Shown: one piece after another, positions 1-64,000 of the stretch
How positions within the stretch are numbered: position 1 is the stretch's first letter
Layout: every line of letters begins with the position of its first letter
Source: Zootoca vivipara
Lineage: Eukaryota
Assembly: GCF_963506605.1 (NCBI RefSeq)
Contig: NC_083288.1
Span: 46,500,001 to 46,564,000 of the forward strand
DNA: 64,000 nt
Direction of reading: 5' to 3'
Notes under the pieces: generated by a model
Database searches by the model: none
Seen by the model: only the letters and a program-made list of their open reading frames with translations
Told to the model about the DNA's origin: nothing
Made by a program: the position numbers and the translations under genes

Positions 1-1465
1 GGGGGGATATCCAATACAATAACCCCAAAGGACAAAGACAAGCCAATAGAAAGAAAGAAAAAGGAGAGGGGGAGCGGGGGAAAAATACAGACGCTGAATT
101 CAGCTCAGCATAATAAGCCCACCCACCCCACTTCAAGGAAGAGGCGCCGGTGGAGTTTATATCGGGGACCAGAAGGGAGAAAACAAAGGAAGCCCTTCTA
201 GTTATACAAAAGAGGATAACGTCGGAGAGACATTGAATTTTAAACTCCAACCTCCAAATCTTGAATTAAATGGACAATACCTTTATGTGCAATTAATGAG
301 TAATAACAGAAAAATGTAGTAGCATGCTTCTGAGCTGGGCTGGGCTGATTAACAACCAGGAAGGAAGACGACAGAGTGCATAGTATTGCAAAGCGGGAGG
401 AGAGAGGGGAGGAGAAAGAGAGACTGACGTGAGTGAGTGATAGCGACGCCAAGAGGTGAAAGAACAGACTCACAAGGAAGGCAAACCCCAGCCCAGCGGG
501 CTGCTGCCTTTGCTGGTTCTCGCTCAGTCGGGGCTCGGCAAAAAATAAGACATCCCCGAAAATAAGCCATAGGCTTATTTTCTTGAGTTAAAATTAATAT
601 AAGACATGTCTTAAAATATGAGAAACACGGTAAATGCATCGGCAGCATGTTCCTTCTCCATTCTAAATCCAGTTTAGAGCATCTGAGTGCAGACAATACT
701 GAACTAGATGGACAAATATTCTTATTTGACATAAGACAGCTTCCTATATTTTTTGCTGCTATAAGAGAAATATTAGGAGGTTAATGACCCACTTTCTTCT
801 TGAGTTGAAATGCAATTATTTTGTTAGCGTGAAAAGAAATGGGATCATGAAAGGAATTAGGAAATGCATTGGTTTTACATCAAATTTTAATAGCAAAATT
901 ATGTATAAGATAATGGAAACATAGATTCTGGCTTTAAAACACCTATATATGAAATATATATATTTCACACAAAATTATGGGAATTCATTTTTTAAAAAAT
1001 CGATTGAAACATTGGTTGTTGGCATTTAGTCCATCTTGAAAGACAGTGAAAGACCCCATCCTGCAATAAAGTGTTTAGAATACCCTGAACCAGAGTCAGA
1101 TACACAAACGCACCAGAGTGATGGGTAAGGATTCTGAGGGCTTTTACTGTAGTTGATTGCTATGTCAGGAGAACAGTTGTATCACCTACCCTTTTGGTCT
1201 GAAATCTTCCCATCTGGGCATAAAGCACAGTCATAACAGCAAAACTTCTCCCCCTCCTTCTTTAGTTTCCGATACCCAGATTGGCAGGAGTCACTGCAGA
1301 CCGAAATGGGAATCCCCTATCCATAAATAAGAAAACAGATAGGTACAACGTAGGAAATTTATATTGCACAAAGAAGCAGAGCATTTTCAAATGTTGGTTG
1401 GAAGACAAATATATTCTATTTAATCATTCACTTCAGTTTTGTTTCCTGATTTCATTACAGAGACT

Positions 1466-1635
1466 CAGGGCCGGCCCTAAGGCAAGGCTGGGTGGTGCAA
1501 TGTGCCAGGCCGCCAGGGGGGTGCCGCACTGCTGCGCCTGCCAGACAGCCACGCTGGGAAACGGGGCGGGGGGGGGCACCAGAGGGATCTTCGCACCACG
1601 GCGCCAGGGTGCCAGATATGCTTTAGACGGCCCTG
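1466..1635. mobile_element. hAT-type MITE
   Basis: TIRs cagggccg...cggccctg; exact 8-bp TSD cagagact (1458-1465, 1636-1643). Confidence 0.8.
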
Positions 1636-3399
1636 CAGAGACTGATACATAAGGTTGTACAACAAGTAGTGTTTTAGAACTGATAGTGCAGTCAAGAATA
1701 GGGGGAACTGCAATCTGTACCTGGTTAAAACCTCTTGGCCATATAATCATGGCCTTATGAATGACGAATCCTTTTCCTTCGCTCACACTTCCAACTTTCA
1801 CTCTCTGGAAGGATCTGTTTGGGAAGATGACCATGTTGGTGATATCAAATCCACCTCCCATTTCCCCATTAGCATTAAATGATATTGTTTCTCCAGCTGA
1901 GTTATTGAATGAAATCCCTTGCAGAAATGGTTGCAGCTATTTGAAAGTGGAAAAGAAACAAAGGGCGAGCATGACTCTATGGACATGAAATGCTGGTTAT
2001 TTGTACATTCCTTTCCTTTCTTTTATGCTTTTTTGGCAACAAAGACCCAACCAAATGTGATAAATGGTAGATGAAGGGACCTGCATAGTGATAGAAGAAA
2101 AAATTGATTCCCCATTACAGCCACCCAATTTGAGAGGAAATATGAACCTATTTCGCCAATAATTCCGTGTAGGAAAAGCTTGGATACTCTCTGATGATTT
2201 CTACAAAACTGTTCTGGGCAAAGAATAAAAATGAAGAAGTTTTTAATTGTGAATACATTACCTGCCAAGGCTGGAGATCATGGAGTTTATGTTTTTCCCC
2301 CATCAGCCATTCTTCTGTGGTGGCATCTTGATGAGATGGCCTGCAAGGCATGAGCCACAGCAAAGGCAGCATTGTAAATACTATAGCTATGGCCAGTCAT
2401 GCTCATTTCAAAAACTGGATCAGGCAGGCTGTCTAACCTCTCTTCCCCAGTACATAGTCCACCTTCATAAACCAGCTCTTGGGGATTTGGAAATGAACAG
2501 ACAAATGCTTGCTCCCAGAAATCCTTGAGAAAACCATCTGCCCTGGTGCTGTGGGGCTTTATGGTTTGAAGAAATTCCTGGAAGCCTGGCAGCTCTTTTG
2601 TGTGAATGCTGAAGGAGAAAGCTCCTTGGAAGAATTGTATATCAAAGCCCCTCTGAAGACCTGTTAATATGATATCAATCTGTGATGTCATGATCCACAC
2701 CTTTGCAACTGATGCATTTCCTTTGTAATCAGGATGTGGGAGATAAGTAATAGTCATTAGCAACATGATAGTCAATGAACCTCCATACAGGATCAGTGTG
2801 CTAGGTTTGTCCTCCATCAAAGGTAGATAAACATTTGACAATGTATCGAAAAGTTCATCCATATCACCCATGTGTGCTTGTTTGGGGATTCTTTTTGTAA
2901 AGGCTGAACAGATTCCGTTCTTGGAAAGGAATGGTTCCAGGGTCGACAAGAAATGTTCTCCACCACCATCATCCTCAGCGAAGACCCCGACCCATGTCCA
3001 CCCAAAATGTACAAGTAACTGAATAATTCCCATATATTGATGGTCTTCATTTGGGACCATGCGATAAAAAGAGTTGGAATGTGTTGTTTCAATCTTTCCT
3101 GGTGCAAACGAGCCATATGCGATCTAATAAAAACACATAGTATTATGAGATCTGCTTGGTAGAGTGTCTCCATATATGTGGCTGTTCATGGTAGAAATAT
3201 TTCCTGTGAACTCTGTGAGAGGTAAAGAAAATGACACCTCATCCAGAATTTTTAGCTGATAATATGGCCATGCTTTTTTGAAATGTCTAGAGACGTGTAT
3301 GGTTTACAGAAATGTATTTTAAACAAGGTTATGTCTATCTATTCTCCTTCCTGGGGGGAATGTGAGTGGGGGGGGGGGCAACAGCATACCAGTAATAAA

Positions 3400-3867
3400 G
3401 TAGGGAAATAGACTTTCTAACGGACAGATATCACTCTTATGTGATTGTAACTGTGGATCACCTGAATCGTTGTACCACATATTTTTTAGTTGCGCCCTTC
3501 ATTCATCGTCCAGAAGTAAGTTTCTTGCTCCATATCTAATGGGAATTGCTGATGATTCTAACGAAGCCAAACTGAGATACCTATTGAACGATGAAGAACC
3601 TTCTAGATCACTCACTGTTGCTAGATATCTGATCAGCATCCTATCTCTAAAGAAGAAAAACGGACTTCTGTATGGTCCGGACAACCCTTTTAAACCATGA
3701 ATCAAAATGTGATACTGATCACATCATACTGATGACATTCTGATCAATTTACCCACCAAACGAACAGGGGGTGACGTTTTATGTTGTAAAATTTTACTGT
3801 ATGTTATTTTACTTTTTATCTTATTTTTGTGCAAACCCCTGATGGAAGTCACATGTAGTTCTGGGAA

Positions 3868-3922
<55 letters not shown>

Positions 3923-3972
3923 ATGTGATGGGCCAATGGCTGTAATAAATATCATTCATTCATTCATTCAAT
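3400..3972 (+). mobile_element. 3' fragment of a non-LTR retrotransposon (RTE-X-like)
   Basis: Encodes CDCNCGSPESLYHIFFSCALH...YLLN...VARYL, similar to the C-terminus of the LINE ORF at 34562-36304; ends in aataaa plus a (CATT)n tail; contains (TG)n at 3869-3919. Confidence 0.55.
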
Positions 3973-4154
3973 AAAGTAGGGATTAAAATGTATTACCCTC
4001 CCAACTTTGTTGGACTGATCATGTTCAGATGCCTGATTATTGTCTTCCAAAGCAACAACTCTACTCCAAATTTAAAAATAGAAAGCATAATGCTGGTGGT
4101 CAACAAAAGAGGATTAAAGGCTCTTCCAAGACAAAACTTTTTTTAAAAAAAATG

Positions 4155-4453
4155 TAGTATAAACCCAGATAACTGGAAAACAGTGGCCTGCAAGCGCTCC
4201 AACTGGAGAACAGCCTTTACCAAAGGTATCGAGAATTTTGAAGACGTTCAAACTCAGGACGAAAGAGAGAAACATGCAAAGAGGAAGGCAAATTTGGCAA
4301 ACCCTCACCATGATCAACTCCCACCTGGAAACTAATGTCTTCACTGTGGAAGGATGTGTGGATCCAGAACTGGCTGCCACAGTCACTTACAGACTCAACT
4401 GTGTGCACTGATACAATCTTACTCGGCTATGAATGATTGCCAAAGAAGAAGAC
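4155..4453 (+). mobile_element. RTE-clade LINE 3' end
   Basis: C-terminal CxxC-type motif (cactgtggaaggatgtgtggatcc) and (GAA)n tail; a related copy lies at about 43770-44050. Confidence 0.6.
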
Positions 4454-4504
4454 CCTCCCTAAACCCTACAATCCTATGGCAGATTACAATAAATTAAAAG
4501 AAAC

Positions 4505-4955
4505 TGGTGTGGCTACATAAGGAGTTTACAGATTACCTGAGATTTAAGAAGGGCATGTATAAGAAAGGGAAGAAAGGGGAAATCACAAAGGAGAAGTATA
4601 CAAGCATAGCCAAGAGTTGCAGAGGGAAACTCAGGCTGCCTAAAGCTCAGAATGAGCTCTGGCTTGCATGAGAAGTTAAAATAAATTTTAAGAAGGTTTA
4701 TTTGGCTATGTTGGAAGGAAGAGGGAGCACAAGTTAGTGGTAGGCCTATTGCGGTGAGAAGACAGATAAATGTGATTGGGTGACAACACCTATTTTGCCT
4801 CTGTCTTCACTCAAAAGAAAAGTTGTTCCAAACCTGGTGATAACAGAATAAATTATGTCAGGGAGGATCTGCAGCCCAAGATAGGAAAAGAGGTGATAAG
4901 GAAACACCTAGTTACTTTAAATGTATTGATTTACAAGGAACAAATGTCTTCCCCA
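4505..4955 (+). mobile_element. Degraded CR1 ORF2 internal fragment
   Basis: aaagctcagaatgagctc..., tattttgcctctgtcttcactc motifs typical of the CR1 ORF2 region upstream of RT. Confidence 0.5.
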
Positions 4956-6042
4956 GGTAACTACCAACAGTCAGCTTCACATCAATACCAATAAAGGTCA
5001 TTGAGCAGATTAATATTTTTTTAAGAATGCCATTCAGACCTCTTCCTGCTTCTGAACCATAAAAGCAAAAGCAAACATGGTAAAAGATTAGTTTCTGCAC
5101 ATCCCCATGTCTCCCATTCAGAGATCCTACCTGTGGAATCTTGTAGGGTCTTAAGATATCTGCGATATGGAAGGAAGCATCAGAGCTAAGTCCCCCAATG
5201 ACTGTGATGAGGCTGTTACAGATGCCACACTTGTAGTTTGGGTTAAATCTGTGAGATTTGAAGAGCATGTCCAGGGTGGTACGATAGGTCATCCTAGCAT
5301 CATAGTAGCTGTCATAGATGTGGAACCCAAGTGTTACATTGGGCAAGGTATTGGGATTCTCATTGATCTCATTCACTGCAAACACCAAGGCAAGGACATG
5401 TTGGTGGAACTTCATCACTAAACTGGAAACAGAAGAATTTAGTGTATCACAAGATAATTTCGCCGGACCTGACATCCCACAAAAAGACTCCTTTCTGGCT
5501 GTGACTGGTTCAGATTCCATGGATCTCATTTAATTTGTTACTGATGTCTACAACCTATTAAACAACAAATCATGCATCAAAATACTGAGATCTTGGATCT
5601 GGGCATAGCTGCCAAGTTTTCCCTTTTCTCACGAGGAAGCCTATTCAGCATAATGGAATTTCCCTTTAAAAAAGGGGAGAGCTTGGCAGCTATGGATCTG
5701 GGTGACCAACAGGCCCATGCAGGTGTGGAAAAAAAGTAAAGCAAAATGATGGGGGACATCTGATGGATCAGATGTTATGGATTCCAGTTCCCATCAAACC
5801 TATCCCATAACCACTGGGGCAAAATTGGTTGGATTTGGAATCTGAGGGCCAAATCAAGAAGAGATGTCACATAAGGTTGCCAGAGTCATTTTTTTCTCTA
5901 ACCATTCCAGAAAGCACAAGATCCCAAAAGGTGTTAGAGAAGCACAATTGTATTCCTGGATGGGGACAATCCCAATGTGCCTTTCCTTGAACATCATCAC
6001 CATTGCTATACTGTCCTTCATCTAAGGATCACAGGGTGGTCT

Positions 6043-6045
<3 letters not shown>

Positions 6046-6104
<59 letters not shown>
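6046..6104. repeat. (TA)n microsatellite
   Basis: Perfect TA run. Confidence 0.95.
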
Positions 6105-6108
<4 letters not shown>

Positions 6109-7204
6109 CACTTAAAGAAACTGTTGGTTATGCTGGTGATATGACCAGGACAATGTTCTAGGGAGGAGGGAAAAGAGGAGGAGAGGGAGAAAGGTCCTTA
6201 CTTTGGAAATTCATATAACTCCTGAGAAGGATGTTTTTGGAAGGATACTTCATTAAAATGGTAAATGATATGGGAAGCCATCCCACAAATGAGGAGGTCA
6301 CCTCCTTGATACCATTCATGTTCTACAGGTATAGGAAGGTTAGTGGGGCACTTACTGTTACCTACTCTACATGCAATTGGAAGGAGGAGAAGCACCTTCA
6401 CTAGATCTAGCATCCTGGCAGTTAAGCTTCTCTCTGCCAATACTCAATTTCACAGGGGAAAATCCACCATTGGTTTTTGAATCACCACATCTACAAAAAT
6501 GCATGTCTTAAATACTGGGCGAGATTAGCAGTATTCTACTACCGGTAATTATCTGCCTAGTGATATAATGAAAGGGGATTTGTTAGAGATGAAAGTGACA
6601 GAGCCCTACTCCCGGTTTTTTTTCCACCAAAAGCCTACTAATATCTACTTTCAGGCTTGCCAAGTTATTGTTTTTCCTATTATCTGAAAAGGCTCTGGAG
6701 ATTTTTCTCTCTCTGTGTGTGTGCGTATATATTTATATATGCAGTGGAGCGTGAATAATTGTAGAGGGAAGAATTCCTTCTCAGAGACCTTGAGTAGCAA
6801 TTTTGGAAGCAAACATGTTTTCTTTTGTTTTAAGAAAAAGTTCTGGCTTTTCTGTTCCTAATTTTGGAGTCAGAGTCCAATAACCTCCAAAAGGCCAGAG
6901 GTTAGCCAGCCCTTGTCTAGACAACTTGGAACAACAAAGCCACACTAATTCTCGAAATGAATCACAATGTTCAGCTTCAGTTTGATCTACGGGATCAAAC
7001 CTTTGCTATAAAGTATTAAAATAGCTAGTCATGGAACTGACTAAAGGAGTATTGAGTGTCTCTTTAATCCAGGCATCCCCAAACTGCGGCCCTCCAGATG
7101 TTTTGGCTTACAACTCCCATGATCCCTAGCTAACAGGATCAGTGGTCAGGGACTCAAACCAATGGCTTCAAGTTACAAGAAAGGAGATTCTGACTAAACA
7201 CCTG

Positions 7205-8395
7205 CAAAGCACGTTCTCAAATTAGGGAGAGTGCGGGTTGTGGAAGGGTTAAAATACATCTTCTGGGTTGGGGGTGGTGTCGGATGAGAGGGAGTGTGTG
7301 TGATAGGACCATCCTGGGTTGCTGGGGGGGAAAGCATGTAGCGATTTTTGATTGACAGGGACTGACCCTTAAAGCCTCCGCGTCCAGCAGTTAGTTTCAC
7401 TCTTGCAAAGTGCTTCGGATCTCCCTCCCGCCCACCGCCTTTTTCTAATGGTTTTTAGCCTGACATTGCTTTGCCTTTCATGGGGCCACTTGCTTTGCAA
7501 GGGCCCAGTACGAATTTTGCCATATGGCTGATTGGCTGTTGCCATTGGTTTTTGCCTACTGCTTAGCAAATCGTCACAACTTGTTAGGTTGGTGGTTAAA
7601 GGAAAGGGACCCCTGAGCATTAGGTCCAGTTGTGACCGACTCTGGGGTTGCGCGCTCATCTCGCATTATTGGCCGAGGGAGCCGGCATATAGCTTCCAGG
7701 TCATGTGGCCAGCATGACAAAGCCGCTTCTGGCAAACCAGAGCAGCACATGGAAACGCCGTTTACCTTCCCGCTGTAGCGGTTCCTATTTATCTACTTGC
7801 ATTTTGACGTGCTTTCGAACTGCTAGGTTGGCAGGAGCTGGGACCAAGCAACGGGAGCTCACCCCGTCACAGGGATTCAAACCGCCGACCTTCTGATCAG
7901 CAAGCCCTAGGCTCAGTGGTTTAACCCACAGCGCCACCTGGGTCCCAGGTTGGTGGTTAGGCATTGGTTAATAATTCTGGTTGGTGGAGGGGTTTGGCAT
8001 GGAGGTGCCTACCCCTTCATTAAAATGCTGCTCCACATAGAAGTATTCCATTAAAGGAATCCTGGGGCTCCGGGGCTCTAGTCCTTACACCCCTGCAATG
8101 CGCGGGGCTGGGGCCATTACAGAGCACGAGCCTTGGGGAGCATTTATGATTGAGGGGAGAGTGCCTGGACACATCTACCTCCTCTCCCATGGGGTGTTTA
8201 CTTACAGCTAGAGAAGTTGGAGCTGATCTGTCCCAGGCGGGGGACAGATGGATTAACCAATGCCTAAGCCCACACTCACATTTAATTGTATTTAAATAAA
8301 GCTGTGGCCAAATTAATGCGGAAAACAAACAAACAAAAATTCTGTGTGTGGTGTGAGTTATTTTTTTTGGGGGGGGATGTCTGGCAACCTCGTCA
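7205..8395 (+). mobile_element. Unclassified ~0.8-kb interspersed repeat (copy 1), inserted in an old CR1 3' end and itself interrupted by a Sauria SINE
   Basis: Homologous to 22822-23647, 48290-49090 (reverse) and 15594-15951; CR1 sequence on both sides (7150-7200, 8399-8605). Confidence 0.7.
7599..7946 (-). mobile_element. Sauria SINE
   Basis: Matches Sauria SINE body (gggacccctga..ttaggtccag..ccagagcagcacatggaaacgccg..ttaacccacagcgccacc); 13-bp TSD aggttggtggtta. Confidence 0.85.
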
Positions 8396-8772
8396 CGCAA
8401 GAACTTTCTGACAATAAGAGCTGTTCAAGAGTGGAACAGTCTCTGTTGGGAGGTGGTGGACACTCCTTCCTTGGAGGTTTTTAAGCAGAGATTGGATGAC
8501 CATTTGTCATGGGTGCTTTAGCTGAGTTTCCTGCATTGTAGGGGAATGGACTAGATGAACCTTGGGGTTCCTCTCTTCAAGTCTATGTTTCTTTAATTCT
8601 ATGATTTTATCTGGACTAGAAAATCAAAAGCTTGGATCTGCACATTAATTTTTTTAATGAGTAGGTATGAGAACTCTGGAGTGACTGGGGCAGGGTTCTT
8701 TTGGGGTAAGGACACAAGCGACTGGTCGATTTCTCTATCCCAGCGAGCCAAGAATTCATGTAGCGCTCCAAA

Positions 8773-9056
8773 GAGGAGGAGGAGGAGGAGGAGGAGGAGG
8801 AGGAGGAGGAGGAGGAGGAGGAGTTTGGATTTGATATCCCGCCTTATCACTACCTGAAGGAGTCTCAAAGCGGCTACCAATCTCCTTTCCCTTCCTCCCC
8901 CACAACAAACACTCTGTGAGGTGAGTGGGGCTGAGAGACTTCAGAGAAGTGTGATTAGCCCAAGGTCACCCAGCAGCTGCATGTGCAGGAGTGGAGACAG
9001 GAACTCGGTTCCCCAGATTATGAGTCTAGCACTCCTAACCACTACACCACACTGGT
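8773..9056 (-). mobile_element. tRNA-derived squamate SINE with adjacent (GGA)n tract
   Basis: ccactacaccacactgg end (reverse tRNA-like head), cccaaggtcacccagc core; (GGA)n 8773-8822. Confidence 0.6.
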
Positions 9057-9869
9057 ATTAGACAAGAAGCTTCTCTCTGTGTGTGCCACCAGCTTTACTC
9101 AAGGGGGCAAGAGAGATCTACTGAAAAGCACAAGATATATTTATCCAACCGTACTGTCTTGTGGTTTCGGCTGTGAGGCTGCTTTCTCATCCGCTTTCTT
9201 TACATAGTCATAATTTATTTATATAACACATCTTCCACAGATACAGTTGTGCTCAGATATAGATATATGAGAGAGAGAGAGAAATAAATACAGATTTATA
9301 GGTTTATAGATATATGTCTTGAAATAATGATGCATAATAAATATCCAGCTGAGTTCTACTCACAGGAGCCCCACTGAAACAAGTGGACCTAACTTATGTT
9401 AATTAATTTAATTCGGCCTGCTCTGATTAAAGCTTAGTTTAATACTACTCATGATTAATGTAAGATAACATTAAAAATCCAAGAATTAACAGTTCATTTA
9501 ACAGACATCGAAATTTAAATAAATAAACACAGGTCAAGTGAAACTACCCAAGAGCTTCACTTACAAAATTAACCTGAATGCTGATGATATTGGTATGTGC
9601 AACCACCACCAACCCACAGTTTTATCTTTCGGTTCAAAATCTCAGAATGTCCCAACTTAATTAATTTAATTAATTATTCCAGAAGCTATTTCTAGTTTAT
9701 CTTATGCAGAAGGAGCTGATGGAGCTTCCCACAATAGCTGCTGAACAGTCTCAGTGTGAGCTGAATGTGCATTTCATCATTTAAGCACAACAGTCACCTG
9801 TGTGGAACGTAGGGGCAGAGATGTTATTAGGATCCTTCTACAATTGGCTGCAGTCCTTTTTATAACCAA

Positions 9870-9927
9870 ATGCAAAAATGTTATTGAATATGCAAATGTA
9901 TCAATCCATTACAGATTTGTTTAAATA
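9870..9927 (+). promoter_or_regulatory. IgH V promoter of VH1: octamer ATGCAAAT (9890-9897), near-octamer ATGCAAAA (9870-9877), TATA-like TTTAAATA (9920-9927)
   Basis: Canonical heavy-chain orientation octamer about 65 bp upstream of the leader ATG at 9960. Confidence 0.85.
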
Positions 9928-9959
9928 CCAAGTTTCCTACTTGAAATTTAGAGAACATC

Positions 9960-10359
9960 ATGGAGACGATGTTGCCCTTAGCCACATTTCTCTTTGTCTT
10001 CTCTATCCTTAAACCTGGTCAGTTGTATTATTTGTACTTGATTGTAGCGGGAAAATGCCATCCTGCAGACTCTTTTTAACGTTTATAGCATTCTTTCATT
10101 TTATATTTTCAAGTGCTGAGCTAGGATACCTGAGATGTTTTCCTTCTTTTCTATAGTAGTGAGAAGCATGAACAAGTGCAGTCCCATTTTCAAAATTATC
10201 GGATCGCATCATGAGAAATATTTCGCTTTGTTCAGAAAGAGGATTAAGCATTATTTAAAAGTTAAAAATGCAACAGCTTTATTATGTTTTATTATGTTTT
10301 TATATAAGAGCTGGAAGCCACCCAGTGCGGTGGGACAACCCAGTCTGATGCACAGAGTA

Positions 10360-10404
<45 letters not shown>

Positions 10405-10796
10405 TCATATTTCTTTCTTGTATACTCTTGCAGCATGTTTTAAAATTTAATGTGTTTCCCTCCCATTTCTTTCTGCCAGGATCCCCCTCTGAAATTCGAC
10501 TGGTTGAGTCTGGTGAGGGAATCAGGAAGCCTGGAGAATCCCTCCAGTTGACCTGTACTGTCTCTGGTTACACCATCACTGCTGGCTATACTTGGAACTG
10601 GGTCCGCCAGCCTCCAGGGAAAGGACTGCAATGGATAGGAAGGGGATATTTCAGAAGTTCAAGATGGATCACAGAATATGGTTCAGCCTTCCAGAGCAGG
10701 ATTTCCATCTCTCCTGATTCATCCAAGAATGCATATCATCTCCAGCTGAATTCCCTGACAGCTGCAGACACAGCCATGTATTACTGTGCAAGGGAA
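9960..10796 (+). CDS. IGHV: Immunoglobulin heavy-chain variable gene segment VH1 (germline, clan II, IGHV6-like)
   Basis: Leader exon 9960-10017 (METMLPLATFLFVFSILKP-G, donor GTCAGT), intron, V exon 10480-10796 (GSPS-EIRLVESGEGIRKPGESLQLTCTVSG..WNWVRQPPGKGLQWIG..DTAMYYCARE). Both Cys, the conserved Trp and YYC are intact; no stops. Confidence 0.95.
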
Positions 10797-10836
10797 CACA
10801 GTGACACAGAGCAAGTATGCCATCTGTACAAAAAGG
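10797..10836 (+). promoter_or_regulatory. Recombination signal sequence of VH1 (23-type; 24-bp spacer)
   Basis: Heptamer CACAGTG 10797-10803, spacer 10804-10827, nonamer ACAAAAAGG 10828-10836. Confidence 0.9.
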
Positions 10837-11727
10837 AGAAGTTTCCTTTTTTCTGCTTCTGTTGCAAGTTCTTCCTTCAATGCACACCGCACCTCTGGCT
10901 TCTCAGACTGGAAATTACCAGGGGGGTGAGAGGGTGGAAGGAAGAATTCTGCAGTAGAAAGTTCTAGCTTCTCATCAAAGAGCATGATTTTACCAGGGCA
11001 TTGAAATCACAGTGCTTTTAGGGAGAAATAATGAAGCAATGTATTGTTTTGCTTCATCTGCTCCATGTACATTTTTTTCACACATATCTTTACAATTATT
11101 TATGTATCTATTTATTTCATTAAATTTATACACAGCTTGATTGTAAACAAAACACAACACAACACCTTCAAGGAAGATTACAAAAAGAAACATATCCTTC
11201 AGATATATCCATTTTCAAAAACATTGTTTGGAAAAATGCATGGCAAATTTCAGATAAGTTTGAATTTCAAAGGAGAAATGTATTTTGGACCACATATTAT
11301 TTTGGAAAGTGTGAGTTTGATAGATTTGGCTTTAAATTTGTGCTGCATTGATTTTTTTTTTTACCTACCCCTAGCACAGAAACATTACTATCTTCACCTA
11401 CGTTCTATAAAGATCTTGTGCGGCGAGTTTCATCTCCGTGCATTGTGAACCTCACACAGGTTACAGAAGGAAAATAAAATATGTAATGCAAATATGTAAA
11501 GGAAACTACTGAACATCCAGATTTTGCTGATTTTCAATTCCCATAATCTCTTTGGTTGAGTCAATCTTCACACCCTTTTCTGGAGCATCATATTACTTCT
11601 TCTTCTTCTTCTTCTTCTTTTATTTGATTTTTATTGAAGTTTTTATCTCTACAAAATAACAGAACGAAAGAAAGGTGTACACATATGTACATTTTAGTAG
11701 CACAAAGTATCCCACCACCACCACCGT

Positions 11728-11951
11728 ATTACAATGGCACCTTGGGTTAAGAACTTAATTCGTTCTGCAGGTCCGTTCTTAACCTGAAACTGTTATTAAC
11801 CTGAGGCACCACTTTAGCTAATGGAGCCTCCTGCTGTCGCTGTGCTGCCAGTGTGCAATTTCTGTTCTCATCCTGAAGCAAAGTTCTTAACTATTTCTGG
11901 GTTAGCAGAGTCTGTAACCTGAAGCGCCTGTAACCCGAGGTACCACTGTAC
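11728..11951. mobile_element. Tc1/mariner (Tigger-like) MITE
   Basis: Ends tacaatggcacct...gaggtaccactgta; related copy at about 21120-21356. Confidence 0.65.
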
Positions 11952-12021
11952 TTCTATCAACTCTTCCTAGGGTCTTTGATATGAGCCAGGCTAGTTTTAG
12001 AGAGAATTTAGGAAATCTAAC

Positions 12022-12239
12022 TTTGGAATCTCAAATAATTCTTAAGATGGGGGTTCCGTGAAGGAGGGTTCAGCAACATAATAAATTACAGGATGTGTGA
12101 AGCCATACCACCAATGAGAAAGTCACCTGGTTGATACCACTTAATGTGGAACAGTTATGGGATCATTTGTGGGGCAATTACTGGAATCTACTTCACACAC
12201 ATTGGGAGACACGAGAAACACCATAATTAGGTACATCAT
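12022..12239 (-). pseudogene. Orphan V2R exon 1 (frameshifted)
   Basis: Translates MMYLIMVFLVSPNVCEVDSSNCPTNDPITVPH-[frameshift]-KWYQPGDFLIGGMASHIL*; donor GTTAG at 12021; not in the ORF track. Confidence 0.85.
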
Positions 12240-12889
12240 CCTGGCAATAAAACAAATTGCACTGCATTCATCAAAAACATCCGCTTAGTTTAGTTTAGAG
12301 GAAACATGGGTTTCATAGCCTGCACACTATTTAAAGTGAAACATCTCGTCTTTTCTTTAGCATCAACAGTTACAAAGAAATGTCTGCCTTGAGTATTAGC
12401 TGACTTTTCTAGCACGCTTCTTTAGTGTCTGTCTGATAACATGAGTAAAAGGGAGCTGCCAGACATGAAACTGTCAGAGCTCAACCTGCATCTTGCCGAA
12501 GTCCCAGGTGGCACTACATCAGTGGTGTTTTTTATTCCCTTCCAGGCTTGGTTATTTCTTTCTTTTCTTTTCTGCAGTCTAGCATGAAACCTCTGGAGAT
12601 TTCCCCTGATGGCAATCATAGTGATCTGAATAAATGCAGGAAACAATAATGATTTCTTCAGAGTTTGGGGCACTGAATGATTGGTACTTTGGGCAGTAAT
12701 CATGTTTCGTTGCAAAGAAGAAGAAAAAGACTTCCTCATTTGTTTCTTCATGTTTTTAAAGAATTGTGCTTTTTATAGTTTTAACAGTTACCTATTTCCT
12801 TTGCAGTAAGCTGTCCTGTGGCTTGTGGGGGAGAAGGCATAAAATTAATCGGAATAAATATTGTTTGAACACTCCTGTTGTGTAGAGCA

Positions 12890-14381
12890 GGGAGAGGTGA
12901 TTTCAGAACCACTGGCAATAATCTTTGAAAATTCCTGGAGAACAGGAGAAGTTCCAGCAGACTGGAGGAGGGCAAATGTTGTCCCTATTTTCAAAAAGGG
13001 GAAAAGAGAGGACCCAAACAATTACCGCCCAGTCAGCCTGACATCAATACCAGGAAAGATTCTAGAGCAAATCATTAAGCAAACAGTCTGTGAGCACCTA
13101 GAAAGAAACTCTGTGATCACTAAAAGTCAGCATGGGTTCCTGAAAAATAAGTCATGTCAGACTAATCTGATCTCATTTTTTGACAGAATTACAAGCCTGG
13201 TAGATGAAGGGAACACTGTGGATGTAGCCTATCTTGATTTCAGCAAGGCCTTTGACAAGGTGCCCCATGATATTCTTGTAAAGAAGCTGGTAAAATGTGG
13301 GCTAGACAATGCTACCATTCAGTGGATTTGTAACTGGCTTACTGACCGAACCCAAAGGGTGCTCATCAATGGCTCCTCCTCATCCTGGAGAGTAGTGACT
13401 AGTGGGGTGCCACAGGGTTCTGTCTTGGGCCCAGTCTTGTTCAACATCTTTATCAATGACTTGGATGATGGGCTTGAGGGCATCCTGAGCAAGTTTGCAG
13501 ATGACACCAAATTGGGAGGGGTGGCTAACACCCCAGAGGACAGGATCACACTTCAGAATGACCTTAACAGATTAGACAACTGGGCCAAAGCAAACAAGAT
13601 GAATTTTAACAAGGAGAAATGTAAAGTACTACACTTGGGCAAAAAAAATGAAAGGCACAAATTCAGGATGGGAGACACCTGGCTTGAGAGCAGTACATGT
13701 GAAAAGGATCTAGGAGTCTTGGTAGACCACAAACTTGACATGAGTCAGCAGTGTGATGCAGCAGCTAAAAAAGCCAATGCAATTCTGGGCTGCATCAATA
13801 GGAGTATATCATCTAGATCAAGGGAAGTAATAGTACCACTGTATTCTGCTCTGGTCAGACCTCACCTGGAGTACTGTGTCCAGTTCTGGGCACCACAGTT
13901 CAAGAAGGATACTGATAAGCTGGAACGTGTCCAGAAGAGGGCAACCAAAATGGTCAAAGGCCTGGAAATGATGCCTTATGAGGAACGGCTTAGGGAGCTG
14001 GGTATGTTTAGCCTGGAGAAGAGAAGGTTAAGGGGTGATATGATAACCATGTTCAAATATATAAAAGGATGTCATAATGAGGAGGGAGAAAGGTTGTTTT
14101 CTGCTGCTCCAGAGAAGCGGACACGGAGCAACGGATTCAAACTACAAGAAAGAAAATTCCACCTAAACATTAGGAAGAACTTCCTGACAGTAAGAGCTGT
14201 TCGACAGTGGAATTTGCTGCCAAGGAGTGTGGTGGAGTCTCCTTCTTTGGAGGTCTTTAAGCAGAGGCTTGACAGCCATCTGTCAGGAATGCTTTGATGG
14301 TGTTTCCTGCTTGGCAGGGGGTTGGACTGGATGGCCCTTGTGGTCTCTTCCAACTCTATGATTCTATGATTCTATGATTCT
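12890..14381 (+). mobile_element. CR1 LINE, 5'-truncated, uninterrupted RT reading frame
   Basis: ORF 12861-14297 with [24 protein letters not shown]; (ATTCTATG)n 3' tail. Confidence 0.95.
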
Positions 14382-14405
14382 AAGTCTGCCTTCTGTACAA
14401 AAAGG
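14382..14405 (+). pseudogene. Remnant of a third VH unit: 3' part of RSS spacer plus nonamer
   Basis: aagtctgccttctgtACAAAAAGG directly after the CR1 tail; the following ~1.2 kb (to about 15594) is homologous to the flank downstream of VH2 (17978-19190). Confidence 0.8.
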
Positions 14406-15593
14406 AGAAGTTTCCTTTTTTCTGCTTCTGTTGCAAGTTCTTCCTTCAATGCACAACTCTGTTTTTCATCCAGAAGGCATTCAAAATTACATGTTCATTG
14501 TTATAAAAAAAAATGTGTGTTCCCTGCATTCAATGGATTCACTTCTTCTTCTACCTTCCAAGGGGCAGATGGGGCTCGTCAGCCTGGGAAGGTAGCCCAT
14601 CTAGGAGAAGCCCATCCCCACATGAAATCCTGAATCTCCAGAAAAAAATCAGAAGGAGACAGCGATCTGGACATTAAAATAAAACTGGGCGGACAGGATG
14701 TCTATAAATATTAAAGCACTGCTCCTCTGGCTTATCAAATAAATTTCCGGGGTGATGATGTGGGTGGGGAGAATAAGAGTTCTATGACGGATAATTTCTT
14801 CAACTGGTGTATCTCACTGCTGACTATTTCTGTCTCAAGTAATTTAGATTGCTATGAATCATGCAATTGATGTCAGGAGCAAATAGGCATTGCAGTCTTC
14901 AGTCCAAATATAATTTACAATGCTTAAAGCCACGTGTTTCTGTTTCTTTCTATACATAGATTGTGCGTACTAGGGGGACACATTTTGAGGGGGAAATGGA
15001 ATCAAGTCAGTCTGCTTCATCAAGCAGCTTGTCCAAGCCAAAGAAAACTGCCATATCACTCTGAATTAAATCATGGACCTCCAGTGCAATTAGGAAGGAG
15101 TCAGAGATCTGGACATTAAATAAAACTGTGCAGACATTGTATCTGCAAACATGGAAGCATCGCTCCTCTGGCTTCTCAGACTGGAAATTACCAGGGTGGT
15201 GAGAGGGTGGAAGGAAGAATTCTGCACACTATTTAAAGTGAAACATCTCATCTTTCCTTTAGCACCAGCAGTTACAAAGAAATGTCTGCCTTGAATATTA
15301 GCTGACTTTTCTAGCACGCTTCTTTAGTGTCTGTGTGATAACATGAGTAAAGGGGAGCTGCCAGACTGTCAGAGCTCAACCTGCGTCTTGCCCAAGTCCC
15401 AGATGGCACTACATCAGTGGTGTTTTTAATGCCTTTCCAGGCTTAGTTATTTTTTTCTTTTCTTTTCTGCAGCCTAGCATGAAACCTCTGGAGATTTCCC
15501 CTGGTGACAATTATAGTGATCTGAATAAATGCAGAAGACGATAATGATTTCTTTAGAATTTAGGGCACTGAATGATTGGTACTTTTGGCAGTA

Positions 15594-15951
15594 AAGCAGG
15601 TTCTCCCCTTAAGGAGAGCATGGGTTGCGGAAGGGTTAACAAGGGTTCCTGGTTTGGTGGGCTGGTCAGTTTGGATGGCCACTGAGGGTATTGTTGCTGG
15701 GTAGAATGTTATGTTGCAATTTGTTTGATTGACAGCCACAGCCTATATGTACTGGGCAAGCAGCTTGCGGTTTCACTTTTGGTGCTTGCAACGGATCTCC
15801 CTCCCTATATTTAGGGGTTTGTTTGCACATGACGTTGCTGTGCCTGTCATGGGGTCATCCGTATCGATGCAGGGGCCTAGTAGGAATTTTGCCACTTGGC
15901 TGATTGGCTAGTGACTTGTGGTTTTTGCCTACTACATAGCAAAATGTCACA
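15594..15951 (+). mobile_element. ~0.8-kb unclassified repeat, 5' half (copy 2)
   Basis: gcaggttctccccttaaggagagcatggg start as in the other copies; truncated where the duplicated VH2 unit begins. Confidence 0.7.
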
Positions 15952-16094
15952 AGATATAATATATTTATCCAACCGTACTGTCTTGTGGTTTCAGCTGTGA
16001 GGCTGCTTTCTCATCTGCTTTCTTTACATAGTCACATGTTTTTATTTATATACCACACCTTCCACAGATACAGCTGTGCTCAGTTATAGATATA

Positions 16095-16416
16095 CAGTGG
16101 AACCTCGGTTTATGAACACCTCGGTTTACGAACGCCGCAGACCCATCTGGAACGGATTAATTCATTTTCCATTACTTTCAATCGGAAAGTTCGCTTCAGT
16201 TTATGAACACTTCAGTTTATGAACAGACTTCCGGAATCAATTACACCCATGCTTCGGGTTAAGTACGCTTCAGGTTGAGTACTCCGTGGACCCGTCTGGA
16301 ACGGATTAATCCACTTTCCATTACTTTCAATGGGAAAGTTTGCTTCAGTTTATGAACGCTTCAGTTTATGAACAGACTTCCGGAACCAATTGTGTTCATA
16401 AACTGAGGTACCACTG
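16095..16416. mobile_element. Tc1/mariner-type MITE with internal duplication
   Basis: cagtgg...ccactg termini, TA TSD; absent from the paralogous site at about 9255; related to 27419-27848. Confidence 0.85.
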
Positions 16417-17062
16417 TATGAGAGAGAGAGATAAATAAATACAGACTTATAGGTTTATAGATATATGTCTTGAAAAATGATGCATTATAAATACCAAGCT
16501 GAGTTCTACTCACAGAAGCCCCACTGAAACAAGTGGACCTAACTTATGTTAATTAATTTAATTCGGCCTGCTCTGATTAAAGCTTAGTTTAGTACTACTC
16601 GTGATTAATGCAAGATAACATTAAAAATCTAAAAATTAACAGTTCATTTAACAGACATTTGAATTTAAATAAATAAACACAGGTCAAGTGAAACTACCCA
16701 AGAGCTTCACTTACAAAATTAACCTGAATGCTGATGATATTGGTATGTGCAACCACACCACCACACCACAGTTTTATCTTTCGGTTCAAAATCTCAGACT
16801 GTCCCAATTTAATTAATTTAATTAATTATTCCAGAAGCTATTTCTAGCTTTTCTTATGCAGAAGGAGCTGATGGAGCTTCCCACAATATCTGCTGAGCAG
16901 TCTCAGTGTGAGCTTTAGAAATCAAAATTTAAATCTTTGTGTTTCATTTTGCACTGAATGTGCATTTCATCATTTAAGCACAACAGTCACCTGTGTGGAA
17001 AGTAAGGGCAGAGATATGATTAGGATCCTTCTACAATTGGCTGCAGTCCTTTTTATAACCAA

Positions 17063-17120
17063 ATGCAAAAATGTTATTGAATATGCAAATGTATCAATCC
17101 ATTACAGATTTGTTTAAATA
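17063..17120 (+). promoter_or_regulatory. IgH V promoter of VH2 (octamer ATGCAAAT 17083-17090, TATA-like TTTAAATA)
   Basis: Same arrangement as the VH1 promoter. Confidence 0.85.
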
Positions 17121-17152
17121 CCAAGTTTCCTACTTGGAATTTAGAGAACATC

Positions 17153-17533
17153 ATGGAGACGATGTTGCCCTTAGCCACATTTCTCTTTGTCTTCTCTATC
17201 CTTAAACCTGGTCAGTTGTATTATTTGTACTTGATTGTAGCGGGAAAATGCCATCCTGCAGACTCTTTTTAACGTTTACAGCATTCTTTCCTTTTATATT
17301 TTCAAGTGCTGAGCTAGGATACCTGAGGTATTTTCCTTCTTTTCTATAGTAGTGAGAAGCATGAAAAAGTGCAGTCCCATTTTCAAAATTATCGGATCGC
17401 ATCATTAAAAATGTTTAGCTTTGTTCAGAAAGAGGATTAAGCATTATTTAAAAGTTAAAAATGCAACAGCTTTATTATGTTTTATTAAAGCCACCCAGTG
17501 TGGCTGGGGCATCCCAGTCTGATGGGCAGAGTA

Positions 17534-17569
<36 letters not shown>

Positions 17570-17961
17570 TCATATTTCTTTGTTGTATAATCTTGCAGCA
17601 TGTGTTAAAATTTAATGTGTCCCCCCCCCATTTCTTTCTGCCAGGATCCCCCTCTGAAATTCGACTGTTTGAGTCTGGTGAGGGAATCAGGAAGCCTGGA
17701 GAATCTCTCCGGTTGACCTGTACTGTCTCTGGTTACACCATCACTGCTGGCTATACTTGGCACTGGGTCCGCCAGCCTCCAGGGAAAGGACTGCAATGGA
17801 TAGGAAGGGGATATTTCAGCAGTTCAAGATGGATCACAGAATATGGTTCAGCCTTCCAGAGCAGGATTTCCATCTCTCCTGATTCATCCAAGAATGCATA
17901 TCATCTCCAGCTGAATTCCCTGACAGCTGCAGACACAGCCATGTATTACTGTGCAAGGGAA
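17153..17961 (+). CDS. IGHV: Immunoglobulin heavy-chain variable gene segment VH2 (germline, clan II, IGHV6-like)
   Basis: Leader exon 17153-17210, V exon 17645-17961 (EIRLFESGEGIRKPGESLRLTCTVSG..WHWVRQPPGKGLQWIG..YYCARE); open frame, GT-AG intact. Confidence 0.95.
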
Positions 17962-18001
17962 CACAGTGACACAGAGCAAGTCTGCCATCTGTACAAAAAG
18001 G
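17962..18001 (+). promoter_or_regulatory. Recombination signal sequence of VH2 (24-bp spacer)
   Basis: CACAGTG 17962-17968, spacer 17969-17992, ACAAAAAGG 17993-18001. Confidence 0.9.
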
Positions 18002-19687
18002 AGAACTTTCCTTTTTTCTGCTTCTGTTGCAAGTTCTTCCTTCAATGCACAACTCTGTTTTTCATCCAGAAGGCATTCAAAATTACATGTTCATTGTTAT
18101 ATAAAAAAAAGTGTGTTCCCTGCATTCAGTGAATTCACTTCTTCTTCTACCTTCCAAGGGGTAGATGGGGCTCGTCAGCCTGGGAAGGTAGCCCATCTAG
18201 GAGAAGCCCATCTCCACATGAAATCCTGAATCTCCAGAGAAATTCAGAAGGAGCCAGCGATCTGGACATTAAAATAAAACTGGGCAGGCAGCATGTCTAT
18301 AAATATTAAAGCACTGCTCCTCTGGCTTATCAAATAAATCTCCGGGATGATGATGTGGGTGAAGAGAAGAAGAATTATGTGACTGATAATTTCTTAAACT
18401 GGTGTATCTCACTGCTCACTATTTCTGTCTCAAGTAATTTAGATTGCTATGAATCATGCAATTGATGTCAGGAGCAAATCGGCATTGCAGTCTTCAGTCC
18501 AAATATAATTTACAATGCTTAAAGCCACGTATTTCTGTTTCTTTCTGTACTCAGATTGTGCGTACTAGGAGGACACATTTTGAGGGGAAAATGGGATCTA
18601 ATCAGTCTGCTTCATCAAGCAGCTTGTCCAAGCCAAAGAAAACTACCATATCACTCTGAATGAAATCATGGACCTCCAGCACAATTAGGAAGGAGTCAGA
18701 GATCTGGACATTAAATAAAACTGTGCAGACATTTTATCTGCAAACATGGAAGCATCGTTCCTCTGGCTTCTCATACTGGAAATTACCAGGGTGGTGAGAG
18801 GGTGGAAGGAAGAATTCTGCACACTATTTAAAGTGAAACATCTCATCTTTCCTTTAGCACCAACAGTTACAAAGAAATGTCTGCCTTGAATATTAGCTGA
18901 CTTTTCTAGCACACTTCTTTAGTGTCTGTCTGATAACATGAGTAAAGGGGAGCTGCCAGACTGTCAGAGCTCAACCTGCGTCTTGCCCAAGTCCCAGATG
19001 GCACTACATCAGTGGTGTTTTTTATGCCTTTCCAGGCTTGGTTATTTTTTTCTTTTCTTTTCTGCAGCCTAGCATGAAACCTCTGGAGATTTCCCCTGAT
19101 TGCAATTATAGTGATCTGAATAAATGCAGGAGACAATAATGATTTCTTCAGAGTTTGGGGCACTGAATGATTGGTACGTTTGGCAGTAATCATGTTTCAT
19201 TGCAAAGAAGAAGAAGAAGAAAAGACTTCCTCGTTTGTTTCTTTATGTTTGCCTTGCTTTGAAGAAAGCAGAACCAATTAATATTGAGAGGGAATAATCT
19301 ATATTTGCAATCCTGAGTCCAACAATTTTTTAAAAGATGTAGCTCCTATATTGTATATTATGGCTAAAATGGAGGTGCATAGTCTCTCTTCAATTTTGGC
19401 ACAAAAGAGAGAAACACCTTGCTCAAAGGAAAAAGGCAGCAGTGTGGTGCAACAGGTAGAGCAGCTTGTTCATAGTATAGTTTGGAGCTAAAGCTCACTT
19501 TGATGGCCTTGCACCATCTCTTGTGGGCCCAATGGACAACACAAAATTATTATAAAGATTATAAGGACAGGCTCTATCACAGCCAGCCTATCGGAGAGAC
19601 ATTTTCATGTGCTGACCCTATGTATACTTATTAACCCACAAGTCCCACACAGGTAGATGTGCTTTATTCCTAAGTGGAGATTGTCAT

Positions 19688-20847
19688 TGTTGCGATCACA
19701 CAAGGTCCCCGGACATTTTACGGTCGATTGACCCCTGTGCCACCACTGGTATCCCGCTGCCACCAACCAGGCGCTTCCTGGTAATCACTGAGTCCCGTCA
19801 GAGTTTGAAAGTGAACATAAACTTCAGTTTATTTTGTACAGAGAACAAGCGTATGGTTTCTTAAATGGTGCTCAGACAATATATTAATTTGGTTCATCTA
19901 CTGGCCTATACCTTCCTATAATTCCCTCACTCTTGTTCACAATCCAAATCAACCTCCTCCCAGTTTCCACTTGAAACTCATAGGTTGCTGTTCCTCTCAG
20001 ATGCTAACTGTTTCTGACTCAGATTTGTTTTATCTCACACACTCTAACCAACCCACAGACTTCCTCGTCTCAACTCAACCCCTCAGTTCAACTCCCCAAC
20101 TGAACTCTCAACTGAACTAACCCTGAATCCCCCCCCCCGGCTTGTTTTATAGCCTAACTCTTGTAAGCCAAAAAATGGCTTATCTTCTGCATTAGCCAAT
20201 AAAACTCAGAGACAAGAGGAATTAGGAGTCCATTTTGTTTATTGCAAAGCAATAAGGTTACAGTCGAATCTTTTCGCAAAACTGCAACTCCGCCCAAAGG
20301 TCGGGCAGGAATTTATAACATTTCAGACAAAGGATTTTGATTTAACCAATCACATAGAGCATTACATCATTTAATATTTTAATATTCATCATGATCTCAT
20401 TTCATATTTAATACGTATATCATTACCTAATCTAATACGCATGCGCAATAAGCATTGCTAACTAGGCCAAGGATTGCTAGCTAGGCCTTTGATTCTCAAT
20501 AATACATTACATTGTCAGATAATATGCGTGTTGGGAACCTGTGTTACATGTACCATGTAACAATTTGTGTTCTAGCTTATGAATTATATCTTTGTGATTT
20601 GCGTGTTAGCTGACCTTCTGTTCTGGTAAAAGAACGGCATCTTGCTAAATCATCAGTTTCTTAAAGCAACAGGTTACCATAATTCACTATTATAAGCATA
20701 TTCCAGGATTTATAGGGATTTACATTATCACCTTAATTGGGGTCATTTGGGGCCCTGCTACATAACTGACTCCGCCCCCTGGGTTATTATTGGTTAAACA
20801 ATTAAGTCTTTCACTCTCAGCACTAGCGGCATAGGGCTCACGCCACA
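19688..20847 (-). mobile_element. Solo LTR containing a second nested solo LTR (about 20160-20762)
   Basis: Outer TG...CA with 5-bp TSD GTCAT; inner tgtaag...ctaca flanked by TAACT; reverse-strand AATAAA in each. Confidence 0.65.
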
Positions 20848-20913
20848 GTCATATTTGTCATTTATCTCAGTTTCTACACATTTCCACATCAGTTGAAATG
20901 TGATTATTACATA

Positions 20914-20958
<45 letters not shown>

Positions 20959-21611
20959 CCCCATGGAAATCCATTATTATTTTATTGTGAATTTATCCTA
21001 ATATACGTATTATTGAAAAGTAATTTCCCCTAATATAATGCATGTTTTCATGTTATTTTCACTATTATATGCACTTGGAAGAAGTGCAAATTTTGAAGGA
21101 TGTCTGTTTTTGATCACATACCTCTGGTTACAAACTTAATTTGTTCCGGAGGTCCGTTCTTTACCTGAAACCATTCTTCACCTGTGATACCACTTTAACT
21201 AATGGGGCCTCCTGCTGCCACTGTGCCACTAGGACACAATTTCTGTTCTCATCCTGAGGTAAACTTCTTAACCCAAGGTACTACTTCCAGGTTAGCGGAG
21301 TCTGTAACCCGAGGTGTTTGTAACACAAGGTGTTTGTAACCCAAGGTACCACTGTATTATGCTGGTTCACCTTTAAATGTTAAATAGTTTTTTTTAAAAA
21401 AAACCACACCTCTTTGTAAACCTCTTTGAGGATTATTATTATTATTTACAATTGAGCCACTTATACATTTTATTAAATAAATAATCAATGCAAACTAAAC
21501 TGAAGTCTTCTGCCATTTCTACTCCTATGTACATGTTGCTGGGTCCTTGTCAGCAGTGATACAGCAGGGAGGGTAACACATTGGAGGGTGTTCCACACCA
21601 TCTTTAGATTC

Positions 21612-24600
21612 TTACAGTCTTTTTGTGATATGTTCCCTACAGTTCAGCTCAGGCCTCAGAATAATGATGTAGCATTTGGGGGCAAAGATACAAACCAGTA
21701 GTCCAGCACTGGAGGCCAAAATGGAGAAGATCTCCACAGCCACCATATATTTCCCCTTGGTGCTCACATATGCTGGGACAAAGGACAACCAAACACTGCA
21801 AAACACCAGCATGCTGAAGGTGATGAACTTGGCTTCATTAAAAGTATCTGGCAACTTCCTGGCCAGGAACGCCACGGTGAAGCTGATGATGGCCAGGAGA
21901 CCTATGTAGCTCAGGACAAGATAAAACATGGTGACAGAGCCTTCACTGCATTCTGCTACAATTTCTCCACTGAGTGAATGCATGTCGAAATCTGGAAAAG
22001 GAGGAGAGGTCCCTAACCACACCATACAAATACTAGCTTCAATAAAGGAGGAGGAAAGGACAATGGAGTTGTTCAGTCTTTTCCCTACCCACTTTCTTAT
22101 GCTGGAACCTGGCCTGGTGGCCTGAAAAGCTAAAACCACAGTGATGGTTTTCGCCAACACACAAGACACAGCCACTGAGAAAATGATACCAAATGCAGAT
22201 TGACGGAGAGCGCAAGTCACCTTCCTTGGTTGTCCAAGAAATTGCAATGAACAGAGGAAACAGAGGAGGAGAGAAATGAGTAGAATAAATGTGAGGTCCC
22301 GGTTGTTTGCTTTGACAATGGGGGTATCTTTGTGTTTAACAAAGATTACTAGCACCAGTGCTGTGCTTATGGAAAAGATAACTGCAACCAAGACTAAGCC
22401 AATCCCTAAAGGTTCTTCATAAGACAGGAAAGTTATCATTTTGGCAATACACCCATCTCTGTCCTTGCTAGGGTATTGATCCTCTGGGCACTTGAAGCAG
22501 TCATTCATGTCTAGGTCAATATATGAAAGAGAGAAATAAAGAGAGCGGTGTCATATTTCAGTTAAGATAAGGGGGGGGCATTTGTTGATTAAAAAGTAAT
22601 TGGAAATAAATGGAAGGAAAAGCTTGAATTGAGTTACTATCAGTTACATAAATCTAGGTAAAAATGGTAAAGAACCCTGGAGGGCTAAGTCCAGTCAAAA
22701 GGCAACTATGGGGTTGCAGCACTAATCTCACTTTCAGGCCAAGGGAGCAGGCGTTTGTCCATAGACAACTTCCCAGATCATGTGGCCAGCATGACTAAAC
22801 CACTTCTGGCACTGTTACATAAAGCAGGTTCTCCCCCTAGAGGAGAACATGGGTTGCGGAAGGTTTAACAAGACATCCCAGGGTTGGAGAGGCGGGTCAG
22901 TTTGGATGGCTACATGTGTGATTGGTGGGTGTGCTGTTGCTGCAGAATTTTGCATGTAGCAAATGATTGACTGACAGCCTTAACCCCTATATATGCTTAG
23001 TGAGCAGCTCTCAGTTCCACTTTTGCTGCTCACAACAAATCTCCCGCCCGCCCTCCTCTAATTTTAGACGCTCTTGCATTGACCTTGCTTTGCCTCTCAT
23101 GAGGTCGCCTGTTTTGGATCAGGGGCTTGGTAGGAATTTTGCCACTTGGCTGATTGGCTGGTGCCAGGTGGTTTTTGCCTACTACGCTGCAATAAGTCAC
23201 AACTTGTAATGTGGGCGGTTAGGCATTGGTTCAAATTGGATGGTGGAGGGGTACGGATTTTGGTTGGGCCTGCCCCTCATGGTTGCTGCTGCCTTTAGGG
23301 GTATTCCTTTAAAGGAATCCTGGGGCTCTACATGTTTGTCCGTTTATCCCCGTTAGGGGCCAGGGTCAGGCATGAGCCTCGGGGAGCATCTGAGGGATGA
23401 GGTCAAGGGCGTGGGTCCCTGCCCCGATCTCTCCCATAGGGTGCTTACCTACTGGCTCCCCTACTAGGCTAGTGGGAGTCAGATCTGTCCCAGGCGGGGG
23501 ACAGATGGCAAGAACCAATGCCTAATCAACCACTCACGTTCAGTTGTATTTAAATAAAGTTGTGGCCAAATTAATGCCAAAAACCTTAAACTTAAAATAT
23601 TGTGTGAAGTGTGAGTTATTGGGGGGATGTCTTGGTACCCCGGCAGGCAAATGTAGTAGAGATCAGTGAGGCAGTGTAGGTGGGACACTATTGCTCTCCT
23701 AGCACACCAACACAACAGATCACTGTCTCTAACTGAGATGAGGAGGTGAGGGGCAAAACCTGATGAGTTTGGTCCAGTGTAGTGTCTCAGATTAGCTCCA
23801 TCTCACCAGCCACTACTGAATATATGCCTATGGAAAATAGGGTTGTGTGTCTGACCACTAGCGCCATTTCAGTTTAGTCCCACATGCTACTGAATATAGT
23901 ATTCAACAGCTCTCTAAAATGATTCTTAGCCTGAAAATGTCTCCCACCTTTGATATCACTTGCTGACTTGTAGATGAATGCATGGATAAACTCCATTAAA
24001 AAATTATTGTGTTTAAAGAGACCCCATTCCCTAGATTTTCCATCATAAAGATACATTTATGCTACAAGAGTTAATACTTCTTAACGGGTCTCCTGGTTTT
24101 GTTCTGCAATGGAGTATCCATTGCATTGTGTCACCTACCCTTTCGGTTGGAAATCTTGCCTTCTGGGCATGGAACACAGTCATAGCAGCAGAACTTCTCG
24201 CCTTCCTTCTTTTTCTTCTGATACCCAGCATTGCAGTACTCATTACACACGGAAATCGGACAAACCTTACCATAAACATGAAATTTTTAAAGGAAAAGTG
24301 AAATTTAATCTGTTGTTGGTGCTGTTCAACAGATGATCTACGAAGAAACAATTGCTCATATTGGTGTAACTGTACCAAGATTGAACTATAATCTGTTTTA
24401 GTATTTTAACTTTTGTATGTTTTAAAGTAGGGTTGTATTCCCCCCTGCCCTTGATTTTACTGTTTTGTCTTTTGTAAACCAGTTGGTTTTTTTTTATAAT
24501 CAAGAGGTGTATGACTTTTATGAAATATAATAAATAAATAAAAGTTTTAGAGAAATGGCATTATGCAGGACATGTTCAAACAGAATATTTTCTGATGATG

Positions 24601-27600
24601 GCAGAGATTCTTTTTAATGGAGGAAAATTGTGGGTACCAGAGCAGGGGAAGGGAGCCTTGCTGAATCAATCTAAAGGCCCATATAGTCCAGTTTCCTGTT
24701 CTCATGGTAGCCAACCAGATTCCTATGAGAAGCTTGCAAACTCCCAAACAGTGATCATCAAAAAGTGCCATACAGTCCTACTACTGATCAAAGTTGATTT
24801 TGCTATCCTGGTAAGAATCTGCCTTTTTGCACAGAAAACTTTAAATTGTTTTCACCTGTTATGAGGAATATATAAACCTAACACTTGAACATTACATATG
24901 TGATTTACGTGTGATACTGATTTCATTACAGTAGACCAAGTAAGAGGAACCAGTAGCCTTCCAGATGTTGTTGAATTACAGCTTTAATCAGCCATAGTCT
25001 ACATCTCTGTCAGGGAAGATGGGAGTTGAAGGACAGCAACTACTAGAGAACCAAAGATTCCCCCATCTCTGCAACAGACTGACTCTGACAGAATGCAGCA
25101 AATTACATTTCCAGTCCCAGATCACCCATTCAGAAAAGGTAGCAGCACCAACAAATATTATAGAATTCAGACCTGATTGAAACTTTCATGCCACACAATT
25201 ATATCTGCATTGAGAGCAATTTCTTTTCCTTCAGGAGCCTTGGGATAAACCATTCCAATTTTCACCCTAAGGAAGGAGATGTTCGGAAACGTGATCATGT
25301 TCACAATGTCAAATCCACCTCCCATCTCCCTATGATTAGTCAAGGACACCGTTTCTCCAGCTGAGTTGTTAAATGAAATGCCTTGGAGAAATGAGTGGAT
25401 CTAATGGAAAAGGGAAAAAGACACACGGGGAACTCAACTGTTTCCATGCCAAGATTTACAAACCATTCTCAAAAACAAACAAACAAACAAAACAATCTTA
25501 GGGAAATTCTCATATCTAGTAGTGGTAGAAGACTAGAAAAATACAACTTACCTGTAGGGATCATGTAAGTGACTGCATCTCAGGGATTATATTGGGAATC
25601 ATGCATTCATAACTTTATGTGCGGTTTGAGGGGAATGTTCTTGAGCTGGTGGCTCCACCTGAACAGACTACTCCTGCCTGGGTTATGGAATGTGTGGCTT
25701 CTTGGTGTATATCCTGTGGAATGTATGCACACTCCATGATCCTCTACCTGGCAAGCACGTTTCAGTCTGGGTTTCAAGAAACAGGCATCTGTTGCCATTT
25801 GTTTCCTGCCTGGTTGTAAAACATTTGGTGTCTTTGACCAAAAGGGCATTCTGCATTCCTCTCTGGCAAACATCCTCCCAAAGTGCCTTTGATGTAGATC
25901 TACTATCTTTCACAGGTTTCTGTGTGTGTTTACTGCTTTTACAATTTCCTGCTTCTGCTCCTATTCACATGCTTTGTAGTGTTAATCAGGGGAATGTGAG
26001 AAGGGGGTAGGATTTCAGGATAGTCGCTGTTAATTATTCACTGTACTAGAATTTTATTGGAGCATTTGAATCTTGGTGTCACCTTAATTATAATAAAAAT
26101 GGCCTGGAGAGGAAGGGGGGAGATTCATTCTTTTCCTTCTCTCTCTCAGGCTACTTGCTGGTCAAGAGCTCTGTTCCTTTGTCTTATTTCCAATGTGGTT
26201 TTGCCACACTTACCTTTTTCAGGCTTCACATATATGGGGAAATAAGGTTCCCCCAAAACACACACCATCACTCCAACTTCTTTGTAGTTGAGAAGTTGTA
26301 TCCAGTGTTAGTCATATTCAGAGACAACTCATTGAGATTATGTGACATGAGAAACTTACATTCATTAATTTTAAGGAGTCAGCTCTGTGTAGAGCTTAGT
26401 TTGACTTGAATACAACCAAGTGTACCAAATCTACCAGTGGATGATACAGTTGTTTCAATTTGCATTAATATATTCACAACAATAGCCATTTTGTAGTTAA
26501 GACTACCTGCCAAGTCTGAATATCTTGAAGCCTTTCCCCCTGTGCCATCGCTCTGAGATTGGACCTGGATGAGCCCATGCTGTGCAAAGCATGCGCCACT
26601 GCATAGACTGCATTATAAACGCTGTAGCTGTGGCCAGTCATCTGCATTTCAAAGATAGACTCAGGGAGATTCTCCACCTTTTCCTCTCCAGTACATATGC
26701 CATCCACATCCATTGGCACACTGGGGTTTGGCAATGAACAGTCAAAGGCTTGCTGCCAGAAGGCTCGGGAAAAACCATTATCTTGTGTCTTGCAAGGCTG
26801 TATATTTCGAATATATCCCCGGAACCCCAGACATTGATTTGAGTGAATTGTGAAGGAAATACTGCCCTGGAATATTTGAAAATTACTACGTGTTATTTGG
26901 CCTGTTACTGCAAAATCAATCTGGGTTGTCATAATCCACACCTTTCCAATGTATGTGTTTTCCCTATATCCAGGATCTTCCAGGGCCACTAAGGCACTTA
27001 ACCACAGGATGATCATACTTTCTCCATAGACAACAAATGTTCTGACCTTGCTATCCAAAAAAGGCAAATAAATTTCGGAGGTCATATCAATCAGTTCATC
27101 AAGGGAAAGGAAGCGACCTTGGTTGGGGATTCTTTGGGTGAAGGCTGAACAGATGCCATTCTGAGAAAGCAGTGGCTCCATCGTCTGCAAGAAATGGTCT
27201 CCGCTGTCATCACCCACAGCAAGCAGGCCAACCCATGTCCATCTAAAACTCTGTAGCACACGGATAATCCCCATATACTGACCGGCTTCATTGGGGGCCA
27301 TGCGGTAAAATGAAGCAACCTGCCTTGTTCCGGTACTTTCTGGGGCAAAGGACCCATAGGTAAGCTGAAAAAGAAATGCACAAATATTTTAGGGATGGGT
27401 TAGTAGGAATTCTTTAGTACAGTGGTCCCTCGGTATACAAACACAATTGGTTCCGGAAGTCTGTACTTAACCTGAAACGTATTTAACCTGAAGCAAACTT
27501 TCCCATTGAAAGTAATGGAAAGTGGATTAATCTGTTCCAGACGGTCCGTGGAGTACTTAAACTGAAGCGTACTTAACCTGAAGTGAACTTTCCCATTGAA

Positions 27601-30600
27601 AGTAATAGAAAGTGGATTAATCTGTTCCAGATGGGTCCATGGAGTACTCAACCTGAAGCGTACTTAACCCGAGGTATGAGTGTAATTGGTTCCGGAAGTC
27701 CGTACTTAACCTGAAGAGTACTTAACCTGAAGTGAACTTTCCTATTGAAAGTAATGGAAAGTGGATTAATCCATTCCAGACAGGTCCACAGAGTATTTAA
27801 ACTGAAAATACTCAAACCGAGGCGTACTTAAACCGATGTATGACTGTATATGTGAATGTATTTTCAAGCAATGAGTATTGGGCGAGGTTGACAAAAGCAT
27901 GATTTAAATATGCAGGTTAATATTAGAAGCCAAGACAAGAACTCTCCAGGAGGACATAATACAATTTACCCTAGTCTATACCTCATGATCCCTTTCCCTA
28001 CCACCTGTCTTGGATAAATTTGGATTTTGTTTTTTAAAACATCCCAAAATATTTTCTTAATAAATCAATCATAACTACCTGTCTTTCTGAACTGCAACAC
28101 TACTGTCTTAATGCAAATCCACCTAGTTCACACTTAGTAATGGTTTGTGAACATCCCCATTTATCTACACACAATTCTTACCTGTGGAATCTTGTAGAGG
28201 TTTAAGATGTTTGCCATATGGAAAGAGATATCAGAGCTCAGGCCCCCTATGACAGCTATAAGATTTTTTGGGGATTGGCATTCATAGTTTGGGATAAATT
28301 TATGAACTTTGAAGAGCAGGTCCAGAGTGGTTCGATAGGTCATCCTTGCATCGTAGTAGCTGTCACAGATGTGGAAACCCAGTGTGATGTTTGGCAAGAT
28401 TTCCATGTTTCTGTTGATCTCATTTACAGCAAATGCCAAGGCCAGGACATGCTGGTAGAACTTTGATACTACACTGCAAAGAGAGTCACATGATATTTCC
28501 ATGGAGATTACAATGCTGGTCCATTAAAATTAATGCAAACTATTTTTTTAATCAACTCATTAGATTATATCATTGTTATAATGTTAGAGAGCAAATCACC
28601 ACAGATAGGAACTGCCAAGAAGCAGAAAGTGTGATCAGTGAGTAAGTGAAGAGAATAAACCACAGAATTGTATCAGTGGAGAGAGCGAAGCAGAAAAGAA
28701 CATCCATTTGTACCCATTTTCATTAATGGGCAATGGGGGGGGGGAGATTAATTAAAGTGTCATATATAGGACCCAATAAGTAATGAAATCTAGATCCATG
28801 CCTTTATTTGACTTGTTAATTTGCCCAGTTTTGACTGCTTGTATGTTTATTACTTATTCGGGTCTTTTATTAAATATTCATTTATTTATTTATAAAATAT
28901 ATGCAATCGCTAACATTTCTGGCAAAACAATCACAAAGCAGTTTATAGAAATGACAATATAAAATGCAGTAAATAAAATGTAATACGAAATGCTGCAAAT
29001 AAAGATAAAAATGCAATAAATGTAGTTAGTGATTGAACAGGATAAAGCTCTAATGCAAAGGGGCCTGGGTAAATAATCGTTGTTGTTGTTTTTAAAAAGT
29101 TTATTGTAGCCTTATTTTTATTCCTATTAATCTATCAAGTCATTTGTTCATGTCATTTTAGGTATTTGATTTTGGAGATATCTTCCTTTTTCATAATGAT
29201 AAAAAGAACTATGGCCAGTCATAGTATTTGTCCTAATATTAGCTAGTGTCTTTCACTAAGTTTCACTGACTAGCCCAGGGGTCAGCAAACTTTTTCAGCA
29301 GGGGGCCGGTCCACTGTCCCTCAGACCTTGAGGGGGGCTGGACTATATTTTGAAAAAAAATATGAACAAATTCCTATGCCCCACAAATAACCCAGAGATG
29401 CATTTTAAATAAAAGGACACATTCTACTCATGTAAAAACACCAGGCAGGCCCCACAAATAACCCAGAGATGCATTTTAAATAAAAAGGACTCATTCTACT
29501 CATGTAAAAACATGCTGATTCCTGGACCGTCCGCAGGCCGGATTTAGAAGGCGATTGGGCCGCACCCGGCCCCCGGGCCTTAGTTTGGGGTCCCCTAGAC
29601 TAGTCTATTTTGTTGAAAAACTTGGACTCCATTAATATTGCCTTTTTCATTGGCAAGAATAATTTCCACCAACTTTTCTCTACGCCTTCCACATTGGCCA
29701 ATGTCCTGCCACCTCCTCTTGGCGCCTACCCTTCACAGCCCTTTAAGACTTCATATGGATTTGCTTCCTTGTGAATTCTAATCATGCCTGCATGTCTGCC
29801 CATCGTTTATAATAAGGATCTCTTTTACACATTTGGTATCTCACTCATATGTCTTCCCCATATTAACATGTAATGCAAACTCCTCTAGAAATGAGCTTTC
29901 AAGTTCTTCTCATTGCCTTTAATTTCTCAAACAAACTAAAATGTTATTGGGCCGCTTTAAAGTCTTATCTGGCTGCAGGCAGATTCAGTACAATTTATGA
30001 AAACACTCAACAGTGCAGTTCTGTAGAAGTAAAGCTCGCTGAGTCCAGTGGTATTTATCTCAGATAAGTGAGTGAAGAACTGCATCCTGAATCCCACCTT
30101 CCCTCAAAAATAATACCTATTTGATTATGAGGAGGAAGTCTAGGCATGTTTTAAATGAGCTAAAGAGTGTAAGACTCACAAAATCACTAGTAGCTGAGAA
30201 AAGTGCACTAGGGTGATGACTTTTTCATTTCCCCCCCTCAAAAATTATTTCCTGTAGCTTAAATGGATGAACTTTGGCCTATTAATGACTAAAATGATGT
30301 ATATTCCATTGAAATACTTAAAAAGGTTACGCACAAACCGTTTTTAATTTTTTTGTATGCCGTTTTACCATTTCATAAAATTTTATTAACAATTCTATAT
30401 ATATTTCGTATCAAATTTGGACACAACACCACATTCCACAATGGGGAGTGTTCTTAGCAACATAGGGTATACAAATGTCACACCTGCACAAGGTAAAATC
30501 CCCTTTTTGGGACCTCAAAACTCAGCCAGCAGACCCTGCTGGCCATGCTGGGAAGAGAACCTACAGGAGAGGTAGCAAAACATCGTCCTCTAGCGGCGTC

Positions 30601-31209
30601 TATACTGTTACCGCAGCTAAAAAAAGCTTCCTTGTGTGTTTGATGACCCTATATAATGTTGTATATATGTGACTTTAAAGCTTGGGTTCAATTTTATATC
30701 TGCTTACAGTGACTTCAAAAAATGGTCAAAAAACTGATAAATAAAATTTTTAAAATCATTTTGTGCATGAGGTTTTTTTTTACCAAATCCCTTTGAAAGT
30801 AAGATTTTATCTAATCTTTAATGAAAGCTCATCAAATTATGATACAGAGAAATGAGGTTGTAAAAAAGTCATCACCCTAAGGTGCACAGACCTCAGTTTG
30901 CATACAATCTCTGAAAATTCTCGTATTAAAAATGCCCCCCCCCCCAGCTCACATGGCATAGGAAGAAAAGAGAAGAAGAAGTATTCCTTACATTGGAGTA
31001 TCCAAGCCCAGCTCCTGAGATGGGTGATTGTCGAAGGAAAGTTGGGGGAAAAGGTACATGATCTGAGAAGCAACTCCACCAATGAGGAGGTTCCCAGGCT
31101 GATACCACTCGTGAGGAAGAGATACGGGATCATTTACAGGGCACCTGGTAGCTTCTGCTTTGCACGCCATGTGCGGCAACTGAAGCAGCAACAGCACCAC
31201 AAACAACAT
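21612..31209 (-). CDS. Vmn2r: V2R vomeronasal receptor gene B, intact, ~873 aa
   Basis: e1 31209-30992, e2 28473-28182, e3 27364-26507, e4 25400-25173, e5 24265-24139, e6 22510-21612 (7TM: [26 protein letters not shown]). Phases consistent, 2622 bp. Confidence 0.92.
22822..23647 (+). mobile_element. ~0.8-kb unclassified repeat (copy 3, full length), next to a Sauria SINE fragment (22655-22812)
   Basis: Homology to the other three copies; 5' hairpin gttctcc/ggagaac; aaataaagttgtggcc near the 3' end. Confidence 0.7.
27419..27848. mobile_element. Tc1/mariner-type MITE with internal tandem repeats
   Basis: ta-cagtgg...actg-ta termini; three copies of ttcccattgaaagtaatggaaagtggattaat. Confidence 0.75.
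29276..29597. mobile_element. hAT (Charlie-like) MITE
   Basis: caggggtcagcaaact...agtttggggtccccta termini; 8-bp TSD gactagcc/gactagtc. Confidence 0.8.
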
Positions 31210-31359
31210 CTGGTGGCAGAGCTTCTCAGTAGATGCAGAGGTTGCTGTGCTTAGCAGGTGGTCATTCATTGCCACCAACCTAAATGAAACAAGCTAAACT
31301 GGAAAACAGCCAACTCTGCTGATAGGCATGCTAAAGAGAAAGTGTATTAGCCTAAACTC

Positions 31360-31482
31360 TTTGGAGGTCTTTAAGCATAGGCTTGACAGGCATATGTCAG
31401 GAATGCTTTGATGGCGTTTCCTGCTTGGCAGGGGGTTGGACTGGATGGCCCTTGTGGTCTCTTCCAACTCTATGATTCTATG
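31360..31482 (+). mobile_element. CR1 3' end
   Basis: Matches 14247-14370, with the tctatgattctatg tail. Confidence 0.85.
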
Positions 31483-32589
31483 AACTCAAACAGTATTATA
31501 GAACATGTATTGTATGACAACTAAGGTACACTTTTTGAAGACTCTCCAATGAAATGAACAGAGCCCCACCTGTCTGATTATTGTCCCTGATCCCAGCTCT
31601 GAATGGCAGAAGTCAATGGATTTTAACCAGTTTCTCTTTTGCTTGTGGTGTGTCATTATTCTGCAAAGCTGTTGGAGCTTTGATGAGGAGAAGCAATAAC
31701 AATGATTCAGATAATTGCAGAGGAGATAATTATTCCTGATGTGGGGTTAAGCAAGTTACATTTCCCCTATTTTTCTGCTTAGTAGGACATAAAGTGGCAT
31801 TTTGGTTCTGATGGCAACAATGAGCAAATAACATTAAGAGCCCCTGCACCCAGGAGATTTTGAATTTCAGTATCCACCAGCCCCTAGTCAACATGGTCAA
31901 TGATGAGGGGATATGGGAGTTGTAGAAAAGTGTCTCATTCCTTCTTTATTCTGATGCTAGGAAAGGAGATGAACTCTATGACTTACAATGTAATTCTACA
32001 ATTGTCCTCTCACTATCATTGATAAGATGATAAGATAGCAAGTGCCTAAGGGGAGCTCGTTGTTGGGATCCCCACCAACATGGCTGAGGAAGTCAATTAT
32101 GAATTTACACATGGCTCATTTGTGTTGATGTTATATATGGATATTAGGTATCTTGCTTGAGTATGCATGGAATCTGATCTCTCCCACTGAGTAGTTCCTG
32201 TCTAGAATACTAATGTGAATTTTCCATTTTGGGAGAACACTTTTCACTTATGTTCCTCAGTGACAGTTCTTTTAAGAGCAGAAGGATTGTAATGTATGAA
32301 TTCTCCACCCTCTACCATGTTCAAACATTTTTACACATGAGAGTAGTGAGTGTCACTAAGGCTCATGTTGCGAAAATATCATGCTGTCTGTCAGTCAGGG
32401 CCAGGGTGGTATGGTCAGCACCAGCCCTACCATTGGGAAGAGTTAGGCCACCTCAGGAAACAGATACTACAAGTATTTAGGCGTCTGGTGGACAGACGTG
32501 TGCCATGGAATACACTGTCTTATAACAGGCATTGAAGTGGAGAATAGGACTAGCAAAGACTATTAGCTACAATATGTTCTCCCTCCAAT

Positions 32590-33002
32590 CAGTAACATCT
32601 TAAGGGTATCCAGCGCCGTGATTCAAGAATCCTCCGGTGCCCCCCCCATGGTGGCAGTAGCGCGCGGCTGAAGGGTGGAGACGGAGGATGGCGGAGCCTG
32701 GATGGCGCACACCACCTTGCTGGCCTGGGCGCAGAGGGGGCTGCTCGGCCTCCTGCCCTGGACCGGCCCCTCCTTGGCGCCTCCCTCCAGCGGCCGCTCC
32801 GGGACGTGGCGGTGGCGCACGGCCATTGAGTTTCCTCCATGAAGCAGAATCAGCAAGTCTCCTGCCTAGAGTGGCAGCAGGGGGGGGGGCTGCCAGCAGC
32901 AGCTGCTCCCAGACACCAGCCGTTCGACGCCCCTTCCACGCCACTGGTGGCCAGGCGCCCTGGCGCCTTGCGCCACCCAGCCCGGGCCTAGAGACGGCCC
33001 TG
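32590..33002. mobile_element. GC-rich hAT-type MITE
   Basis: 3' TIR gagacggccctg, 8-bp TSD cctccaat on both sides. Confidence 0.7.
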
Positions 33003-34351
33003 CCTCCAATGTCAGAGCACTATACCTCTGATTACCACTTGATAAGAAACACAAGTAGAGAGAGAGCTGTATTATTATTTTCATTTGTAAAGGCTTCCCA
33101 TACGATGGGCATAGGGGGTTCTCTCTCTCTTTTTAGGGAGTATCTTTTTTGGAGCATTTTATTTGTTTATTTGTTTCAACCAAGGGCTTTCAGATCTATG
33201 AGTGATTTCAGAGTAGCTAGGGCAACCCAGTCAGATGGGCGGGGTACTTTTATTTTATTTTATATTATTTTATTCTATTTATTATAATAATTATAATTAT
33301 ACCCCACCCATCTGGTTGGGTTTCCACAGCCACTCTTATTATACAGATATTATATCATCATCATTTTATCATCATCAAAAGATTTGCAAAACTACACACT
33401 ACAAGCATATTCTTGCTTTATTTTATTTGTGGCTGTTGCTGCCACTTCCTATGGTATCAAAACAATGAAAAGGTAAACCACAGTGAAGTGCAAATATATA
33501 AATGTATATGCACCAACAACCTTCACATATACAGGGAGTTTCAAAAATGTGTACAAAATCTCATGCTGATATGACTCTAGAACTGCCATATATTTCTGTC
33601 TCAGGAGGATTTTAAAAGTATGGGATACTTTAAAAGTATGGGATACTTTTCCGCATACTTTCCTGCCATGATTTAAGTAAGCTGAATCCAACTTGAATTA
33701 GATTTGGGGATATAAATGATTTACAGAAAGGTTGAGAAGTTGTTGTTGTTGTTGTTGTTGTTGTTGGGAATGGCTCCCTTTTTAGAAACCTCACTTTTAA
33801 AAAAACCTCCAAGAATGAGGTGTTTCTTGAGCTAAACTCTGTGGCAGCAGCTGACACAGCTGTATATTATTGTAGCCAAGAAATGGAAGATGAGTAGCAC
33901 AGTGACTAAGGCTCTTACAAAATCTTCTGTGTTCAGAAAGAAGGGGATACCAGGGGACTAGGAGATGATTACATGCATCTTTGTCTGGCATTTAAAAAGG
34001 TATTTATTTCCTTCTTTTATGAGGTAAATAAACCCAAATGTCTATTCATAAGTTCATATTTTATCTGCTAGAAGGTTGGCCTAGAAGTTGCAACTAATGC
34101 ATTATGTACAGTAGTTTGACTGCTCATGGGTGCAGAATCTGAAAGAATTGCTCTTGTGGAGAAACTTGTGGAGAAAATGGAATGCCTTATCAGTTCCTGG
34201 GCTGATCTTCCGAACCTCTTGTGAATTTTTAAAGCTCCTGATCACAACAGCCTCCAAATCTAAAAAAAAAAAAAAAAAAACAACCCATTTTTCATCTATG
34301 AAGAATGGATGAAGCAATTTTGCTTTGCCAGACTAAAGAAAAGTAGATAAA

Positions 34352-36304
34352 CAATCAATCAATCAATATACTTTATTCGACCGATAGTCAGAACAAAAAC
34401 ATTTCACAATACAAAGATAAACATATAAAACTGAAGGCATCAGGAGGATACATAAAATATAAAAAATATAAAACTGAAGACATCAGCGGGATACATAAAA
34501 ATATAAAACTGAGGGCATCAGCGGGATACATAAATGGGGTATGACCGCACTACTAAACCTCCTACAGGTAACCCACATCAAGACATTCGATTATACGTTT
34601 CCGACACTTGAGCGCCAGGAAAAGGAATTTAGCCACTGAGAAGGTTATTTTCCCAGTGGGCTTGTTTAGCAAATATGCTGCCTGCCGTTCTCTTGGTCGG
34701 GAACTAAACTGAGATAAATACGGGTCTATAAGATATTGCCTTAAATCATTATAAAAGGGACAACTCAGTAGAATGTGTTCTGTGGATTCTACCTCACCCA
34801 AGGCACAATGGCACATTCTCTGACCATATGGGACTCCTCCAAATCTTCCCCTCAAAACCGCCGAATCAAGGACATTCAGTCTAGCCGCAGTAAGTAGTCT
34901 GCGGTATTCCACGTAGTGGATATCCGCCAGGTAACGGGCTGGTGCAGACCGATACACCTGCTCCCCTAAAAACATCCCAGATTTCACGCGGGCTATGTCC
35001 TCCTGTCTGGCGATATCCCCCAATCTCTGAGCGATCATCGCTTTAGCGCGACTGAACGTCATGGACTCAATATAAAGGGAGGACAGACCGCACTTTTGCA
35101 CTTCCTCTACCACTTCCCTTTCCCATGGAGATTTAAAATTATCCCTCAGAATCAGGGGGGCCAAACCCATCGGTCTGAAACATAGTTTGAGCCATAGCCA
35201 TAATTTCGCTTTCAGGGCCACATACGTAAAGGCTTGGCAACCGGTCTCCAATCTCATGATCGCACCCGCAACAGAAGGGGGGATCCTGAGAATGGCCCTG
35301 AGGAATTGTGATTGGATGGATTCCAATCTTACAAAGTCCCTACGCGTACCCAAGGCAATGCCCACCAAAAGTAGTGGGAGAACTTTCATTTTAAAGAGTC
35401 GCAGGGCAACATCCACTGTTTGTGCCTGTTTCTTGGAGTACAGGGATCTAATCAACAGAGCTGCTTTAGAAGCATTTGCGGCTATATATTCTCTGTGTGC
35501 CAAGAAGGACCTGTTTGATCGAACTATCTGACCCAGGTATTTGAAGCAACTAACCTGCTCTATGGGAATACCATTAATTGACCACAAATTAGGTTTTGGT
35601 CGAGCAGCAAAGACCATTATTTTGGTCTTGGCATAATTAAGATGGAGCTCGTGTTGGGTCACGTATTCATGAAGAGCTCGAAGCATCCTCCTTAACCCAA
35701 TGGGGGAGGTAGCTAAAAGGGCGGCGTCATCCGCATACAGGAGGACATTCAAGGCTCTACCTGCTAATTTTGGCGGGTGGAAAGCAGCATTGGTCATATG
35801 GGCCACTAGTGAGTTAATATAGAAATTAAATAGGGCAGGGGCAAGCAAGCAGCCCTGTCTTACCCCTCTAGTGGTGGCAACCGGATTAGAGACTAACCCC
35901 TTGCCATCTAGCCTAATTCTCAGGAAGGTATTTGTATGCAGATTCATAATCAGCAAAAGGAGGCGGCGGTCAATAGACGTCGCTGCCAGTTTTGTCCATA
36001 GCTGGTTCCTGGGGATTAGATCAAAGGCCTGCTTAAGGTCGATAAAGGCGACATGGAGGGCTTTTAGGCCTTTGCCAGCATATTTGTCGGCCAGATGGTT
36101 CAGGATTAGAATTTGGTCTGTTGTCGATCTTCCAGGGCGGAAACCCGCTTGTTCCTCTGCGATAATATTATTGCTCTCCATCCAGATCGTTAATTTATTG
36201 AGCAGAAACCTTGAGTAAATCTTCCCGATAACATTCAGCAAGCTGATTGGCCTAAAATTGGCCGGGTCAGTACGCGGCCCTTTCTTATGTATTAATACAA
36301 TCAT
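34352..36304 (-). mobile_element. 5'-truncated non-LTR retrotransposon (RTE-X-like) with uninterrupted 580-aa RT frame
   Basis: FRPISLL, EEQAGFRPGRST, GVRQGCLLAP, LLYADD, C-terminal CxC..EHILLSC motif; AATAAA plus (ATTG)n tail. Clade assignment is tentative. Confidence 0.85.
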
Positions 36305-36335
36305 CTGCCTTTTTCTCCAAGGTCATAGAACACTG

Positions 36336-36949
36336 TGTCACGTCCCCAAATGGCTCATTCAAATGAACAGAATCCATCAAAGGACTCAGGGGTGGTGACA
36401 GCTACCTGAGGGAGTGTAAATGTGGTGTTTCCACTTCGCATTAACACCCCAGCACAGTCAGTTTGATATTTACAGTCTTTATTACATATGTACAAAAAAA
36501 GCTACAGTTCAGAATTATGTGTCCAAACCCGATGAGTCAGATTCAGGGAGTGGCTTCCTTCGATTCCCACACCAGCAAAGAAGGCGGGGGAATCGCGCGA
36601 GATGTCTTTGCCCCTTACATTTCATTTCCCTCCTTGTCTGTGCTGATTTGAAAGCCCCCTCTCTTCCAGAGTCTGAGCTCCCTTCCCAGACCTCTGGGTG
36701 GTTGAAGGGCTCTGCAGCATCCCTGAGCCCTTCCTCCTCGTGGCTAATCTCCACCCGCTCTTCCGCATGCTCTGTCTCCCCTGCTCTGCCTCTTCTGTCA
36801 CTTGCTTCTCCGAATTCTCCCTGGCAGTTAATGAGGTGGCTAAGGGGTACTTGGATGAGCAACAGAAACTATGGGGAGCATGTTGGTCTTTAAACATTTG
36901 TGAGCGTGTGTGTTTAGGGTAATAAAAAATACCTTCGTTACTGGGGACA
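36336..36949 (+). mobile_element. Solo LTR
   Basis: TGTC...GACA termini, 5-bp TSD CACTG, AATAAA at about 36921. Confidence 0.65.
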
Positions 36950-37020
36950 CACTGAGCCAAACCATTGTTCCATCTAGTTTGGTATTTTTTACACTGGCTG
37001 GCAGTGATTCTCCAGGTTGT

Positions 37021-37981
37021 AGAATCAAAGAATCATAGAATCATAGGGTTAGAAGAGACCACAAGGGCCATCCAGTCCAACCCCCTGCCAAGCAGGAAAC
37101 ACCATCAAAGCATTCTTGCCATATGCCTGTTAAGCCTCTGCTTAAAGACCTCCAAAGAAGGAGACTCCACCACACTCCTTGGTAGCAAATTCCACTGCCA
37201 AACAGCTCTTACTGTCAGGAAGTTAAATAAAAAAAATTCCTTCAGTAGCACCTTAAAGACCAACTAAGTTTTTATTTTGGTATGAGCTTTCGTGTGCATG
37301 CGTTGAGGTGGAATCTTCTTTCTTGTAGTTTGAATCCATTGCTCTGTGTCCACTTCTCTGGAGCAGCAGAAAACAACCTTTCTCCCTCCTCTATATGACA
37401 TCCTTTTATATATTTGAACATGGCTATCATATCACCCCTTAACCTTCTCTTCTCCAGGCTAAACATACCCAGCTCCCTAAGCCGTTCCTCATAAGGCATC
37501 ATTTCCAGGCCTTTGACCATTTTGGTTGCCCTCTTCTGGACACGTTCCAGCTTGTCAGTATCCTTCTTGAACTGTGGTGCCCAGAACTGGACACAGTACT
37601 CCAGGTGAAGTCTGACCAGAGCAGAAGACAGTCGTACTATTACTTCCCTTGATCTAGATGCTATACTCCTATTGATCCAGCCCAGAATTGCATTGGCTTT
37701 TTTAGCTGCTGCATCACACTGTTGACTCATGTCAAGTTTGTGGTCTACCAAGACTCCTAGATCCTTTTCACATGTACTGCTCTCAAGCCAGGTGTCTCCC
37801 ATCCTGTATTTGTGCCTTTCATTTTTTTGGCCCAAGTGTAGTACTTTACATTTCTCTTTGTTAAAATTCATTTTGTTTGCTTTGGCCCAGTTGTCTAATC
37901 TGTTAAGGTCATTTTGAAGTGTGATCCTGTCCTCTGGGGTATTAGCCACCCCTCCCAATTTGGTGTCATCTGCAAACTTGG
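37021..37981 (-). mobile_element. CR1 LINE 3' part, with a Penelope-like fragment inserted at about 37225-37301
   Basis: [21 protein letters not shown]; near-identical to 13490-14380; (CATAGAAT)n tail. Confidence 0.93.
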
Positions 37982-38132
37982 TTTTCTGATAGGGGACTTT
38001 CACAGCCCTACCAGGAGGTGACAGGCAATAAACCATACATGCCAAGCAGATTTCTCCTGAGTTATAGCCCTTCCCTAAATCCTACACTGTTCCTACATAA
38101 TGACAGCACAAGAGAAAAATCAAAGAGTATCA

Positions 38133-41100
38133 TTAATTCCTTCTCCTTATAAGTTGCTCTCGGTTGTTCAGCTCTGGCCTCAGTATGATGATATAGCATT
38201 TAGGGGCAAAGATGCAGCCCAATAGTCCAGCGCTGGAAGCTAAGATGGAGAAGATCTCCACCATCACCATGTATTTCCCTTTGGTGCTCAGGTAAGTTGG
38301 GACAAAGGACAACCAAACACTGCAAAACAGCAACATGCTGAAGGTAATGAACTTGGCTTCATTGAAACTGTCTGGTAATTTTCGGGCTACAAATGCTACA
38401 ATGAAACTGGCAATGGCCAGGAGGCCCATGTAGCCCAGGACACAGTAAAACATGACAACTGACCCTTCATTACATTGCACAATGGTTTCTTCTGCTGCTG
38501 AGTCCATATCTAGATCAGGGAATGGGGGAGAGGTTGTCAACCACAGGATACAAATATTTGCTTGAATAAGGGAGCAGGAAAGAACAATGGAATGAGACAA
38601 TCCTTTCCCTACCCATTTAGTCATGCTAGACCCTGGCATTGTAGCTATGAATGCAAGAGAAACCATGATAGTTTTGGCTAACACACAAGAAACAGCCAAT
38701 GAGAAGATGGTGCCAAAAGTTGGCTGTCGGAGAAGGCAGGTCACTTTACCAGGTCGACCGATGAACAACAAAGATGAGAGGAAGCAGAGAAGAAGAGAGA
38801 TGAGCAGGGTGTAGGTGAGGTTCCGATTGTTGGCTTTGACGATGGGAGTATCTCTGAACTTAATAAAAGCTGATAGCACAAAAACTGTGATCAGGGAAAA
38901 AGAAACAGCAACTGAGGCCAAACAGAACCCTAAAGGTTCTTCATAAGAAAGAAAGCTCAGAGTTTTGGAGAGGCATCCAGTTTTGTTCTTATTTGGATAC
39001 TCATCTTCTTGGCATTTTAAGCAGACATCTGTGTCTGAAATATTGAAACAGAACACATTTCAGTGCCAGCTCATGTGTGACTCATGAGCAATTATTTACT
39101 TTCCATGTGGTGGTTGTTTCTCACATTGACTTGAATTTTGTAATTCCAAGTGAACTAATGGTCATATAAAAGGCATTTTAATATTATTTCAATTATTGTT
39201 TGACAGCATAACTGTCTTAAAACCAAATGTACCTTAGATATGATTTTTTGTGTTTTTAAGGTCCTTTAATTATAACTTAATGTAAATCTTGTTGCATTCA
39301 ATGAGACTTACTCCCCAATCAATGCACATAGTATTGGAGCATTATTAGTTTGCAAATGTTATCTTGAGAAGATACTGGAAGGCAGTGGAAAAATATTTTA
39401 ATATCTTCCCAAGTTAGGTTGTGTGATTAAAAAATGCAGATCAGCATTGTAATTTTCCAGTTGTGAATTCATTTGATGCAACAATCTCTGTTAATCATCA
39501 CTGATGAATAAGTAATGTACTCCATCACCTACCTGTCTGGTTTGAAATCTTTCCTTCTGGGCATGGAGTACAATCATAGCAGCAAAATTTTTCCCCTTCT
39601 TTCCTTTTCTTCTGATGACCAGGACGGCAGTGCTCATTACACACAGAAAGAGGCATCCCCTATCCGTAATGAGGAAAGGAGTTTTAGCTGGTAAAATGTT
39701 CACACATGCTCTCCAATTGCTGGTCATCAAGCAAAAAAACAAAAAACAAACTGACTGCATTTGAAATTATACCACAACAGACCACATTTGGTCGAACTAT
39801 ACAGTATCATCTATACAGACCTGGATCTTCCCCATCTGTTCTTGGAGATATTAATTCTGAGCCTGGAACCTTTTCCATGCAAAACAACCAAGACATGCAA
39901 CATGTCCAATACAAATAGGGACAGCCATCTGGTTGCCCATCAATACATTTTAGCTTTGTGTTGAAAAACAGAGAGCTACCTAGTAGTTCCATTTCCTTTT
40001 TTTTCAATGTGCTAGATAGTCAGAAAATTCATTGAATGGTTATGTTAGGCTAGGGTGCATGGGTAGTTTCTGTCACCTGAACAACCCATCTGAAGAATGA
40101 AAGGTGCCACCAAAATTCCAAAGATCCCATACCTGGTTAAAGCTTCTGTACCAGTCAATTGTATCTTCATGAATGGTTATTTTCTCCCCTTCAATAGCAT
40201 CAGGATTGACCTGTCCAATTTTCACTCTAAGATAGGAGTTGTTTGGGAAAGTGATTGTGTTCACAATGTCAAAGCCACTTGCCATTTCCCTTTTATCATT
40301 AAAAGACACTGTTTCACCAGCTGAATTGTTAAATGAGATGTCTTGGAGAATTGCGTCGAGCTAATTGAAAGGGAAAATAACACAAATGGACTGAGAGTAT
40401 AATTTTTATGTACACAGGCAATCCCTGATTTGTGCATTCTTGGACATTGTGCGCGTCTGTGAAATCATTTGCAATTGAAAAAAGCCTGCACTCTGCCCCG
40501 GTCCCACCTTTTTGTGATATCTTTTATTATGTTTCGGGGTCACTTCTGGGTTTTCTGCTGTGTGCATGTGTGCAATCATGCACATATTGGTCGTATCCAA
40601 AAAGGGGGGTGCCTGCATTAAAAATGAACTGTTTTGACATAATAGATGCAAAATACTCCATGCAGTGGTAGAAAACATAAATATATGTTGAATTTCAATC
40701 TAGAAGAGAAATTTGTGAATCTGCAAATCTTAGACCGATGTGCAACACTAGTCATACTTAGAGTAGATCCAATGAAATTAATGACCTTATGACGAACAAT
40801 GCTATTTCATCATTTCTGGGTGAAATGAGTAGGATTTACCTGCCAAGCTTGCAGATCCTGAAATTCAACAGGTTTACTGCCAACCGTTGTTCTGTCCTTG
40901 GATCTTGATGAGTAAATAGCATGCAAAGCATGAGCCGCGGCATAGACAGCATTGTAGATGCTGTAACTCTCACCAGTCACATCCATTTCAAACACAGGCC
41001 TAGGAAGGCTCTGAAATTTCTCATCCCCAGTACACATTCCATCTAGCATTTCAGGCACACTGGGGTTTGAAAACGAACAATCAAATGCTTGCTCCCAGAA

Positions 41101-44100
41101 GTCTTTGAGAAAGCCATCCCCTTGTATCACACCAGGCCTTGTGTTCTGAAGAAATTCATCGAATCCTGGAAGATCTTTGGAGTGAATTGTGAAAGAAATA
41201 GCACCTTGGAACAGCTGGAAATCCCAGGTCCTGTGAACACTTGTTGAAACAAAATCCACCTGGGATGTCATAATCCACACCTTTGCAAAGGTTGTGTTTC
41301 CCTTCTTTGATGGATCTCCGAGAAAAATAACAGTTCTGAGCCATGCTATTGTCAAAGCCTCTCCACTGATGATAAAAGCATTGACTTTATCATCTGTAAA
41401 ACGCTCAAAAATACTAGAGAATTTATCCAAAACTTCACCCATTTTGTCCCAATGAGCTTCTCGTGGTATTCTTTGTGTGAATGCTGAACAGATGCCATTC
41501 AGTGAGAGCAATGCGTCTACTATCTGCAAGAAACGTTCTCCCATATCACCAGCCACAGCAAAGAGCCCAACCCATGTCCACTTGAAATGCTGAAGAAGCT
41601 CGATAATCCCCATATATTGATGAGATTCATTTTGGACCATACGGTAAAAGAAAGGGACCTGACGTTCATCACTCTCCTCTGGAGGAAAGGAGCCATATGT
41701 GAGCTAAAAGGAAATGTGCATATATTTTAGAGAGATATTAGAAGTTTCCTTGCAAAATACTATTGACTTAACAAATATTTGATGAAGTAATGTGTAAGTT
41801 CACTGCAGTTGAATCCATGAACTGTTCCAGCTGTGTGGGAGAATCTATCTGGCTAGTAGGCCAGATGAGCTCTCCTACTTCTTCTGGGCCAAATCTGACA
41901 GGTGGGCATGGCCATCATGTGATGGTTGATGAGACTTCAAAGCAGTATGCAGGAATTGCAAAGAGCCCTGTCTGGTGCTTTGAAGCACCACTGATCAGCA
42001 GGCTTGCAATTGGCACTAATCAGCCGATGGACAGTGACTTCAAGCCTGCTTTCTTCCAGGGTCATCTGAGCTCAGAACTTTTTTGATGCCTGTCCTAAGA
42101 ATATGAGGAAGCCACCTGAATCAGAAAAAGCCCAACTAGTCCAGAATACAGTTCTCACAGTGACCAACTACATGCCTTTGGGAAGCCCAGAAGGGGCTCT
42201 GCAGTGTCTTGGTGGAGTGTGTGTGTGGGTTGTGTACATCAAGGCAATATTGGATGGTGGCCATGCGCATAGATCTGACTGTGGCTCCCTACCTACCTCG
42301 GTGGTGGATAGCCAATATTAATCCTCAGAGTAGGGACAGATGAATCCATCAATGTTGTGCCTCATTTCTCCAATCTTAAATTCAACTCTCCCAATTTACA
42401 CACAAGTTTGCATTATTTTAAAAAATATATATCAAAAAGTCATTGTGAGCGTTTGTTAGTATTTTAATGCACAATTCTTCTAAAACACCCAGTTTTCTTT
42501 GTGATTTGCCTTGCATATATGTTTTGATACAATGCAATTTTGGATGTTATTTTATTTATGAACAGCTTCCTATAACACACTGGAAAGCAATTTAACAATA
42601 AAAAGCATGTATTTGTGTTCGAGGGGATTATCTGGGGGTTGTATCCACAGTTTTGTTTTCTCAAAATTCTAATATATAAGCTATATATTATATAATGCTG
42701 GAACAAGACCACCCACTGATTTTTCAGATGGCATGCAATGCCGTCCAGCATGGGTTGACCATCTTGTAGCCAGACAAGGGAAACATAAACTCACAGGAAT
42801 TCATTCTTGTCAGGACTAAGTCTCAGTCAATACATTCCATCTTTATTTGAATGGCAAATGCATAATTTGTGGGGGGGGGAACCCATGTTCCCATTCATAG
42901 ATCCTACCTGTGGAATATTGTAGTGATCAAGGATCTCTGCCATACGGAAGGAGATATCAGCACTAAGTCCCCCAATGATGGCTATGTGATTTTTCTGCAT
43001 GTCACATTTGTAGTTGGGGAAAAATCTATGTGATTTGAAGAGCAGATCCAGAGTGGTCCTGTATGTCATTCTCTCATCAAAGTAGCTGTCATAGATATGG
43101 AACCCAAGTGTGACATTGGGCAAGATCTTGAGGCTTTCATGTATTTCATTCACAGCAAATGCCAAAGCCAGATTGTGCTGGTAGAACTTTGTCACTACAC
43201 TGCAAAAAAAAAAAAAATCATTTACAATTTCAGATTAAGAATTCTTCAATTAGTTCCAATGGATGAGGTAGGGTTTACTTCTGTGTAGATGCATATGCAC
43301 CATGATTCTTGAAAATGAGAACCCATTGAAATCAGTGAGACAAGTTGGTCGTGATTGGAAGCTGAACTCACTCAGTGCTACCCTATATAATCCTACTTGG
43401 AAGACAGTGCTTTTCTCTATTAAAAAAATGTTTAGGGATAATCTCATTTTCCTACTCAAATTGAGGCCAAACTTAGATTCACAACATGTTTAGGGGTATG
43501 CATCCCCCCCAAAGGCACTGTTGGATGTGAATCCTCTGAGTTTTATGGATCATACTCCCAGTTATAGGATTGCAGTTTTAGTTTGGATCCAATCACCATC
43601 TATTATGAAGTCTGAATAGTCTATCCTAGTTTTTGCTAAATTTTCTGTTCTGAACTTGATAGCTGAATGAACTAAGCCAATCACCCCCCCCACATTCCCC
43701 TACCTGTGACCACTTGATAATTGTTGAGGGTCTTGGCAGACCATTTAATGATGTTTCTGCTTGTTGTATCTACTGTAATGGGGAACACTGGCCTGTGAGA
43801 ACTCCAGTTGGAGAACAACCTTTACCAAAGGTGTCATGTGTTTTGAAGATGCTTGAATTCAGGACAAAAGGGAGAAATGTGCTAAGAGGAAGGCACACTT
43901 GGCAAACCCTCAGCATGATCAACTCCCACCCAGAAACCTATGTCCCCACTGTGGAAGGACGTGTGGATCCAGAATTGGCCTCCACAGTCACTTACAGACT
44001 CAACAGTGTTCATGGAAGATAATCTTACTCAGCTACGAGTGATCGCCAAATAATGTTTAGTGCTAGGTGCTGTATGATTTTTATTTGCATTTTTACAGAC

Positions 44101-44866
44101 ATGCTATGGACAACATTGTTGTTGTTGTTGCTGCTGCTAAAATCAGTATACCGCTCTTCATCTGTAGATCTCAGGGTGGTTCACAACATAAAATTACAAG
44201 ATATAAAACAGAAAATACATGATGTGCAGCCACAGTTGGGGAACCCCTAAACTAAGCTCCTCAGGCATGTTCTTATTTCTGTAAAGCTATACAGCAGTAA
44301 GCAAGCCACATGTCCCCAGAACATGTGGGGAATCATTTAGACTTTTGTTGCTAAGCCAGGTTTCAGTGATTTGGGTAACCTGAGGTTAGTGTTCTGGAAA
44401 GACAGGAGAACATATCTTGCTCCATATCCATATGTTGCTTTCCAAAATAAAAAAGAATTGTCATTGTTGCAGAACAAAATCCACTTTTACTTCCTGTAAA
44501 ATTAGTTGACTTAGAAATAAGTGACTGAGAAAGTTGAGTACCCCTGGGGCAGAATGACCCTACATGGGCTTCCTCTCAATTGTTTAGATGAATGTCTGTG
44601 AACTGGCGAGGCTCAGAAGGTGCATTGGAGAGGAAGGGGCAACAGCCTTACTATGGAATCTCAAACATATTCTGCGAAGGGTGTTCCTTGAAGTCCACTT
44701 CATAGAAAACATAATACATCTGAGAAATAACCCCACCAATGAGGAGGTCACCTGGATGATACCACTCATGTGGAACAGGGAAAGGATCGTTTCTGGGACA
44801 CCTGAGAGTATCTGCTTTAGACACAACAGGAGTTAGGAGAAGCAGCAATGATAATGACCACAACAT
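38133..44866 (-). CDS. Vmn2r: V2R vomeronasal receptor gene C, intact, ~875 aa
   Basis: e1 44866-44652, e2 43199-42908, e3 41703-40840, e4 40360-40133, e5 39659-39533, e6 39034-38133; GT-AG and phases consistent (2628 bp). Confidence 0.92.
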
Positions 44867-46329
44867 CCTAGCATCAAGGCTAGTTCTCTCTAAATGTGAA
44901 CTTTCCTGTGTCCATCCATACTCGCTGCTTGGCTAAAGCAGCCTGCAGTGGATGTTGCCTGGCTCTGCCAAGGCAACCGTAGAAAAGGCATTTGCAATAC
45001 TTATTTTTAAAATCAAAGGGTAGCAAATAAATGCCTTGAATACTAGCTGGGTTTTTTTCCAAAATTTGAGTTCTCTCCAATGATATTAAATGGCTGTGTG
45101 TGTCGGAAATCCAAGCGACAGAGTCCCTCCTGCCTCTTTCCTCTACTCTCAACTCTCCCAAGTTGAGAGAGTCCAAGGGAGAATATTTGTAAGAACTTCC
45201 AGGCTTGCTTATGGTGCCACCTAGAAATGTTTAGATCTTTTGGCCAGGTGAACTAATTACACTACTTGGGATAATTGCAGGGAGAGATAATTACTTCATC
45301 TGAGTTTTGGCTCTGAGTAGCAATTTTGCTCCCCACTCCTCCGCATCTGACCACAAGTCTCTTCTGCTCTTTTGTGACAGAATAAGTTATCCATGGTAAG
45401 CAAACAGCAGGAGGAGACCTGTGCCTTTGGGGACACAAAGCATGAGAGCCAACTCTTGAAAAAAAGGCCACTACGGAACTCCAGTTTTTGTGGGCTCCTA
45501 AAGTCAACATTTATCCATACAATGCAACTGCTGCTAAATTTTTGAACAGAATATATTAGAGGAGAGGTGATCCTTAATCTAATTCAAAACAGTGCCTAGG
45601 ATTTGGTATGAGATGGGACAGTGTTGCATTATTTAACTGTTATTATTCTGGTTTGTGCTACCTGAGTACTCTTTGTTAAAGGGCAGCACATATATACAAT
45701 ATAAATGAATGAATAAACAAATAAATAAAACTAAGCAAAGTTGAACCCTCTTGAGATAAAATTCAGCACATATGTCCATGGGGAATTGTCCAGAAAGACT
45801 GAGATGGTTATTGCAAAATAAATAAAATATAATATGAAATTAGTTAAGAGGAGGCTGCAGGGAAGAGTTAATTTGTATGCTCATCGGTGGGGTCTTTCAT
45901 CTGTTTTGCACAATGTCTCTGGAGTAACGGATCACAGCCTGATACAGGTGTCTTGCTTATGTGCACAATCATGAATGTAGAACCTTTGGCCCTCCAGATT
46001 TTTCTGAACGATGACTCCCATTATCCCTGGTCATTGGCCATATTTGCTAGGTCTGATGGGAGTTGCAGTTCAGCAACATGTGGAAGGTCAAAGGTTCGCC
46101 ACCCCCATTTCAATGGAACACTTGCTAGGAAAAACATTGTGAATGTTCCCCATCACTGTGTGTGTAAAAGAGAAATTTATTTTATTTTATTTTATAAATC
46201 TAAACTTCCAAGTATGGGTCTGAATTTCTCCCACAAGAGTGTAAAACTTTGGAGTCCTTCATCATAACCACTATAGTAAATCTTTGAATATATATATCAA
46301 AACAATAAGATAAAAAACAATGGTCTTGT

Positions 46330-46407
46330 TCAGTTCTTACTCATTATTTGCTCCCTATCTTTAAGCTCAGGCTTCAGCACAATGATGTAAAATTTGGGGG
46401 CAAATAT
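46330..46407 (-). pseudogene. Isolated V2R exon-6 C-terminal fragment
   Basis: Translates IFAPKFYIIVLKPELKDREQIMSKN*. Confidence 0.75.
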
Positions 46408-46862
46408 TCAATTACATTATGTAATGAGCCTCCTCCTCCTCCGCTCTCAATTTAAGTAGCAGTTTCAATGCAACATGAAGAAAACTGTGCCTCCATTACC
46501 CCCAGCTACATGGTTGGGGGAACTTTTCTCCAGAAAACTAATAATTGGGAACTCATTTCAAGATCCTGATTCTTCTGCAAATGACACATTGGTACATTGT
46601 CCTACACTTGATGTCACATACGATGTCAACTGTGGTACAAGTGGATGTGGTTTGTGAGGGATGTCCTGACAATTGGAGCACCTGCTGGGCAAAATTTGGG
46701 AAGGTTCCTCACCCATATGCTAGTATGACAAAGCACTTTAACAGTAAAAAATATATATCCAAATTTACAAGTATGTGTTTGAATAGCTTCCTCAATCTGT
46801 CAATCATCCACTCACTCCACCCTTCTGAGTAATACCTCCCCCCCACCATCTGACTTCTGCTT

Positions 46863-46996
46863 CAGTGTATCTGATAAAGTGTGCATGCACACGAAAGCTC
46901 ATACCTATGACAAACTTAGTTGGTCTCTAAGGTGCTGCTGGAAGGAATTTTTTTATTTTGTTTCGACTACGTCAGACCAACACGGCTACCTACCTG
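46863..46996 (+). mobile_element. Penelope-like element terminal fragment with minimal hammerhead-ribozyme motif
   Basis: gtat-CTGATAA-A-gtgtgcatgcacac-GAAA-gc-TC-atac; related copies at 37225-37301 and 60597-60794. Confidence 0.65.
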
Positions 46997-47103
46997 TTCC
47001 TCAAAAGAGTAACACTGTGGATTCAATCAAAGTAACCACCTCTATTGTAAAACCCAGAATAAAAGCAAAAAAAACCCCAGTAAGATAAAAATGAAGGTAT
47101 TGT

Positions 47104-50100
47104 TCACTTCTTTCTCATTATTTGCTCCCTATTGTTCAGCTCAGGCCTCAGGACAATAATGTAGCATTTAGGAGCAAAGATACAGCCCAACAATCCAGCA
47201 CTGGAGGACAAGATGGAGAAGATCTCCACCACCACCATGGATTTCCCTTTGGTGCTCAGGTATGTTGGGACAAAAGACAGCCACACACTGCAAAACAGCA
47301 ACATGCTGAAGGTTATGAATTTGGCTTCATTAAAGCTGTCCGGTAATTTGCGAGCTGCAAATGCCACAATGAAGCTCGCAAAGGCCAGGAGGCCCATATA
47401 ACCCAGGACACAATAAAACATAGTCACTGAGCCTTCATTGCACTGCACAATGGTTTCTTCTGTTGCTGACTCCATGTCTAGAGTGGGGAATGGGGGAGAA
47501 GTCATCAACCACACAGTACAAATACTTGCTTGAGCAAGAGAGCAGGAAAAGACTATGACATTGGCCAGCCGTTTTCCTACCCACTTCCTCATACTAGACC
47601 CTGGCTTGCTAGCCATGAACACTATAACTACAGTGACAGTCTTTGCCAACACACATGAAACAGCCAATGAGAAGACGGTGCCAAACATTGGTTGGCGAAG
47701 AAGACAGGTGACTTTCCCAGGGTGTCCTATGAACAGAAATGACGAGAGGAAGCAGAGTAGGAGTGCAATAAGGAGAGCGTAGGTGAGATCCCTGTTGTTG
47801 GCTTTGACAATGGGAGTATCTTTGTGTTTGATAAAAGTTTCTATCACCAAAGTTGTGATCAGGGAAAAACAAAGAACAAGTGAGGCCAAGCTGATTCCTA
47901 AAGGTTCTTCATAAGTAAGAAAGCTTATTCTTTTTTGGATGCATCCATTTTTCTTCTTGTTTGGATACTGTTCTTCTGGGCATCTGACACAGTCATCCAT
48001 ATCTGAAAAAGAGGATAAGGTCAAATTTCAGCAGCAATTCATGTGTGCTCTTTGCTTTCATTGAATGGATCCTTTTAATTTTAAGGGAGCTGATGGTCAT
48101 ATAACATTATCTGAACCACCCTTTGAGTATTCTGCAGAATTTATCATATTCTCCTGGAATAATACCTCCTGCACATGGAGGTATTATTCCAGAAGAACCA
48201 ATACAGTGGTTTCAGTAGATTACTGGGCATTAGTGGGATCTTTGTGTTGCTGGGAAGACCAGAAGTGGCCTGGTAGAGCATCGTGTGCCAAGGTACCAAG
48301 ACTTCCCACCAATAACTCACATTTCACACGAAAATTAAGTTTTGGTTTTTGGCATTAATTTTGGCCACAACTTTATTTAAATACAACTGATGTGAGTGGT
48401 TGCTTAGGCATTGGTTCCCCAGCCATCTGTCCCCCGTCTGGGACAGATCTGACTCCCCTAGCGTACTGGGGAAGTCAGGATAGGTAAGCACCCTCTGAGA
48501 GAGGCTGGGGCAGGGCCACCAAGCCCTTGACCTCTCCCCCAGATGCTCCCCAAGGCTCATGCCTGGTCCTAGCCCCTACCGGGGGTACGGACAAACATGT
48601 GGAGCCCCAGGATTCCTTTAACGGAATACCCCTAAAGGCAGCAGCAATTTTGAGGGGCAGGCCAGCCAAATCCATACCCCTCCACCATCCAATTTGAACC
48701 AATGCCTAACCGCAACCTTACAAGTTGTGACATTTTGCTATATAGTAGGCAAAAACCACCTGGCACCAGCCAATCAGCCAAGTGGCAAAATTCCTACTAG
48801 GCCCCCACATCAAAACGGACGGCCCCATGACAGGCACAGCAACGTCATGTGCAAACAAACCCCTAAATATAGGGAGGGCGGGCGGGAGATCTGTTGCAAG
48901 CACCAAAAGTGAAACCATAAGCTGCTTGCTCAGTATATATAGGCTGTGGCTGTCAATCAAATAATTGCAACATAACATTCTCTCCAGCAACAATACCGCA
49001 GTGGCCATCCAAACGGACCCGCCCAACAAACCAGGGAACATCTTGTTAACCCTTCCACAACCCATGCTCTCCTTAAGGGGAGAACCTGCTGAATGAGGCT
49101 GGCCTTACCGAAATCAATATTGTGGTTGCTTTGTGGGATTCTTCACACTTTTCCCGAGACACACCAGTGTCCATCCCTGGTTAACACCTAAGCTTATTGT
49201 GTGCATCTCCCTCTTTCTGTGGAGTTTCAACAGCAGGTGCCCATTTGAATGATAACCCTCTGTAGATCCTAATACTTTTGCCACCCCTGCTTACCTATGC
49301 AATAATGAATAAAGTCTGGCCTAATTCCAGCCAACATGGATGTCTGCTGTATTTCATTGCAGTCATACACACAAGCCCCACTCATCTGAGATGTGTGAAA
49401 TCTATGCACATTGTATTGCACCAGGTTTATTTACTTTTTAATATTTCCTTCAAAAGGTACTGAAAATCAGCGGAAAAATATCAGCACACCGCTCTAAGCA
49501 GGATAGTGTGGTTTCATGTAAAATGTATCATTTAAATAATCTTTACTAATATTGAACAATGAAAAAGGTCATGTACCATTTTGGTTGGAAATCTTCCCTT
49601 CTGGACATGGAGTACAATCATAGCAGCAAAATTTCTGCCCTTCCTTCCTTTTCTTCTGATTACCTGGGCCGCAGTAGTCATTACACAGAGAAATGGGCAC
49701 CCCCTGCTCAGAAACAGGAAATATTTTCATAAGGGAGACATAATTTCTTTAAAAATGTGTTCGTCCACTGCACTTGAAATAAGAAATGAACCTCTCATGA
49801 AAAAAGAGGCAACAGACAATACATGGATTACATTAGGCTCACTTTATTAACTGTAACTTTAGGAACTGATAAATAGCAAAGGGGAAAATGTCTAAATATT
49901 CTATCAGTCTCCTAAACATGTCTTGATGAGGTGATGTCTTCCTCATAACACCAGACCACATAACACCGGTCCTAAGAGACCTACATTGGCTCCCAGTACG
50001 TTTCCGAGCACAATTCAAAGTGTTGGTGCTGACCTTTAAAGCCCTAAACGGCCTCGGTCCTGTATACCTGAAGGAGCGTCTCCACCCCCATTGCTTAGCC

Positions 50101-53100
50101 CGGACACTGAGATCCAGCGCCGAGGGCCTTCTGGCGGTTCCCTCATTGCGAGAAGCAGAGCTACAGGGAACCAGGCAGAGGGCCTTCTCAGTAGTGGCGC
50201 CCGCCCTGTGGAACGCCCTCCCATCGGAGGTCAAGGAGATAAACAACTACCTGGCATTTAGAAAACACCTAAAGGCAGCCCTGTTTAGGGAAGTTTTTAA
50301 TCTGTGATATTTTAATGAATTTAGTATTTGTTGGAAGCCGCCCAGAGTGGTGGGGGAAACCCAGCCAGATGGGTGGGGTATAAATAAATAAAGAAATAAT
50401 TCACAGCACCATTTATTCCCACAAGTTCAGGTTAATGACAAAGGTTTATCTCACAGACACCCATACTTTGCCACATTTTTCACAAAGCCCTGTGATGAGT
50501 CACAAGAACCAGAATTCACATTTGTGCAACCTAGGCAAAGGAGGAGAAGGGAGGCATGTGGAAACCACTTTAGATCCTTTCTGAGCTCTTAACCAGCGGC
50601 AGAACACATCCACATATGAAGCCAGAAGAAGCTAATTGAGAGCCCTTTGGCTCCGCCCAGAAGGGGTTCCGATTGGGAAGTAATACTAGATCTTTAGGAA
50701 TATCTCAAATGTTGGGGTTTTGTCAGCCCTATTTAGATATGAAAATGATTTGATATGGGATCTTCAATTGAGACATGTTCAATTGAGACATGTTGAAGCA
50801 GAAACCACCCATATTTGCACCATGAGTATATTTTATCTGAATCATCCTAAGCTCTTCCATACATACAGTAAACAAAGCATAATAAATGTTATTAAAACTT
50901 CAACCAAGAAAAGAGAAAGTAAAGCTCAGTGCACACTTGCATCCATCTAGGTTTACAGACTTTTCCCATGAGGACATCAAAGAGAGAAGTAGTGCTGATC
51001 TCAAAAGTGCATCGGCTTAAAGGGATACCCGGATTCAGACCTGGTTAAAACCTTTGTTCCATATAATCATGTCCTCATGAATGATGGATTCTTTTCTGCT
51101 GGGAGCCCTGGGATCCACCCATCCAACCTTCACTCGAAGGAAAGACTGGTTTGGGAAGGTGAGCATGTTCATGATGTCAAATCCACCTCCCATTTCTCCT
51201 TCATTAGTAAAGGACACTGTTTCTCCAGCTGAGTTGTTAAAGGAAATGCCAGGAAGAAAATGGTGCAGCTAATTGAAAAAAGAAGGATGAAGGGGAAAGA
51301 ACATAATGGAGGTATTGAACAAAATGCCATGATTTATAAAGACCTTTCTTTATGAGCATTAGTTATGGAGCTTCACTTTACATAGACGGGGTATAAAAAA
51401 TCACGCGTTTTGACACAGCAGATGGAGACTTCTGGGGAAGGAAGATGGTGGACTGATGTTTGTTGGCAAGTGTGATCATACCTTTGAGATAAAATGCGGC
51501 TAAACTCTGAAATAGCCATTTTCTACATATTATTTATACCCCACCCACTCTGGGCGGCTTCCAACAAAATATTCAAAATGCAATAAAACATCAGACATTA
51601 AAAACTTCCCTAAAGTCTTCAGAAGTCTTCTAAAAGTCAGATAGTTGTTTATTTCCTTGACATCTGATGGGAGGGCACTCCACAGCAGTATTACTTTTGC
51701 AATAAAATTGTGATCGTGAAGCTGAGGCTCCAATACTTTGGCCACCTCATGAGAAGAGAAGACTCCCTGGAAAAGACCCTGATGTTGGGAAAGATTGAGG
51801 GCACGAGGAGAAGGGGACGACAGAGGACAAGATGGTTGGACAGTGTTCTCGAAGCTACGAACATGAGTTTGACCAAACTGCGGGAGGCAGTGCAAGACAG
51901 GAGTGCCTGGCATGCTCTGGTCCATGGGGTCACGAAGAGTCGGACACGACTAAACGACTAAACAACAACAACAACACAAAATTGTGATGAAATCTTTTTG
52001 TGTTACCTGCCAAGGCTGTAGATCTTGAAGTTTTAATCTTTCACTCATTACTCTCTGCTTGGATCCAGACAAAGAAATGGCTTGCAAAGTATGAGCCACA
52101 ACATAAATAGCATTGTAGATACTGTAACTATGGCCAGAGAGCTCCATTTCAAACAGTGACCTTGGAAGACTGTCCAGGCTCTCCTCCCCAGTACACACTT
52201 CATTGATGTCCATTGGTGCACTTGGATTTGGAAATATACAGTCAAATGCTTGCTCCCAGAAGACTTTGAAGAAACCTCCTGCCTTTGTCCAGGAAGGGTT
52301 TATGCTTTGAAGAAATTCCCTGAATTCTAGTAGATTTTGTGAATGAACTGTCAATAATATGGCACCTTGGAAGAACTGAAAATCCAAAAACTTACAGAAT
52401 CCTGTTAGTATTAAATCAGTCTGGGCTGTTAAGATCCACACCTTTTTAAATGCTTTGGTTTCCATATTTGTTGTGTCTTGCAAAAATACAAGACCACTCA
52501 GTGCTATAATTGTCAGGGATTCTCCATAGACAATAAAGGTAGTGACTTTATTATCTCTGAACACTGCATTCATACTTAATCCTACTTCATGCATTTCAGC
52601 CAGGTTATCAAGATGGACTTGATGTGGGATTATTTGTGTAAAGGCGGAACAAATTCCACTTTGGGAAAGCAACGGTTGGAATTTATTGATGAAATATTCT
52701 CCACTGTTATCATTAGGAACAAAGAGCCCAACCCATGTCCAACCAAAATGCTTAAGCAAGCGGATAATCCCTGTGTACTGGTGGGCTTCATTGGGCACCA
52801 TGCGATAAAAGGATGGGAATTGACTTGTGTCACTCTCCTCTGGAGGAAAGGAACCATATGCCAGCTAAAAGAAATTGTACAGATGTTATGCAGTAATGTT
52901 AAAATAATTCATCAGGTACCATGTGACTTTCCATAGAGGATGGAAGAATAAAATTTATGTGCAACCCTACACATAGCTTACCTGTGGAATCTTGTAGAGA
53001 CCTAATATGTCTACCATATGGAAGGACGTATCAGAGCCAAGTCCCCCAATGATGGATATGAGGGTTTTCTGTGTGTCACATTTGTAGTTGGGGATGAATC

Positions 53101-54409
53101 TACCCATTTTGAAGAGGAGGTCGAGTGTAGTGCGGTAGGTCATCCTTGCATCAAAATAGCTGTCATGGATGTGGAAGCCAAGTGTGATATTGGGCAAGAT
53201 GTTGGGATTCTCATTTATTTCTTTCACAGAAAATGCCAAGGCAAGTACATGTTGGTAGAATTTTGTCACCATGCTACAAATAAAGTAAATGATTTACAGA
53301 AATATAGTGTAATATTGATCACATTCTCTTTCAAAATAAGTCATACTAGTCAAGGGCTAATGGCAGCAGAGTTGTTGCAAGTAGAATCCCTGATCTTGTG
53401 CGGAGTAGAAATGAATAATTTCTCCACCACAAGTAAGACCCTCAAGTGTTTCAGTGCAAACTGTCTTAAACTAGCTACAAAACAAATAAGCTAGGATCCA
53501 CAATACAAAATACTGCAAAAGGGGATTTGGAGGGATGTATATTCCAGGGAGGGGTGTGCGGGTGGTGCTGTGGGTTAAACCACATAGCCTAGGGCTTGCC
53601 GATCAGGTCAGTGGTTCGAATCCTCGCAACGGGGTGAGCTCCCGTTGCTTGGTCCCAGCTCCTGTCAACCTAGCAGTTCGAAAGCACATCAAAGTGCAAG
53701 TAGATAAAGAGGTACCGCTCCAGCGGGAAGGTGAACACTGTTTCCATGTATTGCTCTGGTTCGCCAGAAGCGGCTTTGTCATGCTGGCCACATGACCCGG
53801 AGGCCAGCTGTACACTGGCCTCCTCAGCCAATAACGCGGGATGAGTGCCGCAACCCCAGAGTCGATCACGACTGGACCTAATGGTCAGGGGTCCCTTTAC
53901 CTTTACCTTATATTCCAGGGAATATGTGGCTGTTGTTGTTGTTTGCTGCTTTGAAGAATGCACAATACTAAGAATGTGACTGGGAAAGAAGAGTGCCCAG
54001 GTTAGATCAAGTAGGTTATTTGAGGACTCATAGATTTATTGATTCTTTGCCCCTCTCTTCACCTAAACAAATCTGGCACACCAGTAAATAAATACTAAGA
54101 ATGTGATGCTACCATTTCTGAGGCTTGCAATCTAAAAGGCATGACACAAAAGGAAAGGAAATTGAGAGAGATGTAGAGAGGGAAGCAGTCTTACTGTGGA
54201 ACCCCGAACAGATTCTGTGAAGGATGCTCTTTGAAGAAAACTTCATAAAATACATAATAGAGCTGAGAAGCTATCCCACCGATGATGAGGCCACCTGGCT
54301 GGTACCATTCATGTGGAAGAGGAAATGGATCACTCATAGGGCATGCCAGGGTATCTTCTTTGCATGCAACAGGCGATTGCAGGAAGAGAAATACCAAGAG
54401 CCACAACAT
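47104..54409 (-). CDS. Vmn2r: V2R vomeronasal receptor gene D, intact, ~872 aa
   Basis: e1 54409-54195, e2 53273-52982, e3 52864-52007, e4 51268-51041, e5 49703-49577, e6 48002-47104 (2619 bp). Confidence 0.92.
48290..49090 (-). mobile_element. ~0.8-kb unclassified repeat (copy 4, full length, reverse)
   Basis: Reverse complement of 22822-23647. Confidence 0.75.
49950..50395 (+). mobile_element. L2 LINE 3' end
   Basis: [53 protein letters not shown]; (AAAT)n tail. Confidence 0.85.
51715..51976 (+). mobile_element. RTE-BovB 3' end
   Basis: [41 protein letters not shown]; gagtcggacacgact plus (CAA)n tail. Confidence 0.88.
53553..53910 (+). mobile_element. Sauria SINE
   Basis: Full-length body ending in (ACCTTT)n; another degraded copy at about 57555-57790 (reverse). 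Confidence 0.85.
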
Positions 54410-55266
54410 CCTGCCTCTCTAAAAATGCAGAGCTTCCTGTGCCCATCAGTACCAGGTTCATGTCTTGAACTGGCTAGGGTGAATGATGCCTGGCTTTGCC
54501 AATGTAGTTCTACAAGAGAGCTCTGTGAACTGTTTTTGAGAATCACTTTCTTGGAAACACGTGCCTTTAATAGATTGTCAACACTCTGATTTCAAGTCTG
54601 GGAAAATAAATATAGGGTGGGGAAGTCAGAAAGGAAACTGATGAAGTATTGCCTATCTCTTCCCCCATTCCCAGCTCTCTATGGCTCATGGTATATTTTA
54701 TAATAACTTTCAGACTTGTTTTGGACTTTTCTAGTGCCTTCTTTAAAACCTCTTTGCCTGTGTTTATGTGAGGAAATTATAGTGATTTGGATTGTTGCTG
54801 GTAGAGATAATATGTTGCTCAGGGTCCCCACCACCCTTAGAGTGGCACTTTTGGCAAAAAGAGGCTGGTATTCGAGTGCTCCCCCAATGTCTCATCGTAA
54901 GTTGCCTCTGCCCCCTTGGGGCACACAAATAGATGGCAATTGCCTTTCTGTTTTCCCGTGTGAGTCAATGTCAATGGGAGTGAAGCCATTTTCTTTGGGG
55001 TTACAAAGCAGAAAATCCCAAAGTATGATCATAGCCCAATTCCAGTTTCATCTACGCAGTGAATATTTCTCTACACAATTTTGTTTTTAAGTGTAGTCTA
55101 GAAAATGACAGTTACTGGCCAATCCTATACACATGAAGGTATAAAGTTAAGTTAATCTGGGGAGAAGTACACCAGTTTGAAACACCATTCTGGAACAGGG
55201 CTAGTGCTGGCTGAGACAATCAAACCTTGTATAAGGAAAAGATGCTTTTAAAATAGAGTTTGAATC

Positions 55267-55465
55267 CACTGGTGGAGGAAGGTGGGTGCAGGGGGAGCGG
55301 TGCACCCTGGGTGCCATCCGGGGGGTGTCACCACGCACCACACCACAGGGTGTGCACCTCTCGCAGCGCACCCCCAGGATGCGTGCCGCTCACTGCACAC
55401 TCCCAGGAAGCTTGATGCTCGCCGCACCCCTGCCCAGTTATGCCCCAGCATGTGCTCCACTACTG
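55267..55465. mobile_element. hAT-type MITE
   Basis: Imperfect TIRs cactggtggag/ctccactactg; exact 8-bp TSD tttgaatc. Confidence 0.7.
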
Positions 55466-55771
55466 TTTGAATCCCTCATGCAAAAGAGGGACACTCTGGA
55501 GACATTCTTAGTAATCACCTATATACTAAAACCCTTAATATATAACAAATCAAGGTGAGCGTGGTCGCTCAGGAATGGCCTAACTATTGGGGCCTTGGCT
55601 GCACAAAATTGGGCCCACTGGCCAGATGTTCTTGATCCCTCATCAAAGGTGACAGAGCATTTTTATCTTTAATTTCAGAAACCTAAAACTTCCAAAATCC
55701 CTCCCGCAAAAGTGTATCACCTGGGTGGAGGAACCCAAAATAAACACTTTTATACTAAAACATGTAATAAA

Positions 55772-55994
55772 CAGTGGTACCTCGACTTACGAACAACTCG
55801 ACAACCAAATTTTTCGACTTACGGATGGGGGTAAATGTCTCGACATCCGAAAGGAAACCGCAGCAGTTTTAGATAGGGATTCTTTGACTTACGAATTTTT
55901 AGATGGGGTTGCTTCGACTTACAAATTTTTCTGATTCCAACCTACGAAGGTGCCTTCGGGATGGATTAAATTCGTAAGTCAAGGCACAACTGTA
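55772..55994. mobile_element. Tc1/mariner (Tigger-like) MITE
   Basis: cagtggtacctcgacttacga...tcgtaagtcaaggcacaactg-ta termini. Confidence 0.7.
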
Positions 55995-56029
55995 CAGCAA
56001 TACAATATATTAAGGGGGAAAGATACAGT

Positions 56030-59000
56030 TTACATCTTTTTCCTTATCAGTTGCTCCCTGTTGTTCAGCTCAGGCCTGAGCACAATGATGTAGCATTTAG
56101 GGGCAAAGATGCAGCCCAACAATCCAGCACTGGAGGATAAGATGGAGAAGATCTCCACCACCACCATGGATTTTCCTTTGGTGCTCAGGTATGTTGGGAC
56201 AAAAGACAACCAAACACTGCAAAACAGCAACATGCTGAAGGTAATGAACTTGGCTTCATTGAAACTGTCTGGCAATTTACGAGCAGCAAATGCCACAATG
56301 AAGCTGGCAATGGCCAGGAGGCCCATGTAGCCCAAAACACAGTAAAACAGGGTCACCGAGCCTTCATTACATTGCACAATGGTTTCTTCTGTTAGCGAGT
56401 GCATGTCTAGAGCAGGGAATGGGGGAGAGGTCATCAGCCACCCAGTACAAATAATCACTTGTATGAGGGAACAGAAAAGGACAATGTAGTTGGTCAGTCT
56501 TTTCCCTACCCACTTCCTCATACTGGAGCCTGGCTTGGTGGCCATGAAAGCTGCAACTACCGTGATGGTTTTAGCCAACACACAGCATACTGCCACAGAG
56601 AAGACAATGCCAAAAGTTGGTTGGCGAAGAAGGCAGGTCACTTTGCCAGGGTGTCCAATGAAGAGAAGAGATGAGAGGAAGCAGAGCAGGAGGGTGATGA
56701 GGAGAATGTAGGTGAGATCCCTGTTGTTGGCTTTGACAATGGGCGTGTCTTTGTGTTGAATAAAAGTTCCTAGCACCAAAGTTGTAACCAGGGAAAAAGA
56801 AACAGCAACGAAGGCTAAGCTGACACCTAAAGGTTCCTCATAAGAAAGAAAGCTTAGAGTTTTGGGGGTGCATCCATTTTTCTTCTTATTTGGATACTGA
56901 TTTTCTGGGCATCTGAAGCAGTCATCCATATCTGAAAAATAGAATAAAGTCAAACTCAAGGAGCAAATCATGTGTGTCTTTTGTCTAGTGTTTGATGTTT
57001 TTGCTGAATCTGACATAGGTATTTAAAAAGTCTTTTAAGGAGCCCTGCTGTACACCCAGCAGGGTGGTGGCCTTTGTCCAATGTCACTCGGACGGCAGAG
57101 CGAGTGGCACCTTGGTTTTTTGGGTTCAGTTAAATGAGACAAAAATGTATTCTACTCCCATATTTAATTTTCTGCAGGTTAGGATACAATTTGCCTTTCG
57201 TTTGGTTTCAGTAGCCATTTTTAGGCATTCTAAAGCCTTTGTCAAAATGACGGGCAGAAAAGCCATTGGGCAGAACCACATCAATAGGGGTGGACCATAA
57301 AGGGTTTATAAAATGATAGGAGCAAGGCATGTCCAATCTTGCCTATCTCTCTCTCTTTGACACGCACCCACATGCATGTGGTTACCTATTGGGAATCTGG
57401 AAGCTTATCTTACCAAACACAAAGGTCCAACCTTGTTCAACTCCGAAGGCTGCAGAGCGCATCCACAACATCAAGTAGAATGGCACTCAAACAGCAAGTG
57501 CTGGTTGCAATAAAGACCCTATATTCACCATAGTACCATGTCATCCCCTATTAAAAAGGTAAAGGTAAAGGACCCCTGACAGTTAAGTCCAGTCATGAAC
57601 GACTCTGGGGTTGCGGTTCTCATCTCGCTTTACTGGCCGAGGGAGCCTACGTTCGTCTGCATACAATATTTTGGGGTCATGTGGACAGCATGACTAAGCC
57701 ATTTGACCAGAGCAGCGCACGGAAATCCTGTTTACCTCCCCGCTGGAGTGCTACCTATTTATCTACTTGCACTTTTTCAGCATGCTTTCTCTTACCTGAA
57801 GCATAATAACTAAATTTATGGCCTAATTTCACCCAGGATGGATGTCTGGGTTGTCCCAGCCACCACAAAATTCTCAAACATGCAACTTTTTGTACAATTG
57901 TACTACTTGCCAGTTTCTCTTAAATTACGTCTAGAATGAAATCATTTTGGGGGGCTTAATTTCAGATCCACATGCATGGGATTTCCCCAGCCTTCTAAAT
58001 TTTTGAAGTTTTTGATGTGAAGTTACTGGAAAGTAGCAATGAAATATTAACACTATCCTGGTTACAGGCACAACATATTGTTTAAATTCTTTTCAACGGA
58101 TATTTGCTGATCTTGTAGAATTAAACCTGTCTACCATTCTGGTTGGAAATCTTCCCTTCTGGACATGGAACACAATCATAGCAGCAAAACTTATGCCCTT
58201 CTTTCCTTTTCTTCTGATTACCAGGGCGGCAGTAGTCATTGCAAACAGAAATAGGTATCACCTGTCAATAAACAGGAAATAATTTCAGAAGGGAGAAACA
58301 TCGAAAAGTAATGTTCAGCCTCTGAACTTCAGATAAGAAAGGGGTCCTCTCTTCACATAAATATCTGCATAGGATGGCTGCTTTGTACAAAGAACAGGTA
58401 TAGGCTTATTTTTGTTAGGAAACCAGAAAAAAAGAGGCAATACACTTGGCATGGATTAAACTAGGGCCTCTATCACTCTCCTAAACCTGTCAGGATTTGG
58501 TAAGCCCCTTTTGAGTCACACTGCCTTTGAGGCATAAAACTCCATGAAAGTGAAACAGGTCAACCTGAAAATACATCCTTCTCTGCCCCACAGGCTTAAG
58601 AGACCATTGTAGAAGTCTCTTAAATCAGAATTCAGTGGAGGGGTGTATCATCAATTCTGACATCCTCATTCATTTAATGTACACACCTGCCAAGTGATGA
58701 GAAAGCCAATTTCCATCATTACTGTATGTGGCTCCCACTAGTAACATGGGGAAGTGTGCCAACCCTACCCCTGGCCCCTTTTCTATTGAAAAAGAGACCA
58801 CCCTGTTGTGCCGTGGCTTAATAAATCCAGATAAGCATCTTCAAGACAACAGTTCTTTATTTAGGGCAAACAGGGACTGGGGATTAGGGTAAAGGGAAGC
58901 TGTATTTATAGGAACAAGGCTTGGGTGAAGAAGGATACATTTAGGCGGGAACCAATAACTTTCTGGCGGAACCCAATCATGCTGAGGATTGTGTTTGTCC

Positions 59001-59843
59001 CCTTTAAACAGACAAATGGATACTACTCCCGCCAGATTACAGAATATTTGAATTAATACACAACACGCTCATGAATCTTCGCTCATGAATCAGTTTTATC
59101 TGGAAAACCTGAACACTGCCGTACATAATAAATATTGTTTTAAAATTCATTTCAACTGGGAACATAGATTTGTTTGGCATGTTCATAGTTTCATCTACCG
59201 CAATCCAAAATATTTCATTGAAAATAGTAATGGTTGTTTTGGATAATGTGAATGACCCATTTGGAGAATGTGGGGCCCACATGAAAACCCTAGTCTCCAG
59301 ACCTGATTAAAACCATTGTGCCACATGATCTTGTCCTCATGAATGATGAATTCTTTTCCATCAACTGCATCAGAATCAACCCATCCAACCTTCACTCGAA
59401 GGAAGGACCTGTTTGGGAATGTGACTGTATTCATGATGTCAAATCCACCTCCCATTTCTCTTTGATCAGTAAAGGACACAATTTCTCCAGCTGAGTTGTT
59501 AAATGAAATGTCATAAAGAACAGGGTGGAGCTAATAAAAAGAGAAAAGAGAGTTGACTTGAAAAGAATATAATGGAGATTTTGAGCAAAATGCCATAATT
59601 TACAGAAACCCTTCTTTATGAATCTTATTTAGGTATAGTAAAAAAGCTTCAATTAACAAAGAGCACAGATGAAAAACAAGTGATTTTGACACAACAGATG
59701 GAGGCTTTATTATGCATTCACTGAACACATAATGTTATTTCTATCAACATCTACACAATTTAAAATGCGCACATTAATCTGTTTCAGTGGATAAGATTTG
59801 GAGTAACATTTCAACAGCACTTCTCTATCTGAATGCTATAGAG

Positions 59844-59877
<34 letters not shown>

Positions 59878-62800
59878 TAAAGAGCCTAAATAAACACTAT
59901 TTCAACAAGCTGAAAGCAGCATAGTGTTGGACATTATAATTTAAGTTGTTACTCCAAGAGATAACAAAAAAAATACAATTTTCCCATAAATGTGTTAGGC
60001 TGGTCTATATGTATTCATTTATAAGTTACTGTCATCATAGCTAATATGCATCAAATTTTCTCAGTCCATTTAGATATAGTAGAAGAAATGCTACTTTCCC
60101 CCATTTTAGCAATATTACTCTCCACAAAAGTAATAAAATTGCATAGTATTACTTTATCATTTTCTTGAACAACATATTTTAGATAACCAAGCAGAAATAT
60201 TTTAGGTTGCAAGGGTATGTAAAATCTTCTGTTGTACTAATGCAGATATAATAATGTTTTTCTCTTCAAAAGTTAAAAATGCACTGAATATACAATTTAA
60301 CAGCACTTGTGGATGAAAAGTTTGATTAAGTCTGCTTCAGTGCTATTTTTCTAGAAAAAGAGGTGCCGGAACTCACCATGAACGCCTCCCTCTTTTTCTT
60401 AGAAAAGCAATGGCACCCATCTGAGAGGTGCCGAAACTCACCTGAGATGTTCCTGAACCCACCTGAGACATGCCAGAACTGAGTTCCAGTGAGTTCCCCC
60501 TGAAACTTGAGTCTGCTTGCCTTAATCTGTCAGGCAGCATTGTTGCTTGGCACAGCCCCACATCAGCGATCCTGTACTAAAATCAAAAAATTGTATAGTA
60601 GCACCTTATAGAACAACTAAGTTTGTTCTGGTAATAAGCTTCTATGTGGATGCATACTTCTTAAGAAGAAGTGTGCATGCACACAAAAGCTTATACCCAG
60701 AACAAACTTAGTTGGTCCATAAGGTGCTACTGAACTTTTTTAAAAAAAATTTTTTTGACTGCATCAGACCAACACGGCTACCTACCTGAATCTAAGATAC
60801 TGTCCTAATTTATTCATGAAAACAATATATTTTATTTCTCTTCATTTGCATTACCTGCCAAGGCTCCAGATCTTGAAGTTTAAATCTTTTACTTCTACCC
60901 ATTGCTCTTTGCTTGGATGTCAGTGAGTAAATGTTCTGCAAGGCATGAGCCACAGTATAAACACCATTGTAAATGCTGTAGCTGTGACCAGTCATGCTCA
61001 TTTCAAATAGAGACCTTGGAAGGTTCTGCAACCTCTCCTCCCCTGTACACATCCCATTGACCTCCGTTGGTGCATCGAGATTTGGAAATACACAGTCAAA
61101 TGCTTGCTCCCAGAATTTCTTGAAAAAGCCATCTCTTTGGGTCCAAGGCGGCTTTATGCTCTGGAGAAATTCTTGGAATGCTAGAAGATTTTGTGAATGA
61201 ATTGTGAAGGAGAGGGAACCCTGGAAGAGCAGAACATTCCAAAACTTAAGAAGACCCATAGATATGAAATCAGTCTGGGGTGTAAAGATCCATACCTTTA
61301 TAAATGGTGTGTTTTCTTTATTTGTGGGATCTGGCACAAATATGATAGCTCTCAGTGCTATAATTGCTAGAGATTCTCCATAAACAATAAATGTAGTGAC
61401 TGTATTATCTCTGATTTGTACATACATATTTAAAGCTATATCATGCATTTCATCCACATTATCAACGTGGAGTTGTTTTGGGATTCTTTGTGTGAAGGCT
61501 GAGCAAATTCCATTTTCAGAAAGCAATGGCTCCAGAATCTGCAAGAAATGTTCTCCACTGTTATCATTCTGAGCAAGGAGTCCGATCCACATCCATCCAA
61601 AATGCTTAAGCAGGCGGATAATCCCCACAAACTGGTGGGCTTCATTGGGAACCATGCGGTAAAAGGAAGGAACATTACTTGCATCACTCTCCACTGGGGG
61701 GAATGAACCATATGCAAACTGAAAGAAAAATGTGAATATAATTTCAAATCATATGGAAAACATTCACCCTGCACCATTTGGCTTTTTAGTCAACAAATTC
61801 TAAGCTTTCTTTTTCCCAAAATGCACGTTTTGATTTGAGCTGTGACTAGATCAGTCCCACATCGCTAGAAATAAAACAGAAAAAGAAATGAACAAGGAAT
61901 ATGGGATAAAGATGTAGCCTTGTATACAACTAAATTTTAAATTAAAGATCCTGACTAAAATAGATCCATTAATTTTGCTGAATCTGCTCTGAGTAAAACT
62001 ACTAAATAGATCTGCTCTGTGTAGAACAATCATGGAAGCAAACCATAAAGGGAAAGAGAGAAAAAATTCCCATATGCCCCTTCATACCTCTTACCTGTGG
62101 AATCTTATAGAGACCTAATGTGTCTGCCATATGGAAGGTGGTATCATGGCCAAGTCCCCCAATGGTGGATATGAGGGTTTTCTGGGTGTCACATTTGTAG
62201 TTGGGGACAAATGTCCTCATTTTGAAGAGGAGGTCTAAAGTTGTACGGTAGGTCATCCTTGCATCATAATAGCTGTCATAGATGTGGAAGCCAAGTGTGA
62301 TATTGGGCAAGATGTTGGGATTCTCATTGACTTCTTTGACAGCAAATGCCAATGCAAGGACGTGCTGATAAAATTTCGGCACCATACTGCAAATAGAGTA
62401 AATTATTTACAAATATGCATTTACTACAATATCTTCTGTTTCAAACTGAAATGTAAAGATTGCATTTGTCATTAACACATTTAAGTGAATAAAAACTATG
62501 CTCTCCAAAGGAAATCCATGATTGATTAGGACATTATTACTTTGTATGGCTCTTTCTCACACGTGCCGTTATCAAAAAAATAATAAAACTAATCTGTTTC
62601 TCCTTAAATGTTCTGTACCCTGAAAGCGGCAATGTAATAAACTTTTATATGAAAGTATACTTTAATTCAATGAAGCTTGCTTGTCAAGGGACAAGGTGAG
62701 GAAAGAGTCTTGCACGTCAGAACCACAGGTTTGAGGTGTGCAATCCACAGTAGCTAAACATAGTCATTGAGCCTGCAGGGAGTCAGACAGAAAGGGGAGT

Positions 62801-63893
62801 CAGGTGGCATTAGATTCATCTTTTCACTGGAAGAAACACCTGGCCGTCAATTTTGCCCACTGCCTCTCATCTTGGCCTAATGCCCTGTCCTTACAAGCTT
62901 CTGCCATCTAACCTTACTCAATGCAATTCAACCAATCTCCAGAACCCTCCAAATACACCCACTTACTGAACTTGCATTAAAGCCCAGGGAGTTTCATTGT
63001 GGAACTTTTTCAGATCAGGAAAGAAGAAATGTTTTTTCCCCAGATTTTCCAAATATTTAATGGGAAGAAAATTTCACTGGAGTAATTAAAACCCAGCACA
63101 CACTGAAACTTTAAAAGATCCTGAATATGAGGGTAGTAAAATTTAATACTCTTTTAAAGGACAAGGAAGCTTTGGAGATATTGAAGGACAGTGTGCGGTA
63201 GAGCTCTAGTTTTTTTTAATTTCTCTGCAATATAACCTTATCTATTTATTTACATTTTCACCCTTCTCTTCCCCACAAATACCCTCGGAGTAAATGTAAT
63301 AAAAAATATGAAGACTCTTTCCCCATCCCTTTACAAAATAGAAATCATGCTTTACTATGGGAGAACAAAAGGCATATTTGCTGACTGCAAACATAATAGA
63401 CTGTGGAAGATTCAGGAAATGACAGAATGAGTTTGTCGGGTGTACAAAGTAAAGGTTTCTTGTCTATCATTAAAATCATTTTTGAGCAGCTAGTTTGTGT
63501 GTGTGTGTGTGTGTGTGTATAACTTTTAACTTTTTTTATTCCACCATTCAGTCAAAATGGGGCTCCCACTGCAGCTTGAAAACATCACTGATAAGACAAG
63601 CCCTCCCTTTAGGATTCCTGCCTGAAAGACATGAGACAAAGGGAAACGCCACCCAGAGGGGGAATGGGAAATTCTTACGATGAAACATCAAACAGGTTCT
63701 GTGATGGGTGTTCCTTGAAGAAAACGTCAAAGAAAATGTAACAGTTCTGAGACATAATTCCACCAATGATGAGGTCACCTGGCTGGTACCACTCATGCGG
63801 AACAGGAAAAGGATTATTCCTGGGGCACCGGGTAGAATTAGAGCTATTAGAAACTGGAGTGATTTGAAACAGCATCACCAATAGCAGCAACAT
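56030..63893 (-). CDS. Vmn2r: V2R vomeronasal receptor gene E, intact, ~875 aa
   Basis: e1 63893-63679, e2 62386-62095, e3 61718-60855, e4 59530-59303, e5 58261-58135, e6 56931-56030 (2628 bp). Confidence 0.92.
60597..60794. mobile_element. Penelope-like fragment arranged as an inverted repeat
   Basis: Arms of about 65 bp (agtagcacctta...cttctt / aagaag...taaggtgctact) centred near 60663. Confidence 0.65.
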
Positions 63894-64000
63894 CCTGGCA
63901 GCCTAGCTTGCCTCTGAGTTTGATTCTGCTCTGTGCATCCATAGTAGCTACCTTTAAGGAGACTACATTCAGTGATGCATGGCTCTGTCAATGCAGCTCT

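What the first reader, a model, noticed from the sequence alone, without database searches (positions are those of the whole stretch)
9870..18001. Intact immunoglobulin heavy-chain V gene segments embedded inside a vomeronasal V2R receptor array
Seen: two complete VH segments (octamer and TATA promoter, leader exon, spliceable intron, open V exon, heptamer-nonamer RSS) on the plus strand, between V2R gene A and V2R gene B, opposite to every V2R. I found no D, J or C segment in the 64 kb by eye. Known: antigen-receptor loci often neighbour olfactory receptor clusters, VH orphons exist, and immune genes have been co-opted in the rodent vomeronasal organ (H2-Mv MHC Ib with V2Rs, Fpr genes). I do not know of a description of VH segments interleaved with V2R genes. 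Inference, three options: (a) the lizard IGH locus interdigitates with a V2R cluster, so V-to-DJ joining would delete or invert V2R genes in B cells; (b) these are conserved orphons; (c) they were co-opted as non-rearranging genes in a chemosensory-immune cluster.
Basis: partly seen in the sequence, partly recalled or inferred. Interest (0 to 1): 0.92.

Follow-up and report, generated by a model that had tools for sequence, protein, structure and literature searches.

The report
Antibody V genes inside lizard V2R array
Two intact antibody heavy-chain V gene segments really do sit between vomeronasal V2R receptor genes in this lizard, and they most likely belong to the working antibody gene pool; this resembles the known mixing of smell-receptor genes with T-cell-receptor V genes in mammals.

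Summary
Two near-identical IGHV segments lie on the + strand at 9890-10836 and 17083-18001. Each has an octamer, a TATA-like box, a 58-nt leader exon, a GT..AG intron, an open V exon and an RSS. The RSS spacer is 24 nt, one more than canonical. They sit between minus-strand V2R genes A and B. V2R genes B to E have all six exons open.

New here:
- A decayed VH remnant lies in the next V2R spacer (33805-33925).
- A V2R exon-1 pseudo-exon lies between the two VHs (12017-12246).
- The 64 kb holds no D, J or C segment.
- In a run of a related species, a contig carries a V about 96% identical. It is joined exactly at the heptamer border to N/D plus a JH (YFDYWG).
- In Podarcis lilfordi, an annotated protein is collinear with this VH unit. 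Its accession number is bracketed by V2R accessions on the same 53.85-Mb scaffold.

Best reading (about 0.6): these are rearranging IGHV segments in an IGH V region interdigitated with a V2R array. An orphon cluster (about 0.2) is not excluded, because D-J-C could not be located. Co-option as non-rearranging genes has no support.

The scan noted the same interleaving about 627 kb away in this genome (s1-850514, unchecked). I rate it a new variant of a known kind.

The parts
9890..9927 (+). VH-1 promoter: octamer ATGCAAAT (9890-9897) and TATA-like TTTAAATA (9920-9927)
9960..10017 (+). VH-1 leader exon (L-part1), 19 codons plus 1 nt, GT donor at 10018
10018..10479 (+). VH-1 leader intron (462 nt, holds an (AAT)n run and what looks by eye like a SINE tail; not tested)
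10480..10796 (+). VH-1 V exon: 11-nt L-part2 plus FR1 to the start of CDR3 (...YYCARE), open
10797..10836 (+). VH-1 RSS: CACAGTG, 24-nt spacer, ACAAAAAGG
17083..17120 (+). VH-2 promoter: octamer (17083-17090) and TATA-like box (17113-17120)
17153..17210 (+). VH-2 leader exon, identical to that of VH-1
17645..17961 (+). VH-2 V exon, open; 5 nt and 4 aa differences from VH-1
17962..18001 (+). VH-2 RSS: CACAGTG, 24-nt spacer, ACAAAAAGG
33805..33925 (+). Old VH remnant: FR3 only (...AADTAVYYC), 8 extra codons and a stop, then CACAGTG, a 12-nt spacer and ACAAAATCT
12017..12246 (-). V2R exon-1 pseudo-exon (70% nt identity to exon 1 of V2R A; frameshift and stops) between VH-1 and VH-2
12320..12755 (+). 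Block X, copy 1 of a repeat downstream of the VHs. Other copies are at 15222-15594 and 18817-19250. It holds the small exon used by the P. lilfordi model CAI5791306.1 (12581-12646, 15473-15541, 19068-19136).
12861..14382 (+). Retroelement fragment with a reverse-transcriptase domain (CR1-like by my reading; no element family was tested) inserted in the VH-1 unit
1185..6377 (-). V2R gene A, exons 1-5 (exon 6 lies off the window's left edge)
21612..31188 (-). V2R gene B, six exons, all open
38133..44827 (-). V2R gene C, six exons, all open
47104..54385 (-). V2R gene D, six exons, all open
56030..63872 (-). V2R gene E, six exons, all open

Best explanation
VH-1 and VH-2 are ordinary, functional germline IGHV gene segments of a VH lineage with a long CDR2, shared with Anolis and turtles. 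They lie in a stretch of the lizard's heavy-chain V region that is interdigitated with a tandem array of intact V2R genes.

Inferred mechanism: in B-cell precursors the octamer/TATA promoter opens the segment. RAG then cuts at the heptamer and joins the V exon to a pre-formed D-JH. If D-J-C lies downstream on the + strand, the join removes everything in between from that chromosome, including V2R genes B to E. This costs a B cell nothing. In vomeronasal neurons the DNA stays germline and the V2R genes are used as usual.

The mixing arose by repeated local duplication in a region where both families expand. The 7.15-kb VH-1/VH-2 duplication is the most recent round.

Shown: the anatomy, the interleaving, conservation of the coding parts, and use of a family member in a V-D-JH join in a related species.

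Inferred: that these two copies themselves rearrange, and that D-J-C lies in cis.
For: 1. Every element of a functional IGHV is present in both copies.
2. All 28 closest proteins carry a V-set domain. Every one with an informative name is an Ig heavy-chain V, and the rest are generic Ig-like labels from vertebrates. 7719 distinct PDB chain sequences match; the best-listed are antibody, VH or nanobody chains.
3. Leader plus V exon differ at 5 of 375 nt between the copies, against 47 of 1126 in the upstream region and intron (Fisher p = 0.008). The leader is identical, and 4 of the 5 coding changes are replacements.
4. In run X15 (organism B, a relative) a 303-nt contig at depth 26.7 matches V exon 10533-10796 with 11 differences. 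It stops fitting exactly at 10796, the last base before the heptamer. It then continues TACGGGGGTAGCTACTTCGACTACTGGGGA, which reads Y G G S Y F D Y W G, i.e. N/D plus a JH motif.
5. A DNA run of organism B holds 22% of the 31-mers of the 1.1-kb stretch. That is about what 5% divergence leaves, so the expressed V is as close as an orthologue would be.
6. An older VH remnant in the same orientation lies in the next V2R spacer, and a V2R exon-1 pseudo-exon lies between the VHs. This shows long co-residence and not a single recent hop.
7. P. lilfordi protein CAI5791306.1 is collinear with the VH unit: leader, V exon and block X. V2R proteins CAI5791192.1, CAI5791198.1 and CAI5791318.1 on the same 53,850,232-bp scaffold bracket its accession number.
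8. An unchecked scan note reports IGHV/V2R interleaving about 627 kb away in the same genome.
Against: - No D, J or C segment is in the 64 kb, and their position in this genome is unknown.
- The rearranged contig comes from another species and is 96% identical, not 100%. It could derive from a paralogue elsewhere. 8 of its 10 listed differences fall in CDR1 and CDR2.
- In organism A's own RNA runs only 3 reads were laid. All lie on the conserved FR3 end and all run on into unlike sequence. They could come from other VH families.
- The RSS spacer is 24 nt, one more than canonical.
- Reading accession order as gene order in P. lilfordi is an inference.
- X15 is only guessed to be RNA.
Confidence: 0.6

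Rival explanations
1. Orphon cluster. The VHs, and the others noted nearby, are copies that moved out of the IGH locus into the V2R array. They are intact because they are young or are kept alike by gene conversion, but they are too far from D-J-C to rearrange.
For: - No D, J or C in 64 kb.
- The V2R cluster extends many megabases on this piece.
- The rearranged contig is not identical to either copy.
Against: - Coding parts are better conserved than the flanks.
- The RSS and promoter are intact in both copies.
- A homologous unit is retained among V2R genes in P. lilfordi.
- An older VH remnant shows residence well before the recent duplication.
- From my own knowledge: human orphon VHs are mostly pseudogenes.
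Confidence: 0.2
2. Part of a separate, undescribed rearranging locus, for instance a second IGH-like locus that also uses VH-type segments carrying 12-spacer RSSs.
For: - The VH remnant at 33805-33925 carries a 12-nt-spacer RSS.
- An unchecked scan note reports an intact VH-type gene with a 12-spacer RSS 744 kb away.
Against: - The only junction seen is a normal V-N/D-JH join.
- VH-1 and VH-2 carry the 23-type RSS expected of IGHV.
- A single 12-spacer match next to one heptamer can arise by chance.
Confidence: 0.07
3. Assembly artefact. IGH sequence was falsely joined into a V2R array.
For: Both families are repetitive. The junctions were not tested with long reads here.
Against: - No gaps in the window.
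- It would need several false joins.
- A V2R exon-1 pseudo-exon lies inside the VH repeat unit, and a VH remnant lies in another V2R spacer.
- The indication in P. lilfordi points to the same arrangement.
- Five runs, which span at least two studies, hold 86-92% of the words of the VH-1 stretch. This does not test the junctions.
Confidence: 0.05
4. Co-opted, non-rearranging Ig-like genes that act with V2Rs in the vomeronasal organ.
For: - Head-to-head position about 3.5 kb from a V2R promoter.
- The P. lilfordi model splices from inside the V exon to a downstream exon. If real, that would be an unrearranged transcript.
Against: - A V exon alone has no J, C or membrane anchor.
- The RSS is kept intact in both copies.
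- A family member is seen joined to D-JH.
- No reads fell on the leader, the intron or downstream in the RNA runs laid.
Confidence: 0.03

Closest known systems
Olfactory receptor genes interspersed among the 5'-most TRAV genes. Human: OR10G2 between TRAV1-1 and TRAV1-2, OR4E2 between TRAV1-2 and TRAV2. Mouse: Olfr1507-1509 between TRAV1 and TRAV2. Sheep likewise (PMC4574546).
   Same: Chemosensory GPCR genes are interleaved with rearranging antigen-receptor V segments, so V-to-J joining removes chemoreceptor genes in lymphocytes.
   Different: That case involves the TRA locus and single-exon ORs, with two or three genes at the distal edge. This case involves IGHV and six-exon V2Rs, several genes per window, apparently over hundreds of kb, with signs of joint duplication.
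Unrelated genes inside antigen-receptor loci: trypsinogen genes in the TRB locus, ADAM6 between IGHV and IGHD (own knowledge, not checked here).
   Same: Functional non-immune genes lie between V segments and D-J-C and are lost on rearrangement.
   Different: Those are few genes and are not a co-expanding multigene family.
Human IGHV orphons on chromosomes 15 and 16, next to OR pseudogenes
   Same: VH segments lie next to chemoreceptor genes and away from D-J-C.
   Different: Orphons are mostly defective and never rearrange. Here both copies are intact, conserved, and of a family seen rearranged.
Human IGHV6-1-type VH (clan II, long CDR2).
   Same: The window VHs share the long CDR2 (GRGYFRSSRWITEYGSAFQSRISISPDSSKN) with turtle, Anolis and bat 'V-II' sequences. 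The window VHs pair with Anolis VHs (support 86/89), and the turtle and bat sequences fall in the same wider clade (94/94).
   Different: FR1 (EIRLVESGEG) looks more like clan III. Orthology to human IGHV6-1 was not tested with a human sequence.
H2-Mv MHC class Ib genes with V2Rs in rodents.
   Same: An immune-type gene family lies physically and functionally near V2Rs.
   Different: H2-Mv proteins are complete molecules co-expressed with V2Rs. A germline V segment is not a complete gene, and no vomeronasal expression is shown.

Membership tests
Functional germline IGHV gene segment | Two-exon structure: leader exon, short intron, V exon starting with an 11-nt L-part2; open frame | tested here: met
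   The intron is long (462 and 434 nt) because of inserted repeat sequence.
Functional germline IGHV gene segment | Conserved 1st Cys, Trp of WVRQ, 2nd Cys in YYC | tested here: met
   C25, W40 and C102 of the translation are invariant in the alignment.
Functional germline IGHV gene segment | RSS with consensus heptamer, 23-nt spacer and A-rich nonamer directly after the V exon | tested here: met
   CACAGTG and ACAAAAAGG, 0 expected by chance. The spacer is 24 nt, i.e. 23+1 (met with this departure).
Functional germline IGHV gene segment | Octamer ATGCAAAT and TATA box upstream of the leader | tested here: met
   the octamer lies 63-70 nt before the ATG in both copies.
Functional germline IGHV gene segment | Closest relatives are Ig heavy-chain V regions, not light-chain or TCR V | tested here: met
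Functional germline IGHV gene segment | Somatic joining to D and JH | tested here: inconclusive
   a V 95.8% identical is joined at the exact heptamer border to N/D plus YFDYWG, but in a related species. In the window's own species only 3 ambiguous reads were found.
Functional germline IGHV gene segment | Linkage in cis to IGHD, IGHJ and IGHC | not testable with these tools
   None in the 64 kb.
V2R (class C vomeronasal receptor) genes | ANF_receptor ligand-binding domain, Cys-rich linker (CCYDC) and 7tm_3 domain in a six-exon gene | tested here: met
   Genes B to E have all six exons open. The best hits are named 'vomeronasal type-2 receptor 26-like' in many squamates.
VH orphon | Located outside the IGH locus and never rearranged | not testable with these tools
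   The position of D-J-C is unknown.

The most novel reading that the evidence does not exclude
In lacertid lizards the heavy-chain V region and a V2R array are one interwoven tandem array over at least about 0.7 Mb, and they grow by duplicating mixed VH+V2R cassettes. If so, antibody V and pheromone-receptor repertoires are physically coupled in their birth-and-death evolution. Every distal V-to-DJ join would then delete many intact V2R genes in B cells. Two systems of one-gene-per-cell choice would share one chromatin domain.
Probability: 0.4. Interest if true: 0.65.

Novelty: new variant of a known kind. Interest (0 to 1): 0.5.

Why it matters
If the IGH V region really runs through a V2R array, several consequences follow.

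- **Annotation.** IGH locus limits and V counts in squamates could not be set by the usual assumption of a pure V-gene run. Many V2R genes would count as lying inside the IGH locus.
- **Shared chromatin.** It would be a natural case of two large gene families, each expressed from one chosen member per cell, sharing one stretch of chromatin in different cell types. Locus contraction and loop extrusion in pro-B cells would have to cross active-looking V2R promoters. Vomeronasal gene choice would have to ignore VH promoters about 3.5 kb away.
- **Generality.** It extends the known olfactory-receptor/TRAV neighbourhood to a second antigen-receptor locus and a second chemoreceptor family. That points to a general tendency of such arrays to share genomic territory.

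It does not change how V(D)J recombination is understood.

Tried and rejected
- **The look-up of encoding contigs.** I tried it for the Podarcis lilfordi and Gekko kuhli VH proteins to read their neighbours.
- **Third protein search** (with the P. lilfordi V2R P0146). It returned no further P. lilfordi V2R, so the map around the VH accession could not be tightened.
- **The search of earlier findings beyond the window's right edge.** A look-up by sequence was blank. Word look-ups for IgM, IgD, IgY, JH or constant regions found no note. Only about 779 windows of this genome carry notes.
- **Nine paper searches**. None turned up a description of IGHV/V2R interleaving. The squamate TCR papers read concern the duplicated TRB locus, not VH.
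- **Organism A RNA runs.** Only 3 reads were laid on the stretch, from about 6% of each run read, so expression in the window's own species is undecided.
- **Flanks of the VH remnant.** They share only reverse-transcriptase retroelement sequence with the VH-1/VH-2 flanks. A recent common cassette for the A-B and B-C spacers is rejected.
- **TCR V or VH-delta type reading.** Rejected, because the only junction seen carries a WG-type JH motif.
- **Joined models.** Exons were handled one by one by reference.


Full report
**1. What is in the sequence**

Region 9600-18300 was read directly. There are two copies of a complete heavy-chain V gene segment on the + strand.

VH-1:
- octamer ATGCAAAT at 9890-9897
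- TATA-like TTTAAATA at 9920-9927
- leader exon 9960-10017, coding METMLPLATFLFVFSILKP plus one base
- GT..AG intron 10018-10479
- V exon 10480-10796. It begins with the usual 11-nt second leader part and reads SPS/EIRLVESGEGIRKPGESLQLTCTVSGYTITAGYTWNWVRQPPGKGLQWIGRGYFRSSRWITEYGSAFQSRISISPDSSKNAYHLQLNSLTAADTAMYYCARE without a stop.
- directly after it, CACAGTG, a spacer, and ACAAAAAGG (10797-10836)

VH-2 has the same parts at 17083-18001.

The heptamer-spacer-nonamer pattern occurs only at these two places, against none in 100 shuffles. The spacer is 24 nt, one more than canonical. The octamer word by itself is not rarer than chance in the window; its position is what is informative.

Identity of the domain:
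- Pfam calls the domain V-set.
- All 28 closest database proteins carry a V-set domain. Those with informative names are Ig heavy-chain V regions, and the rest are labelled only 'Ig-like domain-containing' or 'hypothetical' (turtles, Anolis, other lizards, mammals, coelacanth).
- 7719 distinct PDB chain sequences match; the best-listed are antibody, VH or nanobody chains.
- In a tree the two copies pair with Anolis VHs (support 86/89). These sit in a wider clade (94/94) with turtle VHs, a bat 'V-II' sequence and a Gekko sequence; the order inside that clade is not resolved. They share the long CDR2 with all of these.

**2. The surroundings**

Five V2R genes lie on the minus strand. ANF_receptor and 7tm_3 exons were found by Pfam. 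Exons 1, 2, 3, 4 and 6 were found by comparison among the paralogues. Exon 5 was found by its CCYDC motif.
- Gene A: 1185-6377, last exon off the window.
- Genes B, C, D and E: 21612-31188, 38133-44827, 47104-54385 and 56030-63872.

In genes B to E no exon carries a stop. The stops seen in three alignments lie in intronic overhang. I checked exons one by one and made no joined model. The best database hits are 'vomeronasal type-2 receptor 26-like' proteins of many squamates, at up to 80% identity.

The VHs lie in the 15-kb A-B spacer. VH-1 is head-to-head with gene A, about 3.5 kb from its exon 1. VH-2 is tail-to-tail with gene B, about 3.6 kb from its stop codon.

**3.

- A profile built from the 28 VH homologues finds a third VH-like piece at 33736-33894, in the B-C spacer, + strand. 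It is only FR3 (...AADTAVYYC), about 75% identical in DNA to VH-1. It is followed by eight extra codons, a stop, CACAGTG, a 12-nt spacer and ACAAAATCT. It is old and dead.
- A V2R exon-1 pseudo-exon lies between the two VHs at 12017-12246, minus strand. It is 70% identical to exon 1 of gene A and carries a frameshift and stops.
- The 64 kb holds no JH-like, TCR/IgL J-like or D-like element.
- The window has no N.

**4. The duplication**

VH-1 and VH-2 are copies of a 7.15-kb unit: 9266-10886 matches 16417-18051, and 14382-15594 matches 17978-19189. The VH-1 unit is interrupted by a retroelement fragment with a reverse-transcriptase domain (12861-14382) and by a partial internal repeat.

| Region compared | Differences |
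|---|---|
| Leader | 0 of 58 nt |
| V exon | 5 of 317 nt |
| Upstream region and intron | 47 of 1126 nt, plus indels |

The contrast between coding and non-coding parts gives Fisher p = 0.008. Four of the five V-exon changes replace an amino acid (V8F, Q22R, N39H, R58S). This fits constraint or gene conversion on the coding parts, with change tolerated in and near the CDRs. The sample is small.

**5. Is the family used?**

One call of read laying was allowed, on 9700-11000.

Run X15 comes from organism B, a relative. One DNA run of organism B holds 22% of the stretch's 31-mers, about what 5% divergence leaves. In X15:
- One 303-nt contig at depth 26.7 matches 10533-10796 with 11 differences (95.8% identity).
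- Eight of the ten listed differences fall in CDR1 or CDR2.
- The contig stops fitting exactly at 10796, the last base before the heptamer.
- It runs on as TACGGGGGTAGCTACTTCGACTACTGGGGA, which reads Y-G-G-S-Y-F-D-Y-W-G. That is a short N/D stretch followed by the YFDYWG start of a heavy-chain J.

This is a V-D-JH join made at the RSS. A TCR J would read FG, not WG.

It shows that a V of this family rearranges as an antibody heavy-chain V, and that the V is as close to VH-1 as an orthologue in that species would be. It does not prove that the copy sitting among V2R genes is the one used. X15 is only guessed to be RNA; a V-D-J join is somatic either way.

In the window's own species (raw RNA reads X21-X23, about 6% of each run read) only three reads were laid. 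All lie on 10712-10799 and all run on into unlike sequence. That region is the most conserved part of any VH, so these reads are uninformative.

**6. Another species**

Protein P0028, Podarcis lilfordi CAI5791306.1 'Ig heavy chain V region M315', has a leader and FR1-CDR1 about 86% identical to VH-1 by my count from the alignment. Its last 23 residues match a small exon in block X, a repeat that follows each VH unit in the window (12581-12646, 15473-15541, 19068-19136; 86-91% identity). So the VH unit with its downstream block is conserved in P. lilfordi.

The odd model uses a GT inside the V exon spliced to block X. It may reflect an unrearranged sterile transcript or an annotation artefact. 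That annotation merged RNA-seq, Iso-Seq, protein and ab initio evidence (PMC10214862).

Three P. lilfordi V2R proteins on the same 53,850,232-bp scaffold have accessions CAI5791192.1, CAI5791198.1 and CAI5791318.1. These bracket the VH accession. The first two belong to one 90% cluster and are six numbers apart, which fits numbering that follows gene order. My inference is that the P. lilfordi VH also sits inside a V2R-rich stretch, with a V2R within about a dozen models on one side.

**7. Context from the scan (unchecked notes, leads only)**

- IGHV and V2R interleaved and co-duplicated as a roughly 31-kb cassette, 627 kb before this window (s1-850514).
- A VH-type gene with a 12-spacer RSS at -744 kb, and a TCR V at the edge of the V2R cluster at -1.24 Mb.
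- V2R notes up to 13.6 Mb before the window, and an OR set mixed with V2Rs noted at -18.4 Mb.
- No note mentions D, J or C segments, but few windows of this genome carry notes.

**8. Reading**

The most likely explanation (0.6) is that these are working IGHV segments in a part of the IGH V region that is interwoven with a V2R array. The evidence against an isolated orphon is:
- the intact signals in both copies
- the conserved coding parts
- the family's use in a V-D-JH join
- the older remnant in the next spacer
- the P. lilfordi indication

An orphon cluster (0.2) remains possible until D-J-C is placed. Other readings are a separate rearranging locus (0.07), misassembly (0.05) and non-rearranging co-option (0.03).

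**9. Comparison with what is known**

None of the nine searches turned up a paper describing V2R genes among IGHV segments. The principle is known, however.
- From my own knowledge, trypsinogen genes lie inside the TRB locus and ADAM6 inside IGH.

So this is a new variant of a known kind. It would be of clear interest to comparative immunogenetics and to work on chemoreceptor gene choice, but it is not a new mechanism.

Noticed in passing
window 33898-33925: The dead VH remnant carries a 12-nt-spacer RSS (CACAGTG, 12 nt, ACAAAATCT) and 8 extra codons after the Cys, unlike VH-1 and VH-2. It recalls the scan note of an intact VH-type gene with a 12-spacer RSS 744 kb away. It could be a second VH-like class in this region, or chance.
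   Followed up: partly
window 12581-12646, 15473-15541, 19068-19136 (block X): A small open exon, repeated downstream of each VH unit, matches the C-terminus of the P. lilfordi model CAI5791306.1. That model splices from a GT inside the V exon (TGG|GTCCGC) to this exon. It may be a sterile germline VH transcript or an annotation artefact.
   Followed up: partly
window 32640-33000: A GC-rich, CpG-island-like stretch lies in the AT-rich B-C spacer. It overlaps a 199-aa ORF (32688-33287, +) with no Pfam hit.
   Followed up: no
window 12861-14382 (+), 37020-38045 (-), 34562-36304 (-): Retroelement fragments with reverse-transcriptase domains (CR1-like by my reading; no element family was tested). 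The first two are 95-97% alike, so the element was active recently. One interrupts the VH-1 unit.
   Followed up: partly
window 46336-46407 (-): An isolated 24-codon remnant of a V2R 7TM C-terminus lies in the C-D spacer. It is a trace of a lost V2R copy.
   Followed up: no
window 10018-10479 and 17211-17644: The VH leader introns are unusually long (462 and 434 nt) for V genes. They hold an (AAT)n run next to what looks by eye like a SINE tail.
   Followed up: no
window 10780-10790: The embedded heptamer TACTGTG at the end of FR3 is present in both VHs. It is the cryptic RSS used in VH replacement, discussed in PMC3526766 (abstract seen).
   Followed up: no
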